Below, in pieces: positions 1 to 64,000 of a DNA stretch of 64,000 bases (positions within the stretch are counted from its first letter, which is position 1; every line of letters begins with the position of its first letter). Location: the NCBI GenBank assembly GCA_017399945.1, contig JAFQAQ010000004.1, positions 199,022 to 263,021 on the forward strand, read 5' to 3'. The translations under genes were made by a program, and so were the position numbers. The notes under the pieces are model-generated. The model searched no databases and was not told where the DNA came from. It saw only the letters and a list, made by a program, of their open reading frames with translations. Origin of the DNA: Clostridia bacterium (GTDB lineage Bacteria > Bacillota > Clostridia > Christensenellales > Borkfalkiaceae).

Positions 1-297
1 AGTCTCGCCTTTATCGTCGCAAGTGCGAATTGATTTATGAGAGTTAAACATACGCACGCCGATATCTTGTATTATTTGCGAAAGGTATTTATCTTTATCT
101 AAAAACACGCAAAAATCCTTGTCTTTTAGGTCGGATACTATTTGGTTGTTTTGCACCCCTGCACGCAAAAAGGCATCAGACAGAATTTCCGTCTGAACGC
201 CCCTTGATAAAAATTCAGTTTGTAATCTTTTGGCTTGGACAAGGCTTTGCCCCGGCACTCCAAAAGCGTTTACTATTATTGCGCCGTTTAGTTTCAT
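1..297 (-). CDS. ATP-grasp (RimK-like) ligase, N-terminal fragment running off the window edge
   Basis: Hand translation. ATG at 297-295 (minus) opens a frame to position 1: MKLNGAIIVNAFGVPGQS...DKDFCVFLDKDKYLSQIIQDIGVRMFNSHKSIRTCDDKGET. This resembles the pre-ATP-grasp N-domain of RimK-type ligases. Not in the ORF track because it is truncated. Confidence 0.35.
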   Translation of the reverse strand, partial: MKLNGAIIVNAFGVPGQSLVQAKRLQTEFLSRGVQTEILSDAFLRAGVQNNQIVSDLKDKDFCVFLDKDKYLSQIIQDIGVRMFNSHKSIRTCDDKGET

Positions 298-298
298 A

Positions 299-1834
299 TT
301 AAAATAATCCGGTTATCTTTCCGTCGTTATCAACGTCTATCTTTTCGGCTGCGGGTACTTTTGGTAATCCCGGCATGGTCATTATAGTTCCCGTTAAAGC
401 AACGATAAAACCTGCGCCTGCCGATACTTTTACCGAACGAACGGTAATCTTGAAGCCTTCGGGTGCGCCTAGTTTGGTTTGGTCGTCAGAGAAAGAATAT
501 TGTGTTTTTGCGATACATACGGGCAACTTGTCGTAGCCGAGACTAGTTAAAGTTGCTATTTGTTTTTGCGCTTCGGCAGTAAACACCGCGCCTTCTCCAC
601 CGTATACTTTTACTGCTATATCGTTGATTTTTTGTTCGATACTATCGTTAACGTCGTAACTAAACGTGAAGTCACCTTTTTGTTCGCAAAGGTTTACGAC
701 TTCTTCGGCAAGGGCTTCACCACCCTTTCCGCCGTCTGCCCATACGGTTGACAATACTACGTTTACGCCGAGTTTTTTGCATTGTTCGATAATAAATTCT
801 ATTTCCTTATCGGTATCGGTTGGGAAACGGTTGATTGCAACTACAGACGGTAGTTTGTATACTTCTTTAATGTTCTTAACGTGTCTTAATAGGTTTGGAA
901 CACCCCTTTCAAGCGCAGATAAATCTTCGGTAGCAAGTTGTGTTTTTGCAAGGCCACCGTGCATTTTAAGAGCTCTTACGGTAGCAACGATTACTACTGC
1001 GGAAGGAGTTAAGTTTGCTAGTCTACATTTAATATCTAAGAACTTTTCCGCGCCGAGATCCGCACCGAAACCCGCTTCGGTAACCACGTAATCGCCGAGT
1101 TTTAATGCCGTTTTAGTAGCGAATACCGAGTTGCAACCGTGCGCTATGTTAGCAAAAGGTCCACCGTGAACTAATGCAGGAGTACCTTCTAGCGTTTGAA
1201 CTAGGTTAGGTTTAATTGCGTCTTTTAGTAAGGCAGTCATAGCGCCCTGAGCGTTTAGTTCGCCTGCCGTTACTGGACGATTATCGTAGGTATATCCAAC
1301 GATTATTGATGCAAGACGGGTTTTTAAATCTTCAATTGAAGTTGCTAGGCATAAAATAGCCATAATTTCAGACGCAACGGTTATATCGTAGCCGTCTTCT
1401 CTTGGAACGCCGTTGGTTTTGCCGTTAAGTCCGTCTACGATAGAACGTAGTTGACGGTCGTTCATATCAACGCACCTTCTCCAAGTAATTCTTCTTGGGT
1501 CAATACCAAGTGCGTTTCCTTGATGAATATGGTTGTCTAGCATTGCTGCTAAGAGGTTGTTTGCAGCGCCTATTGCGTGAAAATCGCCCGTGAAGTGCAA
1601 GTTTATATCTTCCATAGGAATAACTTGCGCCCAGCCGCCGCCAGCCGCGCCACCCTTTACGCCGAATACCGGACCTAAGGAAGGTTCTCTTAACGCAACC
1701 ACTACTTTTTTGCCTATTCTTTTAAGACCGTCTGCTAGCCCTATGGTCGTGGTGGTTTTACCTTCGCCCGCTGGGGTTGGGGTAATTGCCGTTACCAATA
1801 TTAGCTTGCCGTTCTTTTTTGAACTGTCGTTCAT
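299..1834 (-). CDS. fhs: formate--tetrahydrofolate ligase. The annotated ORF lacks the true N-terminus, which lies in another frame up to 1971.
   Basis: 511-aa ORF with [48 protein letters not shown] and the C-terminal MTMPGLPK...ITGLF motifs typical of Fhs. Confidence 0.93.
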
Positions 1835-1991
1835 TATAGAAAGGTCGATTTTAGCTTTGGTTTTGCCGTATCTTTCATAAAGTTCTTCGGGAATATTTAT
1901 AGATACGCTATATCTCCTATATCCTTGGGGGTTACGCTTTGCGCAATTTCAATGTCTGATAAGTATGCCATAATTTATCCTTTTTGTTTTT

Positions 1992-3455
1992 TTATTTTCC
2001 TCTTTTCCACGTGTTAGGTGCGAAAAGTATTATCATTGGTAAAATTTCTAGTCTACCTGCAAGCATTATAATTGAAAGCAGCATTTTAGAAAAGCCGTTG
2101 TACGCTGCAAAATTCCCTAACGGACCAATAACGTTTGCCATACCCGGTCCTACGTTGCCTATACAAGTTAAGGTTGCAGTGAAATTGGTGAATATATCCT
2201 GCCCTGCGTTTACGTCTAAACAAAGTAACAACGTGCCAATAGCGACTATCATTACCCATAATATAAAGTATACGAAGGTGTTTCTTTCAATTTCCTTTGA
2301 CAAGGATTCTCCGTCTAGTTTGACAGAGTTTATCGACCTTGGGTGTAAGGATTTTTTGATGCCGTTGGTGCATGATTTTCCTAGTATTATTAACCTTGAA
2401 ACCTTTATTCCACCACCCGTAGAACCACCACAAGCACCAATTATCATTAATATCATTAAAATGCCTTTGGATAACGCTGGCCACTCGATAAAGTTTACCG
2501 TTGAAAAACCCGTAGTGGACGAGATTGACGCCGTTTGGAAAAATGCGTGACGGAGCGCAACCCAGAACGAGCCGAAGGAATTGGTTACGTTTAATGCAAT
2601 TATTAAGGTTGCCGTTAGCACGATTATTACGTAACCAATAAATTCTTCGCTTTTAATTGCTTTTGCTATCTTGCCGATTACTATCAAATAAAATAGGTTG
2701 AAGTTTATGCCGAACAAGAACATAAATATTGCAACGACTATTTCTACGTACGCACTGTTATAGTGAGCAATACTGCTTCCGTATATGCCAAGGCCACCCG
2801 TTCCCGCAGTTGAGCAAGAAACTAAAAACGCTTCGTAAAGCCCCATGCCGTTAAACAACAACAATATGGTTTCTACAAAGGTTAAAGCAAGGTATATTCC
2901 GTATAAAATTCTTGCCGTGTGGCTGATTTTACTTACGAGTTTAGATGATGATGGACCCGGCGCTTCTGCGCGCATAATGTACATTGATTCGCCCGTGGAC
3001 GGAAGTATTGCTAAAACGAATACTAATACCCCCATACCACCTAGCCAATGGGTAAATATACGCCAAAACATTATGCCTTTGGGTAACAAAGTGCCAGTTT
3101 CGTCTAAGGATAAAATGGAACTACCCGTAGTGGTAAATCCAGAAACGGTTTCAAAAAAAGCATCAAAAAAGTTGGGGATTGAACCACTTATTATAAAGGG
3201 CAACGCCCCCATTAAAGACATTGTTATCCAGCAAAGCGCAACTATAACGAAGCCTTCTTTTGCGTGCAGAGATTTGTCGCCCAATTTCATTAACGAAAGG
3301 GGCAACCCAATCGATAGCGATAGACCTATCGTTACGAGAAAACTTAGCAACGAGCCGTCTTGATAGATTAAGCCTACCACCATTGGTATACACATTACGA
3401 GCGCTAATATAACTAGCACTTTGCCGAGAGTGTTAAAAACTATTTTATAGTTCAT
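1992..3455 (-). CDS. trkH: TrkH/KtrB-family potassium uptake membrane subunit
   Basis: 487-aa polytopic membrane ORF with repeated selectivity-filter-like TGF/TGG segments (TTGSSIL, STAGTGGLG, SSTTGFST, GGSTGGGIK). It is 3 nt downstream of trkA. Confidence 0.85.
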   Translation of the reverse strand: MNYKIVFNTLGKVLVILALVMCIPMVVGLIYQDGSLLSFLVTIGLSLSIGLPLSLMKLGDKSLHAKEGFVIVALCWITMSLMGALPFIISGSIPNFFDAFFETVSGFTTTGSSILSLDETGTLLPKGIMFWRIFTHWLGGMGVLVFVLAILPSTGESMYIMRAEAPGPSSSKLVSKISHTARILYGIYLALTFVETILLLFNGMGLYEAFLVSCSTAGTGGLGIYGSSIAHYNSAYVEIVVAIFMFLFGINFNLFYLIVIGKIAKAIKSEEFIGYVIIVLTATLIIALNVTNSFGSFWVALRHAFFQTASISSTTGFSTVNFIEWPALSKGILMILMIIGACGGSTGGGIKVSRLIILGKSCTNGIKKSLHPRSINSVKLDGESLSKEIERNTFVYFILWVMIVAIGTLLLCLDVNAGQDIFTNFTATLTCIGNVGPGMANVIGPLGNFAAYNGFSKMLLSIIMLAGRLEILPMIILFAPNTWKRGK

Positions 3456-3458
3456 ATT

Positions 3459-4811
3459 TTACCTGAAAATTTCTTGCAAGTCGGTTACTTGTTTTATGGA
3501 GGTTACCACTATTACCCTGTCGGTTGCTTTAATGGTGGTAAAACCCGTGGGGAGAACGAAACCCTCGTCTCTTACGATACCTGCAATAAGCGAACCTGAA
3601 CGAAGTTTTAATTTTTTTAACGGTTGGTCTAAATACTTAAAAGTTTCGTCTACGGTAAATTCAATCGCGTCTACGTTTGGCGCTAGTTTATATAAGGTGG
3701 TTAACCCTTTGCCAAATTTTGATTGGTGCGCTCTTACAAAACCTATAATTTGGTTTGCAACTGCGTTTCGTGGAGATACAACCGTGTCAAGACCAATGTT
3801 TTCTGCCATTTCTAACGTGGACGTGCGATTTACTTTGGTTACTACTTTATCCACCTTTTTTTGTAGCGCGTATAAAGATATCATAACGTTGCTTTCGTCC
3901 TGATCGGTAAGAGATACCAAGGCGTCCGTGCGAGAAACGTTTTCTTCTTCAAGTAAACTTTGGTCTATGCCGTCCCCGTGAATTATAGTCGCAGAAGGTA
4001 ATTCTTCTGCAAGTTTATAACAAATTCCTTTGTCTTTTTCTATTATCTTTACGTCTACTCCGTTTTTAAGCAAGTTTTCTGCTAACATATAAGATATTTT
4101 GCTTCCACCAACTAATATAACGGACTTGGAACTAGGTTTAAATATTTTTAGCTTTTTGCTAAATTCGTTTATGTCTTTCTCAGAACCGATTATCATTACC
4201 CCGTCGCCTTGACGAATAACGAAATCACCGTGAGGTATATATACTTTGTTGCCACGTTTTACAACGGCAAATAAAACCGATACGCCCGTTTCTCTAGATA
4301 CGGTCATAAGGTCTTTATCTACGATTGGGTTGCCTTGTTCTATTTCAAATTCAACTAGCAACGCCCTTCCCCCTGCGAATACTTCCACGTTCTTTGCAGA
4401 CGGATATTTAAGGGTGCGCGCAATTTCTTCTGCCGTCGTTCTGTCCGGATTGAACAATAAATCTACGCCCAAGTCTTTGCGAAGATTTTGCACTTCGCTA
4501 AATAGTTCTGGTTGCCTTACACGAGCAATGGTGAATTTTGCGCCTGCTTTTTTTGCAAGCAAACACGTTAAAACGTTTAGTTCGTCCCTTGGAGTGCACG
4601 CAATAAATAGGTCGGCTTCGGATACGTTTGCATTATCCAAAGTTTCCCTTTCAATGCCGTTGCCAACCACGCCTTGAACGTCGTAGTGGTTAACCACACC
4701 TTCTAGTTCTGCACGATCTACGTCTATTACCGTTACGTCGTGAAGTTCGTTAATGAAATTTGATGCTAGCGTTTTGCCTACTTTGCCAACGCCTACTATA
4801 ACGATATTCAT
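3459..4811 (-). CDS. trkA: Trk system NAD-binding subunit TrkA (two RCK/KTN modules)
   Basis: 450 aa. An N-terminal IVIVGVGKVGKTLA Rossmann motif and a second VILVGGSKISYMLA module. Forms an operon with trkH. Confidence 0.88.
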   Translation of the reverse strand: MNIVIVGVGKVGKTLASNFINELHDVTVIDVDRAELEGVVNHYDVQGVVGNGIERETLDNANVSEADLFIACTPRDELNVLTCLLAKKAGAKFTIARVRQPELFSEVQNLRKDLGVDLLFNPDRTTAEEIARTLKYPSAKNVEVFAGGRALLVEFEIEQGNPIVDKDLMTVSRETGVSVLFAVVKRGNKVYIPHGDFVIRQGDGVMIIGSEKDINEFSKKLKIFKPSSKSVILVGGSKISYMLAENLLKNGVDVKIIEKDKGICYKLAEELPSATIIHGDGIDQSLLEEENVSRTDALVSLTDQDESNVMISLYALQKKVDKVVTKVNRTSTLEMAENIGLDTVVSPRNAVANQIIGFVRAHQSKFGKGLTTLYKLAPNVDAIEFTVDETFKYLDQPLKKLKLRSGSLIAGIVRDEGFVLPTGFTTIKATDRVIVVTSIKQVTDLQEIFR

Positions 4812-4818
4812 ACGGGTA

Positions 4819-4847
4819 ATTATATATCTTTAATTTATCTTTGTCAA
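4819..4847 (-). promoter_or_regulatory. consensus sigma-A-type promoter of trkA-trkH (TTGACA-17-TATAAT). The ATG lies 7 nt after the -10 box.
   Basis: On the minus strand, TTGACA is at 4847-4842, the spacer is 17 nt and TATAAT is at 4824-4819. TACCCGT follows, then ATG at 4811. No Shine-Dalgarno sequence is present. Confidence 0.6.
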
Positions 4848-4894
4848 CTGATTATTTGTTTGTAGAAAGTTCGCCGTTTATTAGATTTTGCGTA

Positions 4895-4923
4895 TTGACT
4901 TTTAACTTTTTAAGTGATAGAAT
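4895..4923 (+). promoter_or_regulatory. putative promoter of the isomerase gene pair (TTGACT-17-TAGAAT)
   Basis: TTGACT at 4895-4900, a 17-nt spacer, TAGAAT at 4918-4923. It is 32 nt upstream of the ATG at 4955, and GGAG at 4944-4947 serves as the RBS. Confidence 0.5.
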
Positions 4924-4954
4924 TTTTTTGTTAGTAAAAAATTGGAGTTATTCT

Positions 4955-5875
4955 ATGAAAATTACCATTAATTACGGCGAGGATTTTTTTAATAATACCA
5001 TTGCCGATAGTCAAGTTGAATCGTTAAAAAAACTTAAAAATATCGGGTTTGAAGGGCTTGATTACGCCGTTGGGCGTGGTGGTGGAGTTATAAACCCTAT
5101 ATATTTGATGCCCCGAGAAAAATGGGTTAATCACTTTAAGGAACAACGCAAAATGATTGAGGGAGAAGGGCTTGAAGTTTGCCAAACACACGCCACTTAC
5201 CGCTCGGATTTTGATGCCGATTACCCTTTTGAATACACCCAAAAGGTTATCGACCATTATAAAAAGGAAATTGAGGCGACTAATATTTTAGGGTGCAAAC
5301 ATATGGTTTTACACCCCATTACAAAGTGCATTATGCCCTTCCGTGAAGAAGTTGACGTGGAAAGAAAAAACGACGATTTCTTTACTAACGTTAAACAAAT
5401 TAGCAAATTAAAACCTGCCTTAAAGGAATTTGGCGTTAAGGCTTGTTTGGAAAATATGTTTTTATTCTCCTTACATTCTCGCCATATGGTTGATACGGGT
5501 TATTCTTCCCCAGAAGATATGGTGAGATATCTTGACGGACTTGACTGCCCCGAGTGTTTTTGCGCTTGCCTTGATACTGGACATATGAACGTTCTTTGGC
5601 ACGACGTTCCCAATGCAGTTAGAACGCTTGGCGATAAGTTGGAGGTTTTGCACGTCCACGATAACCACCACACCGACGCACACCAATGTATCGGTCTTGG
5701 AGATATCGATTGGTTTGAGTTTGTAAAGGCACTTAAAGAAATTAACTATAACGGTAATTTTAACCTTGAACTTATAATTTCAACCATTGCTAAATACGGA
5801 AAGGCCCTTGCTTGGAGATATATAGAAACTTCCTACCTATCAGCAAAAGCCGTGACTAGTTCCATTAAGGAGTAA
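4955..5875 (+). CDS. sugar phosphate isomerase/epimerase (xylose-isomerase-like TIM barrel)
   Basis: The track ORF 4841..5875 is trimmed to the ATG at 4955, which is preceded by GGAG. It carries HPI, LEN, DTGH and HVHDN metal-ligand-like motifs of the AP-endonuclease-2/xylose-isomerase-like fold. Confidence 0.75.
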   Translation: MKITINYGEDFFNNTIADSQVESLKKLKNIGFEGLDYAVGRGGGVINPIYLMPREKWVNHFKEQRKMIEGEGLEVCQTHATYRSDFDADYPFEYTQKVIDHYKKEIEATNILGCKHMVLHPITKCIMPFREEVDVERKNDDFFTNVKQISKLKPALKEFGVKACLENMFLFSLHSRHMVDTGYSSPEDMVRYLDGLDCPECFCACLDTGHMNVLWHDVPNAVRTLGDKLEVLHVHDNHHTDAHQCIGLGDIDWFEFVKALKEINYNGNFNLELIISTIAKYGKALAWRYIETSYLSAKAVTSSIKE

Positions 5876-5879
5876 TTTT

Positions 5880-6800
5880 ATGAAAACTTCTATAATTTTT
5901 GAATCTACCTTAAAAAATCTTGACACCACGGAAAACGTTTGTAAAACTCTTAAAAAGTCAGGGTTTGACGGTCTTGATTATAGCATTTGCGAAAATTGGG
6001 CAGAAATCCCATCTATCTTTAACAATCCCCGTCAGACTTGGGTGGATTTTTTCAAAGAACAAAGACGAATTATCGAGGGCGAAGGGTTAAACGTTTTTCA
6101 AACACACGCCACTTTGCCTTCGGATTTCGATTATGATAATCCACACCAATTTAGTAAAAAGGTGCTTGACCAACTTAAACGTGAAATAGAGGCTACTGCA
6201 ATTTTAGGCAGTAAATATATCGTTATTCACCCAATAAATTCAATCGTTTGCCCTTACGGAAAACCTATCGACCAAGATGCAAAACAAAGGGACTATGAAA
6301 TAAACATGAAAGAGTTTTCTAAACTTAGACCTACCCTTTTAGAGTTTGGCGTTAAAAACGGCGTGGAAGATATGTTTACTTTTGATAAAGATTGTGGGTG
6401 TTACGTTCAAACGGGTTGTTCCACCCCGCAAGATATGATAAAATACGTTGACGGGCTAAACGATAGAAATGCTTTTTGCGCTTGCCTAGACACAGGGCAC
6501 GTTTATATGCACAATATTCAACCTGCACAAGCCGTTAGAGAACTTGGTGATAGAATTGAACTTTTGCATATTCACGATAATAGAGGTGGAATTGACTCTC
6601 ACCTAATTCCCGGTCTTGGATATACCGATTGGCAAGATTTTGCAAAAGCTCTTAAAGAAATTGATTATAAGGGCGCGCTTAGTTTGGAATTATCTTTTTA
6701 TTCTGCATTAAAGCAGTTCGGAAAAGATTATTTGTATAAATATTTAGACCTTGCTGGTTATAGCGTAAAACGTTTAGCCGAGATGGTTGAAAAAGCATAA
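5880..6800 (+). CDS. sugar phosphate isomerase/epimerase, tandem paralog of the preceding gene
   Basis: 306 aa. It shares the FKEQR.IEGEGL.V.QTHAT, I(V/L)HPI, CLDTGH and LHIHDN blocks with 4955..5875. Confidence 0.75.
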   Translation: MKTSIIFESTLKNLDTTENVCKTLKKSGFDGLDYSICENWAEIPSIFNNPRQTWVDFFKEQRRIIEGEGLNVFQTHATLPSDFDYDNPHQFSKKVLDQLKREIEATAILGSKYIVIHPINSIVCPYGKPIDQDAKQRDYEINMKEFSKLRPTLLEFGVKNGVEDMFTFDKDCGCYVQTGCSTPQDMIKYVDGLNDRNAFCACLDTGHVYMHNIQPAQAVRELGDRIELLHIHDNRGGIDSHLIPGLGYTDWQDFAKALKEIDYKGALSLELSFYSALKQFGKDYLYKYLDLAGYSVKRLAEMVEKA

Positions 6801-6806
6801 TAAACC

Positions 6807-7158
6807 AAAAAACACTCCGCTTGTCGCTCTTCCCGTAGGGAATTGCGACAACTAAATAAATCCGTGAACGGATTTGTTAGATTTGCTTACGCAAGTTATA
6901 TTGCCTATCGGCAGTTATATTCGCCTACGGCGAGTTAAGGATTTATTTAATATAACTGCGACTGCAAGTCGCAATCTAACGCAAAACTTGTTTTGCATAT
7001 CACTTTTAGCCACAAGGCTAAAAATATAACTATATTAACCTAATCTTTTGTGGTAAAGATAAAGCCCACCATATTTCGCTTTTTGCGAAGTATAGTGGGC
7101 TACACTTTTGTCTTAAAGTAAAAATCCCTAAGAGTGACGCCCTTTCGGAGTGTTTTTT
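6807..7158 (+). ncRNA. candidate structured RNA, or a REP/BIME- or MITE-like hairpin array, closed by a 13-bp helix
   Basis: AAAAAACACTCCG (6807-6819) is perfectly complementary to CGGAGTGTTTTTT (7146-7158). At least 10 local GC-cored hairpins lie inside (6821-6851, 6857-6876, 6881-6896, 6901-6914, 6920-6934, 6957-6973, 6981-6996, 7004-7023, 7064-7100, 7104-7119). All G-T wobble pairs occur on the plus strand. No ORF of 60 aa or more is present. Confidence 0.45.
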
Positions 7159-7181
7159 CTTTTGTTTATTTTTAATAATCT

Positions 7182-8129
7182 TTAATAATCGCCGATTGCA
7201 AGGGCAAGAGCTGCGTAGTCGCCAATGTTTTCAGATAGTCCTGCCGGAAGCACTTCAACCACGCTTAGACTATACGACAAACACTCTTTTTTCATTACTT
7301 TTATTGCGTGTGGGTATAGTAAATCGTGCGAACGCATATATACCCCGCCGATAACGATTTTTTGTGGGTTTATAACGTCTACTAGAATACTTAACGTTCT
7401 GCCTAGCATTATACCACTTTTTCTATAAACTGCCTTGCAAAATTCGTTGCCTAGTCTTGCGTGTTCGGCAATGGTTTTTGCCGAGATTTCGTCGCCAACG
7501 GCTTTTTTATACTCTTCAAAACTATCTTTATAACGTTTTTGTTTTGCTATAATTAAAGCAAGTCTTGCTATGCCAGAGCCACTGCAATATCCTTCGCAAG
7601 AACCGTGTTTATAATAACCCAAAGGACCGCTTGCCGTTAGTCTTACGTGACCGATTTCGCCTGCGTTGTCGTTTTGACCGGAGTATAGTTTTCCGTCTAA
7701 TATAAGACCTGCGCCAAAACCCGTGCCGAAAGTTAAAAACACAACGTTATCACTACCCTTTCCCGCACCGAATTTCCATTCGGCAACGGCGCACGCGTTC
7801 GCGTCGTTTTGTAAATAGGTTTTGATATTGAATTTGTTTTCAAAATATTCAACGATATGGATATCGTCCCATAAAGGCAAACTTGGGGGGCGCATAATTA
7901 TTCCCCTTTTGCTATCTAGTGGCCCACCACAAGAGATGCCTATGCCTTGTATTTGTTTGTCTTTTAGATGTTTTTCGATAAAAGCTGAAAACTTTTCTAG
8001 TATGACCGTTGGGTTTTGACCTGCCGTTAAAAAGTATTCTTTATCTTGTATAATTGGTAAACTTTCGGTTGCTTTTCCGAGAGTTGCCGCGCATTTAGTT
8101 CCGCCGATATCTAAGCCGATGTAATACAT
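7182..8129 (-). CDS. ROK family sugar kinase
   Basis: 315 aa. N-terminal GLDIGGTK ATP-binding motif and a Cys-containing ROK signature region (HGSCEGYCSGSG). Confidence 0.8.
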   Translation of the reverse strand: MYYIGLDIGGTKCAATLGKATESLPIIQDKEYFLTAGQNPTVILEKFSAFIEKHLKDKQIQGIGISCGGPLDSKRGIIMRPPSLPLWDDIHIVEYFENKFNIKTYLQNDANACAVAEWKFGAGKGSDNVVFLTFGTGFGAGLILDGKLYSGQNDNAGEIGHVRLTASGPLGYYKHGSCEGYCSGSGIARLALIIAKQKRYKDSFEEYKKAVGDEISAKTIAEHARLGNEFCKAVYRKSGIMLGRTLSILVDVINPQKIVIGGVYMRSHDLLYPHAIKVMKKECLSYSLSVVEVLPAGLSENIGDYAALALAIGDY

Positions 8130-8145
8130 ATTCCTGCTCCGTTAA

Positions 8146-8952
8146 CTATTTGTTTTTAGGGTTTTTTAATATATTTTTTATTATACCAAACTGCCAAGCG
8201 TTAGGCAATGCATTTAGTAATAATAAAAGTTTGTTTCTATTAATTTTATATGCAAATTTAGGTTTTTTCTTTTTTATTATTTTATAAACCTTTTGCGCTA
8301 TGCGTATTGGTGGAAGGCTTTTTGATTCCACGCTATCAACGATTTTTTTGAATTTTTTTGCATTACACTCATAATTAGTGGTCTTTTTGCAAAACTTTTC
8401 TAGCGCGTCGGTTGAAACGCCTAGCATACCCGTGCTTACTGCCCCTGCACGAACAACTGAAACGTTTATTCCAAGTAGTTGCAATTCCATTTTTAGCGAA
8501 TAGGCGTATTTATCCAACGCACTTTTGCTTATTGCGTAAATCCCCGTAAACGGCAATGGGTCTAACGGGGCAAGTTCGCTCGTCGTCATCAAGATTTTAC
8601 TACCCTTTTTTAGTAGGGGCATAAAGATTTTGTTGACGTAAAAAGCGCCGAATAGGTTAATAGAAAATATCTTTTGAAAGTCTTGGTCGGATATTTCTAT
8701 TAAAGAATCAAGCATATAAACGCCGGCAAAATGAATTATTACGTCTACGGTATCCGTATAATTTAACACTTGTTCATATGCGCTTTTTACACTTTCAACG
8801 TTAGTGACGTCCACTTGTATCGGAATTAGGTTATCCACACGTTCGCAAGCATTTTTATCTAACGCAAACACGGTATATCCGTTTTTCGCTAAAAGGGTTG
8901 CCGTTTGGTAACCCATACCACCACTAGCGCCCGTAATTATTGCACTTTTCAT
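8146..8952 (-). CDS. SDR family oxidoreductase
   Basis: ITGASGGMGYQTA (TGxxxGxG) and the YAISKSA (YxxxK) catalytic motif. Confidence 0.8.
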   Translation of the reverse strand: MKSAIITGASGGMGYQTATLLAKNGYTVFALDKNACERVDNLIPIQVDVTNVESVKSAYEQVLNYTDTVDVIIHFAGVYMLDSLIEISDQDFQKIFSINLFGAFYVNKIFMPLLKKGSKILMTTSELAPLDPLPFTGIYAISKSALDKYAYSLKMELQLLGINVSVVRAGAVSTGMLGVSTDALEKFCKKTTNYECNAKKFKKIVDSVESKSLPPIRIAQKVYKIIKKKKPKFAYKINRNKLLLLLNALPNAWQFGIIKNILKNPKNK

Positions 8953-9515
8953 CTTAGTTTGTTTCCGTCCGAAAAAGCACTTCCTACCCTTTCGCCTAAC
9001 GTATAATATCCGTGAGTATCACAGTCGTAACACAAAGGCTTAAACTTATTAAGGTCAATTTTACCTTTTTGGTCCAAAATACTCTCGTCGGCTAGAACGT
9101 TGACTACTTCCCCAACGCAAATTTCACTCTGAGTATCGTAACTAATCAACTTGCACTCTAACGTGAGTGGGAGTTGCTCGATAATAGGCGCGTTAACGTT
9201 GGTTGATTTTTGTATCGTCCAACCCGTTTTTTTAATTTTTTCCGTAACTTTATTTGCCGAAACTATACCCACGTAATCGGCTGGAATAAGATTGTCTTTA
9301 TCAGCCATCGCCACGGTAAATGCTTTGGTTTTAAGTAGATTTTTTACCGTTTTATGCGTTGCAGATAGGCATATCGCCACCTGATTCGTATCGCAAACCA
9401 TTCCCCAAGCAGCGTTCATTGCGTTTGGAACTCCTTGCTCGTCGTAAGTGCCCACTATCAGTACGGGCATAGGATAAATATATGCTTTTGGCGATAAATT
9501 CTTTTTCATCAACAA
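8949..9515 (-). CDS. flavin reductase-like (FMN-binding split-barrel) protein
   Basis: 188 aa. Its size and the PMPVLIVGT...NAMNAAWG pattern are typical of flavin-reductase-domain proteins. It overlaps the SDR gene by 4 nt. Confidence 0.6.
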   Translation of the reverse strand: MLMKKNLSPKAYIYPMPVLIVGTYDEQGVPNAMNAAWGMVCDTNQVAICLSATHKTVKNLLKTKAFTVAMADKDNLIPADYVGIVSANKVTEKIKKTGWTIQKSTNVNAPIIEQLPLTLECKLISYDTQSEICVGEVVNVLADESILDQKGKIDLNKFKPLCYDCDTHGYYTLGERVGSAFSDGNKLR

Positions 9516-9621
9516 TCTCCTATACGTTTATGTTTTCACATAAAGAAATTTATAAGGTTTTCCATATAAATTATACAACCTACCATATGAAAAGTCAAGA
9601 TTTGCATCTTGCACTTGTAAA

Positions 9622-9652
9622 CAAAAAAAAGACCAAGCCTTTCGGTTGGTCG
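9622..9652 (-). terminator. intrinsic terminator, near-duplicate of the tRNA-Leu terminator
   Basis: Stem GACCAA...TTGGTC with a CCTTTCGG core (9631-9651), followed on the minus strand by a U8 tract (plus A-run 9623-9630). Confidence 0.7.
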
Positions 9653-9659
9653 TTTTATT

Positions 9660-9784
9660 TGGTGTGAAGGATGGGACTTTCGCTCTGTGACGACCATACC
9701 CGCAAAACAGTCCACTGGACTGTTTTTCCGCCCTTGGCGGACACGCAAACAAGTTTGCTAGCTCCCTATTCAAGTCCCATCCAC
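9660..9784 (-). ncRNA. tRNA-Leu-3'-end-derived chimeric element (candidate ncRNA or integration/duplication scar)
   Basis: The 3' 20 nt (9660-9679) are identical to the 3' end of tRNA-Leu, including CCA. An inverted copy of the T-arm segment (9772-9782) pairs with 9669-9679 over 11 bp. Three perfect internal hairpins lie at 9704-9726, 9727-9741 and 9745-9758. The element has its own terminator copy. Confidence 0.4.
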
Positions 9785-9789
9785 AAAAC

Positions 9790-9822
9790 AAAAAAGACCA
9801 CACCTTTCGGTTGGTCTTTTTG
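9790..9822 (-). terminator. intrinsic terminator of tRNA-Leu
   Basis: Stem GACCA...TGGTC with an ACC-TTTC-GGT core (9796-9816), flanked by A and T runs. It begins 4 nt after the tRNA 3' end. Confidence 0.7.
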
Positions 9823-9825
9823 TTT

Positions 9826-9908
9826 TGGTGTGAAGGATGGGACTTGAACCCACACGGATAACCATACGCCCCTCAAACGTACGCGTCTGCCAATTCCGCC
9901 ACCCTCAC
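9826..9908 (-). tRNA. tRNA-Leu (anticodon GAG), type II with long variable arm and encoded CCA
   Basis: The reverse complement reads GTGAGGGTGGCGGAATTGGCAGACGCGTACGTTTGAGGGGCGTATGGTTATCCGTGTGGGTTCAAGTCCCATCCTTCACACCA. It folds by hand into a 7-bp acceptor stem, a D-loop with GG, an anticodon stem TACGT/GCGTA with loop TTGAGGG, a variable-arm hairpin and a GTGGG-TTCAAGT-CCCAT T-arm. Confidence 0.9.
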
Positions 9909-9919
9909 GTAGCCTTATT

Positions 9920-9948
9920 ATATTACTCAAATTTTTTATCCTTGTCAA
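9920..9948 (-). promoter_or_regulatory. promoter of tRNA-Leu (TTGACA-17-TAATAT)
   Basis: On the minus strand, TTGACA is at 9948-9943, the spacer is 17 nt and TAATAT is at 9925-9920. The -10 box ends 11 nt upstream of the mature tRNA 5' end. Confidence 0.65.
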
Positions 9949-10092
9949 GAAAAATGCCATATTATTTTTTATATTTATAAAAGTTTTTTGCATTTTTCGT
10001 TTTTTATTCTTTTGTTTTTTATCCCTTTTTATTACAACTAAAAAAGCGCATAACTCTTTAAAAGTTACACGCTTTTGTTTTTAACGTTTACG

Positions 10093-12066
10093 TTATGAAC
10101 CAATTATATGAGTATAGGTTGAATTTTGCGTTTCGTCCGCACGTTCAATCTTTATTTTTTGGGTTAGTTTTATATCCCTTGAAGATGCGCCAACCATAAT
10201 TTCATAAGTGGCGTTTTCCACGTGCCATGCGTCTAACGATACGTTATAGTATGCGAACGAACGGAAGTCTAACTTTAACGTAATTCGTTTGCTTTCGCCT
10301 GCTTTTATAAGGTCCTTTGAAAAGCCTTTTAATTCCTTTTCGGGTCTTATTACCCTTGGTAATATGTGTTTTACGTATAGCTGTGATACTTCTTTTGCGT
10401 CTACCTTTGACGTGTTGGTGATAGTGTAACTTACTTCAAAGTCGGTATCTCCAAGTTTTTTGATTTGCATATCCGAATATTCGAATTTAGCGTATGAAAG
10501 CCCGTAGCCAAATGGGAAGCCAACTTGTTTGTTATAAGTATCGTAGTAACGATAACCCACCATTAATTTTTCCGAATAGTCTTCTAAAAATCCGTTTATT
10601 TGGTTAAACTTACAAGAGGCTTGGTCTAAACTTACGGGGAAAGTTTCTGCTAGTTTTCCACTTGGGGAAACTTCGCCCGTTATTATGCTTGCTAGCGCTT
10701 GGTCAATACCCTCGCCACCGTATCCACAATAGATAAGCGAAGATACCTTGTCTATCCAATCGCCCGTTTCTATTGCCGAGCCTGCGTATACTAATAAAAT
10801 TATGTTTTTGTTGTGTTTACTTATTTCTTCTATACATTCGATTGCAAACTTGCTTATTTGTAAACTAGTTCTATCGTACGCTTCCCCTTCTGCCTCAGCA
10901 AAACAGGTGATTAAAACTGCGTCCACTTCTGCGCATTGGGTATAAATTGGGTTAAGCGTATACACGGGGTTATAACTACCGGTTGGATCTTTTTCTTGCA
11001 ATAAGTCGCAAAGTTTTATGAACTTGAAGTCCGCGCTTACGTTAGCCGAGCCCGTGCCACCTATCCTTGGAATAGGACCATCGGCAGTTACTACCATAAC
11101 TTTTTTGCCTTTTATCGGCAATAAATCGTTGTCGTTTTTAAGCATTACCACGCCTTCTTTTGCAATTTCAACTGCGTTTTGGTGGCGTTGTTCCTTAGTG
11201 TATTCTACTTTGGTGTTTTGGCTGTGACATTTATATATTAAATCGATTATATTGTTTACGCAATAATCAATCTCTTCGTCGGTTATAAGACCTTTTTCAT
11301 AGGCGTCTTTTAACTCTGGAAGCGCGCATCTATGGTATGGCATTTGCAAGTCCAAAGTAGCTTTTAAGGCTTTGTATCTATTGCCAACTGCACCCCAGTC
11401 GGACATTATAACTCCGTTGAAGCCAAACTCGTCCCTTAAAACCTTTTTAAGTAGTTTTTTGTTTTCGGATGCGTATACCCCGTTGATTAGATTATAACTA
11501 CACATAACCGTCCAAGGTTTTGCTTTTAACGCCATTTCAAAGGGGGTTAGATAAATTTCCCTTAAAGTTCTTTCGTCCACTTCGCTTGACGCCGATACTC
11601 TATAACTTTCCTTATTGTTAGCGCAAAAGTGTTTTAAGCTCGTGCCGATGCCTTTATCTTGAACGCCTTTTATGTACTCGTATGAAAGGGCGCCAGCCAA
11701 ATACGGGTCTTCTGAAAAGTATTCAAAGTTTCTTCCACATAACGGAGAGCGTTTTATGTTTACACCCGGCGCAAGGTTTATGTGCGCGCCGTGTTCCACG
11801 TATTCGTCGGCAATAGTTTTGCCGTTTAGATAAACCGTTTCTCTATTCCAACTGTTTGCTAGTTGAGAGATAGTCGGCATTGCAGTTGCGGGAATAGTTC
11901 CCGTCTTTTCACCGTTTTCGTCTAAAATTTCCATTCTTAAACCACTTGGGCCGTCGCACATAAATATTTCAGGAAGCTTGCCGTTTGCGTTTGTAAGTCT
12001 CCACATATCTCTGCCCGTTAGCAACAAGAATTTTTCTTCTAAAGTAAGGTCTTTTGCAGTTATCAT
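10093..12066 (-). CDS. glycoside hydrolase family 3 (beta-glucosidase/beta-xylosidase-like)
   Basis: 657 aa. GFNGVIMSDWGA nucleophile region, KHFCANN, and a C-terminal FN3-like domain (LKGFSKDLIKAGESKRITL). Confidence 0.85.
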   Translation of the reverse strand: MITAKDLTLEEKFLLLTGRDMWRLTNANGKLPEIFMCDGPSGLRMEILDENGEKTGTIPATAMPTISQLANSWNRETVYLNGKTIADEYVEHGAHINLAPGVNIKRSPLCGRNFEYFSEDPYLAGALSYEYIKGVQDKGIGTSLKHFCANNKESYRVSASSEVDERTLREIYLTPFEMALKAKPWTVMCSYNLINGVYASENKKLLKKVLRDEFGFNGVIMSDWGAVGNRYKALKATLDLQMPYHRCALPELKDAYEKGLITDEEIDYCVNNIIDLIYKCHSQNTKVEYTKEQRHQNAVEIAKEGVVMLKNDNDLLPIKGKKVMVVTADGPIPRIGGTGSANVSADFKFIKLCDLLQEKDPTGSYNPVYTLNPIYTQCAEVDAVLITCFAEAEGEAYDRTSLQISKFAIECIEEISKHNKNIILLVYAGSAIETGDWIDKVSSLIYCGYGGEGIDQALASIITGEVSPSGKLAETFPVSLDQASCKFNQINGFLEDYSEKLMVGYRYYDTYNKQVGFPFGYGLSYAKFEYSDMQIKKLGDTDFEVSYTITNTSKVDAKEVSQLYVKHILPRVIRPEKELKGFSKDLIKAGESKRITLKLDFRSFAYYNVSLDAWHVENATYEIMVGASSRDIKLTQKIKIERADETQNSTYTHIIGS

Positions 12067-12169
12067 AAAACCTTCTCCTTTTGTCTTTTTTTATATTGTA
12101 ACAAAAAATTTTCCCAAAATATATACCATACTATTGTATTTTATTATCGTTTTATGATATTATTGTGGT

Positions 12170-12937
12170 ATGAAAGCATATTACGAAGTTTCAAGAGAAA
12201 GAATTCAAGCGATATCCGTTCACCGTAACGTTAACCACACTTATCGTCCGCATTTTCACTCGCACGTGGAAATACTGGTGGTTAAAAAGGGAAGTTTTGA
12301 TATTCAGCATAACGGGAACGAATACCACGTTGGCGACGGACAAATTGCCTTTTTTAGTCGTTACGACATACATTCTTATAAGGACGAAAACACCGATAAA
12401 AAGGACGATGCGGTTATTATTATTCCCGCAAAAAATTCCGATTGGTTTTTTGCCGACAAAAAAGATTATCAAGTGGAAAATCCACTTATTACCGACGCTA
12501 ATTTAGTTAATCAAATTTTGGAGATTGCCGATAGAGTTCTTTTATCAGACTGCTCTAATCTAGTTAGTGACGCTGGGGTTAGGCTTATTCTTTCCCTTCT
12601 TGCCGACAAAATTTCTTTCGTTAAAAGCGAGAGAAAGGTTTCGCAAAATTTGATTAAGGAAATCTTGCAAACCATAGACGAAAATTTTAGAGAAGATATC
12701 TCTCTTCCCTGGATTGCTAAAAAACTTGGATATACCGAGGCGCACGTTTCGAGGACCTTCCATCAATACATTAGGCAAAGTATTAACGAGTACCTTAACG
12801 ATATTAGAATTGCTTTTATTAAAGAGCAATTAGAGATTGGATCAACGGATAGTATTACCGAGCTTATTTATAAATCGGGGTTTAAAAGCGTGCAAACTTA
12901 TTATAGAAACTTAAAACGATATAAATCCCAAATTTAG
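12170..12937 (+). CDS. AraC family transcriptional regulator (cupin sensor plus HTH)
   Basis: 255 aa. An N-terminal cupin-like HFHSHVEIL segment and a C-terminal AraC-type double HTH (IAKKLGYTEAHVSRTFHQ...YKSGFKSVQTYYRNLKR). It is divergent from the GH3 gene. Confidence 0.8.
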   Translation: MKAYYEVSRERIQAISVHRNVNHTYRPHFHSHVEILVVKKGSFDIQHNGNEYHVGDGQIAFFSRYDIHSYKDENTDKKDDAVIIIPAKNSDWFFADKKDYQVENPLITDANLVNQILEIADRVLLSDCSNLVSDAGVRLILSLLADKISFVKSERKVSQNLIKEILQTIDENFREDISLPWIAKKLGYTEAHVSRTFHQYIRQSINEYLNDIRIAFIKEQLEIGSTDSITELIYKSGFKSVQTYYRNLKRYKSQI

Positions 12938-13005
12938 TTTTAAAAATCCATTGATACGCACTTGCGTTTGTGTTACAATTATTCTAGTAGTAAAGGAGTT
13001 TTTTA

Positions 13006-13896
13006 ATGAAGAATTTTGACGTTTCAACCGATTCTACTTGCGATCTATATTCGACTGAAATTAAAGAGAACGATATTTACCTTCTTCCCTTGTCTTTAAC
13101 TATGGAAAAAGACGGTCAAAAAAGTGAGTTTTTAGACCAATTTACTTCACAAAACCAATATCAAGAGTTTTTTGATAATTTAAGTAAAGGCGCTGTTTGT
13201 AAAACCGAAATGAACAACGCTTACGTTCATCAAGAATATTTTGCTAGTCTTGCTAAATCGGGGGTTAATAACCTTATTCATATTACCATTAGTTACGGCA
13301 TCTCAAAAACGGTGGAAGTTGCCGCCGCCGCAGTGGCTAAGGTAAAACAAGAATACCCCGACTTTAACTGTCTTTGTATTGAAAGTAATTCTGCTACTAT
13401 CGGTCAAGCCATACTAGTTAGAATTGCTATCGATATGCGTAACCGTGGCAAAACCTTAAAGGAAACTTACGATTATATTCAATCGGTGAAAAGTAAACTT
13501 CAACATTTTATCGTGGTGGATAACATTGCATACTTAAAACGTGGGCAAAAGTATAATTCCCATTCACAAATGGCGGGAACTATGCTAAAAGTAAAGCCTA
13601 TTTTAGTGTTTAATAAAGACGGAAAGATAGTTAGATACAAGCAGTCCGCCGGTCTTAAACACGCGCTTTCTACTGCCGTTAAAGAGTTTGAAAAATACAC
13701 CGTTAATAAAGACTACCCCACCGTTTACGTTGTGCATTCAGGTAACGAAGAAATGGCTTGCTACGTTGCCGAAACCTTAAAAACGTCTTATAAACTACAA
13801 ACGGAGATTCGTTTGATGGGACCGGTTATCGGCTGTCATTTAGGTCCAAACGCCCTTGCGTTTGCCTTCCTTTCTAACGAACAACGTCCACTTTAA
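13006..13896 (+). CDS. DegV family (fatty-acid-binding) protein
   Basis: 296 aa. STDSTCDL at the N-terminus and overall DegV-like length and pattern, including IGCHLGPNALAFAF near the C-terminus. Confidence 0.75.
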   Translation: MKNFDVSTDSTCDLYSTEIKENDIYLLPLSLTMEKDGQKSEFLDQFTSQNQYQEFFDNLSKGAVCKTEMNNAYVHQEYFASLAKSGVNNLIHITISYGISKTVEVAAAAVAKVKQEYPDFNCLCIESNSATIGQAILVRIAIDMRNRGKTLKETYDYIQSVKSKLQHFIVVDNIAYLKRGQKYNSHSQMAGTMLKVKPILVFNKDGKIVRYKQSAGLKHALSTAVKEFEKYTVNKDYPTVYVVHSGNEEMACYVAETLKTSYKLQTEIRLMGPVIGCHLGPNALAFAFLSNEQRPL

Positions 13897-13922
13897 CCTA
13901 TGATTTTACACAGGAGATTTTT

Positions 13923-15056
13923 ATGAAAAACAAAATCAAGCTTTTCGACGGGCATATACACACTTGTTTTAGAGTGCCTTTAAGAGAATCCGTTTATATA
14001 TACGATAGAGAATTTGAACTTTTAAATATTAACAAGTTTTGTTTTTTGGCAGCACCCATATATACTAGAATGTGTGGTGGAGACGTCAATCTTTTAGATA
14101 ACTTAAAAGCCCTTTATTACAAGGCGACTTTTGCACCCGACGCATACGCTTTTGCTGGTCTTGAACACGATTACTCTATGCCCGTTAACGAGCGTGCCGA
14201 TTTTTATCTTAAACAAATTAAAGAGTATATGGAAGCAGGGTTCGACGGACTTAAAATGCTTGAAGGTTATCCACCATACTACAAAAAACTTGGCGTTAAG
14301 TTTATAGACGATTGCTATGCGCCGTTATGGGATTATTTAGAACAAAATTCCGTGCCCGTTTTAATGCACCTAGCACACCCCAAAATCTTTTGGGATATAA
14401 ACAAAATTCCACAAACTTGGATTGACCACGGAAATTATTACGATGATACTTTCCCTTCTTTTTACGATTTTCTAGACGATATTTTTAGCGTTTTAGATAG
14501 ACACCCTAACCTTAGACTTACGCTTGCGCATACGGGTTTTATGGGGGAAGATATTGATCTTGCGCAAAAGTTCCTTTCTTACCCTTATACTTGTTTTGAT
14601 ATTACTCCCGGTGGCGAACAAATTTTAGAGATTTGTAACGGCAAAAACCGTGATTGGTGGATTGATTTTATTAAGAAAAACCCAACTAGATTTAAGCATG
14701 GCACAGACCTTTATCAGTTTGAATACACTAACGAAAAAGATTGGCAAAAATCTATTAGTACACGCACCGAGTTAGTGGTTAACTTTTTATCTTCTAACAA
14801 ACAATTTAATTACGTTGGCACTGATTATAAGGGTATTAAACTGCCTAAAAAATTGCAAAAACTTATTTTGCACGATAATCTCTTAAAAGAATTGGGGTTA
14901 CCTAAACCTATCGATTTTAATTGGTGTAAAAATCAAATTGAAAGGTTTAAGCCGTTATTCCCCAACAGAGAAACGCTTGACGGATACGACCTTTGGTGTA
15001 TGGAACACGATTTTGAAAGTTTGAAAAAAGATGGTTATTTAACTTTCTTTGGTTAA
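13923..15056 (+). CDS. amidohydrolase-fold (TIM-barrel metal hydrolase) protein, paralog 1 of 3
   Basis: N-terminal DGHIHT (HxH), MHLAHP, LAHTGF and HGTDLY motifs. About 40% identical by eye to 15069..16169 and 17504..18637. Confidence 0.6.
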   Translation: MKNKIKLFDGHIHTCFRVPLRESVYIYDREFELLNINKFCFLAAPIYTRMCGGDVNLLDNLKALYYKATFAPDAYAFAGLEHDYSMPVNERADFYLKQIKEYMEAGFDGLKMLEGYPPYYKKLGVKFIDDCYAPLWDYLEQNSVPVLMHLAHPKIFWDINKIPQTWIDHGNYYDDTFPSFYDFLDDIFSVLDRHPNLRLTLAHTGFMGEDIDLAQKFLSYPYTCFDITPGGEQILEICNGKNRDWWIDFIKKNPTRFKHGTDLYQFEYTNEKDWQKSISTRTELVVNFLSSNKQFNYVGTDYKGIKLPKKLQKLILHDNLLKELGLPKPIDFNWCKNQIERFKPLFPNRETLDGYDLWCMEHDFESLKKDGYLTFFG

Positions 15057-15068
15057 TAAGGAGAAATT

Positions 15069-16169
15069 ATGGATAACAAACTTAAAGTTTTTGAAGGACA
15101 TTTACATTTTACGTTTAAAGTTCCCGTTAGAGAATCGGTGGAAATTTTCAAACAAGAATTTGAAGAAACGGGTACGGATAAATATTGTTTTTTATCTATT
15201 CCATCGCACGGGGCTGTGGGAAACGATATTTTGCAAAATTCAAAGGCGTTATATTATAAAGCAATGTTCTCCCCCAACGCGTACGCTTACGCTGGGTTAG
15301 AATACGATTATTCTCTATCCGAAAAGGATATGCAAGACGACCTTTTGCGTCAAGCAAAAGAATATTTATCCAACGGATTCGACGGGTTTAAGATGCTTGA
15401 AGGTATGCCAAAGTATCGCAAGTTTATCAACTTCCCACTAGACGACGCGCGTTACGATAAGTTTTACGCTTATATGGAAGAACAAGGTAAACCGATTATT
15501 ATGCACCTTGCCCACCCGAGAGTTTTTTGGGATAAAGAAAAACTTGACGAGTATTGGATAAATAGAGGTTGTTTGTACGACGAATCCTTCCCTTCTTTTG
15601 ACCATTTAATTAACGAAGCGTTTGGAATTTTGAAAAAGTTCCCTAACATCAATCTTACGCTTGCCCATTGGGGATTTTTAGTACATAACAGAGAACTTAT
15701 GTTAAAGTTTATGTCCTACCCTAACACTCGCCTTGACGTTACCCCCGGTGGCGAACAATATTTCGAGATGATTGACGACGATATCGTTTGGTGGAAATCT
15801 TTTATTGAAAAGTATGCCGATCGTATTTGTTACGGCACCGACCTTTATCAATTTGAAAAGAACGGCGTGGATAACTGGAAAACGGCTTTCCATCGTAGAC
15901 CAGATTTCGTTAGAAACTTTTTTGAAACGGACACCGAACATTTTTACGGCAACCAAAAGTTTAAAGGTATAAAACTTGACCAAAAATATCTTAAAAAAAT
16001 ATATAGAGATAATCTTCTTGAACTATTGGGTGAGCCTTCTAAAATTAACTATCAATACGTTATTGATAGAGCGAACGAGTTGCTTAAAAATGCAACCAAG
16101 GAAAGCCTTGACGAGTACGATTTAAAGTGTATTATTTGGGATATTACCGATATAATGCAAGCAAAATAA
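15069..16169 (+). CDS. amidohydrolase-fold protein, paralog 2 of 3
   Basis: EGHLHF, MHLAHP, LAHWGF and YGTDLY motifs. Tandem to paralog 1. Confidence 0.6.
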   Translation: MDNKLKVFEGHLHFTFKVPVRESVEIFKQEFEETGTDKYCFLSIPSHGAVGNDILQNSKALYYKAMFSPNAYAYAGLEYDYSLSEKDMQDDLLRQAKEYLSNGFDGFKMLEGMPKYRKFINFPLDDARYDKFYAYMEEQGKPIIMHLAHPRVFWDKEKLDEYWINRGCLYDESFPSFDHLINEAFGILKKFPNINLTLAHWGFLVHNRELMLKFMSYPNTRLDVTPGGEQYFEMIDDDIVWWKSFIEKYADRICYGTDLYQFEKNGVDNWKTAFHRRPDFVRNFFETDTEHFYGNQKFKGIKLDQKYLKKIYRDNLLELLGEPSKINYQYVIDRANELLKNATKESLDEYDLKCIIWDITDIMQAK

Positions 16170-16182
16170 ATTATAGGTAAAT

Positions 16183-16213
16183 AAAAAACCTTTGGTAATT
16201 CCAAAGGTTTTTT
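16183..16213. terminator. bidirectional intrinsic terminator between convergent genes
   Basis: AAAAAA-CCTTTGG-TAATT-CCAAAGG-TTTTTT. Confidence 0.8.
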
Positions 16214-16233
16214 GTTTTTTAGTATTAATATAA

Positions 16234-17511
16234 TTATTCTTCTTCGTGAACTTTAACAACGTTGCCACTCTTTCTAGATTCTTCTGCGCAAAGCGCCATT
16301 AAGTGACTTTCAACGGAGGCTTCTAAAGAAGTGGTTACCTTGCTATCTTTATTATAAATCATATCGTAAAGGCTGTCCACCATAATAACGTCGCCACCGC
16401 CGTGACCGTAACCTGCTTTGTCGGTATCAACTAGTTCGGAAATGTTGTAGCGAACGGGAGTTTTTCCAAACTCTACCACTTCGATAAAGTCTGCAAAGTC
16501 GTCGAAACGGATTTCGCCCAAAGTGCCGTAGAAGGTTGCTTTTCTTCCCGGAACTGCCGTAAAGCCGGTCATAGTAAGGTTTACTTTTACGCCGTTTTTA
16601 AATTTCATATTAACCATTTGGTTGTCAACAACGCAGTTATCGCACTTGAACACGCATTTGCCGTATTGGTTGGTTCTATACGCTTCCCTTAGCTTTTCTT
16701 CGGTTAAAGGTACGTCCGAGCAACAAACGTTAAACGGCCATAAGTCTTTTGGATCGCCCTTTTCGTGCCATCTTTCGATATAGCCGTATTCCGCGCTGTA
16801 TGGACAAGTGTTTCTATATTTACAATCGTAGCAGTTGTCGGCAGCGCCTTCGGGTTGGAATTCTTCCTTAAAGAAAGATAAATCGCCGGTAGAATATACG
16901 CTTTCACATTTGTCGCCTACGTAGTATTGTAAAAGGTCTAAGTCGTGACAGCATTTTTGCATTATCATAGGCGAAGTTTGGTCGTCTCTACGCCAATTGC
17001 CACGTACGAAACTGTGCGCTTGGTGCCAGAAAGCAACTTGTTCGGTCCATTCGATAAGTCTTAATTCGCCGATTGCTTTGGAAGATAAAAGTTCCTTGAT
17101 TTTTACAAAGGCAGGAGCGTATCTTAAAACGTGGCATACTACTACGTTTTGCGGATGCTTTTTGTGCGTTTCTAAAAGTGCTAGAAGCTCTTCTTTTATA
17201 GGAGAAATGGGCTTTTCAAGTAAAATGTGATAGCCTAGTTCTAACGCTTTTATACACATTCTAACGTGATCACGGTCTTGCGTGCCGATAACTAATATAT
17301 CTGCCCTTTTTTCTTTTAAAAATTCATTTTCGTCGGTGAATAGATTTGCTGAATCTACACCCCATTCTTTTGAGTATCTATCCAAAATTTTAGTATTGAT
17401 ATCGCAAATGGATACGATTTTATATTTATCCGGATTGGAAAACATATGCTTGCCGTATCCTGCTCCTCTTGCTCCACAACCTAAAATTGCAACTTTCGCT
17501 ACGTTAGCCAT
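16234..17511 (-). CDS. Gfo/Idh/MocA family oxidoreductase with a Cys-rich C-terminal half
   Basis: N-terminal VAILGCGARGAG Rossmann motif and the EKP motif (LLEKPISP). 11 Cys within about 110 aa, including CYDCKYRNTC and CVFKCDNC. Confidence 0.75.
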   Translation of the reverse strand: MANVAKVAILGCGARGAGYGKHMFSNPDKYKIVSICDINTKILDRYSKEWGVDSANLFTDENEFLKEKRADILVIGTQDRDHVRMCIKALELGYHILLEKPISPIKEELLALLETHKKHPQNVVVCHVLRYAPAFVKIKELLSSKAIGELRLIEWTEQVAFWHQAHSFVRGNWRRDDQTSPMIMQKCCHDLDLLQYYVGDKCESVYSTGDLSFFKEEFQPEGAADNCYDCKYRNTCPYSAEYGYIERWHEKGDPKDLWPFNVCCSDVPLTEEKLREAYRTNQYGKCVFKCDNCVVDNQMVNMKFKNGVKVNLTMTGFTAVPGRKATFYGTLGEIRFDDFADFIEVVEFGKTPVRYNISELVDTDKAGYGHGGGDVIMVDSLYDMIYNKDSKVTTSLEASVESHLMALCAEESRKSGNVVKVHEEE

Positions 17512-18637
17512 AGTATTCTAACACTCCTTTTTTCTTCATAGTTTCAAAATCGTTTTTCATACACCAGAGATTATATCTATCTAGTGAATTTTCATCAACC
17601 GTCTTTAATAATTCGTCACACTTTGTAATAAAGTAATCTAAATCAACTTGGTTAGGTTCGCCAAGCATTTTGTAAAGATTATCAAAATAAATCTTATCTT
17701 GAATTTCTTTGGGAAGTTTAACGCCCTTGAAGGTTTTGCCAGCGTAAACGTATTCGTTATCTTCGCTTAGCCATCTTTGTACGAATTCTGGTCTTGCGCC
17801 CGTTGCTCTAAGCCAATTTTCTTCGTTGTCGTATTCAAAGTTATAAGAGTCCGTGCCGTAGAACATTCTATCTTGATATTTTTCTATAAAAGGCAACCAA
17901 TATTCTTTATCTTCTAATACTTCAAAGAAATTATCGCCACCTGGGCAAATATCAAGTTTGGTGTTCTCAAAGGACATAAACTTTTCTGCCATTTCTTTAT
18001 TGAAAGTCAAAAATCCCCAGTGCGCTAAAGTAAAGTTGAGTTTTGGGTGTTTTTCCATCATTCCGATTACTTCTTTGTGTAAATCGTTAAAGGTTGGAAA
18101 TTCTGGTCCAAAATAACAACCACGGTTACGCCAATATTCGTCTACTTTATCAAATTCCCACATATAAGGTGGGTTTGCTAGGTGCATAATTATTGGGAAA
18201 TTTTCTTTTTCGCAATAATCTAAATATAAATCGTATACTTCGTCGGTAAGTTTATAACCAAGTACTTGGTGCATGTTGGGGTGACCTTCATACATTTTCA
18301 TACCGTCAAATCCAACCTTTTTATATTCCTTTACTTGACGGAGTAAATCTTCGGCAACTGCCTTAGTATCTTTTAAATCTAAGTGCTTATACTCTAACCC
18401 AGCGTATGCGTATGCATCTGGGGAAAATATCTTTTTGAAATAGATAGATTTGATATTATCCGTGCTGTCGGTAACTTCAAGTCCCGTTCTTCCGTATACG
18501 GGATCGCATGGTAAACTTAAAAAGGTGCATTTTTTAATGTTAAAACGCTCGAACTGACGACGGAATAGGTCAATCGATTCTCTTACGGACACTTTAAATC
18601 TAAAAGTATGTAAATGCCCGTCAAATATTTTTCTCAT
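17504..18637 (-). CDS. amidohydrolase-fold protein, paralog 3 of 3
   Basis: DGHLHT, MHLANP, LAHWGF and YGTDSY motifs. Its C-terminal tail (YNLWCMKNDFETMKKKGVLEYYG) resembles that of paralog 1. Confidence 0.6.
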   Translation of the reverse strand: MRKIFDGHLHTFRFKVSVRESIDLFRRQFERFNIKKCTFLSLPCDPVYGRTGLEVTDSTDNIKSIYFKKIFSPDAYAYAGLEYKHLDLKDTKAVAEDLLRQVKEYKKVGFDGMKMYEGHPNMHQVLGYKLTDEVYDLYLDYCEKENFPIIMHLANPPYMWEFDKVDEYWRNRGCYFGPEFPTFNDLHKEVIGMMEKHPKLNFTLAHWGFLTFNKEMAEKFMSFENTKLDICPGGDNFFEVLEDKEYWLPFIEKYQDRMFYGTDSYNFEYDNEENWLRATGARPEFVQRWLSEDNEYVYAGKTFKGVKLPKEIQDKIYFDNLYKMLGEPNQVDLDYFITKCDELLKTVDENSLDRYNLWCMKNDFETMKKKGVLEYYG

Positions 18638-18775
18638 AAAATCCTCCGTTGGTTTTTAACCAATTTTTACTAAATTTATAATACTATACAAAACACTATT
18701 TTGCAAGGGGTATTCTAAACATTTATCCCTTTTGGCTATGTGTTTTTTATATATAGTTATATAACGCTTGGTATA

Positions 18776-19849
18776 CTAATCTTGTTTGCTTGGCAAACAT
18801 TCGATTAAGGTTGCCTGAGTGTCCGATACAACCTTAAATTTACCTTCTGCAACGAAAGGAAGATAGAAATAATCGCCTTTTTTAATATCTTTTTCGTAAC
18901 CATCGCCAACGATTTTTGCGTTGCCGTCTAAACATATAAATACAGACGGAGCAAAGTCCATAACGAAGCTTCCACCGTCTTTGATGATATGACGGTTTTC
19001 CGCAAAACAAGTGGTGTCTTTATAAGTGATAAGGTTTTCCTTTTTATAAGTAGGAGTATCTATTTCTACGGTTGGAGTTACCTTTGCAAATTCCTTTGCG
19101 GCGTCTCCGTAAATATCGTAGTTTATACTATCTAACGCAACGTCTTTTGAAAGTCCGATATACTCTTCTTCGTAACTTATATGATAGTCCATACACCAAC
19201 GTTCGGGTTGTATAGTAAAGTCGGTTGGTTCTTGCACTTCAACAATCGTACAGCCTGCGCCAATTGCGTGAATTAAACCTGCTTTTATAAGCCATATATC
19301 CCCGACTTTTGCTTGTACGCCAGCTAAAAGATTGCCCATTATATCCTTTTCAACTTCACTTCTTTCTTCTAAAATAGAAAGTTGTTCTTTGGTAATTTTA
19401 TCCTTAAAACCAAAGTATAATTTTGCACCCGGGCGAGTGGCAACTACTAACCAAGCTTCCGTTTTGCCGTAGTCGCTATTAAAGTTCTTTCTACTAAATT
19501 CTTTGGTGGGGTGTACTTGGAAAGGAAGTCTAGTTGCACTGTCTAAAAATTTTACTAGACAATCGTATTTTCTATGTCCTAAAAGTTCTTGTGGATAATC
19601 GTTTAATAAATCGTCAAAGAAAACCTTAGTTCCTTTTATAACGGCAACGCCGTCCCTTTCGCCAAAATACTTGGGGTTAATTGCCTTTACTTTACTTGCA
19701 ATCCATTCTTCTGGAAACATATTGTCCGTTCCATCGTCGTATCCGTCGTTAAAAAGTTCTTTATAAGGCATGCCACCTTTATAAATTCTATATACTCTGT
19801 TTCTTTCGAAAAATATCGGTTGTCTTACGATTTTTGCTAAGTCACTCAT
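18776..19849 (-). CDS. class I mannose-6-phosphate isomerase (cupin)
   Basis: 357 aa. LPFQVHP, GKTEAWLV and IHAIGAG motifs typical of type I PMI. Confidence 0.75.
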   Translation of the reverse strand: MSDLAKIVRQPIFFERNRVYRIYKGGMPYKELFNDGYDDGTDNMFPEEWIASKVKAINPKYFGERDGVAVIKGTKVFFDDLLNDYPQELLGHRKYDCLVKFLDSATRLPFQVHPTKEFSRKNFNSDYGKTEAWLVVATRPGAKLYFGFKDKITKEQLSILEERSEVEKDIMGNLLAGVQAKVGDIWLIKAGLIHAIGAGCTIVEVQEPTDFTIQPERWCMDYHISYEEEYIGLSKDVALDSINYDIYGDAAKEFAKVTPTVEIDTPTYKKENLITYKDTTCFAENRHIIKDGGSFVMDFAPSVFICLDGNAKIVGDGYEKDIKKGDYFYLPFVAEGKFKVVSDTQATLIECLPSKQD

Positions 19850-19866
19850 CTTAAATCCATCCTATA

Positions 19867-20748
19867 TTAAAGTTTGATTGCGCCTAAAAATTGGGTTGCG
19901 TCCGCACCAGCTTTATTGGCTTTTACCATTGCGTTTTCAATGTTTTCTTGGGTAAATTCTTTGCCTTCTAAATGAGCAAGCAAAGTGCCGAAGAAGGCGT
20001 CGCCTGCCCCCGTCGTGTCGATAGGTTTAACCTTTTCGGTTGGTACGGTGCCCGATATATCGTTATAAAAATACGCGCTTCCCCTTGAACCTAAGGTTAC
20101 AACCACTAGTTTATCTTTTTTAGAAATACTTTTTACTGCCGGAATAAGCCCGTCTATGCCGGTATAATCAAACAACTCGTCGTCTGAAAATTTGATTATA
20201 TCAGCCGATTCAACGAAAGGTTTATAAGCTTTTTTAGCGTCTTCAAAATCCCTATATATATCCATACGGAAATTGATATCGAAACTTAGTTTTTTGCCTA
20301 GTTTTTTTGCTTTTTTAACTACCTTTTGAGCAAACTTTTTGCCTTGCTTTTCAGATAACATTAAAGAGCCTAAGTGAATAAGGTTTAAGTTTTCGTACCC
20401 TTCGAAATCTATTTTGTCGAAATCGGTGTTAAAATCTGCCGTATCGTGTCTTGAAAAAGCAAAATCCCTTTCGCCGTCGGTTAACGTTACGAAAGCCAAA
20501 GTGGTGCTGCGAACGGTATCTTCTTGTATATCAAGTCTTTCTAAGTTGGCTTTTTTTGCTTCCTTTATTAAAAACTTGCCAACGGGATCTCTACCTACCC
20601 TTCCAACGAAAGCAACCTTTGCCCCTGCGTTTTTTGCGTTTACGGCTACGTTGAATGGCGCACCACCACAAAACGCTTTAAAATTCATTCCACTTTCTGC
20701 TTTTTCGCCAATCATATCGGCTAAAATTTCGCCAATTGCTAATATCAT
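19867..20748 (-). CDS. PfkB family carbohydrate kinase (fructokinase/KDG-kinase-like)
   Basis: 293 aa. GGAPFNVA and the C-terminal DTTGAGDAF motif. Confidence 0.8.
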   Translation of the reverse strand: MILAIGEILADMIGEKAESGMNFKAFCGGAPFNVAVNAKNAGAKVAFVGRVGRDPVGKFLIKEAKKANLERLDIQEDTVRSTTLAFVTLTDGERDFAFSRHDTADFNTDFDKIDFEGYENLNLIHLGSLMLSEKQGKKFAQKVVKKAKKLGKKLSFDINFRMDIYRDFEDAKKAYKPFVESADIIKFSDDELFDYTGIDGLIPAVKSISKKDKLVVVTLGSRGSAYFYNDISGTVPTEKVKPIDTTGAGDAFFGTLLAHLEGKEFTQENIENAMVKANKAGADATQFLGAIKL

Positions 20749-20766
20749 TTTAATTTTCTCCTTTAA

Positions 20767-21396
20767 TTATTCTGGGAATAGCACCCTTTCCACTTCTGCG
20801 CATACTGCGTGATATATTGGAAGATGATATTCTTGTACTTGATAAGTTTGGTTTGCGGGAGCGATAATTGCTATATCGCATATTCTTGCAAGTTTTCCAC
20901 CGTCTTTACCAACGAGCGCAACCGTTTTTATGCCCATTGCTTTTGCTGCTTGCGCCGCTTTTACCGTATTGATAGAATTGCCGGACGTGGATATTACGAC
21001 CAAGAGGTCTTGCTTTTTACCCATAGCAAATACCATTTGGGCGTACGCTAGTTCGGGGCTTACGTCGTTTATAAACGCAGTAAGTCCACTCATTAAAGAT
21101 ACCAACGGTACTGCTGGAATTCCTTCTTGAAGCAAACGCGCGTCCGTTTGGTTTTCAAAGTATTTGTTAAATAACTTTATCTTTTTTGGAGATAGCGGGC
21201 GTTTGGTCATAAACCCTTTTAGTAATTCGCCCGTGATGTGTTCGGCGTCCGCAGCGCTTCCACCGTTTCCACATAACATAACTTTGCCGTCCTTTTTATA
21301 GGAACTTACGATTGCATCGCAAAATGCTTGTATGCTTTTTTGTTGAGGTTTTAGTTCGGGAAATCTTTCCACTAATTTTTCTACGTAACTTATCAT
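20767..21396 (-). CDS. SIS domain sugar-phosphate isomerase (GmhA-like)
   Basis: 209 aa. CGNGGSAADAEH and ISTSGNS motifs. Confidence 0.75.
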   Translation of the reverse strand: MISYVEKLVERFPELKPQQKSIQAFCDAIVSSYKKDGKVMLCGNGGSAADAEHITGELLKGFMTKRPLSPKKIKLFNKYFENQTDARLLQEGIPAVPLVSLMSGLTAFINDVSPELAYAQMVFAMGKKQDLLVVISTSGNSINTVKAAQAAKAMGIKTVALVGKDGGKLARICDIAIIAPANQTYQVQEYHLPIYHAVCAEVERVLFPE

Positions 21397-21419
21397 GTTT
21401 ACCGTCCTTCGTTAATATA

Positions 21420-22343
21420 TTAACCGAACAAATCGGTGGATAAATACCTATCCCCCGTGTCGGGTAGTATTACAACAACGTTTTTGTTTTTGTTTCGTTC
21501 GTCTAAGGCTAGTTCTATCGCGACGGATAGGGCTGCGCCCGATGATATTCCACACAAAAGTCCTTCCTTGGTTGCTAGTAATCTTGCGTTTTTTACTGCT
21601 TTTTGGTAACTTGCATCCATCACGCAATCAACCACGTTTTTATCGTAGTTTTTGGGGATAAAGTTTGCGCCTATGCCTTGAATTTTATGTGGGTTTGCCT
21701 TTCCACCCGTTAAAACTTTGGATTCTTCCGGTTGCACGGCAACCACCTTTACGTTTGGGTTTTGTTCTTTTAGGTATTTACCTATACCACTAACCGTTCC
21801 AGCCGATCCCACCGTTGCAACTAGCACGTCCACCTTTTTATCAAGGTCTAAATATATCTCTTTTGCAGTGGTTTGATAATGGGCGTTTGGATTAGACGGA
21901 TTATCAAATTGAGATGGAATAATACTGTTTGGCGTTTGGTTTTTTAGTTCAACGGCTTTATCTATCGCCCCTTGCATACCTAAACTGCCGTCGGTTAAAA
22001 TCACCTCTGCACCGTAAGCTTTTAGTAGTTTTATGCGTTCTTGACTCATAGTGTTTGGCATTGTTAGAACTGCTTTATACCCACGTTGAGCGCATACGCT
22101 TGCTAGTCCGATTCCCGTGTTACCGCTAGTAGGCTCTATTATAGTTGCGCCTTTTTTTATAAGTCCTTTTTTTTCGGCGTCGTCTAGCATTGCTTTTGCA
22201 ACCCTATCTTTTATACTGCCGGCTGGATTAAGATATTCAAGTTTTGCGTAGATATCGGCAAATAACCCTAATTCTTCCTTTATTCTATTTAGTTTAAGAA
22301 GTGGAGTGTTGCCAATTAAATCTTGTAGTTTTTGATATATCAT
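21420..22343 (-). CDS. cysK: cysteine synthase A (O-acetylserine sulfhydrylase)
   Basis: 307 aa. The KLEYLNPAGSIKDR PLP-lysine motif and TSGNTGIGLA. Confidence 0.9.
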   Translation of the reverse strand: MIYQKLQDLIGNTPLLKLNRIKEELGLFADIYAKLEYLNPAGSIKDRVAKAMLDDAEKKGLIKKGATIIEPTSGNTGIGLASVCAQRGYKAVLTMPNTMSQERIKLLKAYGAEVILTDGSLGMQGAIDKAVELKNQTPNSIIPSQFDNPSNPNAHYQTTAKEIYLDLDKKVDVLVATVGSAGTVSGIGKYLKEQNPNVKVVAVQPEESKVLTGGKANPHKIQGIGANFIPKNYDKNVVDCVMDASYQKAVKNARLLATKEGLLCGISSGAALSVAIELALDERNKNKNVVVILPDTGDRYLSTDLFG

Positions 22344-22344
22344 A

Positions 22345-22932
22345 CTATTTTTTTAGGTTTAGTTTTTTACGGAGTTCGTTAAGCGCACGGAAACGGTGGC
22401 TTACCGAATTTTTTTCTTCGGCAGTGGCTACGCCCATGCTCTTGTTTAGGTCGTTACTAAAAAATAACGGATCGTATCCAAAACCGTTTTCACCTTGTTT
22501 TTCATAAAGTATTTTGCCTTCGGTTTCCCCGTAAGCAGAGATAATTTCGCCTTCCGGAGTGTAGTAAACTAACGCGCAAACGAATCTTGCGCTTCTATCC
22601 TTAACGTCTTTTAGGTTTTTTAGTAATAGTTGATTGTTGTGTTCGTCGTCGCCGTCGCCAGCGTATCTTGCCGAGTACACGCCCGGCGCGCCGTCTAATG
22701 CGTCTACTTGTAATCCACTATCGTCGGCAAGTGCGGGTACGCCTAAGATTTCGCTTATGGTTTTGGCTTTTATAAGCGCGTTTTCATAAAAAGTAGTGCC
22801 CGTTTCTTCTATCTCGATATCTATTCCGTGTTCTTTATATCCGGAAACGTCAAATTCGGATAATATAGTTTTTATTTCTTTTAGTTTGCCTGCGTTTGCG
22901 CTTGCAACTACTAATTTCTTTTTGTTTTGCAT
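22345..22932 (-). CDS. rdgB: non-canonical purine NTP pyrophosphatase (RdgB/HAM1)
   Basis: 195 aa. ETGTTFYENALIKA, DDSGL and FGYDPLF motifs. Confidence 0.88.
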   Translation of the reverse strand: MQNKKKLVVASANAGKLKEIKTILSEFDVSGYKEHGIDIEIEETGTTFYENALIKAKTISEILGVPALADDSGLQVDALDGAPGVYSARYAGDGDDEHNNQLLLKNLKDVKDRSARFVCALVYYTPEGEIISAYGETEGKILYEKQGENGFGYDPLFFSNDLNKSMGVATAEEKNSVSHRFRALNELRKKLNLKK

Positions 22933-22934
22933 AG

Positions 22935-23762
22935 TTATTTTTTTAAGTTTTCAGATAAGGTTATATATTGTTCGCTAGTTAGTTCTTCTGCCCTTGCAGT
23001 TAAACTTACGTTAGAGTTTATCAAAAGGGTTTCGGCGTCTGTTCTAGCAAGTTTATAAGCGTTCATAAGGTTGTTTACTAGCATTTTTCTTCTGCTTGAA
23101 AAGGCAATTTTTACAACTTCTCTCACCTTGTCTAAATCAACCGACTCCAATTTTTTTCTATCGATATCTATCTTTACCACAGCCGAATCGACGTTTGGCG
23201 GTGGGGTAAACATCTCTCTTGGAACTTGTTTTATAATCTTTGCCTTTCCACGTAGATTTATAGCAACCGTTATCGCGCCGTAGTCGGTAGTTTTTGGAGG
23301 TGCGCAAAACCGCTGTGCAACTTCTTTTTGTACCATTATTACTAGCGAATTTAGTTTTTTAGAGTTTTCTAAAAAATTCATTACGATTGGCGTGGTTATG
23401 TAATATGGTAAATTTGCCACTAAAAGGTAGTTATCGCCAAGTTTTTGTTCTAAAACGTTAAGTTTTTCTTTCATAACGTCTTTGAAAACGATTTCTAAGT
23501 TAGAATATCCGCCTACCGTTTGCGCTAGAAGAGGTTTTAGTCTTTGGTCTATTTCGTAGGCGATTACCTTTTTTGCTTTTTTGCAAAGTTCGCCCGTCAA
23601 CGCGCCTGCGCCCGGTCCTATTTCTAGCACGGTAGTATCTTTATCTATTCCCGATTGGTTTACTATATCTTCAAGCAAGGTTTGGTCGGTCAAAAAGTTT
23701 TGACCGTACGCCTTTTTTAGATTTATTCCGTGACTATATAAAAGGGTTTTTAGATTTTCCAT
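22935..23762 (-). CDS. rsmA: 16S rRNA (adenine1518/1519-N6)-dimethyltransferase
   Basis: 275 aa. KAYGQNFL, the LEIGPGAGALT SAM motif and NLPYYITTPI. Confidence 0.9.
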   Translation of the reverse strand: MENLKTLLYSHGINLKKAYGQNFLTDQTLLEDIVNQSGIDKDTTVLEIGPGAGALTGELCKKAKKVIAYEIDQRLKPLLAQTVGGYSNLEIVFKDVMKEKLNVLEQKLGDNYLLVANLPYYITTPIVMNFLENSKKLNSLVIMVQKEVAQRFCAPPKTTDYGAITVAINLRGKAKIIKQVPREMFTPPPNVDSAVVKIDIDRKKLESVDLDKVREVVKIAFSSRRKMLVNNLMNAYKLARTDAETLLINSNVSLTARAEELTSEQYITLSENLKK

Positions 23763-23914
23763 TTTTTTCCTATCGATTGTTTGTATAAATCAAAGGCGTT
23801 TAGCCATACTACTATCGTAAAGAGAAATCTTTACTGAAATCATTTTTACAAATGATATAAAAAATCAAAATAAAGTCTGATTATTCTTTTCGGGCTTTAT
23901 TTTGCTTTTTAAAT

Positions 23915-24679
23915 TTATTTTAGTTTTGGAAACAACGTCAAGGCGTTTTGCATTACTACCCTTGCCATAACTTCCATATCCCTACCTTTAATTTGGGCAA
24001 GTTTTTCTAATATAACGGGAACGTGCTTGGGCGTGTTAACCGTCCCCCTATACGGGTGTGGGGCAAGAAAGGGACTATCCGTTTCGGTAAGACAAAACTC
24101 GTCCGGAAGGAATTTTGCAACTTCAAGCACCTTGTTTGCGTTCTTAAATGTAAGCGTTCCTGCAAAGGATATATAAAATCCCATATTAATTAAGATTTTT
24201 GCAGTTTCCACGCTTCCTGCAAAACAATGCAAAACCCCACCGTAAATAGGTTTGTGTTCTTTTAGAATTTCCAAGGTGTCCGCCGTGGCGTCACGCATGT
24301 GTATGGAAACGGGTAACTTGTGTTCGTTTGCTATTTCTAGTTGGGTGATAAAGGCGTGTTTTTGCACGGCTTTATCGTAGCCTTCCCAATAATAGTCAAG
24401 CCCAATTTCGCCAACGGCAACGCATTTCGGGTGGCTTAAAAGAGCAACTACCCTATCGGCTTCTTGATTGTTGAATTTATACGCATCACTAGGATGTACG
24501 CCTGAGCCAAAGTATACGCTTTTATATTCGTTAGATAGCAACGCGCCCTTTTCGCTCGTATCGGCGCAACAACCCATAGTAATCGCCTTAGTAATACCGT
24601 ACCGCTCGAATTCTTGTATAACCGATTTACTGTCGGCAAGTTTTTCGTCTATAAGATGACAGTGGGTATCAACGTACAT
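23915..24679 (-). CDS. tatD: TatD family metal-dependent hydrolase
   Basis: 254 aa. VDTHCHL, EIGLDYYW, and a HCF...TDSP pattern. Confidence 0.85.
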   Translation of the reverse strand: MYVDTHCHLIDEKLADSKSVIQEFERYGITKAITMGCCADTSEKGALLSNEYKSVYFGSGVHPSDAYKFNNQEADRVVALLSHPKCVAVGEIGLDYYWEGYDKAVQKHAFITQLEIANEHKLPVSIHMRDATADTLEILKEHKPIYGGVLHCFAGSVETAKILINMGFYISFAGTLTFKNANKVLEVAKFLPDEFCLTETDSPFLAPHPYRGTVNTPKHVPVILEKLAQIKGRDMEVMARVVMQNALTLFPKLK

Positions 24680-26649
24680 TAAAACACCTGACTGCCGTCT
24701 TCTATATCGCGTTCGGGAGTAAGGAATGCTAGTTCGCCTTTATCGTTTTCAGCGCAAACTATCATACCTTCACTCATAATTCCACATAGTTTGCAAGGCT
24801 TTAAGTTGGTTACCATCATCAACTTTTTGCCGATTAAGTATTCGGGAGAGTATGCTAGCGCTATACCACTTACTACCGTTCTGGTTTCTTCGCCTAGTTG
24901 GACGGTTAGTTTTAATAACTTTTTGCTTTTTTCAATCTTTTCACATGCAATTACTTTTGCTATTTTTAGTTGTACCTTTGCAAAATCGTCTATTTCTATT
25001 TGTGGTTTAAGAGAATGATCGTGTAATTGTACTTGTGGTTTTGCTTGTTCTTTATTTTTTTCTTCTATCATTTTGTTTACTTGTTCCATAACCTTTGCTG
25101 AATCTAAACGCGCGAATAATATTTCGGGAGTTGCAGTAACTTTTGTGGTTTCGGTTAAACCGAACTTATCTAAATCTTGATAATCTCTTGCAGTTACACC
25201 TAGCATATCAAAGGCTTTTTTGCAGGTGTCTGGAATAAACGGAGTTAAAAGCGCCAATCCAATGGATAAGGTTTCTACTAGATTGTATAAAACGGTTGCT
25301 AGTCTGCCCCTGTTGCTTTCTTCCTTGGCAAGCACCCAAGGCGCAGTTTCGTCTATATATTTGTTTGCTCTACGGAAAATACTCATAATCTCGCTAATTG
25401 CGTCGGATATTTTGTATTCGCCCATTTTTTTGCTTACTTTTGCATAAGCAGAGGTAGCAACGTCTTTAAGTTCTTGGTCGATAGCTTCTTTTACGTTGGT
25501 GTTTTCCACCTTGCCGTCGAAATACTTGTTGCTCATAGCAATCGTACGGCTAACCAAGTTGCCGAATACGTTTGCTAAATCGCTGTTGATGGTTTCGATA
25601 ACGCTTTCCCAAGTAATAATTCCGTCGTTATCGTGTGGCATTGCCGTTAGAACGTAGTATCTTACGGCGTCCTTTCCAAAGAATTTTACTAAATCGTCGG
25701 CGTAGATAACGTTGCCTTTGGATTTACTCATCTTTCCGCCTTCTTGAAGTAGCCATCCGTGACCGTATACTTGCTTTGGAAGGGGGATATCCAGTGCCAT
25801 CAAAAAGATAGGCCAGTAAATAGTGTGGAATCTTACTATGTCCTTTCCAACCACGTGTACGTTACACGGCCAATAGTCTTTATAAAGTTGGTCGTCGTTA
25901 CCGTCTGCCGTATATCCAAGACCGGTTATATAATTAGTCAACGCGTCAAGCCAAACGTATACGACGTGTTTATCGTCAAAATCAACGGGAATTCCCCACT
26001 TAAAAGAACTTCTCGAAACGCATAAATCTTGTAAACCTGGTTTTAAAAAGTTGTTTACCATTTCGTTCTTGCGGGAAACGGGCACGATAAAATCAGGGTT
26101 ATCTTCGTAATATTTCATCAAGCGGTCTGCGTATTTGCTCATTTTGAAGAAATACGCTTCTTCGTTGGCTTTTTTAACTTCTCTACCACAATCGGGGCAT
26201 TTGCCGTCTTTTAGTTGGCTTTCCGTCCAAAAAGATTCGCAAGGGGTGCAATACCAACCTTCGTACGAGCCCTTGTATATATCCCCTTGTTCGTATAGTT
26301 TTTTGAATATTCTTTGCACGGTCTTTACGTGGTCATTATCGGTAGTTCTTATAAACTTATCGTAAGAAACGCCCACCATATCCCAAATATCACGAATTTC
26401 GCTAGCAACGCCGTCAACGAATTGTTGGGGCGTTTTGTTTGCGTTTTTTGCCTTTTCTTCAATCTTTTGACCGTGTTCGTCCGTGCCCGTTTGGAATCTT
26501 ACGTCGTAACCGTCAAGCCTATAAAAACGAGCCATGCTATCGGCTAAAATCGCTTCGTACGTGTTGCCGATATGCGGTTTTCCGGACGTGTATGCTATCG
26601 CTGTGGTTATATAATATTTGCCTTTCAAATTCGTCACCTCTAAGTGCAT
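24679..26649 (-). CDS. metG: methionine--tRNA ligase with C-terminal tRNA-binding (EMAP/Trbp111-like) domain
   Basis: 656 aa. The KPHIGN (HIGH-type) motif, a CPDCG zinc knuckle, KMSKSKGN and a C-terminal OB domain. Confidence 0.93.
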   Translation of the reverse strand: MHLEVTNLKGKYYITTAIAYTSGKPHIGNTYEAILADSMARFYRLDGYDVRFQTGTDEHGQKIEEKAKNANKTPQQFVDGVASEIRDIWDMVGVSYDKFIRTTDNDHVKTVQRIFKKLYEQGDIYKGSYEGWYCTPCESFWTESQLKDGKCPDCGREVKKANEEAYFFKMSKYADRLMKYYEDNPDFIVPVSRKNEMVNNFLKPGLQDLCVSRSSFKWGIPVDFDDKHVVYVWLDALTNYITGLGYTADGNDDQLYKDYWPCNVHVVGKDIVRFHTIYWPIFLMALDIPLPKQVYGHGWLLQEGGKMSKSKGNVIYADDLVKFFGKDAVRYYVLTAMPHDNDGIITWESVIETINSDLANVFGNLVSRTIAMSNKYFDGKVENTNVKEAIDQELKDVATSAYAKVSKKMGEYKISDAISEIMSIFRRANKYIDETAPWVLAKEESNRGRLATVLYNLVETLSIGLALLTPFIPDTCKKAFDMLGVTARDYQDLDKFGLTETTKVTATPEILFARLDSAKVMEQVNKMIEEKNKEQAKPQVQLHDHSLKPQIEIDDFAKVQLKIAKVIACEKIEKSKKLLKLTVQLGEETRTVVSGIALAYSPEYLIGKKLMMVTNLKPCKLCGIMSEGMIVCAENDKGELAFLTPERDIEDGSQVF

Positions 26650-26717
26650 AATTTAACCATTTTATTTTATCACATTTTTTTTACATATTCAAGAGTATTT
26701 AGGCATAAAGTTGTTAT

Positions 26718-27266
26718 ATGAACGTAATTTTTGGAATAGTGCTTATCGCCTCTACTTTTTTACTTATAATCGCTAACCCCGACGCAGTGCTTGGAGCAAT
26801 GCTTTCGGGTGGGGAAAAAGCCCTTTCGTTATCGGTTAAAATGGTGGTCGTTTACGCCGTTTGGCTAGGGGTTTTTCAACTGCTTGAAAACTCCGGTTTG
26901 TCTAAAAAAATCGCTAGTCTTTTTAAGCCCGTAAATAGACTTCTTTTCGGCAAACTTCCCGACAAAGCTAACGATTACGTTTCCTTAAACCTTTCGGCTA
27001 ATCTTTTGGGTATGAGCGGAGCGACGACGCCTATGGGTATTAAGAGCGTGGAAGAACTTGAAAAACACCCTAACACTAGATACGCTATCGCTATGTTTTT
27101 CGTTATAAACGCAACTAGCGTGCAACTTATTCCGTCTTCGGTTATGGGACTTAGAACGACCATGGGTTCTATATCTCCTGCCGATATTATTTTGCCAACC
27201 ATTTTAGCCACACTGCTATCTACCGTTATCGGCGTGATTTTAGTTAGAGTTTTTTGTAGGAGATAG
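26718..27266 (+). CDS. spmA: spore maturation protein A (nucleoside-recognition/gate domain membrane protein)
   Basis: 182-aa membrane ORF followed 3 nt later by an spmB-like ORF. The pattern is typical of SpmA. Confidence 0.65.
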   Translation: MNVIFGIVLIASTFLLIIANPDAVLGAMLSGGEKALSLSVKMVVVYAVWLGVFQLLENSGLSKKIASLFKPVNRLLFGKLPDKANDYVSLNLSANLLGMSGATTPMGIKSVEELEKHPNTRYAIAMFFVINATSVQLIPSSVMGLRTTMGSISPADIILPTILATLLSTVIGVILVRVFCRR

Positions 27267-27269
27267 ATC

Positions 27270-27776
27270 GTGTCTAAGTATTTTATACCCGTTTTATTTT
27301 TAGTAATTTTTCTTTTTGCCGTATTTAAAAAAGTAAAGCCGTACGACGCTTTTACCCAAGGAGCGAAATCTGCCATACCTTTTGCGACAAAGGTTTTTCC
27401 TTATTTAGTAAGCATTTTCGTTTTAACCGAACTTTTTGAAGTCAGCGGAATTTCCGACGCGGTAACCCGACTGGTTTCGCCCGTGTTTTCTTTTTTGGGT
27501 ATTCCAAAAGAACTTACTAAACTAGTGCTAATTAAACCCTTTTCGGGAAACGCATCCCTAGCAATGCTTACCGATATTTTTAATACCTACGGAGTGGACA
27601 GCTATTTAGCACGAACGGCTTGCGTTATTTACGGCAGTAGCGAAACGGTTTTTTATATTGCGGCGGTTTATTTTGCCGGTGCTAAAAACAAAAAACTAAC
27701 TCTACCCATCGTCATTTCGCTTTTCGCTAGTTTTTGTTCGTGCGTTTTCGCTTGTTTTATTTGTAAAATTATGTAA
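27270..27776 (+). CDS. spmB: spore maturation protein B
   Basis: 168-aa membrane ORF with a GTG start preceded by AGGAG. Paired with spmA. Confidence 0.65.
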   Translation: MSKYFIPVLFLVIFLFAVFKKVKPYDAFTQGAKSAIPFATKVFPYLVSIFVLTELFEVSGISDAVTRLVSPVFSFLGIPKELTKLVLIKPFSGNASLAMLTDIFNTYGVDSYLARTACVIYGSSETVFYIAAVYFAGAKNKKLTLPIVISLFASFCSCVFACFICKIM

Positions 27777-27823
27777 AAAAAAGGCTTTGCTAAACCTAGC
27801 AAAGCCTTTAAGTTTTTCGTTTA

Positions 27824-29347
27824 TTATTCTTCTTCTACGTATTCGCCAACCGAATCGAAAAGTTCCACAACTTCTTTTTCGGGTGCTTTGGTGCAAAGGG
27901 TTACGATTACACAAGTAAGCACACCGATAATAAATCCTGGAACAAGTTCATATAAGTTGGTTGCATAAATCCAACTTGCATCGCCTTTGTTAAATGCAAA
28001 CATCCAGAATACGGTTACCAAAAATCCCGTTATAATTCCACTAACTGCACCTTTGTAGTTAAATCTTCTCCAGAAAAGTGCCAATATGATAGTAGGACCA
28101 AACGCTGCGCCAAACAATGCCCAAGCAGATTCAACAAGTGCCATAATTCCACCCGAATTTGGGTTGATTGCAATAAGCAATGCAATGATTAAGATAAAGG
28201 CAACGGTAAGTCTACCTACCCACATCATTTCTTTATCGCTTGCATTCTTTTTGATTGCCGACTTATACAAGTCTGATGAGAAAGCAGAAGAACTTGCTAG
28301 TAATTGAGAGTCAGCCGTACTCATAGCCGCCGCCACGATTGCAGAAAGCATTATGCCACCAATAAGACCTAACGCACCGATTCCGAATATCTTTTTAACC
28401 ATATTTACAAACACTAAAGAACTGTTTTCTTGCGTAATGGTGTCGCCCAAATATGCGTGGCCAACAATACCAACAACGGTTGCCATTGTTAAGATAATCG
28501 CAATCCAAACAATACCGATGATTTGGGATTTTTTCATTTCTTTTTCAGAACGAACTGACATATAACGAACAAGAATATGTGGCATACCAAAGTAGCCCAA
28601 TCCCCAGCCAAGACCTGACAATATATCAGAAATACTTGCCCAGTTGAAAGAACCACTTGAAAGCAAACTGAAATAGTTTTCGCCAGTAACTACCGTTCCG
28701 ATTGAGCCTGTTCCGTTAAGAACGAAAAGCGCAACGATTGGAACAAGCATAAGCGCTGCAAGCATTATCATACCTTGAACAAGGTCAGTCCAACAAACTG
28801 CGTTAAATCCACCCAAAAGCGTGTAACCTAAAATTACAATAGCCGCCAATATCATTGCAGTGGTTTTTTCCATTCCAAGTACAATATTAAACAAGTCGCC
28901 ACAAGCAGACAAACTTGACGCTGTGTAAACGCAGTATGCAATTACAAAGATTATTGCACAAAAGATTTGCAAAATATTGTTTTTAGCCTTAAATCTGTTT
29001 GTTAAAAATTGTGGAATAGTAATGGAGTCGTTTGCCTTAATCGCATATCTACGAAGTTTTGGTGCGATAAACAACCAAGCACAAATAGTACCGATTAAAA
29101 GACCAATAGAAATCCAAACTTTTCCTAAACCGTACAAACATATTGAACCCGGCAAGCCCATTAAAACCCATGCACTCATATCGGATGCACCGGCCGAAAA
29201 GGCCGCAACCAAGCCACCCATGTTTCTTCCGCCTAAGAAGTACTCCTTTTCGCTTGACTTGTTTCTGCCCTTAAAAAAGAAATAAAAGCCGATTGCAATC
29301 ATCATTGCGAAGTACAAAATAAACATCGCTAATTCAAAATAATTCAT
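27824..29347 (-). CDS. putP: sodium:proline symporter (SSS family)
   Basis: 507 aa. YFLGGRNMGGLVAAFSAGASDMSAWVLMGLPG is closely PutP-like, and the protein is polytopic. Confidence 0.8.
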   Translation of the reverse strand: MNYFELAMFILYFAMMIAIGFYFFFKGRNKSSEKEYFLGGRNMGGLVAAFSAGASDMSAWVLMGLPGSICLYGLGKVWISIGLLIGTICAWLFIAPKLRRYAIKANDSITIPQFLTNRFKAKNNILQIFCAIIFVIAYCVYTASSLSACGDLFNIVLGMEKTTAMILAAIVILGYTLLGGFNAVCWTDLVQGMIMLAALMLVPIVALFVLNGTGSIGTVVTGENYFSLLSSGSFNWASISDILSGLGWGLGYFGMPHILVRYMSVRSEKEMKKSQIIGIVWIAIILTMATVVGIVGHAYLGDTITQENSSLVFVNMVKKIFGIGALGLIGGIMLSAIVAAAMSTADSQLLASSSAFSSDLYKSAIKKNASDKEMMWVGRLTVAFILIIALLIAINPNSGGIMALVESAWALFGAAFGPTIILALFWRRFNYKGAVSGIITGFLVTVFWMFAFNKGDASWIYATNLYELVPGFIIGVLTCVIVTLCTKAPEKEVVELFDSVGEYVEEE

Positions 29348-29515
29348 TGCTATCTCCCAATAAAGTATTTATAAAACCTTATTAGTTTACCAAAATCAAA
29401 ATAAATTGTCAATCACAATATAGCGTTTTAGACATTTGTTAACATTGTTTTACCATTTATTACCCGATTTTCGTTTTGCTAGCGTTTATACTCTATCGTA
29501 TTATAGGAGAGAATC

Positions 29516-30271
29516 GTGAAAAGTTTTAGGTTTATTCGCCCGTTTTTTGCGTGGTTTTTATCAGTTAGTCTTATTGTCTTTTGCTTTTTTTCTTGCTTTA
29601 CACCATTTAAGGTTAAAGCTGATACCAACGACGTTTATTACAGAGTAATTACCGACGACGTGGGTTTTTTTTCTAAAAGAGAGGACAAATTGCCCGCCTT
29701 TTATTTACCTAAGTCTTATTTCGTAAGGTTGGTTGACGATTACGGTGAATTTTTGCACGTGGAATGTTTTGGAAGTCAGTTATCCCCCACCCTTGACGGA
29801 TACGTTCTTGCAAGTCAAGTGGTTTTGTATAAAGAACAACTCTCTTCCCCGTATTTAGACCTTTCCGTGACCACAAGCGTTGCAACCGGACTATTTTCGG
29901 ACGTAAACTTAACAGTCCGTCAACAAATGGTTTTTGCCGATAGACAACTTGGATTTTACGGCAACATAAAAGCAGACGATGGGGAAACTTTGTTTTTCGT
30001 GCATTATAACGACAAGGTAGGATACGTTAAAGAAAGCGCAATCACACCGTTTACAATCCCTTTTCACCCTATACCGTTAGTTACCGACCAACCGGAAGTT
30101 GAAGGTGATAGAGAGCAATCGACTTCTACCACCAATCAAACGTTTAGGGCGGCGATTATTATTTGTCTTATGATAGCCGGATTATTGGCCATAATTATCG
30201 TTTATAAACGAAAAAGTTCCAATCCAAACGCCGTTTTAAGCGTCAGCGAACAAGAGTTTGAGCAAGAATAA
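29516..30271 (+). CDS. hypothetical membrane-anchored protein with two SH3b-like segments (N-terminal signal/TM, C-terminal TM)
   Basis: GTG start with an AGGAGAG RBS. A hydrophobic N-terminus, a C-terminal FRAAIIICLMIAGLLAIIIVYKRK anchor and GYV-type SH3b-like repeats. Confidence 0.5.
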   Translation: MKSFRFIRPFFAWFLSVSLIVFCFFSCFTPFKVKADTNDVYYRVITDDVGFFSKREDKLPAFYLPKSYFVRLVDDYGEFLHVECFGSQLSPTLDGYVLASQVVLYKEQLSSPYLDLSVTTSVATGLFSDVNLTVRQQMVFADRQLGFYGNIKADDGETLFFVHYNDKVGYVKESAITPFTIPFHPIPLVTDQPEVEGDREQSTSTTNQTFRAAIIICLMIAGLLAIIIVYKRKSSNPNAVLSVSEQEFEQE

Positions 30272-30286
30272 ATCTTATTTAACTTT

Positions 30287-30814
30287 CTAAGCGCATTTTA
30301 AAATCCGTTCCTGAGGAGCGGATTTTTCTTTTACTACGGTTATTTTCTTTTTGCGTTTTCTATAACGTTCTTTTTCCTTGGTCATTTTAAGTTCTGTAGA
30401 GAAAAGATGAACTTCGTTACATAAATATTCAAACTTTCCTTCGGAATACCCACAACTCTCTAATAACCTAGCAAATCTAGCGACAGCCCTTGCAACTTTT
30501 CTGTAAAAATTACAACCAAAACTTTTTATCAATTGCTCGGATTCATTAGGTTTTTGCTTGGAAAACTTGTAATTAATAATCATTTGATCTTCGGGCGTCA
30601 TCTTATTTATAACAAAATCACATAATAGTTTTAACTTGATAACTAAATCCTTTTTTATGGTTATATCAATTATCCTTTGCGCTAATTCCTCACAAGGTCT
30701 TACGTCCCCGAACGCGCTGAGCGCCTTTCTTTCAGCTAGGTCGTCTAGCACGTTTAATACCATCTCCATCTTGGGATATGCGTATAAAATTGTCTTTGCA
30801 TAAATTGCTTTCAT
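30287..30814 (-). CDS. hypothetical small protein, possibly a sigma-70 region-4/HTH-like regulator
   Basis: The track ORF is trimmed to the second Met (MKAIYAK...), which has an AAAGGAG RBS. The MTPEDQMIINYKF...NFYRKVARAVARFARLL pattern resembles region-4-type regulators. The C-terminus is Lys/Arg-rich. Confidence 0.4.
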   Translation of the reverse strand: MKAIYAKTILYAYPKMEMVLNVLDDLAERKALSAFGDVRPCEELAQRIIDITIKKDLVIKLKLLCDFVINKMTPEDQMIINYKFSKQKPNESEQLIKSFGCNFYRKVARAVARFARLLESCGYSEGKFEYLCNEVHLFSTELKMTKEKERYRKRKKKITVVKEKSAPQERILKCA

Positions 30815-30852
30815 TGGTTCTCCTTTCAACATTTTTTCGTGTGCACATTTAA

Positions 30853-30881
30853 AGTATAAAACGAAAAATCGCCATAGTCAA
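30853..30881 (-). promoter_or_regulatory. putative promoter of the 30287..30814 gene (TTGACT-17-TATACT)
   Basis: On the minus strand, TTGACT is at 30881-30876, the spacer is 17 nt and TATACT is at 30858-30853. Confidence 0.5.
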
Positions 30882-30897
30882 TTGCTATATGTCAGTT

Positions 30898-30931
30898 TTT
30901 GTACAAAATTCTTGATATTTGTACAAAATTC
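30898..30931. promoter_or_regulatory. two direct copies of TTTGTACAAAATTC spaced 20 nt apart (candidate operator/activator sites)
   Basis: Exact 14-mers at 30898-30911 and 30918-30931, each containing the palindrome TGTACA. They lie just upstream of the -35 box of the minus-strand promoter. Confidence 0.4.
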
Positions 30932-30990
30932 CGTCAACCCTGCACTTTTTATCAATTGGCAACCCTAATTTTTAGCGCTTTTTCTTAATA

Positions 30991-31004
30991 CGAACATTTG
31001 TTCG
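30991..31004. promoter_or_regulatory. LexA (Cheo/DinR) box-like palindrome CGAACATTTGTTCG
   Basis: It matches the Firmicutes SOS-box core CGAAC-N4-GTTCG at all 10 fixed positions and lies in the divergent intergenic region. Confidence 0.45.
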
Positions 31005-31141
31005 TACTTCTATTTTTATTGTACTACCCTACGTTGTCAGTTTCTGTCAAGTTTGCGCTTTGACGCACTTTTTTCTTTTTATTTAAATGTATTTATTTTT
31101 ATATAGTGACAAATCTTTTTTTATGTGTTAAAATAGAGGGT

Positions 31142-33619
31142 ATGAGAAAGTTATTTTTTAATGCAAAAGCTTGTTTGCTTTTAGTTTTACCTTTAATATT
31201 AGTTGCTTGCGTAGCCCTTTTTGCTCCGCAATCTTCCACTGCCCTTGCAGACGATTTTGAATATCTAAAAACTCTGCCGCTTACCGATACTGAAGTTTAC
31301 GATTTTAGTTCGTCTTCTCCAAAGGACGCCCTGCATTTTGGTAACGGTTGCGCGCTTATAAAAGACGATAAAACTCTTTGGTTTTCCATTGACGAACAGC
31401 CTTACTTTGAATATCCGCTTTTAGTTCATAAAAACCCTATTCAAATCAAAAGGTTGTCAGACGATATTTTGGTGGTTAACGACGATAATATTTTGTATTT
31501 TGTCGACCTTAACGACCTTACGAAAGCGCCTACCTTGGTTGAGTATCAAAACACTTCCGTTCAAGCTAGTTATTTTGACGTTAACAGCAATTATTTGGTT
31601 ACTTTCTCTGGAAATACCGTTACTAGATATCAATTAAACAACGGAGTTATTCTTGCCGATAGCAAGGTTGAAATTTGGAACTTTGCCGAAGCACAATCCC
31701 CCACTTGCGTTGACCAAGCGGGTAACGTTTTCTTTATAAATTCGGATAGAAGCGTTTGGGTTTATTCAGCCGACCAGTCTTTAACCAACCTTTATACTCG
31801 CACGGATAAAATTACCCATCTTCTTACCGACGGCAAGTTGGTGTTTATGATTGAAGGTGGTTCGGTTAAGAGTTTGGACGTTGCAACCAAAACAGTTACC
31901 GAGTTTACCTTAAACGAAAACCCTGAGTTTGATTTAGGCGTTATCAATAAGCCCGTCAGCATTTCGTTTAACGGAACTAATCTTTTTATTTCCGATTCGG
32001 GCGCGCAAGCAGTTTGCGAATACGCGGTTAACGACACCACCCTTAACTTTACCGGCTTTGCTATCGCAAAAAATAAAACGGCGTTTAACCGAGTGGCTAA
32101 CGACGTTGTTGACCTTGAAAGATTTAACGGTAAACTCGCTATTCTTTCTAGCGATAGGGTGACCGTTATCGATTACGATAATGATTTTAGCCCTTATAAT
32201 AAAGAAGACTTCCTTAATCTTACCAAAACCACCCTGTCGACAGACTTTCCACAAGCTATCGCTATGGGTAACGGAAGAATACTTTTTGCTTACAATAATT
32301 CGGTTAAGTATTACGATTTAGCCACCAACACCATTTCGCAAGCAATTGATTTCGGTACTTCTATCGTTAAGGACGTGTGTTATCAAAGCGGGTATTTTTA
32401 CGTTTTAGTTAATAATACCGTAAACGGCGCTACTTTTACTAGCAGCACGACGCATAAGATTAACGAACAAACATTTACTTCGGTTAAAGCAACTGATTAC
32501 GACGATCCTTACGTTAGTTTTACGGTAGACGTTTTTGGTAACGAGATTTTTTCTTCGGATATATCGGTAGTTAAAATGGCTTCCGACGTTAAAGGACAAG
32601 TTTTTGCTTTTAAGGACGGCGCTTTCTATTTGGTTGATAACGCAACCGGCGATTTCCTTCCCTACTCTACGACAACCGTTCCTTACGGCATAAAAACCTT
32701 TGCAATAGGTTTTGAAAATAGCGTTTTAGATTTCTTTTTTGAAGGTTCGGAGTTTATGTATTCTTCTACCGATATGCCGGTTACTGGTATTAACGGCACG
32801 AAAACGCCAAGCGAGCTTATCACTACCGGCAACCAAGCTAACGGTACTTTAAGGTTCGTTAGACCTTCTGAAAACGCCAACGTATACTCGGTCAATCTCG
32901 TAGACGGGCAATTCGTTTTTGATAAACTAGTTGACAAAGATACTTGTTACGTTTATATTTGCGACGTACCTAGCTTAGCACACAGCGTACTTTTAAGCAG
33001 TAACGGTTTAGTGCTTTGCAGTACTAATATGATAATCGATTACAACAATCCCACGCAAGATAACCTTAACTTACAACTTTACGTAACCACCGACGTTAAC
33101 GCTTATTACTTGCCAGTTATTACCCCAACCGACGATTATATTTTAAGGGATAACGACCTTGCCGTAAGATTAACAAAAGGCGACCAACTGCTTGCTGATA
33201 GTTATTTTGAATTTGGTGGAAGAGGGTTTTATCTAGTTGAATTTGAAAAGAATTCAACCACCTATCAAGCTTTCGTGCCAAAAGGATTTACTACCACGCA
33301 ACTATCCAAAGACTTTATTTACGATACTTACACCCTGCAAACGGTAAGGGCCACCAAGGTTTATTCAGATAAGGGACTTAAAACAGCCGTTTACACCTTG
33401 GTTGACGGTCAGTCGGTAAAAGTTTACGATAAGAACGGAAAGGTTGCTACCATAAGGTATTTCGACGGTCAACAATGGCTTGACGGATATATCAATCAAG
33501 AAGATTTGCAAAACAAACCCAACAAGGCTATTCGTAACACCTTAATCGTTCTTGCAGTTATTGCTTGTGCTTCGGGTACGACAACCTACTTTTTAATGAG
33601 AAAGAAAAAAGAAGATTAG
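31142..33619 (+). CDS. large hypothetical lipoprotein/surface protein with beta-propeller-like repeats, a C-terminal SH3b-like domain and a TM anchor
   Basis: The track ORF is trimmed to the ATG at 31142 (RBS AGAGGG). It has a signal peptide with the lipobox-like LILVAC, repetitive beta-rich sequence and a C-terminal TM segment (IVLAVIACASGTTTYFLMRKKK). Confidence 0.5.
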   Translation: MRKLFFNAKACLLLVLPLILVACVALFAPQSSTALADDFEYLKTLPLTDTEVYDFSSSSPKDALHFGNGCALIKDDKTLWFSIDEQPYFEYPLLVHKNPIQIKRLSDDILVVNDDNILYFVDLNDLTKAPTLVEYQNTSVQASYFDVNSNYLVTFSGNTVTRYQLNNGVILADSKVEIWNFAEAQSPTCVDQAGNVFFINSDRSVWVYSADQSLTNLYTRTDKITHLLTDGKLVFMIEGGSVKSLDVATKTVTEFTLNENPEFDLGVINKPVSISFNGTNLFISDSGAQAVCEYAVNDTTLNFTGFAIAKNKTAFNRVANDVVDLERFNGKLAILSSDRVTVIDYDNDFSPYNKEDFLNLTKTTLSTDFPQAIAMGNGRILFAYNNSVKYYDLATNTISQAIDFGTSIVKDVCYQSGYFYVLVNNTVNGATFTSSTTHKINEQTFTSVKATDYDDPYVSFTVDVFGNEIFSSDISVVKMASDVKGQVFAFKDGAFYLVDNATGDFLPYSTTTVPYGIKTFAIGFENSVLDFFFEGSEFMYSSTDMPVTGINGTKTPSELITTGNQANGTLRFVRPSENANVYSVNLVDGQFVFDKLVDKDTCYVYICDVPSLAHSVLLSSNGLVLCSTNMIIDYNNPTQDNLNLQLYVTTDVNAYYLPVITPTDDYILRDNDLAVRLTKGDQLLADSYFEFGGRGFYLVEFEKNSTTYQAFVPKGFTTTQLSKDFIYDTYTLQTVRATKVYSDKGLKTAVYTLVDGQSVKVYDKNGKVATIRYFDGQQWLDGYINQEDLQNKPNKAIRNTLIVLAVIACASGTTTYFLMRKKKED

Positions 33620-33634
33620 TTTAATATAAAGTTT

Positions 33635-33677
33635 ACGCCACGGCAGTTGCCGTGGCGTTTTCGTTTTGTTTTTTTAG
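33635..33677 (+). terminator. intrinsic terminator
   Basis: ACGCCACGGCA-GT-TGCCGTGGCGT (11-bp stem) followed by TTTCGTTTTGTTTTTTT. Confidence 0.85.
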
Positions 33678-33688
33678 GCATAACCCTT

Positions 33689-34390
33689 TTATTGCTGATA
33701 ACTACTGCCAGAATATTCGTTCCCCATCGTATACGGAAGGGAAAATTCTTGGTCTAAATCAAAGTTTTCGGCATTTTCATACGCTGAAAGTTTACTGATA
33801 GATACTTCGTAAGCAGTCATAGTTTTTATTTCGCTATCGTCTAGGCGTTTTTGGTATTCTCTACTTTGTATTCTGCCGGATATCACTATCTTTTCGCCTA
33901 CTTCTAGGTTTTGGGCAAAACGCGCGTTTCTCCCCCATGCAATACACGGAATATAATCGGATTTGTTATAAGAACGGTTTACTGCAATTAGTATATCGGC
34001 AATCTCTCTATTAAATGGAGTCGTTCTATAAACGGGTGGTTTGCAAACGTAGCCGGAGAGCACTATACAGTTAGGATTTTTTACGGTGGGAGAATCTAAC
34101 AACTCTCTAACGAACACGGTTAGCATGAGTTTGCTCTTTCCGTCCACCATTTTATTGTAGCTTCTAAACTGACCAAAAGCGTTAATTTTTACACCTACTT
34201 TTAGGTCTTTGTCGTTTATCAATCGTTCGGAGACGGTCACGGGTAAAACGTCTCCCTGTCCCGAAAGACGTTTTACTAAAACGTTCATTTCGTAAAAACC
34301 TTCGCCGTATACCTCGTGCGAAAACTCAGCGTCCGTCACTATTTCCCCACTGATAAACACTCTGTTGTTCTTTTCGGTTAAATTGTTCAT
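33689..34390 (-). CDS. single-stranded DNA-binding-like protein with two tandem OB folds
   Basis: The start is moved to the ATG at 34390 (GGAGG 8 nt upstream), because the track start is a TTG inside the RBS. Two SSB-like OB segments (RVFISGEIV... and CIVLSGYVCKPP...) and an acidic FDLDQEF segment near the C-terminus. Confidence 0.55.
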   Translation of the reverse strand: MNNLTEKNNRVFISGEIVTDAEFSHEVYGEGFYEMNVLVKRLSGQGDVLPVTVSERLINDKDLKVGVKINAFGQFRSYNKMVDGKSKLMLTVFVRELLDSPTVKNPNCIVLSGYVCKPPVYRTTPFNREIADILIAVNRSYNKSDYIPCIAWGRNARFAQNLEVGEKIVISGRIQSREYQKRLDDSEIKTMTAYEVSISKLSAYENAENFDLDQEFSLPYTMGNEYSGSSYQQ

Positions 34391-34413
34391 ATATATTTCC
34401 TCCAATGAATTTC

Positions 34414-35178
34414 CTAAGAATTTTTTACTTGGCCACCGTCTGCGCTCATATAAAAGTTATCTTTATATATAAGTTCTCCAATAGTTACGAAGGTATAACC
34501 CTCTTCTTTTAACTCGTCTATGATACTCGGAAGGGCTTGCGCCGTATGTAATCCTTGGTTATGAAATAGCACGATTGAGCCGTTTTTTACCCTTTTTATT
34601 ACCCTTTCTTTTATCTGACTTGAAGATAAATCTTTCCAATCAAGACTGTCTACGTCCCATTGAATTACGTATAGACCAAGTTCCTTTGCAGTAGTTATCA
34701 CTAGGTCGTTATACTCCCCGTACGGTGGACGAAATAACGTGGGTGTTATACCCGTTACCTCGCTTATCGCTTTGCTTGAAGTGGTTAACTCGTTTATAAT
34801 AGATTGCTTGGATAACTTAGACATGTGTGGGTGGGTTGCCGAGTGAGTGCCAATCTCATGCCCGTATTCGCTTATCTTTTTTAGGTATTCGGGATATTTC
34901 TTACTCCAAAATTCTACGGTGAAAAAGGTGCATTTTATTCCCTTTTCTTGCATTACGTCTAGCAGGGTTTGAGTGTAATCTACGCCCCACGCACAATCAA
35001 AGGATATGGCTATCTTCTTTTGGTCGGTTTTTACGTAATAAATTGGCAGTTGTCTATTGGCTTTTGCGTAAAAGGTTGAATAAAGACCACTGCCAGACAT
35101 TATTAAACAACATACTATACCAACCACCGTTATTAAAGCCGTTGGCGTAAGCTGTTTTTTTGTGAAAGTAAAATACAT
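34414..35178 (-). CDS. polysaccharide deacetylase (NodB homology domain)
   Basis: 254 aa. N-terminal TM, FDCAWG, and the TFF...HSATHPHM motifs of the CE4 family. Confidence 0.8.
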   Translation of the reverse strand: MYFTFTKKQLTPTALITVVGIVCCLIMSGSGLYSTFYAKANRQLPIYYVKTDQKKIAISFDCAWGVDYTQTLLDVMQEKGIKCTFFTVEFWSKKYPEYLKKISEYGHEIGTHSATHPHMSKLSKQSIINELTTSSKAISEVTGITPTLFRPPYGEYNDLVITTAKELGLYVIQWDVDSLDWKDLSSSQIKERVIKRVKNGSIVLFHNQGLHTAQALPSIIDELKEEGYTFVTIGELIYKDNFYMSADGGQVKNS

Positions 35179-35310
35179 TATAAGTTACCTAAGGCGGTAT
35201 ATTTTATCGTATTTTGCCGAAAAGCGTCGTAAAATACAAAAAACGCCCTTTAGGATAATGTATTATCCAAAAGACGTTTTTATGCTTTTAATTTTTATTA
35301 TACTTATGGT

Positions 35311-35349
35311 AAAATCCAACGCACCTTGCGTTACGCAAGGTGCGTTTGG
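35311..35349 (-). terminator. intrinsic terminator downstream of the rubrerythrin gene
   Basis: CCAACGCACCTTGCG-TTA-CGCAAGGTGCGTTTGG, an approximately 15-bp stem. A U-run follows on the minus strand (plus AAAAT at 35311-35315). Confidence 0.8.
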
Positions 35350-35377
35350 TATTTTTAAGAAGAGAAAAAAAAGGTTA

Positions 35378-35923
35378 TTATTTTTTGAAGTATCTGTTTA
35401 GCAAGCCTTCGAACGCTTTGCCGTGACGCGCTTCATCCCTAGCCATTTCGTGTACGGTATCGTGAATTGCGTCAAGGTTAAGTTCTTTTGCACGTTTTGC
35501 TAGTTCAAACTTACCTAAGGTTGCGCCGTTTTCAGCTTCTATTCTCATTTCTAAGTTCTTTTTGGTAGAATCAGTTACTACTTCGCCCAAAAGTTCAGCA
35601 AATTTTGCTGCGTGTTCAGCTTCTTCGTAAGCAGCTTTTTCCCAATACAAACCGATTTCGGGATAGCCTTCTCTATGAGCAACCCTTGCCATTGCAAGAT
35701 ACATACCAACTTCGGTGCATTCGCCGGTAAAGTTCATTCTAAGTCCTTCGATAATTTCAGGATCAACACCCTTTGCCACGCCTACTACGTGTTCAGCCGC
35801 CCAACTTCTTTCGCCTGCTTGTTCGCTAAATTTAGAAGCAGGTGCTTTGCAAGTGGGGCAAAAATCGGGAGCAGTATCCCCTTCGTGAACGTATCCGCAA
35901 ATGTTACATACAAATTTTTTCAT
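35378..35923 (-). CDS. reverse rubrerythrin (N-terminal rubredoxin-like CxxC...CxxC plus a ferritin-like diiron domain)
   Basis: 181 aa. CNICGY...CPTC lies at the N-terminus, followed by E...EEAEH and E...DEARH diiron motifs. Confidence 0.85.
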
Positions 35924-35966
35924 AATAATTCTCCTTTCAATTATATATATAATATTTTTTTATTTT

Positions 35967-36332
35967 TTATCTTTTACAATCACTACATTTACCGTAATAA
36001 AAACACTTTTCCGAACTAACGCTAAGCCCCATATTTTCTAGTAACTCATGCGAGTGCGCGCTTTCAAACAAGTCTATTATCTTGCCACAATCTTCACATA
36101 TAAAATGACTGTGTATAGATAAATCCCCATCGTAATGTATTTTTTTATCCGAAGTTTCTAAGGTAACTAACCTACCTTCGTCCGCAAGAAGTTTAAGATT
36201 GCGATATACCGTGCCAAGACTGATATTCGGCTCTATCTCTCTTGCAGATAAATATATGGCATCTGCCGTCGGATGATCTTTCCTGCCCGACACGATATCG
36301 GCAACAAGTTCTCTTTGACGCGAAAATCTCAT
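35967..36332 (-). CDS. Fur family transcriptional repressor (PerR-like by context)
   Basis: 121 aa. A winged-helix N-terminus (ISLGTVYRNLKLL), HSHFICEDCGKI and CSDCK zinc motifs. It is immediately upstream of the rubrerythrin gene. Confidence 0.8.
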   Translation of the reverse strand: MRFSRQRELVADIVSGRKDHPTADAIYLSAREIEPNISLGTVYRNLKLLADEGRLVTLETSDKKIHYDGDLSIHSHFICEDCGKIIDLFESAHSHELLENMGLSVSSEKCFYYGKCSDCKR

Positions 36333-36354
36333 CTTATATCTCCCTAAAAAAATA

Positions 36355-36373
36355 AATAGTAATGATTACTATT
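36355..36373. promoter_or_regulatory. Fur/PerR-box-like 9-1-9 palindrome AATAGTAAT-G-ATTACTATT (candidate autoregulatory operator)
   Basis: A perfect inverted repeat centred on 36364. It abuts the -10 box and lies 22 nt upstream of the fur-family start codon. Confidence 0.55.
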
Positions 36374-36402
36374 ATTATAATTAAAGTTGATAATTTTGTC
36401 AA
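36374..36402 (-). promoter_or_regulatory. consensus promoter TTGACA-17-TATAAT of the fur-family/rubrerythrin operon
   Basis: On the minus strand, TTGACA is at 36402-36397, the spacer is 17 nt and TATAAT is at 36379-36374. Confidence 0.65.
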
Positions 36403-36461
36403 GAGTTTTTTAAAAATTTTTTTACGTTTTTTATAAAAAGATTTAGTTTGTATTTTTACAT

Positions 36462-36491
36462 AAAAAACCACGCGTTTTTGCGTGGTTTTTT
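36462..36491. terminator. bidirectional intrinsic terminator downstream of fumC
   Basis: AAAAAA-CCACGC-GTTTTT-GCGTGG-TTTTTT. Confidence 0.8.
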
Positions 36492-36513
36492 GTTTGTTTA
36501 TGCAGTTTTATAA

Positions 36514-37890
36514 TTAAACCATATTTTCGGGATGAAAGATTTGGTCGAATTTTTCTTCGGTTAAAAGACCAAGTTTTACGCACGCTTGCTTTAAGGTTAA
36601 GTTTTCCTTAAAGGCAAGTTTTGCCGTTTTTGCGCAGTTTTCGTAACCTATATACGGACTTAGCGCAGTTACCAGCATAAGCGACTTATCTAAATTTTCT
36701 TGCATTTTGGGTTGATTTGGTTTAATACCTACGGCGCAGTTTTTGTTGAACGAATCAACGGCTTGCGCTAGTAGTCTTACCGATTGCAAAAAGTTGTATA
36801 TACATACCGGCATAAAGACGTTTAGTTCAAAATTGCCTTGCGATGCCGAAATGGAAACTGCCGTGTCGTTTGCCATTACTTGAACGGCAACCATGGTTAA
36901 CGCTTCGCATTGGGTTGGGTTTACTTTACCCGGCATAATCGAAGAGCCCGGTTCGTTTTCGGGAATGGTTATTTCACCAAGTCCCGTGCGTGGGCCACTT
37001 GCAAGCCATCTTACGTCGTTTGCTATTTTCATTAAGTCTACTGCCAAGGCTTTTATTGCGCCGTGTGCGTTTACTAATTCGCTTTTTGACGATAAGGAGT
37101 GGAATTTATTGGGTGCAGTTACAAAAGATAACCCTAGCATGCTTGAAATTTCTTGCGCAACGAGTTTACCAAAATCCTTAGGTGCGTTTAGTCCCGTACC
37201 TACTGCCGTTGCGCCGAGCGCTAGTTGCATTAATGGAGATAACGCGTTTTGTATCATCAATTTATCTTGCTGTAAACTAGCGCGCCAACCACTTATTTCT
37301 TGGGCAAAAGTTATTGGAGTTGCGTCCTGTAAATGCGTTCTTCCACATTTTATTATCCCTTGGTTTTGATTTTCTAAGTGGATAAAGGTTTGTATTAATT
37401 GGTCTAATTTTACTAGTAATTCACGTTCTATCGATAAAACCGCCGATATATGCATTGCAGTTGGAAAGGTATCGTTAGAAGATTGGCTCATATTAACGTC
37501 GTCGTTGGGGTGCAAAAGGGGTTCACCCAATATCTCGTTACCTCTGTTTGCAATAACTTCGTTAACGTTCATATTACTTTGAGTACCCGAACCCGTTTGG
37601 AATACCACCAAAGGAAACTCCCCGTCTAGTTTGCCCGATAAAATTTCTTCGCAAACGCTAACGATTGCGTTTAGTTTTTTCTCGGTCATTTTTTGGGGTT
37701 GTAGTTTAAAATTGGTTATTGCCGCCGCCTTTTTTAGTATTGCAAAGGCGCGTATAATCTCGATAGGCATAACTTCCTTGCCGTATCCTATCTTAAAATT
37801 TTGTAAACTTCTTTGAGTTTGCGCTCCCCAATAACGTTCTTTTGGTACTTGTATTTCTCCCATAGAATCACGTTCTATACGATACTGCAT
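36514..37890 (-). CDS. fumC: class II fumarate hydratase
   Basis: The start is moved to the ATG at 37890 (GGAG 6 nt upstream). It carries WGAQTQRS, the GSSIMPGKVNPTQCE signature and SSNDTFPTA. Confidence 0.88.
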   Translation of the reverse strand: MQYRIERDSMGEIQVPKERYWGAQTQRSLQNFKIGYGKEVMPIEIIRAFAILKKAAAITNFKLQPQKMTEKKLNAIVSVCEEILSGKLDGEFPLVVFQTGSGTQSNMNVNEVIANRGNEILGEPLLHPNDDVNMSQSSNDTFPTAMHISAVLSIERELLVKLDQLIQTFIHLENQNQGIIKCGRTHLQDATPITFAQEISGWRASLQQDKLMIQNALSPLMQLALGATAVGTGLNAPKDFGKLVAQEISSMLGLSFVTAPNKFHSLSSKSELVNAHGAIKALAVDLMKIANDVRWLASGPRTGLGEITIPENEPGSSIMPGKVNPTQCEALTMVAVQVMANDTAVSISASQGNFELNVFMPVCIYNFLQSVRLLAQAVDSFNKNCAVGIKPNQPKMQENLDKSLMLVTALSPYIGYENCAKTAKLAFKENLTLKQACVKLGLLTEEKFDQIFHPENMV

Positions 37891-37955
37891 ATTTATCTCC
37901 AAAAATTTTATCTTTAGTTTATTTTAACAAATTAACTTGCTTTTGTAAACAGTTT

Positions 37956-39206
37956 TTATACGCCCTTCTTTCTTGCTAGTTCGCAGTTGTCTAATTTTCT
38001 ATCACGCAAGGTCTTTTCTGGGTTTTGCGAACTCTCGTAGCGATAATCACTGCCAAATTTTGAGATATGCTTGTCTATTACCGCGTGACTTGCCACCGTG
38101 CTTGGCTGTGAGTTTACCTTGCTTTGATATTTGAAAAAGTCTGCCGAGTCTGGAAGAGAGTTGATATCGACCACGGTATCTTTATATCCCGTGTATCTAA
38201 CTTGCTTGTCTATAACGTTTCTAATATAGTCCTTGTTAGATTGCAGTTTTATAAGCGCAGGGAAATCCGCCCCACCCACGAACAGTTGTTGCCAATCCCT
38301 ACCTTCGTATTTATATAATACTTCGCTTGCTATTTTAAGGTGTTTTATTTCTTCTTCAAAATGCTCTAACCAAATTTCCTTAATTCTTTCGTCCGACTCG
38401 TCTTGATAGCAAGACCAATACAAATAACATTCGGTATATTCGTGCATTACCCAACTTTCTAGCCACGTGCAAGATGGGTCCATAAGCGAGCCGTAGCCGG
38501 TTACGTGTTGTTCTTCTATCATGGCTATTTCCGTGTAGAGTTTTCTGCCTTGTTCACTATGATATAAGTTTGCAACGTTCATATAATAGTTCATCGTTTG
38601 TTGTTCCGCAGCGGTGATTATGCCCGTGTGTAATCTAGTGATTAACTCGTCTTGCCAGCAGTTTATATATCTTCTAACGTCGTCGTTGGGGTGACGATGC
38701 TCTGAAATAGTGGGACGAGCGGGGGTGATTTCGGTGTATTTACCAACCAACCTTTCTGCGTGAACGCCCTCGTCCATTTCGATAAGGTTTGCGTATCTAT
38801 ACAAATGGTCAAAGTCTTCTAAAAGGGCAAAATCTAGTTGTTGTTTAACAAAACCGTTAGGCTCTTTTTTAGCCATGTCGGCAGTTAAATCAACGGCTAG
38901 TTGCTCGTATGCTATGGTGGTTTCTAGTATGGTTTCGTTGATTGGTTTAAGACTTGCTATGCGTTTTTGTTGTTGTTGTTCGCTCCTTCTAACTTCGGCT
39001 GCTATTCTACGAATTTCGTTGTTTAAACAATGCCTGTTGAGTTGGTGTAAAAACATATTAGACTCAAACTCAGTGCCGTTCATTAATATTACCCTTGTTT
39101 TAAGGTAGGGGGACGCTGTGTTCTTGTCGTAAGGTTTTAGGCAAAGATTTTTCCAGTTATAAACTTTTACTTGCCCGTTTTTTGGTAGTTGGGAAAATGG
39201 ATTCAT
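37956..39206 (-). CDS. hypothetical ferritin-like (diiron-type ExxH motifs) protein
   Basis: 416 aa. Contains LEDFDHLYRY, MIEEQHVTGY and EEEIKHLK motifs. No closer family was recognised by eye. Confidence 0.35.
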   Translation of the reverse strand: MNPFSQLPKNGQVKVYNWKNLCLKPYDKNTASPYLKTRVILMNGTEFESNMFLHQLNRHCLNNEIRRIAAEVRRSEQQQQKRIASLKPINETILETTIAYEQLAVDLTADMAKKEPNGFVKQQLDFALLEDFDHLYRYANLIEMDEGVHAERLVGKYTEITPARPTISEHRHPNDDVRRYINCWQDELITRLHTGIITAAEQQTMNYYMNVANLYHSEQGRKLYTEIAMIEEQHVTGYGSLMDPSCTWLESWVMHEYTECYLYWSCYQDESDERIKEIWLEHFEEEIKHLKIASEVLYKYEGRDWQQLFVGGADFPALIKLQSNKDYIRNVIDKQVRYTGYKDTVVDINSLPDSADFFKYQSKVNSQPSTVASHAVIDKHISKFGSDYRYESSQNPEKTLRDRKLDNCELARKKGV

Positions 39207-39263
39207 AAAAATATCTCCTTATAAAAATTTTATATGATTATTTCCCAAACGCATTTTTTTATA

Positions 39264-39293
39264 CGAAAAAACTCCGTCCTATTTTGGACGGAG
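39264..39293 (-). terminator. intrinsic terminator downstream of malQ
   Basis: CTCCGTCC-TATTTT-GGACGGAG, with a U-run on the minus strand (plus AAAAAA at 39265-39270). Confidence 0.75.
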
Positions 39294-39306
39294 TAATTTT
39301 TTATTT

Positions 39307-40803
39307 TTATCTGCCGTATTTTTTGGTTAACGTTAAAAGTCTATCAGATAACCAGAAGTTGAACTCCCCTTCTTCAAAACGAATAGTCCAGTTTTCATTT
39401 TTAACCGTGCCCGGTTCGTTTATTCTATAATCGCCGTACTTAAAGCATATATCTTGCATGGGCATTATAAATAGTTTTGCCTTGCTGTTTAGCCCAAGTT
39501 CTATTATCGCCTGACAAAGAGAATAATCGTCGGTAACCGTTAAAGGCATCTTTAAGGTTTTTAAGGAGTTTTGCACTCCGTTTATAAGGTTTGTTTTATC
39601 CCACTCGCTTATAGTGGCGATAAGTCCCATCAAAGTGTCGTTATCGTGCGTACCCGTGTAGCATAACGCGTTTACCGGTAGGTTTTGTGGTAAATACAAG
39701 TTATCAGGTTGTCCGTCGAAAGCAAAGGATAAAACTTTCATACCGGGGTATCCGACCTCTTTAAGAAGTTTTCTTACTCCGTCGTCTATAATACCTAAAT
39801 CTTCGGCTATAATTTTCCTTTTATCCACTTTTTTATGAATAGCATCAAAAAGTTTTTTGCTTGGAACGTCTATCCACTTTCCGTCTTTTGCGTTGGGCGC
39901 TGTCGGCTCAACTTCGTAATACCTATCAAGTCCACGGAAATGGTCTATTCTTACGTAATCGTATATAGTAAGCGCTTTTTCTATACGTTCAGCCCACCAA
40001 GTAAACCCTCGTTTTTGGTGGTAAGCGTAATCGTATACGGGGTTACCCCAAAGTTGACCGTCCTGACAAAAATAGTCGGGAGGAACGCCTGCAACCTTTT
40101 TTGGCAAAAGGTCGTCGTCTAGTTTATATAGTTTGGGATTTGCCCACACGTCCACGCTATCTAAGGCAACGTATAACGGAAGATCGCCTATAATGCTTAT
40201 TCCTTTTTCGTTTGCGTACGATTTTACCTTAGACCATTGTTCGCTTGCTATAAACTGCAAAAACTGCCAAAACAAAACTTTATCTTGGTTTTGTTTTACG
40301 AATAGATTAATAGCTTTTTTGTTTCTAAACTTATATTGGTCTTCCCAATCGGTAAAGTCGGTATAATCGTGGTTTTCCTTTAACGCCATAAAAATTGCGT
40401 AGTCGGTAAATTCGCCTTTTTCTACGAATTGGTTAAAAGATTGGTTCGTTTTGTCAAAACGAGAAAAAGCAAGACGTAATAAGGGGTATCTTATTTTATA
40501 TAAAAATTCGTAATCTACCCTTCCGTGCGGACGATAACTAGTTTTTGCTTCTTCGTTAGTTAAAAGACCTTCTTTTACCAGTTGGTCTAAACTTATATAA
40601 TAAGGACTTATAGACGTTGAACAAACGGACGAATAGGGAGAGTTGCCGTATCCCGTTTGTACCAAGGGTAAAATTTGCCAATATCTTTGACCTGAACGAC
40701 TTAAAAAGTCTATAAAATTGTAACAACCCTTACCAAAATCACCTATGCCGTAATCGGACGGCAAGGAAAATATCGGTAAGAGTATTCCACTGCTCTTTTT
40801 CAT
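39307..40803 (-). CDS. malQ: 4-alpha-glucanotransferase (amylomaltase, GH77)
   Basis: 498 aa. GILLPIFSLPS, GDLPLYVALDSVDVW, RIDHFRG and GTHDNDT motifs. Confidence 0.88.
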   Translation of the reverse strand: MKKSSGILLPIFSLPSDYGIGDFGKGCYNFIDFLSRSGQRYWQILPLVQTGYGNSPYSSVCSTSISPYYISLDQLVKEGLLTNEEAKTSYRPHGRVDYEFLYKIRYPLLRLAFSRFDKTNQSFNQFVEKGEFTDYAIFMALKENHDYTDFTDWEDQYKFRNKKAINLFVKQNQDKVLFWQFLQFIASEQWSKVKSYANEKGISIIGDLPLYVALDSVDVWANPKLYKLDDDLLPKKVAGVPPDYFCQDGQLWGNPVYDYAYHQKRGFTWWAERIEKALTIYDYVRIDHFRGLDRYYEVEPTAPNAKDGKWIDVPSKKLFDAIHKKVDKRKIIAEDLGIIDDGVRKLLKEVGYPGMKVLSFAFDGQPDNLYLPQNLPVNALCYTGTHDNDTLMGLIATISEWDKTNLINGVQNSLKTLKMPLTVTDDYSLCQAIIELGLNSKAKLFIMPMQDICFKYGDYRINEPGTVKNENWTIRFEEGEFNFWLSDRLLTLTKKYGR

Positions 40804-40805
40804 TT

Positions 40806-41543
40806 TTATAAAGTAAATCCACCGTCTATTACTATACTTTCACCGGTGATAAAGCCTGCGTCGTCACTCGATAGGTATAGGGCTAGTTTTGCCACTTCTT
40901 GTGGGGAACATACCCTTCCTATCGGTGTTGACGAGATTATTTGAGTCATTTCTTCCTTAGTAAACGCAGAGTTCATAGGAGTATCTACCACCCCCGGACA
41001 TATGCAGTTTACTGTAATTTGGTTACTTGCAACTTCTTGCGCAAGTGATTTTGCCATGCCTATAAGGGCGAATTTGCTTGCCGAATACAAAGATTCCATG
41101 CAAGCGCCTTTTACACCCCATATTGACGATATAAAGATTATTCTTCCGTAACAATTAGATTGCATTTTAGGTAGCAAATATTTGCATAGCAAAAATGCCG
41201 AGCGTACGTTTACGTTAAATATATCTTGAAACTCTCGTTCAGTGGTGTCGGTTAAAAGTTTATAGGTGTCTATACCTGCGTTGCATATTAAAACGGATAC
41301 GCTTTTAACGTTTTTTAATACCGTATCGCAGAATTCTTGCACTTTTCCGTCAACCAAAAAATCCGATTGCACGGCAAAAAATCGTTCGGCTAAGCCTTTT
41401 GATAAAAGTTCTTTTTCAAGTTCTTCTATTCGGTCTTTGCCACGATTATATTGCCCTATTACAAAATAACCTTCACTTAGATAGGTCTTAGCTAGTTGTG
41501 AGCCTATGCCACCACTTACGCCCGTTATTACTGCCGTTTTCAA
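40806..41543 (-). CDS. SDR family oxidoreductase (FabG-like)
   Basis: ITGVSGGIGSQLA, NAG and YSASKFA motifs. Confidence 0.8.
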   Translation of the reverse strand: MKTAVITGVSGGIGSQLAKTYLSEGYFVIGQYNRGKDRIEELEKELLSKGLAERFFAVQSDFLVDGKVQEFCDTVLKNVKSVSVLICNAGIDTYKLLTDTTEREFQDIFNVNVRSAFLLCKYLLPKMQSNCYGRIIFISSIWGVKGACMESLYSASKFALIGMAKSLAQEVASNQITVNCICPGVVDTPMNSAFTKEEMTQIISSTPIGRVCSPQEVAKLALYLSSDDAGFITGESIVIDGGFTL

Positions 41544-41552
41544 TTTCGCTCC

Positions 41553-41585
41553 TAAAAACTATACCCGCAAGTTAATGCGGGTATA
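41553..41585 (-). terminator. intrinsic terminator downstream of efp
   Basis: TATACCCGC-AAGTTAAT-GCGGGTATA, with a short U-run on the minus strand. Confidence 0.6.
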
Positions 41586-41591
41586 AACGAT

Positions 41592-42152
41592 TTAGCCTTT
41601 AACTCTTTCCATGTATTCGCCCGTTCTGGTGTCAACTCTGATGAGTTCGCCTTCGTTAACGAACATTGGAACTTGGATTTTTGCGCCCGTTTCTAATATG
41701 GCTTCCTTAGTTGCGTTGGTTGCAGTGTTGCCCTTTACCGAAGGATCGGATTGGGTTACTCTTAATACAACGAAGTTTTCGCAATCTACTGAGAACGCCG
41801 AGCCCTTAAAGAACTTAACGATAACGGGATCGTTTTCCTTAATGTATAAAAGCGCGTCTTCTACTTGTTCGTAGTTCAATGGAATTAGGTTGTATTCTTG
41901 GTCCATAAAGTAGTAAAGTTCGCCGTCGGTGTAAGAATAGGTCATATTCTTGGTTTCAATAACTGCTTCTTGAACTTTTTCGGTGGGGTTCCAAGTTTTT
42001 TCTAAAACTGCACCGGTAATAACGTTCTTCATTTTGGTTCTAACGAACGCTGCGCCCTTGCCGGGTTTTACGTGTTGGAAATCCACGATGGTGTAAACGC
42101 CACTTTCATATTCGAAGGTTACGCCTTTTCTAAAATCGCCTGCTGTTATCAT
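41592..42152 (-). CDS. efp: elongation factor P
   Basis: 186 aa. [19 protein letters not shown] loop region. Confidence 0.93.
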
Positions 42153-42207
42153 ATTGTTTCTCCTAAAAAATGTTTTTCTTGTTTATTTAATCCCTAAGGA
42201 TATTTGC

Positions 42208-43248
42208 CTAAATTATCAATAGTTTTCTTCCATCGCCCGTAAGCGAGATTACTCCGTTTTCGGTTAAAACGACGGTGTTTTCTATACGAATACCAAACTT
42301 GTCTTTATAATAAAGTCCCGGTTCTATGGTAAAGGGAACGCTTTTGCTTATACTGCCTTTACCTTTGGGGGATAAAAAGGGTTTTTCATGTATTTCTAGT
42401 CCCAAACCGTGACCTAGCGAGTGGGTGAAGTATTCATCTACACCAAAACTCTTAAAATAGTTTCTTGCGTAAGAATCGGCTTTTTTGCAACTAGTTCCCT
42501 CTTTAATTTTGTTTTGCGCCACAAGATTTGCTTTTGCAACTAAGTTAAAAGTGTTTTCAAACTCGGCGTTAGGTTTTCCATAAAAGAAAGTCCTAGTAAT
42601 ATCCGAGCAGTAGCCGTTTACTTTACAACCCCAATCGATAAGTATGGGTTGGTTGCGTTTTAGTTTGGTATCCCCCGTTTCGTGATGAGGAACCGCCGTG
42701 TTCTTACCAAAAGCAACTATGGTAGAAAAACTCTCGCCCTCAGCGCCAAGTTTTTTCATTGCGTTAACGAGTCTGTTTTTTACAGCCCTTTCGGTAACGC
42801 CGGCTTTTATATAAGGTAAAGTCATATAAAAGGCTTTTTGGGCGATATCGCACGCTGTTTTTATATTTTCTAATTCTAAACTGCTTTTAACCTGTCTTAT
42901 TTTACCTATGAGTTTACTGCCGTCTACTACCTTTATACCCGTTTTTTTATAACGTTTATACTCGGCAACTGAAATCGACTGGTAATCAATATAAAGTTTT
43001 CGTGCGTTTTTTGAGGCTAAGTATTCTTTAATAGACTCAAAAGACTTCATTACCATTGGTGTTACCAAGGAATTTTTAGTTTTTTGTTCTAGTATATCGT
43101 AACTTCTTAAATCGGCGAAGTACACGGTTTTAGACCTAGTTATAATAACCACGCCTTCTTCGTGTTCTATACCCGAAAAATACCTTCTGTTAAAAGCGTC
43201 CGTAACGAGAATTGCCTCGCCTTCTAATAAAAAATCTAAATGATTCAT
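42208..43248 (-). CDS. M24 family Xaa-Pro aminopeptidase
   Basis: 346 aa. DWGCKVNGYCSDITRT, HSLGHGLGLEIHE and EPGLY metal-ligand motifs. Confidence 0.85.
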   Translation of the reverse strand: MNHLDFLLEGEAILVTDAFNRRYFSGIEHEEGVVIITRSKTVYFADLRSYDILEQKTKNSLVTPMVMKSFESIKEYLASKNARKLYIDYQSISVAEYKRYKKTGIKVVDGSKLIGKIRQVKSSLELENIKTACDIAQKAFYMTLPYIKAGVTERAVKNRLVNAMKKLGAEGESFSTIVAFGKNTAVPHHETGDTKLKRNQPILIDWGCKVNGYCSDITRTFFYGKPNAEFENTFNLVAKANLVAQNKIKEGTSCKKADSYARNYFKSFGVDEYFTHSLGHGLGLEIHEKPFLSPKGKGSISKSVPFTIEPGLYYKDKFGIRIENTVVLTENGVISLTGDGRKLLII

Positions 43249-43285
43249 TTATCTACTTATATCTTAACAAATTTTTGCGTTTAAG

Positions 43286-44131
43286 TCAAATACTACCGTA
43301 TATTTTTTGCATTGCTAGCGCATCTTGGTCTTGCGTGCCTGCCGATTCGCATATTACAACCGGTTCTAAACCTAGTTTTTTAAGCGATTTTGCAAGGGGC
43401 AAAAATTCCGGACCGTATCTTTGGTCTGCAAAGGTTAAGTGCCTTACTTCTCCTTTTGCAGAATACTCTATCCTGGAAAAATGCACGTGGAAGTGTTTCA
43501 TTCTAGATAACCCTAGTTTATCTATCATATATTGTAAACGAACGGTATAATCGTTTTCGGTTTTTAGCGTGCCGTTTTCCCTTGCGTTTATATGCCCAAA
43601 GTCCACCGCAGGAGTATAAATTTCGTCTATCAAACAAAAGTCCGTTACTTCTTCTATCGTGCCTATTTGCCCGATTTTTCCCATAGTTTCAGGACAAAAA
43701 GTTATATCGAATAGCCCTTGCTCCTTAACTATTTTCGCAAAGGTTTCTAGGCGACTTTTAGTTAGTTTTACCGCTTGTTCCCTTGACTGCTTGCCTTGGC
43801 TTGCAGGATGAAAAATCACACGATTTGCACCCATAAGTTTGGCTTTTTGGGCTGAACTTGTTAGATAAAAAAAAGATTTTTCGGCGTTTTCGGGTTCAGG
43901 GTTGGCAAGGTTGATATAATAGGGCGCGTGTACCGAAAGGGTTACCCCCGCCTCCTTAAACGCGTTGCCGATAGCAAGGGCACGCTCGTCAGTTAGGTTT
44001 ACCCCTCTGCCAAAAGAATATTCAAAACAATCAAGCCCCATATTCTTTACCCATATTGCCGACTGTTCGCTGGTCTTGTTACCTGCTTCCGAAAAGGCTA
44101 TGGAGTTGCCACTTGGCCCGAATTTTATCAT
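43286..44131 (-). CDS. endonuclease IV-like (AP endonuclease family 2) TIM-barrel protein
   Basis: 281 aa. VHAPYYINLANP, IFHPAS, CPETMGK, DFGHINA and HVHFSRIEY resemble Nfo metal-ligand blocks. Confidence 0.55.
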   Translation of the reverse strand: MIKFGPSGNSIAFSEAGNKTSEQSAIWVKNMGLDCFEYSFGRGVNLTDERALAIGNAFKEAGVTLSVHAPYYINLANPEPENAEKSFFYLTSSAQKAKLMGANRVIFHPASQGKQSREQAVKLTKSRLETFAKIVKEQGLFDITFCPETMGKIGQIGTIEEVTDFCLIDEIYTPAVDFGHINARENGTLKTENDYTVRLQYMIDKLGLSRMKHFHVHFSRIEYSAKGEVRHLTFADQRYGPEFLPLAKSLKKLGLEPVVICESAGTQDQDALAMQKIYGSI

Positions 44132-45012
44132 AAAGTTATACCTTTTACCAATTCTACGTCTTTTGCGATTTGTTGTTTAAGAGTATCTCCGTCTGGAAAT
44201 TTTTGCGTTTCTCTTATAAACGACAAAAATTCAACGGTGATTTGTTTTCCGTATAAATCTCCCTTAAAACCAATCAGATGGGCTTCTAATAGAGAGTTAG
44301 TTAGCCCGTACGTTGGGCGTTCCCCGTAATTTATAACGGCTGGAAATTTTTTGTCGTCAAATTTAACCACACCGGCATACACGCCTTGTTTAAGTAAAGA
44401 TTGTTTGTAATCTACCCCAAGGTTTGCCGTGGGAAAACCAAGACTTCTACCAACCTTTCTATCCCCGTTAACCACACCCGTAATTGAATATGGGGTTACC
44501 AAGCATTCGTTTGCCTTTTCAATTTTGCCTTGTTGCAAAAATTGTTTAACGCCGGTAGTAGAAACTTTTTCGCCGTCAATTAATTCTATTTTTTGTACAA
44601 AAACCTTTTGCCCGTGTGTTTTAGCGTACTCTTGCAAAAAGGTTACGTCGCCAGAGCCTTTATATCCAAAACGATAATCCTCCCCACAAAAATATGCCGA
44701 AACGTTTAGTTTTTGGTTTAGTTGGGTTAAAAATTCCGTTGGGGATAGCGACAAGTATTCCTTGTTTACAGGCGCAACGAAAAGCTCATTTACACCCATA
44801 TCGTAAAGCATTTTACGTCTTTCTTCTAAGGTATACACGTCGGGTAACTCTTGCCCACGCGTTAGGTTTTTAACGTTGCCGTCAAAAGTGAATACCGTGG
44901 TTGTGGCTTGGGTTTTCTTTGCGTGTTTTATCGCACCCGAAATTACCGCCCTATGCCCTATATGCAAACTATCAAAATACCCGAGCGCGATTACGGTTTT
45001 TTTATCTAACAT
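44128..45012 (-). CDS. ribF: bifunctional riboflavin kinase/FAD synthetase
   Basis: 294 aa. ALGYFDSLHIGH, plus the C-terminal kinase motif (GFPTANL...GVY). Confidence 0.88.
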   Translation of the reverse strand: MLDKKTVIALGYFDSLHIGHRAVISGAIKHAKKTQATTTVFTFDGNVKNLTRGQELPDVYTLEERRKMLYDMGVNELFVAPVNKEYLSLSPTEFLTQLNQKLNVSAYFCGEDYRFGYKGSGDVTFLQEYAKTHGQKVFVQKIELIDGEKVSTTGVKQFLQQGKIEKANECLVTPYSITGVVNGDRKVGRSLGFPTANLGVDYKQSLLKQGVYAGVVKFDDKKFPAVINYGERPTYGLTNSLLEAHLIGFKGDLYGKQITVEFLSFIRETQKFPDGDTLKQQIAKDVELVKGITL

Positions 45013-45850
45013 AGGCTTTTATCCTTAATATTCCGTCCTTTGATTGACCTATTCCCCAAAATTCGTTTTGGTTAAACACCCTATATAGCCCGTCGGCGTA
45101 TCCAAGGTTATCAAAAAGTCCGTTGAGTATTCTCGTTGCTTGTCTATCGGTTAAACGCGCAATAGGAAAATCAACTGCGTTCTCCGGTGGAATAAGATAT
45201 TTTTGCGGGTTGTCACTATCGATAAGGTCGGTTACCCACACGCCGTTATCTAAATTAAAAATTCCACTTTGCACCCTTGCAAGCTTGCTCATTACCCCAA
45301 GCGAATTTACCTTTTCGCCAACGTCCCTAGCAAGCGAACGGATATACGTTCCACCTTTACATTTTATTGTAAATTCAAAGGTGTTTTGGTCAATTTGGTT
45401 ATCCAAAGTAAAATCTAAAATGCATACCCTTTTGGGCTGCAACTCAAACTCCACACCCGAACGCGCTAGTTGATATCCACGTTTCCCGTTGACGCATTTA
45501 GCCGAGTATTTGGGTGGAATTTGGTCTATTTCGCCAATAAAGTCACCAAGCGCCTTTTCAATTTGTTCTTTGGTGGGAATAACCGAAGTTTTGTCCGTCG
45601 TTTGTCCCGTTACGTCCAAAGTATCCGTTGTATATCCAAACTGAAATTGCGCTTTATAGGTTTTGCTTTTATCAAGCAAATAATCAAACATTCTGCTTGT
45701 ATGCCCTAGACCTACCGGCAAAACGCCACTTGCCATAGGGTCTAACGTGCCCATATGACCACACGGCATATTGAATTTTTTCTTTACCGAAGTTACGGCG
45801 TAAGCCGAACTCATGCCTTCGGGTTTTAGTAAGTTTATAAATCCCTTCAT
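45002..45850 (-). CDS. truB: tRNA pseudouridine(55) synthase
   Basis: 282 aa. The HMGTLDPMASGVLPV catalytic-Asp motif. Confidence 0.9.
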   Translation of the reverse strand: MKGFINLLKPEGMSSAYAVTSVKKKFNMPCGHMGTLDPMASGVLPVGLGHTSRMFDYLLDKSKTYKAQFQFGYTTDTLDVTGQTTDKTSVIPTKEQIEKALGDFIGEIDQIPPKYSAKCVNGKRGYQLARSGVEFELQPKRVCILDFTLDNQIDQNTFEFTIKCKGGTYIRSLARDVGEKVNSLGVMSKLARVQSGIFNLDNGVWVTDLIDSDNPQKYLIPPENAVDFPIARLTDRQATRILNGLFDNLGYADGLYRVFNQNEFWGIGQSKDGILRIKAYVR

Positions 45851-46809
45851 AGCACGTCGGGAAGTTGTCTTTTAATAGAAAAGGTGATTTTATCCACCAC
45901 TTCTTCGTATTCGCCTGCAATTTGGCAACCACTTGCTAATATATGCCCGCCACCACCAAAATCACTTGCTACTGCGTTTACGTTGGTTTCGCCGTTAGAA
46001 CGAAGGCTTATTTTGTATTTATTCTTTCCAATTTCTAGTAAGCACGCGCCCACTTCAACGCCTTCTATACCCATTATAAATTCTATAAACCCTTCGGTTT
46101 CGTCTGGTTGAGCGCCCGTTAAAGCAAGGTCGTTTTGGGTTACGGTTGCAACTACTACTTTATCTTGATAAAAGTATCTAAGCGATTGCATTACCTTTCC
46201 GAATAACTTGGCTCTATTTTTAGATTGGGATACGAAAAGCTTTTTGTTGATTAAATTAAGGTCTGCGCCTTTTTCTATTAAGTGCGAAGCGACTACTAGC
46301 ACTGTCGATTGAACGTCTTTATGGCAAAATCTACCCGTATCGGTCATAATGCCAGAAGCAAGCGCATTTGCTATACGCTTATTTGGCTCAACTTCTAAAT
46401 GCGTGATTAAAAAATACACGTTTACTGCGTTTGCCGCGAAACATTGCACGTAGTTGGTTTTTGCAAAACGAGTGTTAGATACGTGATGGTCGATAACGAT
46501 AGTGTCTTTATGGTTTATAAACTCTTGCGCCAAGTCGCCTAGTCTAGTAACGTCTGCACAGTCGATTGCAACTAAACAGTCGTATTCTTTTTCTATACTA
46601 GAAAACACTTTTTCGCCGTCTAAAATAAAATCAAATTTACTAGGTACGGGATCACTGCATATAACGTCCGACTGAACGCCCAAAAGGTCTAACGCAAACT
46701 TTAAGCCAAAGGCAGAGCCTATCGTGTCCCCGTCCGGACGCACGTGACATATTATGCCTACACTTTTTTTAAGTTTTAGTGCCGTGGCAATTTGACTTAG
46801 TTCTATCAA
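45847..46809 (-). CDS. nrnA: DHH/DHHA1 phosphoesterase (NrnA-type oligoribonuclease/pAp phosphatase)
   Basis: 320 aa. HVRPDGDTIGS, DHH and GGGGH motifs. Confidence 0.8.
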   Translation of the reverse strand: MIELSQIATALKLKKSVGIICHVRPDGDTIGSAFGLKFALDLLGVQSDVICSDPVPSKFDFILDGEKVFSSIEKEYDCLVAIDCADVTRLGDLAQEFINHKDTIVIDHHVSNTRFAKTNYVQCFAANAVNVYFLITHLEVEPNKRIANALASGIMTDTGRFCHKDVQSTVLVVASHLIEKGADLNLINKKLFVSQSKNRAKLFGKVMQSLRYFYQDKVVVATVTQNDLALTGAQPDETEGFIEFIMGIEGVEVGACLLEIGKNKYKISLRSNGETNVNAVASDFGGGGHILASGCQIAGEYEEVVDKITFSIKRQLPDVL

Positions 46810-47180
46810 CCTTTTTCTCCTTTTGCTATTTCCAAAAATAGTTTGTCCATCTTGTCGCCGTATTCCATAGAACCGTCTAGTATAAAATGCAGTTCGGGTA
46901 CGGTTCTTGCACGGCTTGTTTTAGCAAGCTCGTATCTTATGCGTTTCGCGTCTTCTTTAATAGCTAAAAAAGTGCGCCCACTTTTTTCTTTATCAGTAGA
47001 ATATACGCTTATAAAAACGTTTGCGTGCGAAAGGTCTTTAGAAACGTCCACGTTAGTTACCGAAAACATTTCAGTTACCAACGGGTTTTTAAGTTTGCGA
47101 GAGATTATTTCGTACACTTCCCTTTGAATTTCACCTGATAATCTTTGGTTTCTTGGGATTTTGTTAGTTGGTCTTTTCAT
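46806..47180 (-). CDS. rbfA: ribosome-binding factor A
   Basis: 124 aa. Position after infB and an RbfA-like KH-fold pattern (VTNVDVSKDLSHANVFIS). Confidence 0.85.
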   Translation of the reverse strand: MKRPTNKIPRNQRLSGEIQREVYEIISRKLKNPLVTEMFSVTNVDVSKDLSHANVFISVYSTDKEKSGRTFLAIKEDAKRIRYELAKTSRARTVPELHFILDGSMEYGDKMDKLFLEIAKGEKG

Positions 47181-49756
47181 TAATCTTTACTCTCTTCTAC
47201 TTGATAAGATTCGATAAAGTCGCCCACCTTAATATCGTTAAAGCGTTCGATGCTGATACCACATTCAAAACCGTATGCAACTTCTTTTACGTCGTCCTTA
47301 AAGCGTTTGAGTTGGTTAACGTTTCCTTCACAAATCATTATGTCGTCACGATAAATTCTGAGTTTACCACTCCTGATGATCTTACCGTCGGTAACGTAAC
47401 AACCTGCAACTTGACCTACGCCGGAAATCTTAAATACTTCCCTAACTTCTGCTTTACCCATATATACTTCGGTAAACTTGGGCGCAAGCATACCTTTAAG
47501 CGCCTTTTCAACGTCTTCGATTGCTTCGTAAATAATTCTATAAAGTTTGATATCTACGCCACTTCTTTCGGCAATTTGTTTTGCGTTAGAGTCGGGACGT
47601 ACGTTAAAGCCGATGATAATTGCGCCCGAAGATTCGGCTAGCATAATATCCGATTCCTTTATCGCACCTGCCGCAGCGTGAATAACGTTGACTTTAACTT
47701 CTTCGTTGGAAAGTTTTTCCATCGATTGTTTTACTGCTTCCACAGAACCTTGTACGTCTGCTTTTACGATTAAGTTAAGTCCTTTTATAGAACCTTCTGC
47801 TATCTTGTTAAACACGTCGTCCAAAGTAACCTTAGACGATGCTTTTATCATATTTTCTCTTTCACGATTACGTCTTTCTTCGGCAACCATCTTGATAAGT
47901 TTTTCGGCTTCGCCTGCAAACAAGATATCGCCTGCGCCCGGAACTTCTTCTAAGCCCATAATGGATACGGGAGTGGAAGGTCCTGCATGGGTTATCTTTC
48001 TGCCCTTATCGTCTGCCATTGCACGTATTTTACCCGTTACCGTGCCTACGATTACGCTATCGCCAATTTTAAGCGTACCGTTTTGTACTAAAATAGTTGC
48101 GATAGGTCCTCTGCTTTGATCGAGTTTTGCTTCGATTACAACCCCCTTTGCCTTTCTGTTGGGGTTTGCTTTAAGGTCTTTTAGTTCGGCTATTAGGTTA
48201 ACGTTTTCAAGTAAAGTTTCTATTCCCATACCCGTTTTTGCCGAGATAGGACAAATTACCGTATCTCCACCCCATTCTTCTGGGAGTAAGCCGTGTTCAG
48301 TTAGTCCGGTCTTTACCCTTTCGATATTGGCTTCGGGTTTGTCCATTTTGTTAACGGCAACTATTATGGGAACTTCTGCTGCTTTTGCGTGATTGATTGC
48401 TTCGATAGTTTGTGGCATTATGCCGTCGTCGGCAGCTACTACTAAAATAGCAATATCCGTTGCTTGCGCACCCCTTGCACGCATTGAAGTGAACGCTGCG
48501 TGTCCGGGAGTGTCTAAAAAGGTTATTTGCTCACCGCCAACGGTAACTTGGTATGCACCGATATGTTGAGTAATACCACCAGCTTCGCCTTCGGTTACGT
48601 TGGTCTTTCTTATTTTATCAAGTAAAGAAGTTTTACCATGGTCAACGTGTCCCATTACCGTTACTACGGGTGGACGACGTACCAAGTTTTCTTCACTGTC
48701 GGTTTCGGTATCGAAACCTTCGCTTAGAACGTCTTCTGCCGTCTTGTCGAGTTTAAGTTCAAGTTCGATACCAAGGTCGGCTGCTATAAACGCTGCCGTA
48801 TCGAAATCGATAGAGTCGTTTATAGTTTTCATAATGCCTTCTTTAAATAACCTTTTGGTAATCTCAGCAGCGGTTATACCAATCTTTTCACTAAGACTCT
48901 TTAACGCTATAATCTCGGTGTTGATAACTGCCTTTTCAATCTTGATTACGTTGGTTTCGGCTTGTTCTTTATTTTTCTTTGCAGGACGGAACTTACGATA
49001 TCCAGTCTTGTTTTCGTCAAAATCTTCTATGCTTACGTTATTACGGATAAGCGAACGCTTGTTTACTACGCGTTTATCTTCATACGATTTTTCGTTGTTT
49101 TGTTTCTTTTTAGTCCCACTCTTTCTATCGTCTTTCATAACGATTGGAGGCGCAACGTAAGTTGAACTTGAACCTTGTGGTTTTCTGCCGCCCGAACGAT
49201 TGTCCTGACGGGTGTTGTCTCCTTGTGGTTTGTTGGGTTTATATTCCCCACGTTCTTTACGGAAATCGTTTTGGGGTTTCTTTTTATCGTTATCTCTATT
49301 AACGAACACACCCCTCGATACGATAAATTCGTTCTTTTTGGGCGCAGGAGCAGGTTGAGGAGCCTTTGCAGGTGCTGGTTCGGGAGTGGGTTTAACTTCT
49401 TCCTTAACTTCTTGTTTAACTTGTTGCTTTGGCTCTTCTTTTACTTGTTTTTCTTGCTCGTCAGGTTGTGGTTGTTGTTTAATAGGTTGTTCCTGAACGG
49501 GAGCTTCTTGCTCTTTTTTAGTTTCGGGCGGGGTAACTACTTGCTCCTTTTCCTTTTCAACGACTGGCTCTTGCAAAGGAACTTGTTCTTCCTTTTTGTT
49601 AAACTCCAAAAGTTTTTCTTCCATAAGCTTTTTTAACGCTTTAAGGGAAGATTCTTCTTTTAAAAGAGAGCCCGTTAGTTTTCCGATTGCGTCTTTTGTT
49701 AGTAATTCGTTGATTTTTTTGATGTTTTCGTTGCGAACCGTCTTGTTCTCTGCCAT
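47180..49756 (-). CDS. infB: translation initiation factor IF-2
   Basis: 858 aa. A low-complexity K/E/Q/P-rich N-terminus, then a [22 protein letters not shown]-domain. Confidence 0.95.
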
Positions 49757-49792
49757 AAAATTCTCCTACTGAATTAAAAAATACCCGTTGGG

Positions 49793-50098
49793 TTAAATAC
49801 TTTCAAATTCTTCCGTACCGTTTTGTATAATCGCTTTTGCTAGCGAATTGTCTGTTACAGCCATCACCTTCGTGTTGTCGGTAAAAGTGTATTCTATAAG
49901 CGCTTTTTGCTTGCTGACCATTATTGGACAATTAAACTTCTTTGCTACCTTTTTAGCTTGTTCTTTGGTGTTTTCAGAAGCCGTTTTACAAACTAGTATT
50001 AAGTTTGCCCTTTTTAACGTTTGTACCGAGTTCATTCCCGCGCGGTATTTGCCCGAACGTATTACGAACCCAATAAACGTTGCCGTCTTATTGCCCAC
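49793..50098 (-). CDS. ylxQ: L7Ae-family RNA-binding protein YlxQ
   Basis: 101 aa, lying between ylxR and infB as in Bacillus. Confidence 0.7.
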   Translation of the reverse strand: MGNKTATFIGFVIRSGKYRAGMNSVQTLKRANLILVCKTASENTKEQAKKVAKKFNCPIMVSKQKALIEYTFTDNTKVMAVTDNSLAKAIIQNGTEEFESI

Positions 50099-50360
50099 TG
50101 CTTAGCGTCTCCTCTATTTGTGCGTACGTTTGATCGCTTACTTCGCATGAAAATACTTTGTTTAGTATCTTTTGCTTTTTAAGTTTTTTTGCGCATTCAG
50201 CGTCGGTACAGATATAAGCGCCCCTGCCGTTTGCTCTACCCGTTTTGTCAACGGTTATCTGATCCCCACTTTTTACTATACGTAAAAGTTCCTTTTTAGG
50301 AAAGGATTTTCTGCAAACCACGCACGTGCGCATAGGAACTTTCTTTTCCATATCTTTCAC
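50088..50360 (-). CDS. ylxR: YlxR/RnpM family (DUF448) RNA-binding protein
   Basis: 90 aa. The RTCVVCR...GRGAYIC motif, immediately after nusA. Confidence 0.8.
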   Translation of the reverse strand: MKDMEKKVPMRTCVVCRKSFPKKELLRIVKSGDQITVDKTGRANGRGAYICTDAECAKKLKKQKILNKVFSCEVSDQTYAQIEETLSSGQ

Positions 50361-50364
50361 CGAA

Positions 50365-51441
50365 CTATTCTTCTACCGTTTCGGTTTGAGTTTCTATATC
50401 GCCGTCAAAGTTGCTTTCGCTTTTAACGTCTACTTTCCAGCCGGTAAGTCTTACTGCAAGACGTACGTTTTGACCGCTTCTGCCGATTGCGAGCGAAAGT
50501 TTGTCGTCGGGAACTACTGCAACTGCACTATTGTCGCCCGTTTGAATTACCTTTACTACTCTTGCAGGAGATAACGCCCTAGAAATAAATTCTAGTGGGT
50601 TTTCACTCCATACGATTATATCTATCTTTTCGCCACCGAGTTCGGCTACGATTGCGTTTACCCTTGCGCCTTTGTTACCAACGCATGCGCCAAGTGCGTC
50701 TACCATAGGATCTTCACTGTGGATAGCGATTTTTGTTCTTTGTCCCGGTTCTCTCGCAACGCCTTTAACTACTACTACGCCTTGCTTAATTTCAGGAACT
50801 TCGTTTTCAAATAAACGTTTAACCAAACCGTTTGCAGTTCTACTAACCATAATTTGCGCTGCTTTGCCGGTGTTTTTAACCTTTTTAACGTACACGTTAA
50901 GTCTTTGGTTAAGTTCGTATTTTTCGCCCGGAACTTGGTCCTTTGGAAGTAACACGCCCTCGATTTGGTTTCCACCAATTTCCACGTAAACGTTACCGTC
51001 TTCTATACGACGTACGGTACATACCATAAGTTCGCCTTCTCTATCTTCAAACTCGCTCACGGTGTTGTCCCTTTCTATTTCACGCAATTTTTGCATTAAT
51101 ACTTGTTTTGCAGTTTGCGCTGCGATTCTTCCGAAGTTTTTAGATATGATTTCGGTGGATAAAACGTCCCCTTCTTTTGCAGTCTTTTTAATTTCCCTTG
51201 CTTGTTCTACGCTGAGTTCCTTGTCGGGATCAGTTACTTCTGCTACGACGTTTTTGGTGCTGTAGATTTTGATTGCGTTCTTTTCAGGGGTGAGTTTTAC
51301 CGTTACTCCTCCCGTTTCGCCGGTTGCCTTTTTGTAGGCGATTACTAGTGCGTCTTCAAGCGCGGATATAAAATCTTCTTGACGGATGCCCTTTTCGCTT
51401 TCTAAGTCTACAAGTGCCTTAAAAAAATCCTGATTTATCAT
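50365..51441 (-). CDS. nusA: transcription termination/antitermination factor NusA
   Basis: 358 aa. S1 plus two KH domains (RTKIAIHS, CVGNKGARVNAI, AIGRSGQNVRLA). Confidence 0.95.
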   Translation of the reverse strand: MINQDFFKALVDLESEKGIRQEDFISALEDALVIAYKKATGETGGVTVKLTPEKNAIKIYSTKNVVAEVTDPDKELSVEQAREIKKTAKEGDVLSTEIISKNFGRIAAQTAKQVLMQKLREIERDNTVSEFEDREGELMVCTVRRIEDGNVYVEIGGNQIEGVLLPKDQVPGEKYELNQRLNVYVKKVKNTGKAAQIMVSRTANGLVKRLFENEVPEIKQGVVVVKGVAREPGQRTKIAIHSEDPMVDALGACVGNKGARVNAIVAELGGEKIDIIVWSENPLEFISRALSPARVVKVIQTGDNSAVAVVPDDKLSLAIGRSGQNVRLAVRLTGWKVDVKSESNFDGDIETQTETVEE

Positions 51442-51480
51442 AATTTCTCCTTAAAACATAACGTTTATTTTTTAATTTTA

Positions 51481-51945
51481 TCAGTCAAAGTCAACGTATT
51501 CGTTTACTTTAACCGTGTTTTTTAAATCTATCGTATAAGTGTTTTTTGCGTCTACTTTCAAGGTTATCGACTTGCCGTCGTATGAAAGTAATTCGCCGTC
51601 CAACATCTTTTTGCCACGTATGGAATTAATAAGTTTTACTTCTACCTTTTTTCCAATATGCGAAATAAAATGTTCGTCCGTCTTAAACGGCCAATCCACG
51701 CCAAGACTGGATACGTTTAAGGTATAGGCAAGCCCGAAAGTTGGATCCAGTTGGTCGAGCGGTTCGTTTATGGCGTTGTGCACCAACTCGCAAGTATCTA
51801 AATCCACACCGCCTTCCTTGTTTATAAAAACCGTTAGCGAAGGATTTTTGCCTTGCTTAAACTCTACTTCTACTACGCTTACCCCAAGTGGATTTACTAT
51901 CTCACGCAAAAATTCAAGTATCTCTGCATTTGATTTTACTTTCAT
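51481..51945 (-). CDS. rimP: ribosome maturation factor RimP
   Basis: 154 aa, immediately upstream of nusA. RimP-like pattern (VVEVEF...L.VFI...GV.LD.CE). Confidence 0.88.
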   Translation of the reverse strand: MKVKSNAEILEFLREIVNPLGVSVVEVEFKQGKNPSLTVFINKEGGVDLDTCELVHNAINEPLDQLDPTFGLAYTLNVSSLGVDWPFKTDEHFISHIGKKVEVKLINSIRGKKMLDGELLSYDGKSITLKVDAKNTYTIDLKNTVKVNEYVDFD

Positions 51946-51957
51946 AAAAACCCCCTT

Positions 51958-51993
51958 CTAAAAAGATATGAGAACGGAAAACCGTTCTCATAT
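51958..51993 (-). terminator. intrinsic terminator/attenuator in the rimP-nusA leader
   Basis: ATATGAGAACGG-AAAA-CCGTTCTCATAT (12-bp stem, 51966-51993), followed on the minus strand by CUUUUUAG. It lies between the stop at 52069 and the rimP start at 51945. Confidence 0.7.
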
Positions 51994-52068
51994 TCAAGCC
52001 TTAGTATTTATTGCCTATTTATATTAACATATAAATTAAGTTTTTGCAAGCGTTTTTATAATTTTTTT

Positions 52069-53604
52069 CTATTTGCCACTCTTGGCTTTAATTTTTAATA
52101 GTTCTATAAAAATTTCGGCAGTCGCGTATGCGTCCGACAACGCTCTGTGATGATGAAAGACTATTCCAAAATGCTCTGCTAGGGTGTGTAAATCGTTTTT
52201 TCTTAGTTGTGGAAGGTACTTTCTTGATAGTTCCATAGTATCCATAACTTTGTTTTTGATTTTATAATCTTCTGCACCTGCAAAACGTTTTATGAACTTC
52301 ATATCGAATTCGGCGTTTTGCGCAACTAGCACGCTTCCTTCTATAAACTTCATAAAATCGGGTATTACCGCCTTAATCTTAGGACAATCCTTTACCATAT
52401 CGTAGGTAATTCCGGTTATCTTAACGTTTTCTTCGCTAATCGGGTGTTCTGGGTTAATAAGGGTTGTAAACTGCTCTGCTATCTTGCCGTTTATTATTTT
52501 TACCGCTCCTATTTCGGTTATGCCGTTGCTCATAAGTTCTAGTCCGGTGGTTTCTAGGTCGAAAACCACGTAGTTTTGACTAGTTAACTCGTCCGGAAGT
52601 TCAAAATCGTTGTCGAAAACCGTGCTTACTTTTACAGTTTTTGCCGGCGACGGATATACTAACGAATAGTTTTTGGGGGCGCTCTTTTCAAACCTTGGTT
52701 TTTTTACAAAGTTCTTTGGAAAAAAACAACGATTAATCTTTTCAAAGGTAAAAGAATTTTTGCCGTTATATTCACCGAGAGTTCCCCTTGCGATTATGCA
52801 CTCGCCAACGGGGATATCGCGTATTTTTTGCAAGGTGCTTTTTTTAGAAAAGTATATTCCGCTTAACTTTCCCGTCGTATCGTCTATATGTATTATAAAC
52901 ATTGGCTTGCCGTTTTTGGTGGTCTTTTCGGTAATTTCGGTTACCGTGCCACACACGGTATAGTTTCCGTGTTCGGTTAAATCTTCTATATAAAAGGCTA
53001 TATCGCCCATGTTTTCATCGTCGATTTCTACAACGTCTTCAACTTTTATCGTGCGATATTCTATCTTTTGAAGTTCGCTTTCGTAAACTTCGTCCGACAA
53101 TAAAGATATGGTTTCTTCCACGTGTTTTTCTTCGGTCGAACCTATAAAATCGGCGCAAAAACGATTGCCTAAATATGCGTTTAGTTTTTTTAGCGTTCCG
53201 TTTCTTTGAACGTATTCCACGCCGTCCTTAGTTAATTTTACGTTATATCTCACCACGCCCTCTTCGTACTTACAAGAAAGGTCGGTGGGTTTTAAGTATA
53301 TTGAAACCGACGGATAGTTAGTTGATAAAAAATCGTAAATATCCTTGCATATAATCTCGCTATCGCAAGAAATTTTCTTTACGGTAACCACCACTACCTT
53401 AAAGGCTGGCAAGGTGATTTTTTCTGCGTGCGAAAGGATAAGGTCTTTAACCTCCTCGCTGACCGTTTGATCGCATATAAAACGATAGGTAATCTTTTTG
53501 TTTTCTCGGTCGATTTCTATTTGGTTAAGGCGCATGTTTTTTACCGACGGATGCACTGAGCGAACGTCTGATAAAAATTCCGCGTGGCTTTTTACCGTAA
53601 ACAT
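52069..53604 (-). CDS. PolC-like N-terminal domain plus OB fold plus DEDDh 3'-5' exonuclease, lacking PHP and polymerase domains
   Basis: 511 aa. ExoI YVVFDLETTGL, ExoII LVAQNAEFDMKFI and ExoIII HHHRALSDAYATAEIF align with B. subtilis PolC exonuclease motifs as recalled from memory. An OB-like segment (YTVCGTVTEI...GECIIARGTLGEY) precedes them. Confidence 0.7.
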   Translation of the reverse strand: MFTVKSHAEFLSDVRSVHPSVKNMRLNQIEIDRENKKITYRFICDQTVSEEVKDLILSHAEKITLPAFKVVVVTVKKISCDSEIICKDIYDFLSTNYPSVSIYLKPTDLSCKYEEGVVRYNVKLTKDGVEYVQRNGTLKKLNAYLGNRFCADFIGSTEEKHVEETISLLSDEVYESELQKIEYRTIKVEDVVEIDDENMGDIAFYIEDLTEHGNYTVCGTVTEITEKTTKNGKPMFIIHIDDTTGKLSGIYFSKKSTLQKIRDIPVGECIIARGTLGEYNGKNSFTFEKINRCFFPKNFVKKPRFEKSAPKNYSLVYPSPAKTVKVSTVFDNDFELPDELTSQNYVVFDLETTGLELMSNGITEIGAVKIINGKIAEQFTTLINPEHPISEENVKITGITYDMVKDCPKIKAVIPDFMKFIEGSVLVAQNAEFDMKFIKRFAGAEDYKIKNKVMDTMELSRKYLPQLRKNDLHTLAEHFGIVFHHHRALSDAYATAEIFIELLKIKAKSGK

Positions 53605-54632
53605 TTATCCACCTCTGCAAAAAAGGTTTGTTCTAACTGGTCGTAACTAACCGTTTTTAGTATTTGACCTTTGGAAAAAATTACAACCCCACTCTTTCCA
53701 CCCGCAACGCCAAGGTCGGCGTCTTTGGCTTCGCCCGGTCCGTTTACTACACAGCCCATTACGGCTACTTTTATGGGTTTGGAAAACCTTTGCAAGTATT
53801 CTTCGGTCTTTTTTGCAAAAGACATACAATCCCACTCACATCTTCCACAGGTAGGACATGCAATAAGTTTTGGACAGTCATTTTTAAGGTTTAATGCCGA
53901 GAGTATGCTCTTTGCGGCAATTACTTCGCGTTCGGGATCGGCAGATAGGCTTACCCTTATAGTGTCGCCTATGCCTTTAACTAAAAGCGCGCCTATTCCT
54001 ATTGCGTTTTTTATCACTCCCGAATACTCCGTGCCTGCCTCGGTTACTCCCACGTGTAAGGGATAATCGGTTTTTTTCGCCACGTACTCGTACGCTTTGA
54101 TAGCGAGTGGAACGTCCGATGCTTTTACCGAGATAACCAAGTTATCCACGCCGTATTTTTCCATTATCGCAACTTGTTTTAAGGCGCTTTCGCCTAGCGA
54201 TATCTCGTTCTTGCCGTACTTTTCTAAAAAATCTTTTTCTATACTGCCGGTATTAGAACCAATTCTTACTGGAATTGCTGCGCTTTTTACGGCTAACGCA
54301 ACTTGTTTTACACCTTGTTCGCTACCGATATTCCCCGGGTTTATCCTTATTTTATCAGCGCCACCTTTAATTGATTCTAGCGCTAGTTTATAGTCGAAAT
54401 GTATATCGGCAACCAAAGGCATATCCGTGCCTTTTTTAACCAAGCCAAACGACCTTGCGTCTTCTATATCGGTTACCGAAAAACGCATTATATCACAACC
54501 TATTTGGTTTAGTTTGTTACACTCTGCTATCGCCCTTTCAACCTTCTTTATTTGAAAGGTCGCCATAGATTGTATTGCTATTGGGTTGCCACCACCTATC
54601 GTAAGGTTGCCTATCTTTACTTTTTTGGACAT
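53592..54632 (-). CDS. ispG: 4-hydroxy-3-methylbut-2-en-1-yl diphosphate synthase (flavodoxin)
   Basis: The start is moved to the ATG at 54632 (GAGGAGG RBS). It has a TIM-barrel N-domain and a C-terminal 4Fe-4S motif (CPTCGRC...GCVVNGPGE). Confidence 0.9.
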   Translation of the reverse strand: MSKKVKIGNLTIGGGNPIAIQSMATFQIKKVERAIAECNKLNQIGCDIMRFSVTDIEDARSFGLVKKGTDMPLVADIHFDYKLALESIKGGADKIRINPGNIGSEQGVKQVALAVKSAAIPVRIGSNTGSIEKDFLEKYGKNEISLGESALKQVAIMEKYGVDNLVISVKASDVPLAIKAYEYVAKKTDYPLHVGVTEAGTEYSGVIKNAIGIGALLVKGIGDTIRVSLSADPEREVIAAKSILSALNLKNDCPKLIACPTCGRCEWDCMSFAKKTEEYLQRFSKPIKVAVMGCVVNGPGEAKDADLGVAGGKSGVVIFSKGQILKTVSYDQLEQTFFAEVDKCLR

Positions 54633-54652
54633 ATTACCTCCTCGTCTTATAG

Positions 54653-54681
54653 ATTTTATCACACCATAACGAAATTGTAAA
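54653..54681 (-). promoter_or_regulatory. putative ispG promoter (TTTACA-17-TAAAAT)
   Basis: On the minus strand, TTTACA is at 54681-54676, the spacer is 17 nt and TAAAAT is at 54658-54653. Confidence 0.45.
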
Positions 54682-54737
54682 GTTTATGCGTAAAATAAAA
54701 AGACGCCCGTGTGTACAGACGCCTTTTTGACGGTTTT

Positions 54738-55634
54738 TTACGCACCTGCTCTATTTCTATACATATAAACTATGTTAGCATAGTAATCTTCTAGATAAGT
54801 AGCAAGGTTGCCTTCACCCGTTATATCTTGGTAGGCAAAGGTCGGTTCTAAGGTGTTGTAGTAAGAAGTTACGCAAGCTATAACGTCCTTATAATACCCC
54901 ATTTCCACAAGTTGTTCTTTGGTAAAAGACGTTGCGAAAATTTGCGCGTATTTTATATCTAAATTTGCTTTTACTTGTTCGATAGCGTTTTTGTGTCGTT
55001 GCTCCTTTTCGTCCAAGGAATTGTTATACTTAAATACTTCCATTTCAATGGCTTTTTGCGAGTCCTTAACTTCACCCGTCCGTTTGGTAATTGCGCTTTG
55101 ATAATAAGTGTTATAATACTCGGAAATGTTATCTAAAACGCTCGTATACCCTTCAATTTGCGATTGGGTTTGAGTTATTAATCCGTTGTATTTTGCAGTG
55201 AGTTTATTCTTTTTTGCGTTAATTTTGTCGGTTAGTTCTTGTATTCTATCCGACACCACGACGGAATTTGCCATACCCCTTAGAGTTGCTTGTTCTTGAA
55301 CGTCTTTTAGTGATTGTTCTAGCTGAAAATCAAGGTCTGATAGTTCTGAGGCAAGGTTTTGAGATAACAAGGTTTTTTTAGCCGTTAGTTCTTGTATTTT
55401 TACGTTTACTTCAAAAGTCTTATCGGCTATTTCCTTTTGGTAATCGGTGTATGCAATCGCCCTTGCTCTCTGCGCGATTTCAGCATCGTTTAAGGGCGTG
55501 TGTTGCAACCTTTCAAGCGATATCGTTTGAAAGGCAACGCCTTCGTAATCTACCTTGCGAAGACGATAGTATTTGTATATTTCCACCAATATTTCATACA
55601 TTTCTGCTTTGGTGGTAGGTTGATTAAAAGTCAT
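54738..55634 (-). CDS. hypothetical phage structural protein, coiled-coil-rich
   Basis: 298 aa with a long heptad-like central region (KIQELTAKKTLLSQNLASELSDLDFQLEQSLKDVQEQ...). It is the last gene of the module. Confidence 0.4.
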   Translation of the reverse strand: MTFNQPTTKAEMYEILVEIYKYYRLRKVDYEGVAFQTISLERLQHTPLNDAEIAQRARAIAYTDYQKEIADKTFEVNVKIQELTAKKTLLSQNLASELSDLDFQLEQSLKDVQEQATLRGMANSVVVSDRIQELTDKINAKKNKLTAKYNGLITQTQSQIEGYTSVLDNISEYYNTYYQSAITKRTGEVKDSQKAIEMEVFKYNNSLDEKEQRHKNAIEQVKANLDIKYAQIFATSFTKEQLVEMGYYKDVIACVTSYYNTLEPTFAYQDITGEGNLATYLEDYYANIVYMYRNRAGA

Positions 55635-55638
55635 ATTT

Positions 55639-56883
55639 TTATTCTCCTAATACCTGATATTTTATAATTAAACTGTTCAACGGCAAGCTTTTACATTCGC
55701 CGTAAACGGATACGCTAAGCTTTTTAGTTAATAGACAAGTTTGTTCTGAAAAAGTGTTTTCTACGTTGAAGGCTTTCGAACCGAAATCCCCTAGTAAAGT
55801 TATTCTCACACCGCCTTTGCCCTTGCCGTTGATTGATAGTATTTTAACTAGTTTGCCGTCGGCAACTACCTCTTCTTTTGAAGTGTATGCGCTGTTGCCT
55901 TGTTTGTCTTTACTATTAAATACAACTATCTTGTTAAAATAATCTACGGCAAAATTTTCCCTACTCGCTAATCTTAGTGGCCTAACGTAGAAACGTTCGC
56001 CCGTGCGCACGTTATAACATAAGGTTGCTATTCGTTGGTCCTGCCCCCACATAACGCAAGCTAGATACCAATCCCCACTTTTACTTGCCACCGTTTGCAT
56101 GGTTACTATTTCCACGTCGTCGGGAACTATTCTCGTCTTTGTGATTTTTCCGTCCGAATAAACGCATAAATACTCGTCTTGCAAAAAACAACATTTGTCG
56201 TTAAATCCAACGAAAGAATATTCTTTCGGGGAAATTTCTCCAACTAGTTCTTCTTTTAATATATAGTCGGCGCTAGTGCCTTTTACTATTAAGGTCGCAA
56301 AGCCTTTTTGACAGCAAACTACAAGCTTTTCGTTCACTGCGTTAATCCCTACGACGTCGCCTAAATTTTGGTCTAGTACGATAAAATTTTTGAATTCTAA
56401 CGGCTGATTTTTACTCGTGTAGTCAAGTGGCGCACTAAACAAAAGTCTGTTTTCGTGGGCGGTAAAAAGCACGTCGTTACAAATTACCGTGTTTTCGTAA
56501 AAGGGCATTTTCGCTTGCATGGTTTGTCCACCTAGTACTTGTACGGTAGTTTGATTTGCTATTATGATTTTACTCTCCCCGTCCATTAAAACTTTTAACA
56601 TTACGGGCGTTGTTTCAAACTTAGTGCTACTTGCTCCAATTAAACCGTTTTGAGTTATTTCATACACTTTCTTATCGCTTGCATAACCAAACCTTCTTTG
56701 GTCTACGTAATATAGATTGGTTAAACTTATATTGTTTGGTACCGAGCATATCTCGTAGGAATAATCCCCACCGGATTTTAGCGTATCTCCTTTTGCTATC
56801 GCCCTAGTTTCAGTGCCTAAGTGACTTTCGAAATTATACTTTATATTTTTTATCGACCGACTTTTGGTCTTTGAGTTTTTCAT
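55639..56883 (-). CDS. hypothetical phage structural protein (beta-rich; candidate tail hub or tail-associated protein)
   Basis: 414 aa. It abuts the preceding gene with no gap. No motif was recognised, so the call rests on position alone. Confidence 0.35.
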   Translation of the reverse strand: MKNSKTKSRSIKNIKYNFESHLGTETRAIAKGDTLKSGGDYSYEICSVPNNISLTNLYYVDQRRFGYASDKKVYEITQNGLIGASSTKFETTPVMLKVLMDGESKIIIANQTTVQVLGGQTMQAKMPFYENTVICNDVLFTAHENRLLFSAPLDYTSKNQPLEFKNFIVLDQNLGDVVGINAVNEKLVVCCQKGFATLIVKGTSADYILKEELVGEISPKEYSFVGFNDKCCFLQDEYLCVYSDGKITKTRIVPDDVEIVTMQTVASKSGDWYLACVMWGQDQRIATLCYNVRTGERFYVRPLRLASRENFAVDYFNKIVVFNSKDKQGNSAYTSKEEVVADGKLVKILSINGKGKGGVRITLLGDFGSKAFNVENTFSEQTCLLTKKLSVSVYGECKSLPLNSLIIKYQVLGE

Positions 56884-57453
56884 CTATACCCAACTCCTTT
56901 CCGACATGGTTACGTTGGTAATTTTTAGGCATCGTTTTATTGATTCTATAAACTTTTCGTGCCAAGAAACTGCTCCGTCAAAATCAGCTATCGTTAGCAA
57001 ATATTCGGCAACTACTCCGTATGCAATAGTAACGGGAGTTAGTTTTTGGTTGGAAAAGTTTAAGCTTTGTTCAGTGGTTAGTTTAGTTGGAAGATAGTTA
57101 TAAGTTATGCTATAAACCGGTTCTTTTGTAGAAAAATGGTCTGCAAATTGCTCGTATTCAATGGGTGCGCCACCCACACCTTTTACAGATACGATTTTTA
57201 TGGGAATGGACACCAAACTAGTGTAATAGGTTTTGCCAATCACGTTTCTTCCGCTATCCGTTCTATGCACGGGAAGTTTATCCACGCATAGTTCGCTTAG
57301 TACCAGTTCGGTAACGCCCAAAAGGGTTTTGGTTTGTTCCACGCAATCGCCCGATATAGCCGAAGGATTATCCACGTAATTCACCACGTTGGGTTTGTTT
57401 AGTATGGTTGCCGCCGCCCTTATTATATCTTTTATTTTAATTATTTTGTCCAT
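56884..57453 (-). CDS. hypothetical phage protein (candidate head-completion/adaptor, by position)
   Basis: 189 aa. It is the first gene after the capsid-gene terminator. Confidence 0.35.
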   Translation of the reverse strand: MDKIIKIKDIIRAAATILNKPNVVNYVDNPSAISGDCVEQTKTLLGVTELVLSELCVDKLPVHRTDSGRNVIGKTYYTSLVSIPIKIVSVKGVGGAPIEYEQFADHFSTKEPVYSITYNYLPTKLTTEQSLNFSNQKLTPVTIAYGVVAEYLLTIADFDGAVSWHEKFIESIKRCLKITNVTMSERSWV

Positions 57454-57465
57454 TAATATCTCCTT

Positions 57466-57500
57466 TATAAAAATATGCCGAGTTCAGCTGAACTCGGCAT
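57466..57500 (-). terminator. intrinsic terminator/attenuator directly after the major capsid gene
   Basis: ATGCCGAGTTC-AGCT-GAACTCGGCAT (perfect 11-bp stem, 57475-57500), followed by a U-rich tract on the minus strand. Confidence 0.7.
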
Positions 57501-57511
57501 ATCTAAGTTAG

Positions 57512-58690
57512 TTAGGCTTCTACGATGCCGTTAATCATACCCTGACCGTTAGGACGAGCGCAAATTAAATCTGCATACTTAACCAAGGTTGCCGTGTAAA
57601 CGGGTTTACCCGCAACTTGTTTTAAGATTTTTCCGTCGTCGCCTGCAAGCCATTGCCAATCGCAAAGTTGATGCAAGGTGAAGTCTTCGGTGTTGAGCAT
57701 GTACATAGTTCCCTTAGGACAGAATCTATCGGCTACGATTGGAATTCCGTTGTAGCTCATTGCCTTATAACCGCCTGCAAGTTCCATAACGTCTACGTTA
57801 CGATTGTTTTTGGCAAATAGTTTTTGCAACGCCCTTCTTACGCCCCAAGAACATACGATAAAGTTTACGCCTGCGCCACTGTTTTCTTCAATGGTGTCTA
57901 GGGCTGTTTGCAAGGTGATTTCGTCGATTTCGCCTGCGTTTTCTAATACGTAAGGCTTTAACCAAGCGTTCTTTTCCTTTTCTAGTCCGTAAAGTTTAGT
58001 TACGTTTGGATCAAAGATTGCCTTTAAGCCGGTGATTTCGTTTTCAAAAGAGTTTTGAACGGATATGGTGCAACCTTCGGAAATTTGAGAAGCAGTTACG
58101 CTTGCGCCGGAAATTGCAATTTTGTTGTTTGCTCTATCAACCGAAAGAATACGTCTTGCGCCTACTTCTGCTATTGCGTTTTCAGATGCGTCTCTAAATT
58201 CGATTACCATACCTTCGATAACGTTTTGTACGGTATCTAAACTGATAACGCCGTCTGCTACGCCGGTAACCTTGCCGAGTTTCCCACTGCCGTCACCGAA
58301 AAGCATTCTGCCAAAGTTAAAGGAACTTGATTTAATAAGTCCTTCCATTTCTGCGTTGAGAAGGCTTACGAACGCTCCGCTGTTGTTTTCGGAAGCTCTT
58401 ACTGCCTTGTCGGAAATTTCGATAGTGCCGTAAAGGTTTTTAAGGGTGGTTACGAACTGACCGTAGTTGTTGCCGGTTGCTTTGGGAAGGTCGCCGTCTT
58501 CGGTACCCGCGCCAATACCGCCGTTTAAGCCGTATATAGCAAGTTTTCTTACTTCCTTACCCCATACGTCGTTGGTCGATTGTTTGATTTTTGCAAGTAA
58601 AGGGTTTACTTGGGTGTTGAGTTGTTCGGTTACTACGTCTAAATATAATGATTTTAACGCGTTGTCTGCGTTAGATAAAGTTACTGCCAT
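57512..58690 (-). CDS. phage major capsid protein
   Basis: 392 aa. It follows the scaffold gene, and its size and sequence style (MAVTLSNADNALKSLYLDVVTEQLNTQVNPLLAKI...) are typical of HK97-fold coat proteins of short-tailed phages. The call rests on pattern and position. Confidence 0.65.
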   Translation of the reverse strand: MAVTLSNADNALKSLYLDVVTEQLNTQVNPLLAKIKQSTNDVWGKEVRKLAIYGLNGGIGAGTEDGDLPKATGNNYGQFVTTLKNLYGTIEISDKAVRASENNSGAFVSLLNAEMEGLIKSSSFNFGRMLFGDGSGKLGKVTGVADGVISLDTVQNVIEGMVIEFRDASENAIAEVGARRILSVDRANNKIAISGASVTASQISEGCTISVQNSFENEITGLKAIFDPNVTKLYGLEKEKNAWLKPYVLENAGEIDEITLQTALDTIEENSGAGVNFIVCSWGVRRALQKLFAKNNRNVDVMELAGGYKAMSYNGIPIVADRFCPKGTMYMLNTEDFTLHQLCDWQWLAGDDGKILKQVAGKPVYTATLVKYADLICARPNGQGMINGIVEA

Positions 58691-58713
58691 TTTTTCTCCT
58701 TTTAATTAGCTTT

Positions 58714-59148
58714 TTATTTTAATATTTCTATTGCCAAAGCGCCTGCTTCGGCAATAGTTTTGGGTTTAGACACGGGTGTTTTTAATCCAACCCCGTTATC
58801 GTCTAATAATATTGCCGTTTGTTTGGAAGTTACCACGTTTTTTAGGTAGTCTTTAAGGATTTGCTGTTTTTCCTCTTGGGTTATACCTTGCTCGTTTACT
58901 TCTTTTTCCTCCACGGATTGTACGTTCGGGGCAGTAGTCTTGTCGAACGTCGTCGCCGTGCCCTCCAACTCCTTTATTCGCTGACAGCGTTTGGTAAATT
59001 CAGCTTGCAAAGAGTTGTACGCGTGAATAAGCGCGTTTACGTCTTTAAACTTGCCCAATGAGACTTGTTCTTTCGTAACGCCGTTAGTCTCTTCTGCCTC
59101 CGCAGGTTGCGTTTGAAGTTCAGTTTGTTCATTTTTAAGTTGCTCCAT
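58714..59148 (-). CDS. phage scaffolding protein
   Basis: 144 aa, acidic and helical (EQ-rich), lying between the portal and capsid genes. Confidence 0.55.
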   Translation of the reverse strand: MEQLKNEQTELQTQPAEAEETNGVTKEQVSLGKFKDVNALIHAYNSLQAEFTKRCQRIKELEGTATTFDKTTAPNVQSVEEKEVNEQGITQEEKQQILKDYLKNVVTSKQTAILLDDNGVGLKTPVSKPKTIAEAGALAIEILK

Positions 59149-59170
59149 AATGGTTTATTCTCCCCTTTTT

Positions 59171-61060
59171 TTATATTGCTTTTTGTTGTTGGTTTTGCTT
59201 GCTATATACTTTTTCTTTATGTTCTTTTATATGTTTTGAAAACCTTTGTTTTTGTTGGTCGTTAAGGCTTTGGTATTCTGATAGGACAAACCTTAAATGC
59301 TCGTCTACGTGAATACTATCGTCGTCAAAATCTTCTACCGATAATTCGGTTTGTTTTAGTTTGTCGTTTTCTCTACGCGCTTTTTCTTCTTGTAATTTGG
59401 ATAGTCCTTTTGAATAATCCAAGTCCTTATAACCTAGTAAGGTTAAGATTTTTTCTTTTACCGATGGTCTTACGTTTCCGTTATCGTCGTTAAGTAATCC
59501 ACTTTGGTATAATCTAAAAATCATATCCTTTTTTTGAGCGTGAGTGTAAAGCATTTCGTTTTCACTATCAAGGTATACGTCGTCTGATTCAAGCACGTTT
59601 TTATCGGCGTATAGTATCTTGGTTTTATTGAATTCGTCTTGGTATTTTACAGGTCTTACGCCCGTTAAAAATTGCGAGTATAATCTCACCGTTTGCCTTG
59701 CGATTTCAAGGTAACTTAAACGCACGTTTTCTGCTGAAAAAACCAAGCGTTCGTTGTCTTGCTCTACCATGATTTCTAGGGCTGAACTGCTCCTTATAAC
59801 CGATGCTTCGGAGGTGGTTGACGCGTCCGGCACACCACTTATTATTACGAACTCGTTTATAAGTTTGCTCTCTTCTTCGCTAAATTCGGTGGGCATAGTA
59901 AGTCCGTCCATCATTTCGGGGGCTTTCGCGCCTTGACGGTAAACTAAAACCTTGCCGGGAGATAGTCCTTCTTCAGCAAGGTCGTCTGTATCTAACGAGC
60001 CGTCTTCTACGGTCATTACCCCCATAGAGAGCCTATTTAGAAATTCGTGTTTACGGTTTTTTACTGCGTTAAACGCACGTTGTACGGGAATTAGTCTTTC
60101 TATAACGCTAGTTCCAAAAAAGTTTCCCGCTACGTTCATGCAGTCTTGTTTTACAAAGGGGAAATCCCTACGTTTATCCTTGCCGTTAAGGTATGGCAAT
60201 TCTCCGTAATAAAGTAGTTTGTCTTGACACACGGTTATAAGTCTGCCGTTTGGGAATTCTTGTGACGGGCGTTCGTATCTTTCTATAACGATTGCGCTAT
60301 TATCCACCTTTCCGGTATCCGAATCGTCGGTTACGCCAAGACGTTTTGCCGTGTCTAGATTAAACACGCCTATGCTTTCGCCAACTACGTCTACCCCGTA
60401 TTTTTCCTTTATACGTTTAACGCTTACAGCCCTTGCGTGAATAATACTGTCGCAGTCGGAAAGTTTGTCCGCATATATGCTATCGGGAAAGATTTCAAAG
60501 GGTGATACGGCTATAATTTTAACGTCTCCTTCGTACACTTTTTGTCCGTTTAGTTGGCCAAGGTTGTTTCCTCCTTGATTATCCCACACGATTTTATAAA
60601 ATCCCGTGCCACACGTTTCCGACCATGTGGTTACCTTTTTTACCACGCTTTCTAAATCCGAGCGTTTAAACGCCCCGTCGATAAACTTTTGGGCTAGAAC
60701 AGAATCGTCCATATCCTTATCGCTATCGCTTTTCGGTCTAACGAAAACGGTGGGCGATATTCTGCTAAACTTTGCAAGTCTAGTTTCTATTATAGGCGCA
60801 ATATGGTTGAATACCCTTTTGTTTTGCCAATAAAATCTTTTGTCTTCTTGGGTAATTTCTCCACGAGAATTTACGTCACAATATTGATTGCCCGACAGAA
60901 AGTTTACGTTAAGTTCCCACTGTCTTTCTATTGCTAGTCGTTGGTTTTGTCGCCTTTGGAAATCGGCTGTTACAAAAGCCACTATCTCTTCGCTAAACGC
61001 GTCTTTTTTAACGGTTTTTAGCTTGCGAGTGGGTTTTGAGTTTTTTGTTTCCGTTTGCAA
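59171..61060 (-). CDS. phage portal protein
   Basis: 629 aa, directly after the terminase genes. TTG start with an AAAGGAG RBS 8 nt upstream. Size and position are typical of portal proteins. Confidence 0.7.
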   Translation of the reverse strand: MQTETKNSKPTRKLKTVKKDAFSEEIVAFVTADFQRRQNQRLAIERQWELNVNFLSGNQYCDVNSRGEITQEDKRFYWQNKRVFNHIAPIIETRLAKFSRISPTVFVRPKSDSDKDMDDSVLAQKFIDGAFKRSDLESVVKKVTTWSETCGTGFYKIVWDNQGGNNLGQLNGQKVYEGDVKIIAVSPFEIFPDSIYADKLSDCDSIIHARAVSVKRIKEKYGVDVVGESIGVFNLDTAKRLGVTDDSDTGKVDNSAIVIERYERPSQEFPNGRLITVCQDKLLYYGELPYLNGKDKRRDFPFVKQDCMNVAGNFFGTSVIERLIPVQRAFNAVKNRKHEFLNRLSMGVMTVEDGSLDTDDLAEEGLSPGKVLVYRQGAKAPEMMDGLTMPTEFSEEESKLINEFVIISGVPDASTTSEASVIRSSSALEIMVEQDNERLVFSAENVRLSYLEIARQTVRLYSQFLTGVRPVKYQDEFNKTKILYADKNVLESDDVYLDSENEMLYTHAQKKDMIFRLYQSGLLNDDNGNVRPSVKEKILTLLGYKDLDYSKGLSKLQEEKARRENDKLKQTELSVEDFDDDSIHVDEHLRFVLSEYQSLNDQQKQRFSKHIKEHKEKVYSKQNQQQKAI

Positions 61061-61368
61061 TTTTTGTTCTCCTTTTCAGTTTGACTTTGACCAAGCAGTT
61101 CAAGTAGCCGTTGTTTTTCTTGTTCTAATTGTTCGTCACTCATTTGTGATATTGGCGTTTGTTCTTGTTCTAACAAGATTTTTAAGGCCGTTATGTCGGG
61201 TGGGACGTTCTTTTTGGTTACTTTTCTTTTGGTTAACGTTACTTCGCCTTCTTGTGTTTGCGAGTATTCTTCTACCACTTCGGTTGCGTCGTACCCGAGC
61301 GCCTTTTTCTTTAACGCGTCTAAGTAATCCGTTTGGTCTATTTGCTTTTTTCTAGTTTTTTCGTTCAT
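61018..61368 (-). CDS. small terminase-like / DNA-packaging accessory protein
   Basis: 116 aa. The LKKKALGYDATEVVEEY...KKNVPPDITALKILLE pattern resembles small terminase subunits. It overlaps the terL 3' end by 17 nt and the portal 5' end by 43 nt. Confidence 0.45.
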   Translation of the reverse strand: MNEKTRKKQIDQTDYLDALKKKALGYDATEVVEEYSQTQEGEVTLTKRKVTKKNVPPDITALKILLEQEQTPISQMSDEQLEQEKQRLLELLGQSQTEKENKNCKRKQKTQNPLAS

Positions 61369-62794
61369 TAAGTATTTTCCTAAAAAGCCGTTCCTTATCC
61401 TTTTGAATTTCCGTCTTTTGAGGTTTTAGTGGAGTTAGGCAAGGCTTTTTCATTATGTAATATCTAAGTTCGTCTAGCGAGTGGTCGTCTACCTTTTTCG
61501 GGTTATCGCCCTCCTGCCACCAATAGCTTTTAAGTTCTCTTATCAAGTTGACGCAGTTTTTAAAGATATATATTCTAGGCTTTCCGTCTTTAACTTTTAA
61601 GTATTGTTTAACCCGTTGTATGCCTGCGAACATATCTTTATTTACGTTTGGGTTTGCGATTATTCCGTTATCGTAAAATAGTTCGGTTACGCTTTTACTG
61701 CTTGCTAACGTTCTTTGGTTTGCAGCCGAGTCTATAAGCGCTTTATATCTCCCCTTGCCGTCTTTTTTCCAGCCTAGCGATTGGCTTATTTGTTTTATTT
61801 TCTCCGCATGATAGGCAACGTCCTTTCCAGCCTGAAAGTGCTCTGCAACTACGTAAATAGTTCCGTCGTAGTCAACTGCGTACCAATGGGCTGAAAGTGG
61901 GTTGTTAAGCCCCGGGTCGATTGAAATTTCGTCCTGCCACTCGGGTGGCACTGAAAACGGCTCGATAACGTGCACGTTCTCGTCAAACTCCGGATATACT
62001 AGCCCTGCGTTTGCCTTAAACCTGCCGTATCTTCTGCTTTCCAAAACGTCTTCTGATAAACTATCGTTTAGTAAATCTACTTCTTCGGGATTAAGATAGG
62101 GGTTGTCCGCCCATTCCATAAACTCGTACCACACTTGTGGATTGTTGTTCTTGTTTAGATAGATTTCTTCGTAGATAAAGGTTAAACCTTTAAGCGGAGT
62201 CATAGTGCCGAACAAGTCACCTTGTCTGTCTAACACTCTCATTCGGCACTCTTCGTAAACGTCACGAGGGGGTTCTTCGTCAAACCACACGAAATCTAGT
62301 GAACTACCTTGAAACTTTTCTCTACCTTGGTCGCACGACTTAAAGCCGATTATCGACGTTCCACCAAAAACGTTTTTTATGCGTATTTGGTCGATTACAC
62401 CATATTTTAGGCTATCTTTTTTGCCCGATAACATGGTTACGTCCTCTATCCAAGAGGGGTTTAGATAGTGCAAAATCTTTTGTTGGGCAACGTCCCTTTG
62501 CACTTGTTGAGAAAGGGACACAACCCATCCGAAAACGTTGTCCTTGTTTTCTCTGTACGGGTGTATCCCTCTCGCTAAGTACACGGCTTCTACCGCGCCA
62601 CATTCAGTTTTTCCGCTCCTGTTTCCACCGAACACCCACCTGTTCTTTTTGGGGCATTTGTGGAAAGCCAGTTGTTTTTGGTGAACTTTTTCACCTGTAT
62701 TATAAATGGAAAGATAGTTATTTTTTTTACGATTTATTTGTTCTCGTTCGATTTGCAGTATGCGTTCTAAAATCTGTTTCATCGCTTCCCTCAC
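61352..62794 (-). CDS. phage terminase large subunit
   Basis: 480 aa. Walker A GGNRSGKTE, Walker B LDFVWFDEE, and C-terminal RNaseH-like nuclease motifs (ISIDPG, DDHSLDELRY). Confidence 0.85.
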   Translation of the reverse strand: MREAMKQILERILQIEREQINRKKNNYLSIYNTGEKVHQKQLAFHKCPKKNRWVFGGNRSGKTECGAVEAVYLARGIHPYRENKDNVFGWVVSLSQQVQRDVAQQKILHYLNPSWIEDVTMLSGKKDSLKYGVIDQIRIKNVFGGTSIIGFKSCDQGREKFQGSSLDFVWFDEEPPRDVYEECRMRVLDRQGDLFGTMTPLKGLTFIYEEIYLNKNNNPQVWYEFMEWADNPYLNPEEVDLLNDSLSEDVLESRRYGRFKANAGLVYPEFDENVHVIEPFSVPPEWQDEISIDPGLNNPLSAHWYAVDYDGTIYVVAEHFQAGKDVAYHAEKIKQISQSLGWKKDGKGRYKALIDSAANQRTLASSKSVTELFYDNGIIANPNVNKDMFAGIQRVKQYLKVKDGKPRIYIFKNCVNLIRELKSYWWQEGDNPKKVDDHSLDELRYYIMKKPCLTPLKPQKTEIQKDKERLFRKILNERKN

Positions 62795-62798
62795 TTAT

Positions 62799-62826
62799 AC
62801 TATAACACGGATTTTTTCAAAAGCAA
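62799..62826 (-). promoter_or_regulatory. putative promoter of the phage-like module (TTGCTT-16-TGtTATAGT extended -10)
   Basis: On the minus strand, TTGCTT is at 62826-62821, TGT at 62807-62805 and TATAGT at 62804-62799. The leader to the GAGGGAAG RBS and the terL ATG is very short. Confidence 0.4.
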
Positions 62827-62929
62827 TATCTATTAGTCACTTACCGTTCACGATTTTTAAAAATTTTTTTAGGTCAATATTTTAACGAAAAAGTTTCGTA
62901 AAGTTTTATAAAATAAAATCAAAGTTTAC

Positions 62930-62959
62930 TTGATTTTAATTTTTTATAAGGTATATAAT
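62930..62959 (+). promoter_or_regulatory. putative promoter of the MATE transporter gene (TTGATT-18-TATAAT)
   Basis: TTGATT at 62930-62935 and TATAAT at 62954-62959. An AAGGAAGGA RBS precedes the ATG at 62990. Confidence 0.45.
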
Positions 62960-62989
62960 GTTATTAGAAAATAAAAAAAGGAAGGAATT

Positions 62990-64000
62990 ATGGCGCACGC
63001 AGGACTGTTTAAGAAAAAAGACGTTGATATGACCGTTGGTTCTATCCCAAAACTTATTTTTGGGTTCTTTTTGCCAATGGTGCTTGGGCTGTTTTTACAA
63101 CAACTTTACCACGCTGTCGATATGATTATCGTTGGGCAATTTTGCACCTATCAAGAAATGAGCGCAGTTGGTGGCGTTGGTAGTATTACTAATACTTTCG
63201 TTCTTTTTTGTTCGGGTATTTCCATCGGCGCAGGCGTTGTAATTTCACAATATTACGGTAAGCACGACGGTGAAAACCTTAAAAAATCCGTTTCCTCCTC
63301 AATCGTTATTTCCCTTTTCTTGTCAGCCCTTATGACGGTTTTAGGTATGGCGTTATCTAGACCTTTATTACTAATGATGAAATCTAACGCGGACGTTATC
63401 GAGCACGCGACCTTATACCTACTTATTTATTTTGGTGGGGTTTCAAGTATTATATTATATAATATGTTATCTAGCATATTGCAAGCTGTTGGCGATTCTA
63501 CTAGACCACTTATTTATTTAGCAATAAGCTCCGCAGTAAATATCGTTTTAGACCTTGTTTTCGTTGCCGTGTTTAGATGGGGTGTCGTTGGGGCTGCAAT
63601 AGCCACCATTATCGCCCAATTCGTTTCGGCTGGTTGTGCTTTTTTCTATCTTGCTAAAAGCGATAAAGATTATAGAATCGACCTTAAAAACCTTAAACTA
63701 GATAAAAAGATAGGTAAAACTATTATACTTATTGGTCTTCCCACCGGTATTCAAAGTTCTATCACTGGTATTTCAAACACCTTTGTACATTCTTACATAA
63801 ACGTTTTTGGAACGAGTTACGAAGGCGGATACGCAGTTTATATTAAACTTGACCATTTAGTTACCGTGTTTGCAACTTCCTTTGGATATGCCCTCACTTC
63901 TTTCGTTGGGCAAAACGTTGGCGCAAACAACGTTAATCGTGCGTGCAAGGGTACGACCTTTACCGTCATAATGTCTTCTATTATCATATTTTTAGTTTCT
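62990..64000 (+). CDS. MATE family efflux transporter (5' part; continues beyond the window)
   Basis: Hand translation gives MAHAGLFKKKDVDMTVGSIPKLIFGFFLPMVLGLFLQQLYHAVDMIIVGQF..., a typical MATE N-terminus. The frame stays open to the window end. Confidence 0.8.
   Translation, partial: MAHAGLFKKKDVDMTVGSIPKLIFGFFLPMVLGLFLQQLYHAVDMIIVGQFCTYQEMSAVGGVGSITNTFVLFCSGISIGAGVVISQYYGKHDGENLKKSVSSSIVISLFLSALMTVLGMALSRPLLLMMKSNADVIEHATLYLLIYFGGVSSIILYNMLSSILQAVGDSTRPLIYLAISSAVNIVLDLVFVAVFRWGVVGAAIATIIAQFVSAGCAFFYLAKSDKDYRIDLKNLKLDKKIGKTIILIGLPTGIQSSITGISNTFVHSYINVFGTSYEGGYAVYIKLDHLVTVFATSFGYALTSFVGQNVGANNVNRACKGTTFTVIMSSIIIFLVS

Follow-up and report, generated by a model that had tools for sequence, protein, structure and literature searches.

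A probable MITE/BOX-like palindromic repeat, carrying a relative of the Gut-1 RNA motif, at the apex of a bidirectional terminator in gut Clostridia

In the window, by which we mean the whole 64-kb stretch of DNA that was analysed, the genes for an isomerase-like protein and a ROK kinase converge on a 352-nt segment (6807-7158). The two ends of this segment, AAAAAACACTCCG (6807-6819) and CGGAGTGTTTTTT (7146-7158), are perfectly complementary and form a 13-bp helix, just as the sequence-only reading of this DNA had claimed. The left arm consists of an A-run and the stem and the right arm of the stem and a T-run, and both lie outside the element described below. In two alleles on metagenome contigs from two samples, L136 and L139, the same convergent genes are separated by a 58-nt spacer that contains AAAAAACACTCC-AAAA-CGGAGTGTTTTTT; the flanks are 100% identical to those of the window, the ROK protein is 99% identical, and the isomerase-like protein is identical at 305/306 positions. 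In these empty alleles the left arm is intact (to CACTCC), the right arm is 100% identical, and the arms pair across a loop of 4-5 nt, which leaves an A-run, a GC-rich stem, a short loop, and a T-run between convergent genes, as in a bidirectional intrinsic terminator. Since the empty alleles with identical flanks keep the helix without the insert, the closing helix is the stem of an older bidirectional terminator common to the isomerase-like and ROK kinase genes, and is not part of a structured RNA; its loop holds about 320 nt (6822-7142). Similar unbroken hairpins are found at other convergent junctions in the window (16183-16213, 27780-27809, and 33635-33658). The site is filled in the window, L005, and L006 and empty in L136 and L139, all with flanks that are 100% identical, and it is likewise empty in L135, where the ROK protein is 84% identical and the loop is GATTT. 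ROK homologues of about 80% identity (P0003, P0004, and P0006) were set aside as empty-site evidence because their context is different (ROK-SIS) and uninformative, and a metagenome scan for more empty-terminator alleles brought up 55 terminators that share the stem but are otherwise unrelated, 0 of them with the flanks of the window.

The inserted repeat element is about 320 nt long (6823-7142, plus strand) and is missing from L136 and L139. Its family-model match spans 6823-7140, and against an HMM built from 25 sibling copies the window copy scored E = 6.3e-94 (nhmmer). The element ends are GTCGCTCTTCCC...AGGGAAT. It is bordered by the left junction CTT (6820-6822), in which TT at 6821-6822 is a candidate 2-bp target duplication, and by the right junction TTT (7143-7145), whose TT at 7143-7144 would be the second copy of that duplication. 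All ten hairpins that had been proposed (H1 to H10) fold where they had been placed, and the statement that the 352-nt segment holds no ORF of 60 aa or more was upheld, as the longest ORF is 51 aa. H1 (6823-6851, plus strand) is a two-tier terminal hairpin that folds at -16.5 kcal/mol, and its stems covary between subfamilies (UA/CG 14:11 and 14:10; CG/UA 14:9). The 5' arm of H1 is also the left terminal inverted repeat (GTCGCTCT...TAGGGA) and in the MFE fold it pairs with the right terminal inverted repeat (AATCCCTAAGAGTGAC followed by GCCC; 7122-7142, plus strand; inverted repeat I15), such that 6822-6830 and 6836-6841 pair with 7131-7139 and 7125-7130. The terminal inverted repeats are imperfect, with 6823-6830 and 6836-6841 matching 7131-7138 and 7125-7130 over 14 bp with a 5-nt bulge, and where 3' ends are specific to a subfamily they mirror the H1 of that subfamily.

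Between these ends the hairpins are arranged as two arrays of opposite polarity. Next to H1 lies the invariant TAAATAAATCC (6853-6863, plus strand; inverted repeats I8 and I10), which has 11 invariant pairs in 25 copies and is complementary both to 6868-6878, with which it forms H2, and to the central GGATTTATTTA. The forward array of hairpin units H2 to H5 (6849-6934, plus strand) is Gut-1-like, with GTTAGAT/GTTATAT linkers at 6876-6882, 6895-6901, and 6914-6920, and H3 and H5 covary. The orientation of the units flips at the AT-rich centre TTAAGGATTTATTTAATATAACT (6935-6957), which is nearly invariant in the 25 copies from different species, and the reverse array of H6, H7, and H8 follows (6957-7030, minus strand), in which H6 covaries and H8 is conserved. 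The linkers of the reverse array, ATCTAAC/ATATCAC/ATATAAC, are the reverse complements of the forward linkers, and GTTATAT is found on the minus strand at 6950-6956 and 7024-7030. H9 (7063-7101), a conserved GC-rich hairpin of 15-17 bp, has folding energies of -23.0 and -22.8 kcal/mol on its two strands. A T-rich run comes after this hairpin on the minus strand, and judged from its sequence H9 may act like a terminator for transcripts coming in from the right-hand gene. H10 (7104-7119) is weak (-1.1 kcal/mol) and its sequence differs among copies. The same layout is seen in the family: a terminal hairpin, with terminal inverted repeats that are imperfect, forward units on GTKATAT linkers, the invariant AT-rich centre, reverse units on ATATMAC linkers, and two conserved hairpins. 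Conservation across copies begins exactly at H1 and no conserved stretch lies upstream of it, and the interior (H8, H9, and the centre) is better conserved than the termini.

When the family was retrieved with a 17-mer of H9, AGCCCACCATATTTCGC, at least 120 stretches were found, of which about 104 were true copies. These come from more than 50 Christensenellales/Clostridia gut MAGs, with several copies per genome and up to 7 per MAG, and many of them lie at contig ends. The family is dispersed, with more than 100 members at non-orthologous loci and no neighbour gene in common. No second copy was found within the 64-kb window by blastn-short and nhmmer; a 19-nt match at 26363 lies inside a coding sequence and was dismissed as chance. 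Copies that share a genome resemble each other no more than those from different species do (0.83 and 0.81, respectively), and hence no recent burst is visible. The copies fall into spacing classes of about 200, 210, 226-254, and 314-341 nt, with a variable number of internal modules. One sequence, L075, consists of about 10 units in a tandem array that stands alone. No enriched neighbour protein emerged when ORFs of at least 110 aa were clustered in 98 loci (up to 8 kb), only common housekeeping families. The genes between paired copies are those for SDR, DUF1292, RuvX, and PEPCK, and those beside a standalone array are for aldolase and thymidylate synthase. One contig, L002, looks recombinant.

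The gene context of 44 copies was convergent in 32, tandem in 12, and divergent in 0, whereas the convergent share of junctions in this window is only about 10%. Most copies are closed by their own copy-specific helix of A-run, stem, and T-run, at a distance of 0-5 nt from the element on one arm and 5-9 nt on the other. The pairing of a copy's own flanks had a median of -15.5 kcal/mol compared to -7.6 kcal/mol in cross-copy controls (p = 2e-9), and the flanks paired in the MFE fold in 31/39 copies on the plus strand and in 37/39 on the minus strand. The suggestion of a REP/BIME/MITE-like insertion in a terminator loop is therefore borne out by the empty allele with identical flanks, the more than 100 dispersed copies, and the copy-specific closing helices. 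The element is polymorphic for presence and absence between near-identical strains, belongs to a dispersed multi-copy family, and is biased towards convergent terminators. In part, the apex position may be due to selection that removes insertions disrupting the stem, and not to a choice of target.

The 352-nt segment is the most hairpin-dense region in the 64-kb window. On the plus strand it folds at -129.8 kcal/mol compared to -72.2 +/- 4.9 kcal/mol for dinucleotide shuffles (z = -11.8) and 0/100 shuffles were as good, and the minus strand folds at -132.6 kcal/mol (z = -11.0). In the 25-copy alignment, where 98.3% of the cells are paired, 16 pairs were changed on both sides compared to 9.6 +/- 1.4 in shuffled controls (0/500 reached 16) and 0-3 in slid controls. 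The fold thus withstood the shuffled controls that the sequence-only reading had called for, but the further claim of that reading, that plus-strand G-T pairs in the stems betray selection on a plus-strand RNA fold, fails. Such pairs do occur in H2, H3, and H9, but across copies the conserved G.T pairs follow unit polarity, lying on the plus strand in forward units and on the minus strand in reverse units. Interior G.U pairs are equally common on the two strands, at 286/2375 on the plus strand and 238/2228 on the minus strand, and the minus strand folds slightly better per copy and also at the level of the alignment (-80.3 compared to -72.9 kcal/mol). The orientation of the copies is 6:6 relative to flanking tandem genes, 44:50 relative to GC skew, so that no replication-strand bias is seen, and 30:38 relative to the gene-strand majority. 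It is because the strands show no asymmetry that the plus-strand RNA argument cannot be kept.

These data bear directly on the alternative that the segment is primarily a structured ncRNA gene, an extended Gut-1 sRNA of about 320 nt on the plus strand in which the closing helix would be a P1 stem and terminator. Gut-1 (RF01706; Weinberg et al. 2010, PMC2864571) is filed in Rfam as Gene; sRNA and was rated "certainly RNA" there, and such a gene would agree with the strong covariation of the hairpins, the extreme z score, and the very high conservation of H8, H9, and the centre across species. However, the closing helix occurs without the element, the G.U pairs and MFE are symmetric between strands, orientation is random whether compared with neighbour genes, GC skew, or gene strand, one half of the units runs in reverse, and no conserved sequence that could hold a promoter lies upstream of H1. 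A consensus scan of 6600-7400 for promoters and terminators gave counts near background, with 5 promoter-like matches compared to 2.4 +/- 1.8, and flagged H2 alone as terminator-like, on both strands. A pseudoknot between the H8 loop (CCACAA) and a downstream TTGTGG was also considered and rejected, as 2 variants were compensated and about 14 were not. We regard the sRNA gene as an unlikely explanation.

The relation to Gut-1 is nevertheless real at the level of the motif. At the Rfam gathering score the window yields one tRNA alone. The copy in the window aligns to model positions 1-77 of the 77 of Gut-1 with 31.8 bits (E = 2.4e-4; 6849-6925, plus strand), which is below the gathering score of 50, whereas sibling copies score 50.4-59.6 bits in the same region. 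Judged by these scores, the window copy is a divergent relative rather than a scoring member, and it falls under the threshold because its linkers are GUUAUAU/GUUAGAU. That no known RNA family had been recognised in this segment thus needs amending for Gut-1, but it stands for ROOL, GOLLD, raiA, OLE, 6S, RNase P, and tmRNA, none of which matched within 6700-7260 even at E up to 10. Gut-1 is described as at least three short tandem hairpins with a conserved GUGAAAU/GUGAUAU linker in gut Clostridia-type sequences (PMC2864571), and H2 to H5 show three tandem hairpins with a conserved G-U-rich heptamer linker (GTTAGAT/GTTATAT). The strand specificity of an RNA is not seen in the G.U pairs, MFE, or orientation. 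Gut-1 seeds taken with their flanks show, as here, a forward array, a centre, a reverse array, and a closing helix; the seed BAAZ01000095.1 has the same overall layout with its own closing helix, GGGGCUGCCG/CGGCAGCCCC. Gut-1 differs in that it is a 77-nt model of an sRNA gene from human gut only, whereas here the motif is a sub-part of a mobile element of about 320 nt without strand preference. The Rfam "Gut-1 RNA" motif would then be what such elements carry as their forward array of hairpin units. In the literature we found nothing on a described element of this kind beyond Gut-1 and general repeat reviews.

With respect to mobility, the junctions predict a pre-insertion site of CACTCCG-CTTT-CGGAGTG, and taking the element out of the filled site does not give the loop of the empty allele (AAAA), so that a clean footprint is missing. 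In sibling copies the dinucleotide 5' of G[TC]CG reappears at a fixed offset past the 3' end, and the junction dinucleotides (TA/TT/AA) matched in 5/5, 5/5, and 13/16 copies of three subfamilies (combined p of about 0.03-0.05, in loops that are A/T-rich anyway), which is suggestive of a 2-bp A/T target duplication. The element is short, non-coding, multi-copy, and dispersed (about 320 nt, more than 100 copies), it has terminal inverted repeats, though imperfect, and it is filled or empty in close relatives, all of which are features of MITEs. With MITEs that have a 2-bp duplication, namely Correia of Neisseria and RUP of pneumococcus, it shares small size, lack of coding capacity, terminal inverted repeats, dispersed intergenic copies, filled and empty sites between strains, and transcripts that fold into long stable stem-loops (see the review PMC3184786). 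It differs from them in that the candidate duplication is TA, TT, or AA and not strictly TA, that the interior is more conserved than the ends, that oriented covarying units form an ordered array, that terminator apices are strongly preferred, and that no parent IS sharing its ends came to light in the loci and collections covered here. No autonomous partner, transposase, or parent insertion sequence with the same ends was present in the 98 flanking loci (up to 8 kb). Phage and plasmid collections gave no BLAST match to the element, and in IMG/VR the 17-mer had 0 matches and a 19-mer had 2 chance matches in coding sequence.

In its layout the element also resembles BOX of Streptococcus pneumoniae (boxA-boxBn-boxC), which is likewise modular and non-autonomous, with conserved ends that pair together and a variable number of modules. 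BOX belongs to another host clade and the likeness is one of layout, with no sequence relation seen; BOX is not known to nest in terminator loops. IS1630 inserts in terminators and makes a second copy of the entire inverted repeat, whereas in the present case the insertion divides the hairpin at the apex. IS1397 inserts in REP loops (PMC3184786). Like the present element, both insert within extragenic inverted repeats, in the loop or in the body, but they are autonomous and carry transposase genes. An IS200/IS605-type PATE, or an orphan TnpB/IscB guide-RNA scaffold, would account for the subterminal hairpins at both ends (H1 and H9) and for a very weak Rfam match to IS605-orfB-I (11.2 bits, E = 9). 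That match is at noise level, however, the left flanks vary and lack a conserved target motif of 4-5 nt 5' of the left end, the element has terminal inverted repeats, no tnpA or tnpB lies nearby, and the orientation shows no strand bias relative to GC skew, all of which makes this origin extremely improbable.

An origin as a REP/BIME-type repeat has more in its favour. According to this explanation a domesticated HUH/Y1 (RAYT-like) enzyme recognises the units of GTGATAT and short palindrome in the form of single-stranded hairpins, and the BIME-like cluster is kept because it serves the host, for instance in mRNA 3'-end protection or the binding of nucleoid proteins. The units do have the polarity of a conserved 5' heptamer followed by a palindrome with G.T at the stem base, the forward and reverse arrays resemble REP orientation patterns, a standalone tandem array of units exists, and the interior is conserved more than the ends. 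REPs, too, are reported to be biased to convergent genes (PMC3184786). But REPs have conserved palindromes and variable linkers, and here it is the reverse, with varying and covarying stems and conserved 7-nt linkers; the element is also bounded by inverted repeats and acts as a single insertion unit, which distinguishes it from REP/BIME and from the terminator-like repeat SPRITE (PMC3184786). No Y1/RAYT gene was seen near any copy and no neighbour gene recurs in the 8-kb loci around copies, replication-strand bias is absent, and the terminal inverted repeats with a likely 2-bp duplication point to double-stranded DNA transposition. This explanation is therefore very unlikely in our judgement.

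Taken together, we consider it probable that 6823-7142 is a copy of a non-coding, modular, palindrome-rich repeat of about 300-450 bp from gut Christensenellales/Clostridia, which sits at a terminator apex and is of a MITE/BOX-like kind. It has imperfect terminal inverted repeats, covarying hairpins, and a forward-then-reverse array, it shows bias of neither strand nor orientation, and it is not linked to a protein gene. Such an element would be moved in trans by an enzyme whose gene lies elsewhere. This would probably be a transposase, which would bind the ends with their inverted repeats and produce a 2-bp A/T duplication. The element may persist because it is nearly harmless, in that each strand would fold locally into hairpins and so bring the terminator arms together again. 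In addition, a terminator-like hairpin would be available close to either end: H2 would serve transcripts arriving from the left, and H9 transcripts arriving from the right. By this local refolding and by H2 and H9, termination and 3'-end protection of both convergent mRNAs would be kept. The more conserved interior runs counter to what would be expected if this were a simple MITE dependent on a transposase, and it hints at a further function at the level of the sequence. A more speculative proposal, which we think rather doubtful, is that Gut-1-type elements are a distinct class of mobile DNA that homes by structure (hairpin or cruciform) to the terminator apex via a not-yet-linked enzyme, and that the symmetric, covarying units and the invariant core (centre, H8, and H9) are selected for a function of their own and not simply tolerated. 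That function might be the rebuilding of a two-way terminator and 3'-end protector, or a platform that binds a conserved protein.

The element gives an orphan Rfam family a genomic identity. Known since 2010 as no more than a "human gut" sRNA candidate, Gut-1 appears to form a single module within a larger repeat, one that many Christensenellales/Clostridia from human and ruminant guts carry. The case also counsels caution in the discovery of RNA motifs, as a palindromic mobile element acting at the DNA level can yield strong covariation and an extreme z without strand preference. These elements break metagenome assemblies and may drive rearrangements (cf. L002). Finally, they offer a natural test case for the tolerance of terminators to insertion and for the choice of "safe" sites by mobile DNA in compact genomes.

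When the 352-nt segment at 6807-7158 was folded, its MFE was -129.8 kcal/mol compared to -72.2 ± 4.9 kcal/mol for dinucleotide shuffles (z = -11.8), and the reverse strand folded equally well, at -132.6 kcal/mol (z = -11.0). It is the segment densest in hairpins across the window and it lies between two convergent genes, that of a xylose-isomerase-like TIM-barrel protein on the left (5880-6800, plus strand) and that of a ROK kinase on the right (7182-8129, minus strand). The sequence-only reading had described ten hairpins, H1 to H10, inside a perfect 13-bp helix and the absence of any ORF reaching 60 aa, and all of this held: the 13-mers at 6807-6819 and 7146-7158 are fully complementary, each hairpin folds where it had been placed, and the segment has no ORF of at least 60 aa. 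The feature is thus real and strongly non-random. In the area that ranks second in hairpin density, a tRNA gene on the minus strand (9829-9908; Rfam, 45.5 bits) adjoins a perfect hairpin of 10 bp at 9704-9726 (AAAACAGTCCACTGGACTGTTTT).

The closing helix belongs to the host and is not part of the element. Two loci, L136 and L139, have the same two genes with 58 nt between them and a spacer that reads ...AAACCAAAAAACACTCC-AAAA-CGGAGTGTTTTTTCTTTTG..., and up to the hairpin their left and right flanks match the window with 100% identity. L136 carries a ROK protein (P0001) 99% identical to that of the window, and the isomerase-like variant P0121 (305/306 identical to that of the window) is found on L139 and also on the contig to which L136 belongs. 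The more distant L135 (84% identity) is also empty and has the loop GATTT. Empty sites with identical flanks indicate that the terminator was there before and that the approximately 320 nt were inserted at its apex; the textbook bidirectional terminator that had been noticed from the sequence is therefore real and exists without the element. Across 39 complete copies for which flanks were available, the 5' and 3' flanks of the same copy pair with a median of -15.5 kcal/mol compared to -7.6 kcal/mol for flanks taken from different copies (Mann-Whitney p = 2e-9). The closing arms are specific to each copy, for example AAAACGGACTA/TAGTCCGTTTT and AAAAACCGTAGAA/TTCTACGGTTTTT, with the A-run always on the left and the T-run always on the right. 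The earlier suggestion of an insertion in a terminator loop is borne out by the empty site and these copy-specific arms. The terminator pattern, AAAAACACTCC-N3-8-GGAGTGTTTTTTC (24 fixed bases), was also found on 55 unrelated metagenome contigs (L141-L195), which is far above the expectation for a random 24-mer, presumably because palindromes of A-run, stem and T-run are so constrained.

When the neighbouring genes of 44 callable copies were examined, convergent pairs flanked 32 copies and tandem pairs the other 12 (6 in each orientation), and no copy had divergent neighbours; in the window, 5 of 52 junctions are convergent. In copies with arms of at least 9 nt the element ends 0-5 nt and 5-9 nt off the arms, and in the MFE fold of flank, element and flank together the flanks were paired in 31/39 copies on the plus strand and 37/39 on the minus strand. 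No enriched neighbour protein family was found across 98 flanking loci, and where copies are paired, housekeeping genes separate them. Intact hairpins with A-run, T-run and 10-13-bp stems are present in the window at 16183-16213, 27780-27809 and 33635-33658, which lie at its other convergent junctions and are unoccupied sites of the kind used by the element, and also at 36462-36491 and 46966-46987.

An identical element is present in L005 and L006, which are metagenome contigs with a gene for the same isomerase-like protein, and three other such contigs (L001, L003 and L004) terminate inside it. L002 has a window-like left gene and the left two-thirds of the element but departs after about 7027 with H9 kept; its region 1912-2300, corresponding to 6800-7190 of the window, has another version of the right third with a different H9 loop, and its 3' flank has no matching terminator arm and another downstream gene. 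This looks like recombination of two copies from different loci, or else like an assembly that is chimeric across the repeat. To search for the family, the 17-mer of H9, AGCCCACCATATTTCGC, was scanned over one genome per species (596 Gb; chance expectation for a 17-mer about 70 hits), which gave at least 120 stretches, and about 104 among the matches listed are real copies; the cyanobacterial and proteobacterial matches are of the chance kind. Copy number, which had been proposed as the sign of REP/MITE behaviour, thus reveals a dispersed family. Among the matches listed, the hosts are Christensenellaceae, Pumilibacteraceae and "Clostridia" gut MAGs from sheep, goat, yak, deer and human, with up to 7 copies per MAG, and contig ends are a very common location. 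An HMM of 25 canonical copies matched the window at 6823-7140 (E = 6.3e-94) and found no second copy in its 64 kb; the start of the conserved block coincides with H1, and its end is about 20 nt past AAAATCCCTA. Similarity between copies is 0.83 within one genome compared to 0.81 to other species, 13 of 73 copies have their nearest neighbour within their own MAG, and few copies share orthologous loci. Therefore the family is either old, with independent placement still occurring in each lineage, or horizontally exchanged. Phage, plasmid and IMG/VR collections contained no copy.

The internal order is more regular than had been described. A conserved heptamer separates the short hairpins, as GTTAGAT/GTTATAT in the left half (6876-6920) and as its exact reverse complement, ATATAAC/ATCTAAC/ATATCAC, in the right half (6950-7030), so that in the element an AT-rich centre (6935-6957) separates a forward array of oriented linker-plus-hairpin units from a reverse one. 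The two-tier H1 caps it on the left, the long GC-rich H9 lies in the right part, and the 3' tail repeats the 5' arm of H1 imperfectly and in inverted form; the MFE fold joins 6822-6830 to 7131-7139 and 6836-6841 to 7125-7130. Between two anchor motifs the copies fall into size classes of about 200, 210, 226-254 and 314-341 nt because the number of hairpin units and the optional modules differ, and three subfamilies differ in H1 and, mirror-wise, in the 3' tail. Some copies also have an optional module (…GTTGGCGTTCGCTACGCTCGGCTAAAC…), about 38 nt long and no obvious hairpin, which is forward in L008, L015, L039, L040 and L056 and reverse in L049 and L057. L063 (249-307) has a solitary perfect-palindrome H9, AGCCCACCATATTTCGC-GCAAT-GCGAAATATGGTGGGCT, with an A-run and a T-run on its sides as in an ordinary bidirectional terminator and the rest of the element absent. 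On the minus strand of L075 (4100-4300), between aldolase and thymidylate synthase genes, there is a standalone tandem array of about 10 units (GTKATAT linker and 4-6-bp stem) without the ends, centre, H8 or H9; it exceeds the Rfam threshold for Gut-1, and evidently such arrays can exist and expand alone.

In the RNAalifold consensus of the 25-copy alignment (67 pairs, 98.3% of cells paired), 16 pairs changed on both sides compared to 9.6 ± 1.4 in shuffles (0/500 reached 16), although much of this covariation separates subfamilies and so counts few independent events. Sliding the partners by 1-3 columns left 0-3 such pairs, and there were 92 double-change cells and few single-side changes. H1, H3, H5 and H6 are clearly maintained, and H8, H9 and the long-range pairing TAAATAAATCC/GGATTTATTTA did not vary. 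From G-T pairs seen on the plus strand it had been argued that selection acts on a plus-strand RNA fold, but this did not hold. Interior G.U pairs are 286/2375 on the plus strand and 238/2228 on the minus strand, the per-copy MFE difference (mean +1.0 kcal/mol) favours the minus strand, the alignment-level energies are -72.9 for plus and -80.3 for minus, and the orientation of the element is random with respect to GC skew (44:50) and gene-strand majority (30:38). The invariant G.T pairs are at the base of forward units (ATATT-stem-AGTGAT), and reverse units have the identical wobble on the opposite strand; thus, polarity is a property of the unit. The reading as a new structured RNA of the plus strand, with a closing helix of its own, is not supported, as the helix is host-owned and the strands are symmetric.

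The sequence-only reading had recognised no known RNA family here, which stood at Rfam gathering thresholds, where the tRNA is the sole hit in the window, but not at permissive ones, where Gut-1 (RF01706) matched 6849-6925 with its full model (31.8 bits, E = 2.4e-4). The same part of sibling copies scored above the Gut-1 gathering score, at 50.4-59.6 bits (L015, L083, L008, L075, L085, L009 twice, L040 and L033). When the original Gut-1 seed alignment was examined with its flanks, the same overall layout was found, here in a lineage richer in GC. In BAAZ01000095.1 the terminal hairpin is accompanied by forward units (GUUAUAUU/GUGAUAUU), the centre ...GCGAAUAUAAUAUCAC, reverse units (AUAUCAC) and an inverted-repeat tail, and this sequence, too, has a closing helix of its own, GGGGCUGCCG/CGGCAGCCCC. 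The original paper describes Gut-1 from human-gut sequences as probably a non-coding RNA and says nothing further (Weinberg et al. 2010, PMC2864571). From the sibling scores and the seed layout, Gut-1 appears to form a single module of such elements, and the window carries, inserted in a terminator loop, a divergent copy of a modular, MITE/BOX-like repeat that contains Gut-1.

The element is bounded by imperfect terminal inverted repeats, and the dinucleotide before G[TC]CG repeats at a fixed offset past the subfamily-specific 3' end. The two dinucleotides match in 5/5 copies of the GGAACAGC subfamily (TT in four, TA in one), in 5/5 of the GAGAC-C group by eye (TA in three, TT in two) and in 13/16 of the GGAACNC subfamily (p = 0.045 compared to permuted pairings). 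The window junctions, TT|GTCGC...GACGCCC|TT, predict the pre-insertion site CACTCCG-CTTT-CGGAGTG, but the observed empty loop, AAAAC, is unlike this and nearer to its inversion (GAAAGC). In the empty alleles (L136:1031-1088 and L139:2122-2179; window 6813-6821 and 7142-7152) the loop is AAAAC on the plus strand of the window and GTTTT on the other, resembling the inverse of the predicted loop (GCTTTC) and of the L135 outgroup loop (GATTT); apparently the loop of this palindromic terminator is inverted in one allele relative to another. In two orthologous locus pairs from different species (L023/L118 and L025/L107) the orthologous flanking gene is on opposite sides of the element, whose orientation is opposite at seemingly the same site; this is either independent insertion into the same terminator or inversion between its arms. 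Together with the inversion-like empty loop, it suggests that the sequence between the inverted arms may flip.

The element is a multi-copy insertion unit at the apex of bidirectional terminators, polymorphic for presence and absence and symmetric in folding. A putative trans-acting enzyme would bind the inverted-repeat ends and move it, cutting the A/T-rich DNA of the loop with a 2-bp stagger. Each internal segment would then fold locally on either strand, letting the host arms re-pair beside the A and T runs, and this may be why the element is tolerated or perhaps favoured. H2 was flagged as terminator-like on both strands, and H9 is followed on the minus strand by TTTATCTTT in the window copy and TTTTCTTATCC in most copies; H2 could stop transcripts from the left gene and H9 those from the right gene. 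Conservation is higher in the interior than at the ends, which a trans-mobilised and terminator-tolerated element does not explain. This is the main reason for keeping in play a function that depends on the sequence itself, for example as a platform for protein binding in a system of the REP/BIME type. What makes this family of interest is the reinterpretation of Gut-1, the niche at the terminator apex and the arrays of oriented, covarying units.

Follow-up and report, generated by a model that had tools for sequence, protein, structure and literature searches.

What puts a second, exact copy of the end of a tRNA gene a short way behind that gene, and what is the DNA that the two copies enclose? 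In the window (the whole 64,000-nt stretch of Clostridia bacterium contig JAFQAQ010000004.1 that was analysed), the 20-mer TGGTGTGAAGGATGGGACTT (plus strand) occurs at 9826-9845, as the 3′ end of a tRNA-Leu(GAG) gene, and again 166 nt downstream at 9660-9679, with 20/20 nt identical; the chance expectation of an exact 20-nt repeat inside 700 nt is about 1e-7. A repeat finder extends the direct repeat to 27 nt at 93% identity and aligns the 41-nt terminator block at 9620-9660 with that at 9785-9825 at 85% identity, so the duplication of the tRNA 3′ end and its terminator, claimed in a preliminary description of this DNA, is borne out. Direct repeats of a tRNA 3′ end are the classic signature of integration (PMC9897764), and an att-type scar was one of the readings offered there, along with a degenerate tandem tRNA gene and a small RNA that mimics a tRNA 3′ end and has its own terminator. 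We argue instead that 9660-9784 is one copy of an apparently undescribed, lineage-specific, multi-copy family of structured cassettes, each with ends matched to its own tRNA.

Anatomy of the Locus

The element, whose neighbouring genes encode a GH3 glycosidase and a flavin reductase, comprises the following features together with the tRNA unit before it.

9920-9948, minus strand: promoter-like site TTGACA-17-TAATAT of the tRNA-Leu(GAG) unit, 12 nt upstream of the tRNA
9826-9908, minus strand: tRNA-Leu(GAG) gene with encoded CCA (ARAGORN; Rfam RF00005, 45.5 bits)
9826-9845, minus strand: last 20 nt of the tRNA, the master copy of the repeat
9785-9825, minus strand: terminator 1, with an A-tract, a hairpin at 9796-9816 (GACCAACC-GAAA-GGTGTGGTC) and a T-tract at 9790-9795 (direct and inverted repeats)
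9660-9787, minus strand: whole element (covariance model R1, 73.2 bits, E 6e-16, model positions 1-125 of 125)
9772-9784, minus strand: L arm, the 5′ strand of closing helix P1 (inverted repeats, folds, model alignment)
9680-9771, minus strand: conserved core (sequence, repeats, folds, model alignment), with left junction TTGAATAGGGAG
9745-9758: hairpin H1, GCAAAC-AA-GTTTGC
9727-9741: hairpin H2, CCGCC-CTT-GGCGG plus a T-A pair
9704-9726: hairpin H3, AAAACAGTCCAGTGGACTGTTTT, with 11-nt arms that are 100% complementary
9680-9693: small hairpin TCGTCACAGAGCGA, which follows GCGGGTATGG on the 3′ side of H3
9660-9679, minus strand: tail, an exact second copy of the last 20 nt of the tRNA (A57 to A76, including CCA)
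9620-9659, minus strand: terminator 2, with a hairpin at 9631-9651 and an 8-T tract at 9623-9630, 85% identical to terminator 1

The L arm includes GGATGGGACTT (9782-9772), which reads as the reverse complement of the tRNA from the 3′ part of its T-loop through the 3′ strand of the T-stem and 2 nt into the acceptor. It pairs with positions 9679-9669 of the tail in an 11-bp helix, while TTCACACCA (9660-9668) stays single-stranded at the 3′ end of the predicted fold. This inverted copy and its helix had been noticed by eye, as had the three hairpins; the repeat finder and the fold recover the former, and all three hairpins are real, that at 9704-9726 with fully complementary 11-nt arms. The conserved hairpin of the family is AACAGUCCAGUGGACUGUU. 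Its canonical right junction, GGGAGGCTCGAGAGAAGC, is absent from the Leu(GAG) copy, which carries the variant GGGTATGGTCGTCACAGAGCGA instead; since a similar right-end variant, GGTCGCACAGGCGA, is found in relatives L049, L127, L141, L143 and L159, this copy belongs to a sub-family and is not an outsider.

No promoter-like site was found between the tRNA and the element, and the site at 9920-9948 (minus strand) is the sole candidate able to drive it. A strong terminator with a long T-tract separates tRNA from element in this copy and in most others, so that any RNA would depend on read-through. Terminator 1 is symmetric and therefore looks bidirectional.

ARAGORN and Rfam place the only tRNA of the region at 9826-9908 (minus strand), with no tRNA model match in the 9660-9784 segment. 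The idea of a degenerate tandem tRNA gene is not supported, given this result, the lack of a second tRNA at the locus in all of 30 related species, and the presence of the same core behind many tRNAs. A tRNA pseudogene was likewise rejected, as ARAGORN, the Rfam tRNA model and a permissive Rfam scan of 9600-9830 reveal no cloverleaf and no residual D, anticodon or T-arm homology; that permissive scan gave nothing above chance.

A Family Matched to Its tRNAs

Covariance model R1, which recognizes the element over its full length, was built solely from 84 copies in other genomes. In the 1.59-Mb host genome it finds 6 copies, this one among them; with 5 looser relatives whose 18-nt tails begin at A59, they lie behind 11/41 tRNA genes, and an exact copy of the gene's own last 16-21 nt lies downstream of 11/41 tRNA genes; counted from the ARAGORN list, roughly four in ten tRNA transcription units of this genome carry the element. 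Of 24 same-genus genomes, 21 have a match by blastn, and the same-genus genomes G001, G002, G017 and G018 gave no family-A match. A scan of public genomes for the core 18-mer returned more than 115 loci, nearly all in gut and rumen MAGs of Christensenellaceae/Clostridia, behind tRNAs with 16 different anticodons, the same core following Leu, Met, Gln, Ser, Arg, Tyr and other tRNAs. The range of the family is essentially a single genus, and genomes of the group are small (1.1-1.7 Mb).

The layout is constant: a tRNA, its terminator, the L arm, the three-hairpin core, a tail that copies the last 20-21 nt of the tRNA, and the cassette's own terminator. Cassettes sit directly 3′ of the last tRNA gene of a transcription unit and are always co-oriented with it; the conserved core measures ~95 nt and the whole cassette ~120 nt, with the left motif 60-80 nt before the right motif in 104/117 copies. 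The L arm is antisense to positions ~54-67 of the cassette's own tRNA (T-loop and T-stem). Among copies with an upstream tRNA, the tail equals the last 21 nt of that tRNA exactly in 44/71 (62%) and differs at 1-6 positions in 20/71; at L038 and L110 the L arm matches the local tRNA type but the tail does not. No ORF-bearing parent element turned up among the copies, all of which proved compact.

Existing collections hold nothing comparable. Rfam 15 at gathering score has no family for the element in the window and 17 related or viral loci, and Rfam matches in the window and 7 related loci are to tRNA and tmRNA only. Phage and plasmid collections gave no blastn match to the element, the core 18-mer was not found in IMG/VR viral contigs, and R1 matched none of 23 viral loci sharing short motifs with it. 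A full-text literature search returned no description of such elements.

Folding, Covariation and Strand Bias

The 125-nt strand folds at -48.9 kcal/mol (z = -3.8), a value equalled by 0/200 shuffles. On the tRNA-sense strand the predicted fold consists of closing helix P1, formed by the L arm and the copied T-loop and T-stem, a short helix P2 and the three hairpins, with the acceptor 3′ strand and NCCA as a free 3′ tail. Across the 84 copies from other genomes, paired cells amount to 95.1% (vs 84.4% in shuffles and 32-48% in slid controls), the covariation score is 0.303 (vs 0.117 in shuffles, and matched by 0/500 of them), and the L arm covaries with the tail (helix 1). In 82/84 copies the sense strand folds more stably than its complement, on average by 5.4 kcal/mol, and wobble pairing with the L arm survives 7/7 tail substitutions at positions 56-63. 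The structure is thus under real constraint, as its covarying helices, sense-strand bias and wobble-preserving tail changes attest. Among the earlier readings, a small RNA that mimics a tRNA 3′ end and has its own terminator comes closest, in that folding bias and wobble substitutions point to a single-stranded molecule of the sense strand; the bias itself, however, is equally compatible with RNA and with DNA in single-stranded form (the lagging-strand template). A full "minihelix", with pairing of the L arm extended to the acceptor strand, was rejected: beyond position ~67 complementarity is 5.36 vs 5.19 +/- 0.09 in a permutation control, about 2 SD, and because it is so weak there the tail is treated as single-stranded.

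Apparent Dynamics of the Copies Among Relatives

Across 30 species the tRNA-Leu(GAG) locus is variously occupied by one element, by tandem elements, by a decayed one, by a different family or by an integrase island, or is empty. That relatives might have the site empty or occupied by an integrating element had been raised in the preliminary description, and both states exist, the site being empty in several species and filled by integrase islands at the same tRNA in L140, L144, L147, L151, L154 and L161. Elsewhere, tandem arrays of different cores are found at L049, L078, L127 and L030, two distinct tRNA-Ser loci of one genome (L038 and L085) have cores that are 100% identical, and truncated remnants are common. 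L076, L103 and L078 contain an exact 52-66-nt duplication of the tail and terminator, which begins at the T-loop, stops where the terminator T-tract stops, and corresponds to the 3′ part of the primary transcript. L096 has a tRNA followed by two tandem elements with no terminator between. Judged by these sequence comparisons, the copies look dynamic, with arrays of different cores, presence that varies between species, and identical cores at different tRNAs.

Other observations concern conservation and the machinery at hand. Species whose intergenic flanks have diverged beyond alignment still have cores of 82-90% identity, and one core subtype is found at tRNA-Tyr in 7 species; species of the genus are too diverged for flank alignment. 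A metagenome scan and exact-protein look-ups gave no circular junction of the cassette and no strain-level pair of filled and empty sites. An integrase lies within 8 kb at only a few of more than 100 loci, and tyrosine recombinases are encoded in the host genome.

Comparison with Known Systems

Direct att repeats at tRNA 3′ ends are produced by tyrosine-integrase elements such as P4-type islands and ICEs, whose integrase-less derivatives are known as cis-mobilisable elements (CIMEs). The cassettes share with these a direct repeat of the T-loop-to-CCA block (16-21 nt) that leaves the tRNA intact, tandem accretion at one tRNA, and presence that varies between relatives. Unlike them, a cassette is only ~170 bp including its terminator, gene-free and without a linked integrase, its far end bears an inverted copy of the target, and its interior is a covarying hairpin core common to 16 tRNA targets. 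The att-type reading therefore stands as regards the repeat, which is the T-loop-to-CCA block seen in att repeats, but not as regards the interior, a conserved, covarying 95-nt core behind 16 anticodons and not island debris. An att scar left by a deleted island was also rejected at the locus itself: the direct repeat is there, but the 125-nt interior is a conserved hairpin core with no island remnant or ORF, and integrases are near only a few of more than 100 copies.

Integron attC cassettes and the folded attP of CTX phage resemble the family in their arrays of short units, their imperfect palindromes that can fold when single-stranded, their insertion beside a fixed site, and their strand-specific folding. 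The R″ and R′ boxes of attC read RYYYAAC / GTTRRRY and are served by the IntI integrase. The cassettes differ in having neither R-box nor L-box consensus, in units without an ORF, in the lack of a linked recombinase where integrons have IntI, and in a palindrome made from the 3′ end and terminator of the neighbouring tRNA; integron attC was rejected since the boundary, GTTCAAG or GTTCGAA, has C where GTTRRRY needs R. MITEs, too, are small, non-coding, multi-copy and structured with inverted termini (here the L arm and tail), whereas the cassettes' termini change with the target tRNA, no short target-site duplication accompanies them, and every one is at one kind of site in one orientation. A MITE was rejected because the termini vary and the host genome has no Y1 transposase gene, and single-strand transposition of the IS200/IS605 type on the latter ground. 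A reverse-transcriptase mechanism was rejected as well, with RT genes in 9/61 genomes of the genus only.

As a molecule, the predicted fold recalls an RNase P external guide sequence or a tRNA 3′ half, in which a helix is followed by a single-stranded acceptor strand and NCCA, and its position in the 3′ trailer of a tRNA unit is that of 3′ETS-derived sRNAs. Known mimics of tRNA ends (external guides, the tRNA-like domain of tmRNA, viral tRNA-like structures) are nevertheless different: the cassette has no acceptor 5′ strand, T-loop, D-arm or anticodon arm, in its P1 the partner of the T-stem 3′ strand is a foreign arm, its sequence is matched to the adjacent tRNA and not to a fixed one, and it has no Rfam match.

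Origin and Possible Roles of the Cassette

An ordinary integrase is one enzyme for one site, and transposons have fixed ends; a conserved core with ends matched to 16 tRNAs is therefore explained by neither. The reading that we favor, with confidence evenly balanced for and against, is a small non-autonomous structured cassette, putatively folded as RNA of the sense strand and propagated by recombination at the repeated tRNA end. The folded molecule would be an RNA that starts from the tRNA promoter and arises when transcription continues past the tRNA terminator; some relatives have no terminator between tRNA and cassette. The cassette would multiply, move and be lost through the repeated tRNA 3′ end, by Campbell-type insertion and excision, unequal crossing-over or gene conversion, which would make it a tiny non-autonomous integrative cassette and neither the debris of a deleted island nor a dead tRNA. 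The RNA might serve to offer the cognate tRNA 3′ end, mounted on a scaffold that is not a tRNA, to readers of such ends, whether as decoy or as guide. Several points count against this proposal. No recombinase is linked to the elements, and the recombination step comes without an account of how a core gains the L arm for a new tRNA. The non-local tails with local L arms at L038 and L110 are not predicted by simple Campbell insertion at the T-loop, and gene conversion between resident copies could mimic mobility.

A bolder version, which we put forward tentatively and with some doubt, is that a structured RNA cassette with both ends templated on the host tRNA 3′ end (an antisense arm and a sense CCA tail) is a new class of genetic element and its RNA a programmable mimic of a tRNA 3′ end. 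With ends templated in this way, one core could colonise many tRNA genes, using the tRNA end as both address and attachment site, without a recombinase of its own.

It is unlikely, in our estimate, that single-stranded DNA is the functional molecule and that the cassette is a mini integrative element with no need of RNA. The unit formed by tRNA 3′ end, terminator and L arm would then fold into a long imperfect hairpin imitating the T-arm duplex of the tRNA gene and offer a tyrosine recombinase of host or phage origin a folded site for attachment, in the manner of integron attC or CTX-phage attP, with the cores as cargo or accessory sites. Several observations agree with this: the element has no promoter and is flanked by terminators on both sides and both strands, it is co-oriented with the tRNA in every case, and arrays L030 and L133 are cassette-like, each junction bearing the same tail-terminator-L-arm unit. 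The identity block begins in the T-loop, as it does for tRNA-targeting integrases (general knowledge; PMC9897764), tyrosine recombinases are present in the host genome, and a folded lagging-strand template also predicts the sense-strand bias. However, no recombinase is linked to the elements, the T-loop sequence as read misfits the integron R-box consensus GTTRRRY, and L096 has no hairpin between tRNA and L arm; wobble-type substitutions and strongly conserved unpaired junction motifs are, moreover, more natural for RNA.

Covariation and sense-strand bias, together with a single-stranded acceptor strand and an NCCA tail that is exact in 62% of copies, would also suit a resident, non-mobile small RNA that serves the host as partner of each terminal tRNA gene and presents its 3′ end, for instance to divert toxins or nucleases directed at acceptor ends or to work with RNase P much as an external guide does, while gene conversion keeps cores alike. 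Cores that remain 82-90% identical between species with non-alignable flanks, and the tRNA-Tyr subtype of 7 species, lend themselves to such a role. We nonetheless regard it as quite improbable, given the patchy presence of the elements (an empty tRNA-Leu(GAG) site in several species, four genomes without a family-A match, common remnants), arrays that hold different cores, restriction to essentially one genus, and the strength of the upstream terminator.

Very little probability attaches to a retro-element, in which the tail and terminator would be cDNA of the 3′ part of a pre-tRNA, the L arm would be made by snap-back of that cDNA, and insertion would follow target-primed reverse transcription behind the terminator T-tract. 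The extent of the duplicated block at L076, L103 and L078, from T-loop to the end of the terminator T-tract, is what such a copy would span, the 18-nt tails from A59 in the looser host-genome relatives have the length of retroviral primer-binding sites, and snap-back synthesis would yield a tRNA-specific L arm. Yet RT genes, found in only 9/61 genomes of the genus, are missing from the genomes richest in elements (G011, G013 and G015), and the sole RT of the host genome lies in a prophage-like contig, next to an ORF of 499 aa and a short one of accessory type, a locus that to judge from its ORFs looks like a diversity-generating retroelement.

That the locus is a one-off, either the attL/attR remnant of a prophage or island deleted at tRNA-Leu or a decayed tandem tRNA-Leu gene, is scarcely credible, for although it has the classic direct repeat (PMC9897764) and integrase islands use the same tRNA in the relatives named above, the DNA between the repeats is a conserved structured family behind 16 tRNA species with no ORF, island remnant or tRNA-like body (ARAGORN, Rfam), and the spread of the family, the R1 match and the lack of a second tRNA at the site in relatives (0/30) refute it in practice.

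Significance

The cassettes are a major unannotated feature of an abundant, uncultured group of gut and rumen bacteria. The family suggests either that an element can be retargeted through a copy of its target, or that each RNA presents the 3′ end of one tRNA, and either reading would bear on mobile DNA, on tRNA processing (RNase P, CCA addition, acceptor-end toxins) and on RNA structure. On the practical side, copies give rise to tRNA 3′-end fragments and tandem repeats and can break assemblies at tRNA loci; the covariance model is now available for annotating the family.

A second hairpin-rich region of the window, 6807-7158, had been suspected of belonging to the same family. The link does not hold: the best shared word in a two-sequence comparison is 10 nt (E 0.06), which is chance level, and a genome-wide blastn search with 9620-9850 misses the region. 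The region is a repeat in its own right that has copies at C2:96044 and C4:128703.

The tRNA-Leu(GAG) Locus

Behind tRNA-Leu(GAG) lies a folded unit of about 120 nt (the cassette; 9660-9784, minus strand), whose 5′ part, the L arm, is antisense to the T-loop and T-stem of the tRNA and whose tail copies the tRNA 3′ end including CCA. The features of the locus are as follows:

9948-9920, minus strand, promoter-like site 5′ of tRNA-Leu(GAG)
9826-9908, minus strand, tRNA-Leu(GAG), CCA encoded (ARAGORN and Rfam)
9816-9796, minus strand, hairpin of the symmetric terminator 1, followed by a T-tract, between tRNA-Leu(GAG) and L arm
9782-9772, minus strand, L-arm sequence GGATGGGACTT
between 9772 and 9679, minus strand, hairpin-rich stretch
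9679-9660, minus strand, tail AAGTCCCATCCTTCACACCA
9651-9631, minus strand, hairpin of terminator 2, followed by eight T, 3′ of the tail

A repeat finder recovered the exact 20-nt repeat, the terminator blocks (85% identical), the inverted copy and an 11-bp hairpin free of mismatches, all as in the preliminary description, and the duplicated tRNA end is confirmed to be far from chance. On either side lie genes for a GH3 glycosidase and a flavin-reductase-like protein, neither of which belongs to a mobile element. A decayed tandem tRNA, one explanation offered earlier, is rejected, as ARAGORN and Rfam call a single tRNA in the window.

A Family of tRNA-Associated Cassettes

When the assembly (1.59 Mb, 29 contigs, 38% G+C) was searched by blastn, as had been proposed, two further loci matched 9620-9850 (~75% identity over 160 nt), each directly 3′ of another tRNA gene. 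In a scan of all 41 tRNA genes, 11 had an exact copy of their own 3′-terminal 16-21 nt at a distance of 108-174 nt downstream. One shared core, family A, occurs at six tRNAs (Leu-GAG, Leu-TAG, initiator Met, Leu-CAG, Gln-CTG, Ser-TGA); five of the six tails are exactly the last 21 nt, from T-loop C56, and that of Leu-GAG is 20 nt. Looser, different cores with tails of 16-18 nt are present at Ser-GGA, Ser-GCT, Ser-CGA, Glu-CTC and Pro-GGG, and remnants with the left end only at Thr-CGT and on contig 23. The layout is constant in every copy (tRNA, terminator, L arm, core, tail, second terminator), and the L arm is always the reverse complement of the T-loop and T-stem 3′ strand of its own tRNA. 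The cores at Leu-TAG and Met share 91% identity.

The element in the window is only the first-noticed member of a lineage-specific family. By blastn, family A was detected in 21 of 24 genomes of the same genus and was absent from 16 other families of the order. In a scan of public genomes, the 18-mer GGGAGGCTCGAGAGAAGC was found in at least 115 loci; nearly all the matches listed come from MAGs of human gut, rumen or hindgut assigned to Christensenellaceae, Clostridia or Clostridiales. The tRNAs preceding copies have at least 16 anticodons (Ser x3, Leu x3, Arg, Val x2, Tyr, Gln, Met, Lys x2, Thr, Pro), and among the matches listed a copy in a tRNA cluster always stands behind the last tRNA. 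Where the copies listed had an ARAGORN tRNA upstream, 44 of 71 tails matched it at 21/21 positions, and 20 had 1-6 differences or were truncated. The covariance model R1, built with alignment A2 from 84 distinct copies of other genomes, matches window 9660-9787 (minus strand) at full length (73.2 bits, E 6e-16) and finds six copies genome-wide; across 301 genomes sampled from the order, its matches are confined to this genus and one weak match in a sister genus. In a genome from another family (L180), the initiator tRNA is followed by an analogous element with a different core, and two IMG/VR contigs (L211, L213) carry L-arm-plus-hairpin relatives adjoining tRNA fragments, so the architecture is somewhat wider than family A.

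Fold and Strand

In the five clearest copies of this genome, RNAalifold places a long closing helix of L arm and tail (P1) around three hairpins (H1, H2, H3), with compensatory changes at eleven pairs; single-copy folds have z-scores of -3.8 to -7.3. In the 84-copy alignment, P1, the short helix P2, H2 and H3 are 95.1% paired (column shuffles, 84.4%; slid controls, 32-48%), and the covariation score, 0.303 vs 0.117, was equalled by none of 500 shuffles. Covariation in P1 tracks the tRNA (CAAGT/ACTTG, CGAAT/ATTCG and CAAAT/ATTTG as pairs), and that in H1, H2 and H3 is independent of it (GCAAC/GTTGC vs GCCCC/GGGGC; TTCGCC/GGCGAA vs CTTGCC/GGCAAG; ACAGTCC/GGACTGT vs ATGGTGG/CCACCAT). P1 usually spans tRNA positions 56 to ~66; past position 67, complementarity of L arm and tail is barely over the permutation control, which leaves the acceptor 3′ strand and NCCA as a free tail of ~9-10 nt.

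The sense-strand fold is constrained. The tRNA-sense strand out-folds its complement in 82 of 84 copies (mean gain 5.4 kcal/mol), and the seven changes by which tails depart from their tRNA at positions 56-63 are all transitions, each still allowing a G-U pair with the L arm; the fold under selection is thus that of one strand, with tRNA polarity. The suggestion of a small RNA mimicking the tRNA 3′ end captures part of the picture.

Dynamics Between Loci and Species

The distribution of the cassette is recombination-prone, patchy, multi-copy and tied to the tRNA 3′ end. The question had been raised whether the site is empty in relatives or occupied by a prophage or ICE; what follows the orthologous tRNA-Leu(GAG) is highly variable among 30 species of the genus, with nothing or an integrase island in some and, in others, a single family-A copy, two or three in tandem, decayed copies or a larger related family. 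Arrays in which the cores differ and every core has an L arm and a tail to itself occur at L049, L078, L127 and L030 (L-numbers denote loci from other genomes or contigs). The duplicated block at L076, L103 and L078 begins precisely at C56 and stops precisely where the terminator T-tract ends, a length of 52-66 nt. Cores are 100% identical at two different tRNA-Ser loci of one MAG. Despite the variation between sites, cores are also well conserved, with 82-90% identity between species with flanks too diverged to align; at tRNA-Tyr, one core subtype is found in seven species.

Some tails are truncated, and some are split by small hairpin modules of other kinds. A second small module (…TAGCG[T/G]GGGACGGCAACCC, a hairpin, then TTCCCCTAnnAGGGGAA…) lies inside copied tails, between T-stem and acceptor strand, at L050, L087, L097, L104, L133 and L149, which suggests that tRNA-end sequences are also targeted by other tiny elements. 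At L030, two tail-terminator-L-arm junctions are nearly identical and the terminator loop is inverted (GGTTATCC vs GGGATAACC), a flip of the kind expected from strand switching inside a hairpin.

Possible Role, Spread and Known Systems

As to molecular role, we infer that the folded molecule would be an RNA transcribed from the tRNA promoter, since no promoter for the element was found besides that of tRNA-Leu(GAG), and at L096 no terminator separates the tRNA from the two elements joined to it. For the window copy, such an RNA would need read-through of a strong terminator. As to spread, we infer that copies may be gained, duplicated and lost via recombination through the repeated tRNA end, by Campbell-type insertion and excision, unequal crossing-over or gene conversion. 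At L038 and L110 the neighbouring tRNA is matched by the L arm and not by the tail, which a simple T-loop crossover does not predict, and the proposed spread does not account for how a core comes by an L arm suited to another tRNA.

The main rival involves DNA only: tRNA end, terminator and L arm could form a folded single-stranded attachment site, by analogy with integron attC or CTX attP. Three tyrosine and five large serine recombinases are encoded in the genome, none implicated in cassette spread; a Y1 transposase is absent. Integration at tRNA genes is classically recognised by a repeat of this type (PMC9897764; Williams 2002 as cited there), and to that extent the earlier idea of an att scar holds. 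The closest known systems are tRNA-end mimics (e.g., RNase P external guide sequences), MITEs, integron cassettes and att-flanked elements that have no integrase, and the cassette misses a defining feature of each. It is without a match in Rfam 15, phage and plasmid collections, and IMG/VR, and no account of such elements came up in full-text literature searches. A retro-mechanism was rejected, reverse transcriptases being too rare in the genus; the sole one of this genome is in a prophage-like contig and looks DGR-type from its neighbouring ORFs.

A tyrosine integrase gene (303 aa, C14:70835-71746; C-numbers denote contigs of this assembly) lies ~200 nt behind the Leu-CAG cassette; its paralogue on C18 is 58% identical. 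A 59%-identical homologue is near a cassette at only one of >100 other loci (L131), and weak integrase-family matches are near cassettes at four more.

Other Repeats and tRNA Oddities

The hairpin-rich intergenic block at 6800-7180, flanked by convergent genes, belongs to a repeat family of its own, and the proposed kinship of the tRNA-Leu element with 6807-7158 is rejected. Copies lie at C2:96044-96366 (83%) and C4:128703-128836 (98%), and a 50-nt piece at C14:70749-70798, directly behind the Leu-CAG cassette; similar pieces (…AGTATAGTG.GCTACACTTTT) follow cassettes of other species (L159, L124).

The 19-nt H3 hairpin AACAGTCCAGTGGACTGTT occurs in 8 different contexts in IMG/VR contigs (L207-L224) vs ~2-3 expected by a rough estimate, including four spaced copies inside a GC-rich repeat of one viral contig (L215) and a site between tail genes of phi29-like phages (L212). 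It may be a shared protein-binding or terminator module, or merely an over-represented palindrome.

Three initiator-tRNA fragments of 47-50 nt, from anticodon loop to CCA, lie at contig ends (C4:5-51, C7:91-137, C20:395-444) and look like att repeats of ordinary integrated elements targeting the anticodon loop; C7 has a large serine recombinase as well, and C20 phage-like ORFs and a reverse transcriptase that looks DGR-type by its neighbours. The initiator tRNA (C4:11173-11250, 78 nt) has an apparent extra bulged A in the T-stem 5′ strand (…GTG-A-GG TTCAAAT CCCAC…), apparently common to many relatives across the order (L167-L194). An unusually long tRNA-Glu(TTC) called by ARAGORN at C4:55146-55245 (100 nt) may contain an intron, be interrupted or be a false call.

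Follow-up and report, generated by a model that had tools for sequence, protein, structure and literature searches.

In the gut Clostridia lineage of Faecalibacterium prausnitzii, the chromosome carries FpGTA (Borodovich et al., Nat Commun 2026, PMC12946183), an operon that lacks an integrase and encodes a TerS without obvious DNA-binding domain, TerL, a portal, a scaffold-region protein and a major capsid protein (MCP), along with several hypothetical proteins that have homologues in short-tailed phages. Nearly all of its host genus has it, its lysis and fibre genes lie outside the head operon (a second locus carries fibre, RBP, holin and endolysin), and it is supported experimentally by 40 nm particles, ~9 kb DNA and proteomics. 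The RcGTA type of gene transfer agent (GTA), from Alphaproteobacteria, is a vertically inherited, order-wide, phage-derived structural cluster that is subject to purifying selection and has no genes for integration or replication. Its TerS has no DNA-binding function, the head-packaging genes come first in the operon, auxiliary loci lie elsewhere, and the capsid capacity of ~4 kb is below the size of the cluster (see also the introduction of PMC12946183). Capsid-forming phage-inducible chromosomal islands (cf-PICIs) carry a compact head and packaging set (TerS, TerL, portal, MCP, connectors) without tail genes; they have an integrase, regulators, a replication module and att sites, are mobile from strain to strain, and need the tails of helper phages. 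The nearest deposited phages, Jasminevirus and its actinobacterial relatives, show the order terminase, small ORF(s), portal, scaffold-position gene, MCP within complete 45-47 kb genomes that also bear lysin, minor tail protein and replication genes.

The locus compared here with these systems lies in a window (the whole stretch of DNA analysed) of 64,000 nt from a Clostridia bacterium (GCA_017399945.1, JAFQAQ010000004.1:199022-263021). An 8.06 kb operon at 54738-62794 consists of eight co-oriented, intact ORFs on the minus strand (Table 1), transcribed in the order TerL, TerS-like g2, portal, scaffold, MCP, g6, g7, g8, with intergenic spacings of -17, -43, 22, 23, 58, 0 and 4 nt. The coordinates and spacings confirm the claim of a first-pass annotation, made from the sequence alone, that the eight genes are intact, tightly packed and co-oriented. 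Two of its boundaries were amended: the TerL 5' end, placed at 62794, where the ORF also opens with GTG, was moved to the most likely start at ATG 62782, which has a GAGGGA RBS and is used by public gene calls; and the 75-nt gap to ispG becomes ~105 nt, as the public calls start ispG 30 nt further in (346 aa).

Table 1. Features of the operon and its borders, in window coordinates
Feature	Coordinates	Strand	Description	Basis
Operon promoter region	62799..62840	-		read directly from sequence
TerL	61352..62782	-	large terminase, 476 aa from ATG 62782 (likely start)	PF03237 4.6e-12, PF17289, phrog_2 2e-30
g2	61018..61368	-	short, TerS-like, 116 aa	overlaps TerL 3' end and portal 5' end
Portal	59171..61060	-	portal, 629 aa, TTG start	phrog_156 9.8e-33
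Scaffold	58714..59148	-	probable scaffolding protein, 144 aa	position between portal and MCP; helical, charged composition
MCP	57512..58690	-	major capsid protein, 392 aa, HK97-fold podovirus type	NF033394 capsid_maj_Podo 1.5e-81
Hairpin between MCP and g6	57467..57502	-	intrinsic-terminator-like	15-bp perfect stem, 4-nt loop, T-run
g6	56884..57453	-	probable head-tail adaptor, 189 aa	family-level matches
g7	55639..56883	-	fast-evolving beta-rich virion structural protein, 414 aa	family-level matches
g8	54738..55634	-	DUF7934 coiled-coil protein, 298 aa, N- and C-terminal ends conserved	PF25588 1.3e-17
Boundary with host operon	54663..54737	-		hairpin and T-run straight after g8 stop, then promoter-like TTTACA-17-TAAAAT for ispG

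Host genes occupy both flanks. They run for 54 kb on the ispG side, with ispG, a DnaQ-like exonuclease, rimP, nusA and infB, and for 4.9 kb on the MATE side, with MATE, metA, a Cys/Met PLP enzyme and POR. The remaining 54 kb of the window comprises host metabolism and housekeeping genes, and the G+C of the module is the same as that of its flanks. Searches of the locus for flanking direct (att) repeats and a nearby tRNA found neither. Integrase, replication, excision and lysis genes are absent from the cluster (PHROGs/Pfam/NCBIfam) and from the host flanks, and a search that took in the whole 64 kb window, the cluster included, and the 10 kb flanks around 80 related loci yielded no holin, endolysin, tail fibre or receptor-binding gene. 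There were no PADLOC or satellite-type matches for the module, and none of the eight proteins matches a known defence family.

The operon has its own putative promoter, composed (minus strand, 5' to 3') of an upstream element GTGACTAA (62840-62833), a -35 TTGCTT (62826-62821), a 16-nt spacer and an extended -10 TGtTATAGT (62807-62799); a generic promoter scan did not list it among its sites. In 22 of 59 related loci the TerL start is preceded at 58-69 nt by an element TGTCA[TG][AT], which lies immediately 5' of a TTGACA-like -35 (shuffles average 2.5 loci); the window copy is a degenerate version. At the other end, the promoter scan places the promoter-like site for ispG at 54681-54653, and a terminator-like hairpin lies 3' of g8 in 29/59 related loci. 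The hairpin between MCP and g6 (dG -23.8 kcal/mol, z -5.3) was equalled in stability by 0/200 shuffles; the attenuator annotated at first pass with an 11-bp stem is real and stronger than claimed. A comparable hairpin with T-rich tail follows the MCP gene in 29/77 related loci, whereas the other internal junctions have one in 0-5. A small sigma-like protein (family F16) is encoded at 30287-30832 in the window, and directly upstream of the module in many lineages.

TerL has Walker A (GGNRSGKT), Walker B (FVWFDEE) and the nuclease aspartates, the intact motifs first claimed for it. The small TerS-like ORF likewise held, through its family: 30/31 members of the g2 family match phrog_309 (terminase small subunit; best 3.6e-8) and 23/31 match phrog_23444. 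Because the window protein aligns only to positions 200-243 of 319 in the TerS profile, the middle to C-terminal part, g2 probably lacks the N-terminal DNA-binding part of TerS, an inference from sequence alone. The MCP scores 274 bits against NF033394 (cutoff 80), the sole family returned by the NCBIfam scan at E<=1e-3, and also matches phrog_14242 (1e-58) and PF17236 SU10_MCP (24.4 bits, cutoff 24.1); of its 6177 database relatives, the best 120 are all >=68% identical. The portal has only weak matches of this kind, to PF23899 SU10_portal (19.2 bits, cutoff 30) and, on the public gene call, to P22_portal. Membership of the SU10 / capsid_maj_Podo head lineage is therefore solid for the MCP, which is above the cutoffs, and only suggestive for the portal, whose PF23899 score is below. 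The scaffold-position gene has no family or protease match in PHROGs or Pfam, and is full length in 72/75 loci.

The three distal genes had been described simply as further structural ORFs; the structural label is kept, but the ORFs are not featureless. The g6 protein of the window alone matches nothing, while in its family 4/33 match phrog_2377 'head-tail adaptor Ad1' (best 1e-3), 1/33 matches phrog_442 'head-tail adaptor', and the family profile weakly matches 'Tail tubular protein A' in the PDB (9k09_d, E 0.34). The g7 family matches phrog_3287 'virion structural protein' (10/33, 5.7e-11) and phrog_511 'internal virion protein' (6/33, 5e-8); its PDB matches are weak and beta-propeller-like, its single-sequence AF2 model is unusable (pLDDT 35), and a database search with it returned the same species only. 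A single-sequence AF2 model of g8 has long helices at residues 50-223 (pLDDT 80-98), with an uncharacterised podovirus protein as best Foldseek match (E 4e-4) and weak matches to an 'internal virion / DNA transfer protein' and to T7 ejected-state chains. Roles for g7, as a nozzle, hub or internal protein, and for g8 are possibilities only, inferred from weak or family-level matches and single-sequence models. The original statement that tail and ejection genes are lacking was nevertheless too strong, given the adaptor-like g6 and the virion-structural and internal-virion matches of g7.

The module is inherited vertically, with order-wide synteny, and has co-diverged with neighbouring host genes. 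Among GTDB representatives, 435 species genomes have an MCP relative, the best 80 all being Christensenellaceae or Clostridia gut MAGs, and the block was found in at least 80 Christensenellales species genomes; in IMG/VR, matches are confined to 20 of 2.9 million contigs. Strict clustering gives the canonical eight-gene order in 39/54 informative loci, and most of the other 15 were accounted for through tblastn or a divergent member of the family. In 44/54, g8 lies directly upstream of ispG(-rimP-nusA-infB); the neighbour upstream, on the TerL side, is variable and always a host gene. Mean pairwise identities of TerL (0.75, across 25 species), MCP (0.68) and portal (0.59) may be set beside those of ispG (0.72), nusA (0.77) and infB (0.72), and TerL/portal/MCP distances correlate with host-gene distances (Mantel r 0.83, 0/2000 permutations as high, distance ratio 1.11). 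These host genes are physical neighbours of the module; what the correlation demonstrates is co-inheritance with this part of the chromosome, and not agreement with a whole-genome tree. More distant relatives, with MCPs 53-58% identical, have additional downstream genes, including one for a holin-like protein (L102).

TerL and the head genes are under strong purifying selection, which shows that they have some function without telling which. The ORFs are full length in 93-100% of loci. For unsaturated pairs, dN/dS is 0.03-0.19 for TerL/portal/MCP (TerL 0.03-0.05, portal 0.03-0.09) and 0.07-0.34 for g6-g8, with 0.04-0.11 for g2; the exception is the closest pair for g6, at 1.04, with few substitutions behind it. 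Within species, pN/pS is 0-0.28. Evolution of the distal genes is faster than that of the head genes by a factor of three to five, mean pairwise identity being 0.35 for g6 and 0.21 for g7.

The first-pass annotation had proposed a domesticated, GTA-like module, and had named three findings that would refute it: the remainder of a prophage close by, inactivated orthologues or raised dN/dS, and absence from relatives combined with near-identity to a known phage. All three came out in favour of the proposal, which holds, as a genomic inference, because neither flank contains a prophage remainder, orthologues are intact with values well below 1 for all eight genes, and the locus is in the same place in dozens of related species. 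On balance we favour, by a modest margin, a domesticated podovirus-derived head, packaging and connector operon, a candidate GTA ('viriform') of uncultured gut Christensenellales. Two criteria for a GTA or viriform are met: particle genes in the chromosome without integration, excision or replication genes, and clade-wide vertical inheritance with purifying selection (44/54 synteny, Mantel 0.83, dN/dS 0.03-0.34). A third, lysis and delivery genes, is not: the locus, the rest of its window and the surroundings of related loci gave none, and a holin-like protein occurs only in the distant L102. For a further one, packaging of essentially random host DNA without enrichment of the encoding locus and at a capacity below its size, the evidence is indirect only, namely a TerS-like protein without the N-terminal part of the TerS profiles and published Christensenellaceae fragment peaks below the operon length.

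The configuration had also been thought undescribed, a claim partly overtaken by the 2026 FpGTA paper (PMC12946183), which reports an analogous integrase-less, podovirus-like operon in Faecalibacterium. The module shares with FpGTA the features listed for it at the outset, other than its particle evidence and second locus. The last FpGTA gene, RCH50844 ('TolA'), encodes an abundant particle protein whose annotation suggests a low-complexity or helical protein reminiscent of g8, although this rests on annotation only. FpGTA I differs in having 10 ORFs in 10.5 kb rather than eight in 8.06 kb, a gene for a Prp-type cysteine protease that separates portal from MCP where the module has no Prp, and TerS before TerL, whereas the TerS-like gene here follows TerL. 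Its MCP (RCH50849.1) is annotated 'N4-gp56 family', while the module MCP matches NF033394/SU10_MCP only (a comparison of annotations, without direct alignment), its host order is Oscillospirales rather than Christensenellales, and the module has no experimental support of the FpGTA kind. The two are analogous and apparently not orthologous. RcGTA, similar in inheritance and selection, in its lack of integration and replication genes, in its TerS and in a gene order led by the head-packaging genes, is siphovirus-like with about 15-17 genes, and belongs to another capsid lineage and bacterial phylum; its prohead protease, tail tube, tape measure, distal tail and hub have no PHROGs/Pfam match among the eight proteins or their family members. 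The Jasminevirus group is very distant (MCP identity 24-28% over full length), despite its identical local gene order.

One rival explanation is a helper-dependent domesticated capsid module, a fixed integrase-less analogue of cf-PICIs, which would build and fill heads and take tails from co-resident or infecting phages. The lack of tail fibre, receptor-binding and lysis genes in or near the cluster speaks for it, and the three- to fivefold faster evolution of g6-g8 could reflect matching to changing helper tails. Against it, integrase, primase/replicase, att site and excision signal are all missing, and there is no PADLOC or satellite-type match; satellites move horizontally, whereas this module is strictly vertical and syntenic over deep divergence; and its MCP and portal families are of short-tailed phage type. 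Short-tailed phage heads are not known to dock a pre-assembled long tail. We regard this reading as improbable, and the cf-PICI or tail-stealing option raised at first pass is not supported.

Nor do we think it likely that the particle is domesticated for a use other than transfer, such as extracellular DNA release, PBSX-like killing, or phage interference by titrating or mis-packaging DNA. Purifying selection does show function and not its kind, and PBSX-type particles package host DNA yet kill (PMC12946183). However, no tail sheath, tube or tailocin-like killing device is present, no known defence family is matched, and a short TerS without its DNA-binding part fits non-specific packaging of host DNA.

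It is all but excluded that the locus is a prophage remnant in decay, against which the first pass had also argued, or belongs to an ordinary prophage with modules outside the window: the genes are unmistakably phage-derived, relatives do occur on a few IMG/VR 'viral' contigs, and the distant relatives do carry extra downstream genes including that for a holin-like protein, but host genes lie on both sides, the composition is that of the host, eight intact genes with dN/dS far below 1 occupy the same place in dozens of species, and the closest deposited phages reach <=28% capsid identity.

Returning to the GTA-like operon, its own promoter would drive expression of TerL, the short TerS, portal, scaffold and MCP, and the partial terminator 3' of the MCP gene would lessen that of g6, g7 and g8. 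Scaffold and MCP would assemble a small procapsid on the portal, to be filled by the headful with any available chromosomal DNA by TerL and a TerS without recognisable DNA-binding part; g6-g8 may seal the portal and make up a minimal device for connection or delivery, and lysis and any receptor-binding proteins would come from other genome loci, an arrangement found in other multi-locus GTAs. It is inferred, without direct evidence from the locus, that particles form, that they package DNA non-specifically and have a small capacity, and that the DNA is transferred to recipients. Nanopore sequencing of faecal VLPs (PMC12946183) has revealed GTA-like packaging, with evenly spread chromosomal fragments, in Christensenellaceae HGM11616 (fragment peak 4.07 kb) and QANA01 (6.3 kb), to which that study assigned no gene cluster. 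Both peaks are below the operon length of 8.06 kb. The operon is a probable candidate for that missing cluster, although its carriage by HGM11616 or QANA01 is not shown.

A bolder reading, which taken as a whole we hold to be more doubtful than credible, is that this is an ancient, order-wide, minimal eight-gene GTA of the Christensenellales, domesticated from an SU10-type podovirus lineage independently of the alphaproteobacterial GTAs and of FpGTA. If that were true, the random chromosomal fragments of 4-6 kb that Christensenellaceae export in capsids in the human gut, whose source has not been identified, would be owed to this operon, the hypervariable g6-g8 would set recipient specificity at the species level, and the sigma-like F16 protein would be a dedicated regulator of the operon.

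Eight co-oriented genes make up the operon, in transcription order TerL, g2 (TerS-like), portal, scaffold, MCP, g6, g7 and g8. By inference from the genomic evidence, it is likely to be a functional, vertically inherited particle operon owned by the host. The eight co-oriented ORFs proposed in the first-pass annotation were confirmed, on the minus strand, with junctions spanning -43 to 58 nt. The TerL start was amended, very probably correctly, to an ATG with a GAGGGA RBS that yields 476 aa and is the same in all public gene calls, which is why exact look-up of a 480-aa TerL came back empty. TerL matches PF03237, PF17289 and phrog_2, and its translation shows Walker A (GGNRSGKT), Walker B (FVWFDEE) and the nuclease aspartates; the portal matches phrog_156 (1e-32), and the capsid protein matches NCBIfam NF033394 'capsid_maj_Podo' (274 bits, cutoff 80) and also PF17236 SU10_MCP. 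Among g2 family members, 30/31 match phrog_309 and 23/31 match phrog_23444, both terminase small subunit profiles. These alignments are confined to the middle-to-C-terminal part of the profile, so g2 resembles a TerS of ~100 aa missing the usual DNA-binding N-terminus.

The distal genes are harder to place. Four of the 33 g6 family members match 'head-tail adaptor Ad1' and one matches 'head-tail adaptor', and the family profile has a weak PDB match to 'tail tubular protein A'. The beta-rich g7 has database relatives from the same species only; in its family 10/33 match 'virion structural protein' (5.7e-11) and 6/33 'internal virion protein' (5e-8), and a single-sequence AF2 model was unusable (pLDDT 35). 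The g8 protein is Pfam DUF7934, with conserved N- and C-terminal ends and a variable coiled coil between; its AF2 model, made without a deep alignment, gave only a generic helical hairpin whose Foldseek PDB matches were non-specific coiled coils. Its predicted fold resemblance to podovirus internal/DNA-transfer proteins and T7 ejected-state chains may be taken as a lead only. Nothing significant came from PDB profile searches with g6, g7, g8, g2, portal and MCP, and a concatenated g6-g7-g8 profile search found no relatives, low-complexity coiled-coil words having probably swamped the candidate list. Judging from sequence alone, the operon likely encodes more than a bare head, i.e. a portal-closing adaptor and two virion proteins; these two, g7 and g8, might form a minimal nozzle, plug or ejection device, roles inferred from weak or family-level matches.

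The surroundings are those of a bacterial chromosome. The same strand continues downstream with ispG, a DnaQ-type exonuclease fusion, rimP, nusA, ylxR and infB; the upstream neighbour is a divergent MATE transporter, beyond which metA, a Cys/Met PLP enzyme and a POR subunit follow on a contig of the same species. Genes for sugar metabolism, a tRNA synthetase, EF-P, fumarase and the like fill the other ~54 kb of the window. The sole tRNA sits 45 kb from the module, no direct repeats were found bracketing it, and its G+C equals that of the flanks. No integrase, repressor, replication, lysis or fibre genes were found at the module or in the surroundings examined, and to that extent the absence of the first four claimed in the first-pass annotation held. 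As a side observation, ispG and the exonuclease fusion overlap by 13 nt; the fusion protein, of 511 aa, joins an OB-fold (tRNA_anti-codon) domain to a DnaQ/RNase_T 3'-5' exonuclease. Downstream of the module this gene pair is conserved, and in 23/42 loci a terminator-like hairpin of its own comes after it.

Positions of the features discussed, in window coordinates unless a related contig is named
Feature	Positions	Strand	Remark
Eight-gene module	54738-62794	-	
TerL start codon	62782	-	
MCP and scaffold genes	57512-59148	-	
g8	54738-55634	-	
Upstream motif copy	62833-62840		degenerate
ispG and exonuclease fusion	52069-54662	-	
F15	29516-30271	+	fast-evolving, without Pfam domain
F16	30287-30832	-	fast-evolving, without Pfam domain
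F17	31106-33619	+	fast-evolving, without Pfam domain
SSB-like gene	33689-34405		after F15/F16/F17 block
Polysaccharide deacetylase gene	34414-35178		after SSB-like gene
Variant C module, contig L102	11222-17361		
Variant C module, contig L103	9482-16419		
Split portal ORF, locus L093	2027-3915		same species as window
Split portal ORF, locus L095	2597-4484		same species as window

Synteny was assessed by tblastn and all-against-all clustering over 80 loci, throughout which the eight genes stay together as a block. The canonical order was recovered under strict clustering in 39/54 loci with sufficient flank, the remainder being mostly due to crude ORF picking or divergent g8 members, and g8 is followed by ispG in 44/54. 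The upstream neighbour depends on lineage and is a host gene in every case: MATE, thyA-folA, gyrB/gyrA-like genes or an envelope-protein block. Since the block remains intact while these neighbours change, the module acts as a unit amid chromosome rearrangement.

We observed three architectures: (i) variant A, the eight-gene window type; (ii) variant B (L038, L057, L061 and L075-L080), with an extra gene between g7 and the DUF7934 gene and a module not adjoining ispG; and (iii) variant C, on IMG/VR contigs L101-L109, with 12-13 genes and an MCP 53-58% identical. Variant C has an additional ~130-aa gene 3' of the MCP gene, two large proteins after g7 (796 aa and 683 aa, with a weak Beta_propel match) and a conserved 85-aa protein; L102 also encodes a two-TM Phage_holin_1-like protein. 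These extras have no homologue in the window or the 80 genome loci, so the eight-gene form looks the most reduced of the series, and variant C might display what it lost or relocated. A relationship of the g8 family to the large downstream proteins of variant C was considered and rejected, there being no homology.

A separate block of three protein families, F15, F16 and F17, is the immediate divergent upstream neighbour of TerL in 19/48 related loci and occupies this position on the distant variant C contigs too; its distance from TerL in the window is ~29-33 kb. F15 and F17 have a signal peptide, a C-terminal membrane anchor and SH3-like parts, and a few F16 members match Sigma70 region 4 or ECF models (best 1.5e-6). 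Perhaps F16 is a dedicated regulator and F15/F17 are envelope partners, or the association may be no more than synteny.

Divergence of module and adjoining host genes: mean pairwise protein identity among the 25 species possessing all 13 genes, and dN/dS from pairs with unsaturated dS
Gene	Mean pairwise identity	dN/dS
TerL	0.75	0.03-0.05
MCP	0.68	0.07-0.19
portal	0.59	0.03-0.09
g2	0.56	0.04-0.11
scaffold	0.54	0.2-0.4
g8	0.37	
g6	0.35	
g7	0.21	
g6-g8 together		0.07-0.34, except one closest-pair g6 value of 1.04 (few substitutions)
nusA (host)	0.77	
ispG (host)	0.72	
infB (host)	0.72	
rimP (host)	0.69	
exonuclease (host)	0.62	
Host genes together		0.01-0.14

All eight ORFs are full length in 93-100% of loci, and against a same-species strain (98.7% nucleotide identity) pN/pS is 0-0.28 for all of them. 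Full-length ORFs and low dN/dS in the related loci thus bear out the earlier claim that the module is intact rather than decaying. Distances for TerL, portal and MCP follow those for ispG, exonuclease, nusA and infB (Mantel r 0.83, 0/2000 permutations as high, mean ratio 1.11); as these host genes adjoin the module, what this shows is inheritance together with that core region and not agreement with a whole-genome tree.

Two further observations concern individual genes. In the same species pairs, the MCP and scaffold genes have dS consistently below that of TerL, portal and g6-g8 (in one example 0.54 and 0.25 vs 0.89-0.93) and resembling that of nusA and infB, a possible hint of codon-usage selection for high expression. 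Such selection has been reported in alphaproteobacterial GTA genes. The portal ORF is split in two loci, each matching the window except for one indel of 1-2 bases, without a mismatch. We rejected these as pseudogenes, lone indels without mismatches being likely assembly errors; rare frameshifted 'non-producer' variants remain conceivable.

The hairpin noticed earlier after the MCP gene held and proved bigger, with a 15-bp perfect stem and a T-run (dG -23.8, z -5.3). Terminator-like hairpins with T-rich tails occur 3' of the MCP gene in 29/77 loci (median stem 12 bp) and 3' of g8 in 29/59 (median stem 13 bp), and at other internal junctions in 0-5 loci only. A post-MCP terminator is a classic phage arrangement that keeps capsid protein high and distal proteins low. 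The hairpin after g8 identifies this gene as the last of the operon; next in the window comes a promoter-like site for ispG. Upstream of the operon, TGTCA[TG][AT] is present 58-69 nt before the TerL start in 22/59 loci (shuffles average 2.5), directly preceding a TTGACA-like -35 and making a TGTCA-N9-TGACA-like dyad. It is found despite differing upstream neighbours and therefore belongs to the module; it could be an operator or activator site. The degenerate window copy reads GTGACTAA...TTGCTT-16-TGtTATAGT. Loci having F15 upstream carry a different leader, conserved too (ATTATAC ... AAAAAAGGnAAAnTTGT). Additional copies of the motif in the window were not found above chance, and a generic promoter/terminator scan of the region did no better than shuffles; the specific signals came from reading the sequence and from cross-locus comparison.

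Database relatives of the MCP number 6177; identity is at least 68% for each of the top 120, many of which sit on 50-460 kb contigs labelled Clostridia/Clostridiales MAGs. Counting one genome per GTDB species, 435 genomes have a capsid relative, the 80 best matches all being human or animal gut MAGs labelled Christensenellaceae or Clostridia. Just 20 short contigs match among the 2.9 million viral contigs of IMG/VR, and the closest deposited phages reach 24-28% capsid protein identity. Against a library clustered at 50%, the capsid family shows no break in identity between 58% and 29% across 2934 clusters, so the ancestral phage lineage is large.

Borodovich et al. (Nat Commun 2026, PMC12946183) sequenced intact capsid-packaged DNA from stool. 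GTA-like packaging was chiefly from Ruminococcaceae and Oscillospiraceae and also from the Christensenellaceae genera HGM11616 (peak 4.07 kb) and QANA01 (6.3 kb); a gene cluster was identified for Faecalibacterium only. That element, FpGTA I, spans 10.5 kb and comprises 10 ORFs, with protein records RCH50844-RCH50853 from CP030777 2536737-2546346. In order, it encodes a TerS that lacks a DNA-binding domain, TerL, the portal, a protein annotated as Prp, an MCP of the 'N4-gp56 family' and several others. Fibre, RBP, holin and endolysin genes lie at another locus, 125 kb distant, and the particles are ~40 nm with ~9 kb DNA (PMC12946183). FpGTA I and our module are alike in outline, but the module has a different MCP model, no Prp and another terminase gene order. 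As it fails the FpGTA family tests applied, we treat it as analogous and probably independently domesticated, a likely reading that rests on family models and gene order without direct sequence comparison. The final FpGTA I gene, 'TolA'-annotated RCH50844, encodes the third most abundant protein of purified particles (PMC12946183, supplementary data 2); it and the coiled-coil g8 are both last genes and perhaps analogous, again without sequence comparison. The module is not an RcGTA-type cluster, because it lacks protease, tail tube and tape measure. Nor is it a cf-PICI, since int, rep and att are missing and its inheritance is vertical; this option of the first-pass annotation is not supported. 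A defence-system reading was rejected for want of PADLOC matches, and the open-access literature searched held no other paper describing the module.

On balance we lean towards a full GTA-like reading, with particles, cargo and transfer all inferred: small capsids would be headful-packaged with host DNA, non-specifically, and released through lysis genes unlinked to the module. The published 4-6 kb fragments are shorter than the 8.06 kb operon, so self-transfer would be impossible, a GTA hallmark. The HGM11616 and QANA01 fragments may stem from the module, the link of those genomes to it being itself inferred. Two rivals seem unlikely: a domesticated head module relying on helper tails, and a particle serving a non-transfer use. 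A prophage remnant is very unlikely, the ORFs being full length with low dN/dS.

Christensenellales, gut bacteria that are prevalent, heritable and associated with health, are difficult to culture and have no genetic tools. Such loci deceive virome and prophage predictors, the 20 'viral' IMG/VR contigs being this element. The published Christensenellaceae GTA-like packaging would become testable at a defined locus, and the pairing of housekeeping-like head genes vs hypervariable distal genes offers a natural system for retained and changed target specificity of domesticated particles. If the GTA-like reading is true, this would be a third independently evolved GTA lineage, Gram-positive and podovirus-like, and its head operon would be the smallest known. 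A DNA-packaging particle that is conserved and owned by the host would account for bacterial DNA in gut viromes and provide a major path for gene flow among Christensenellales.
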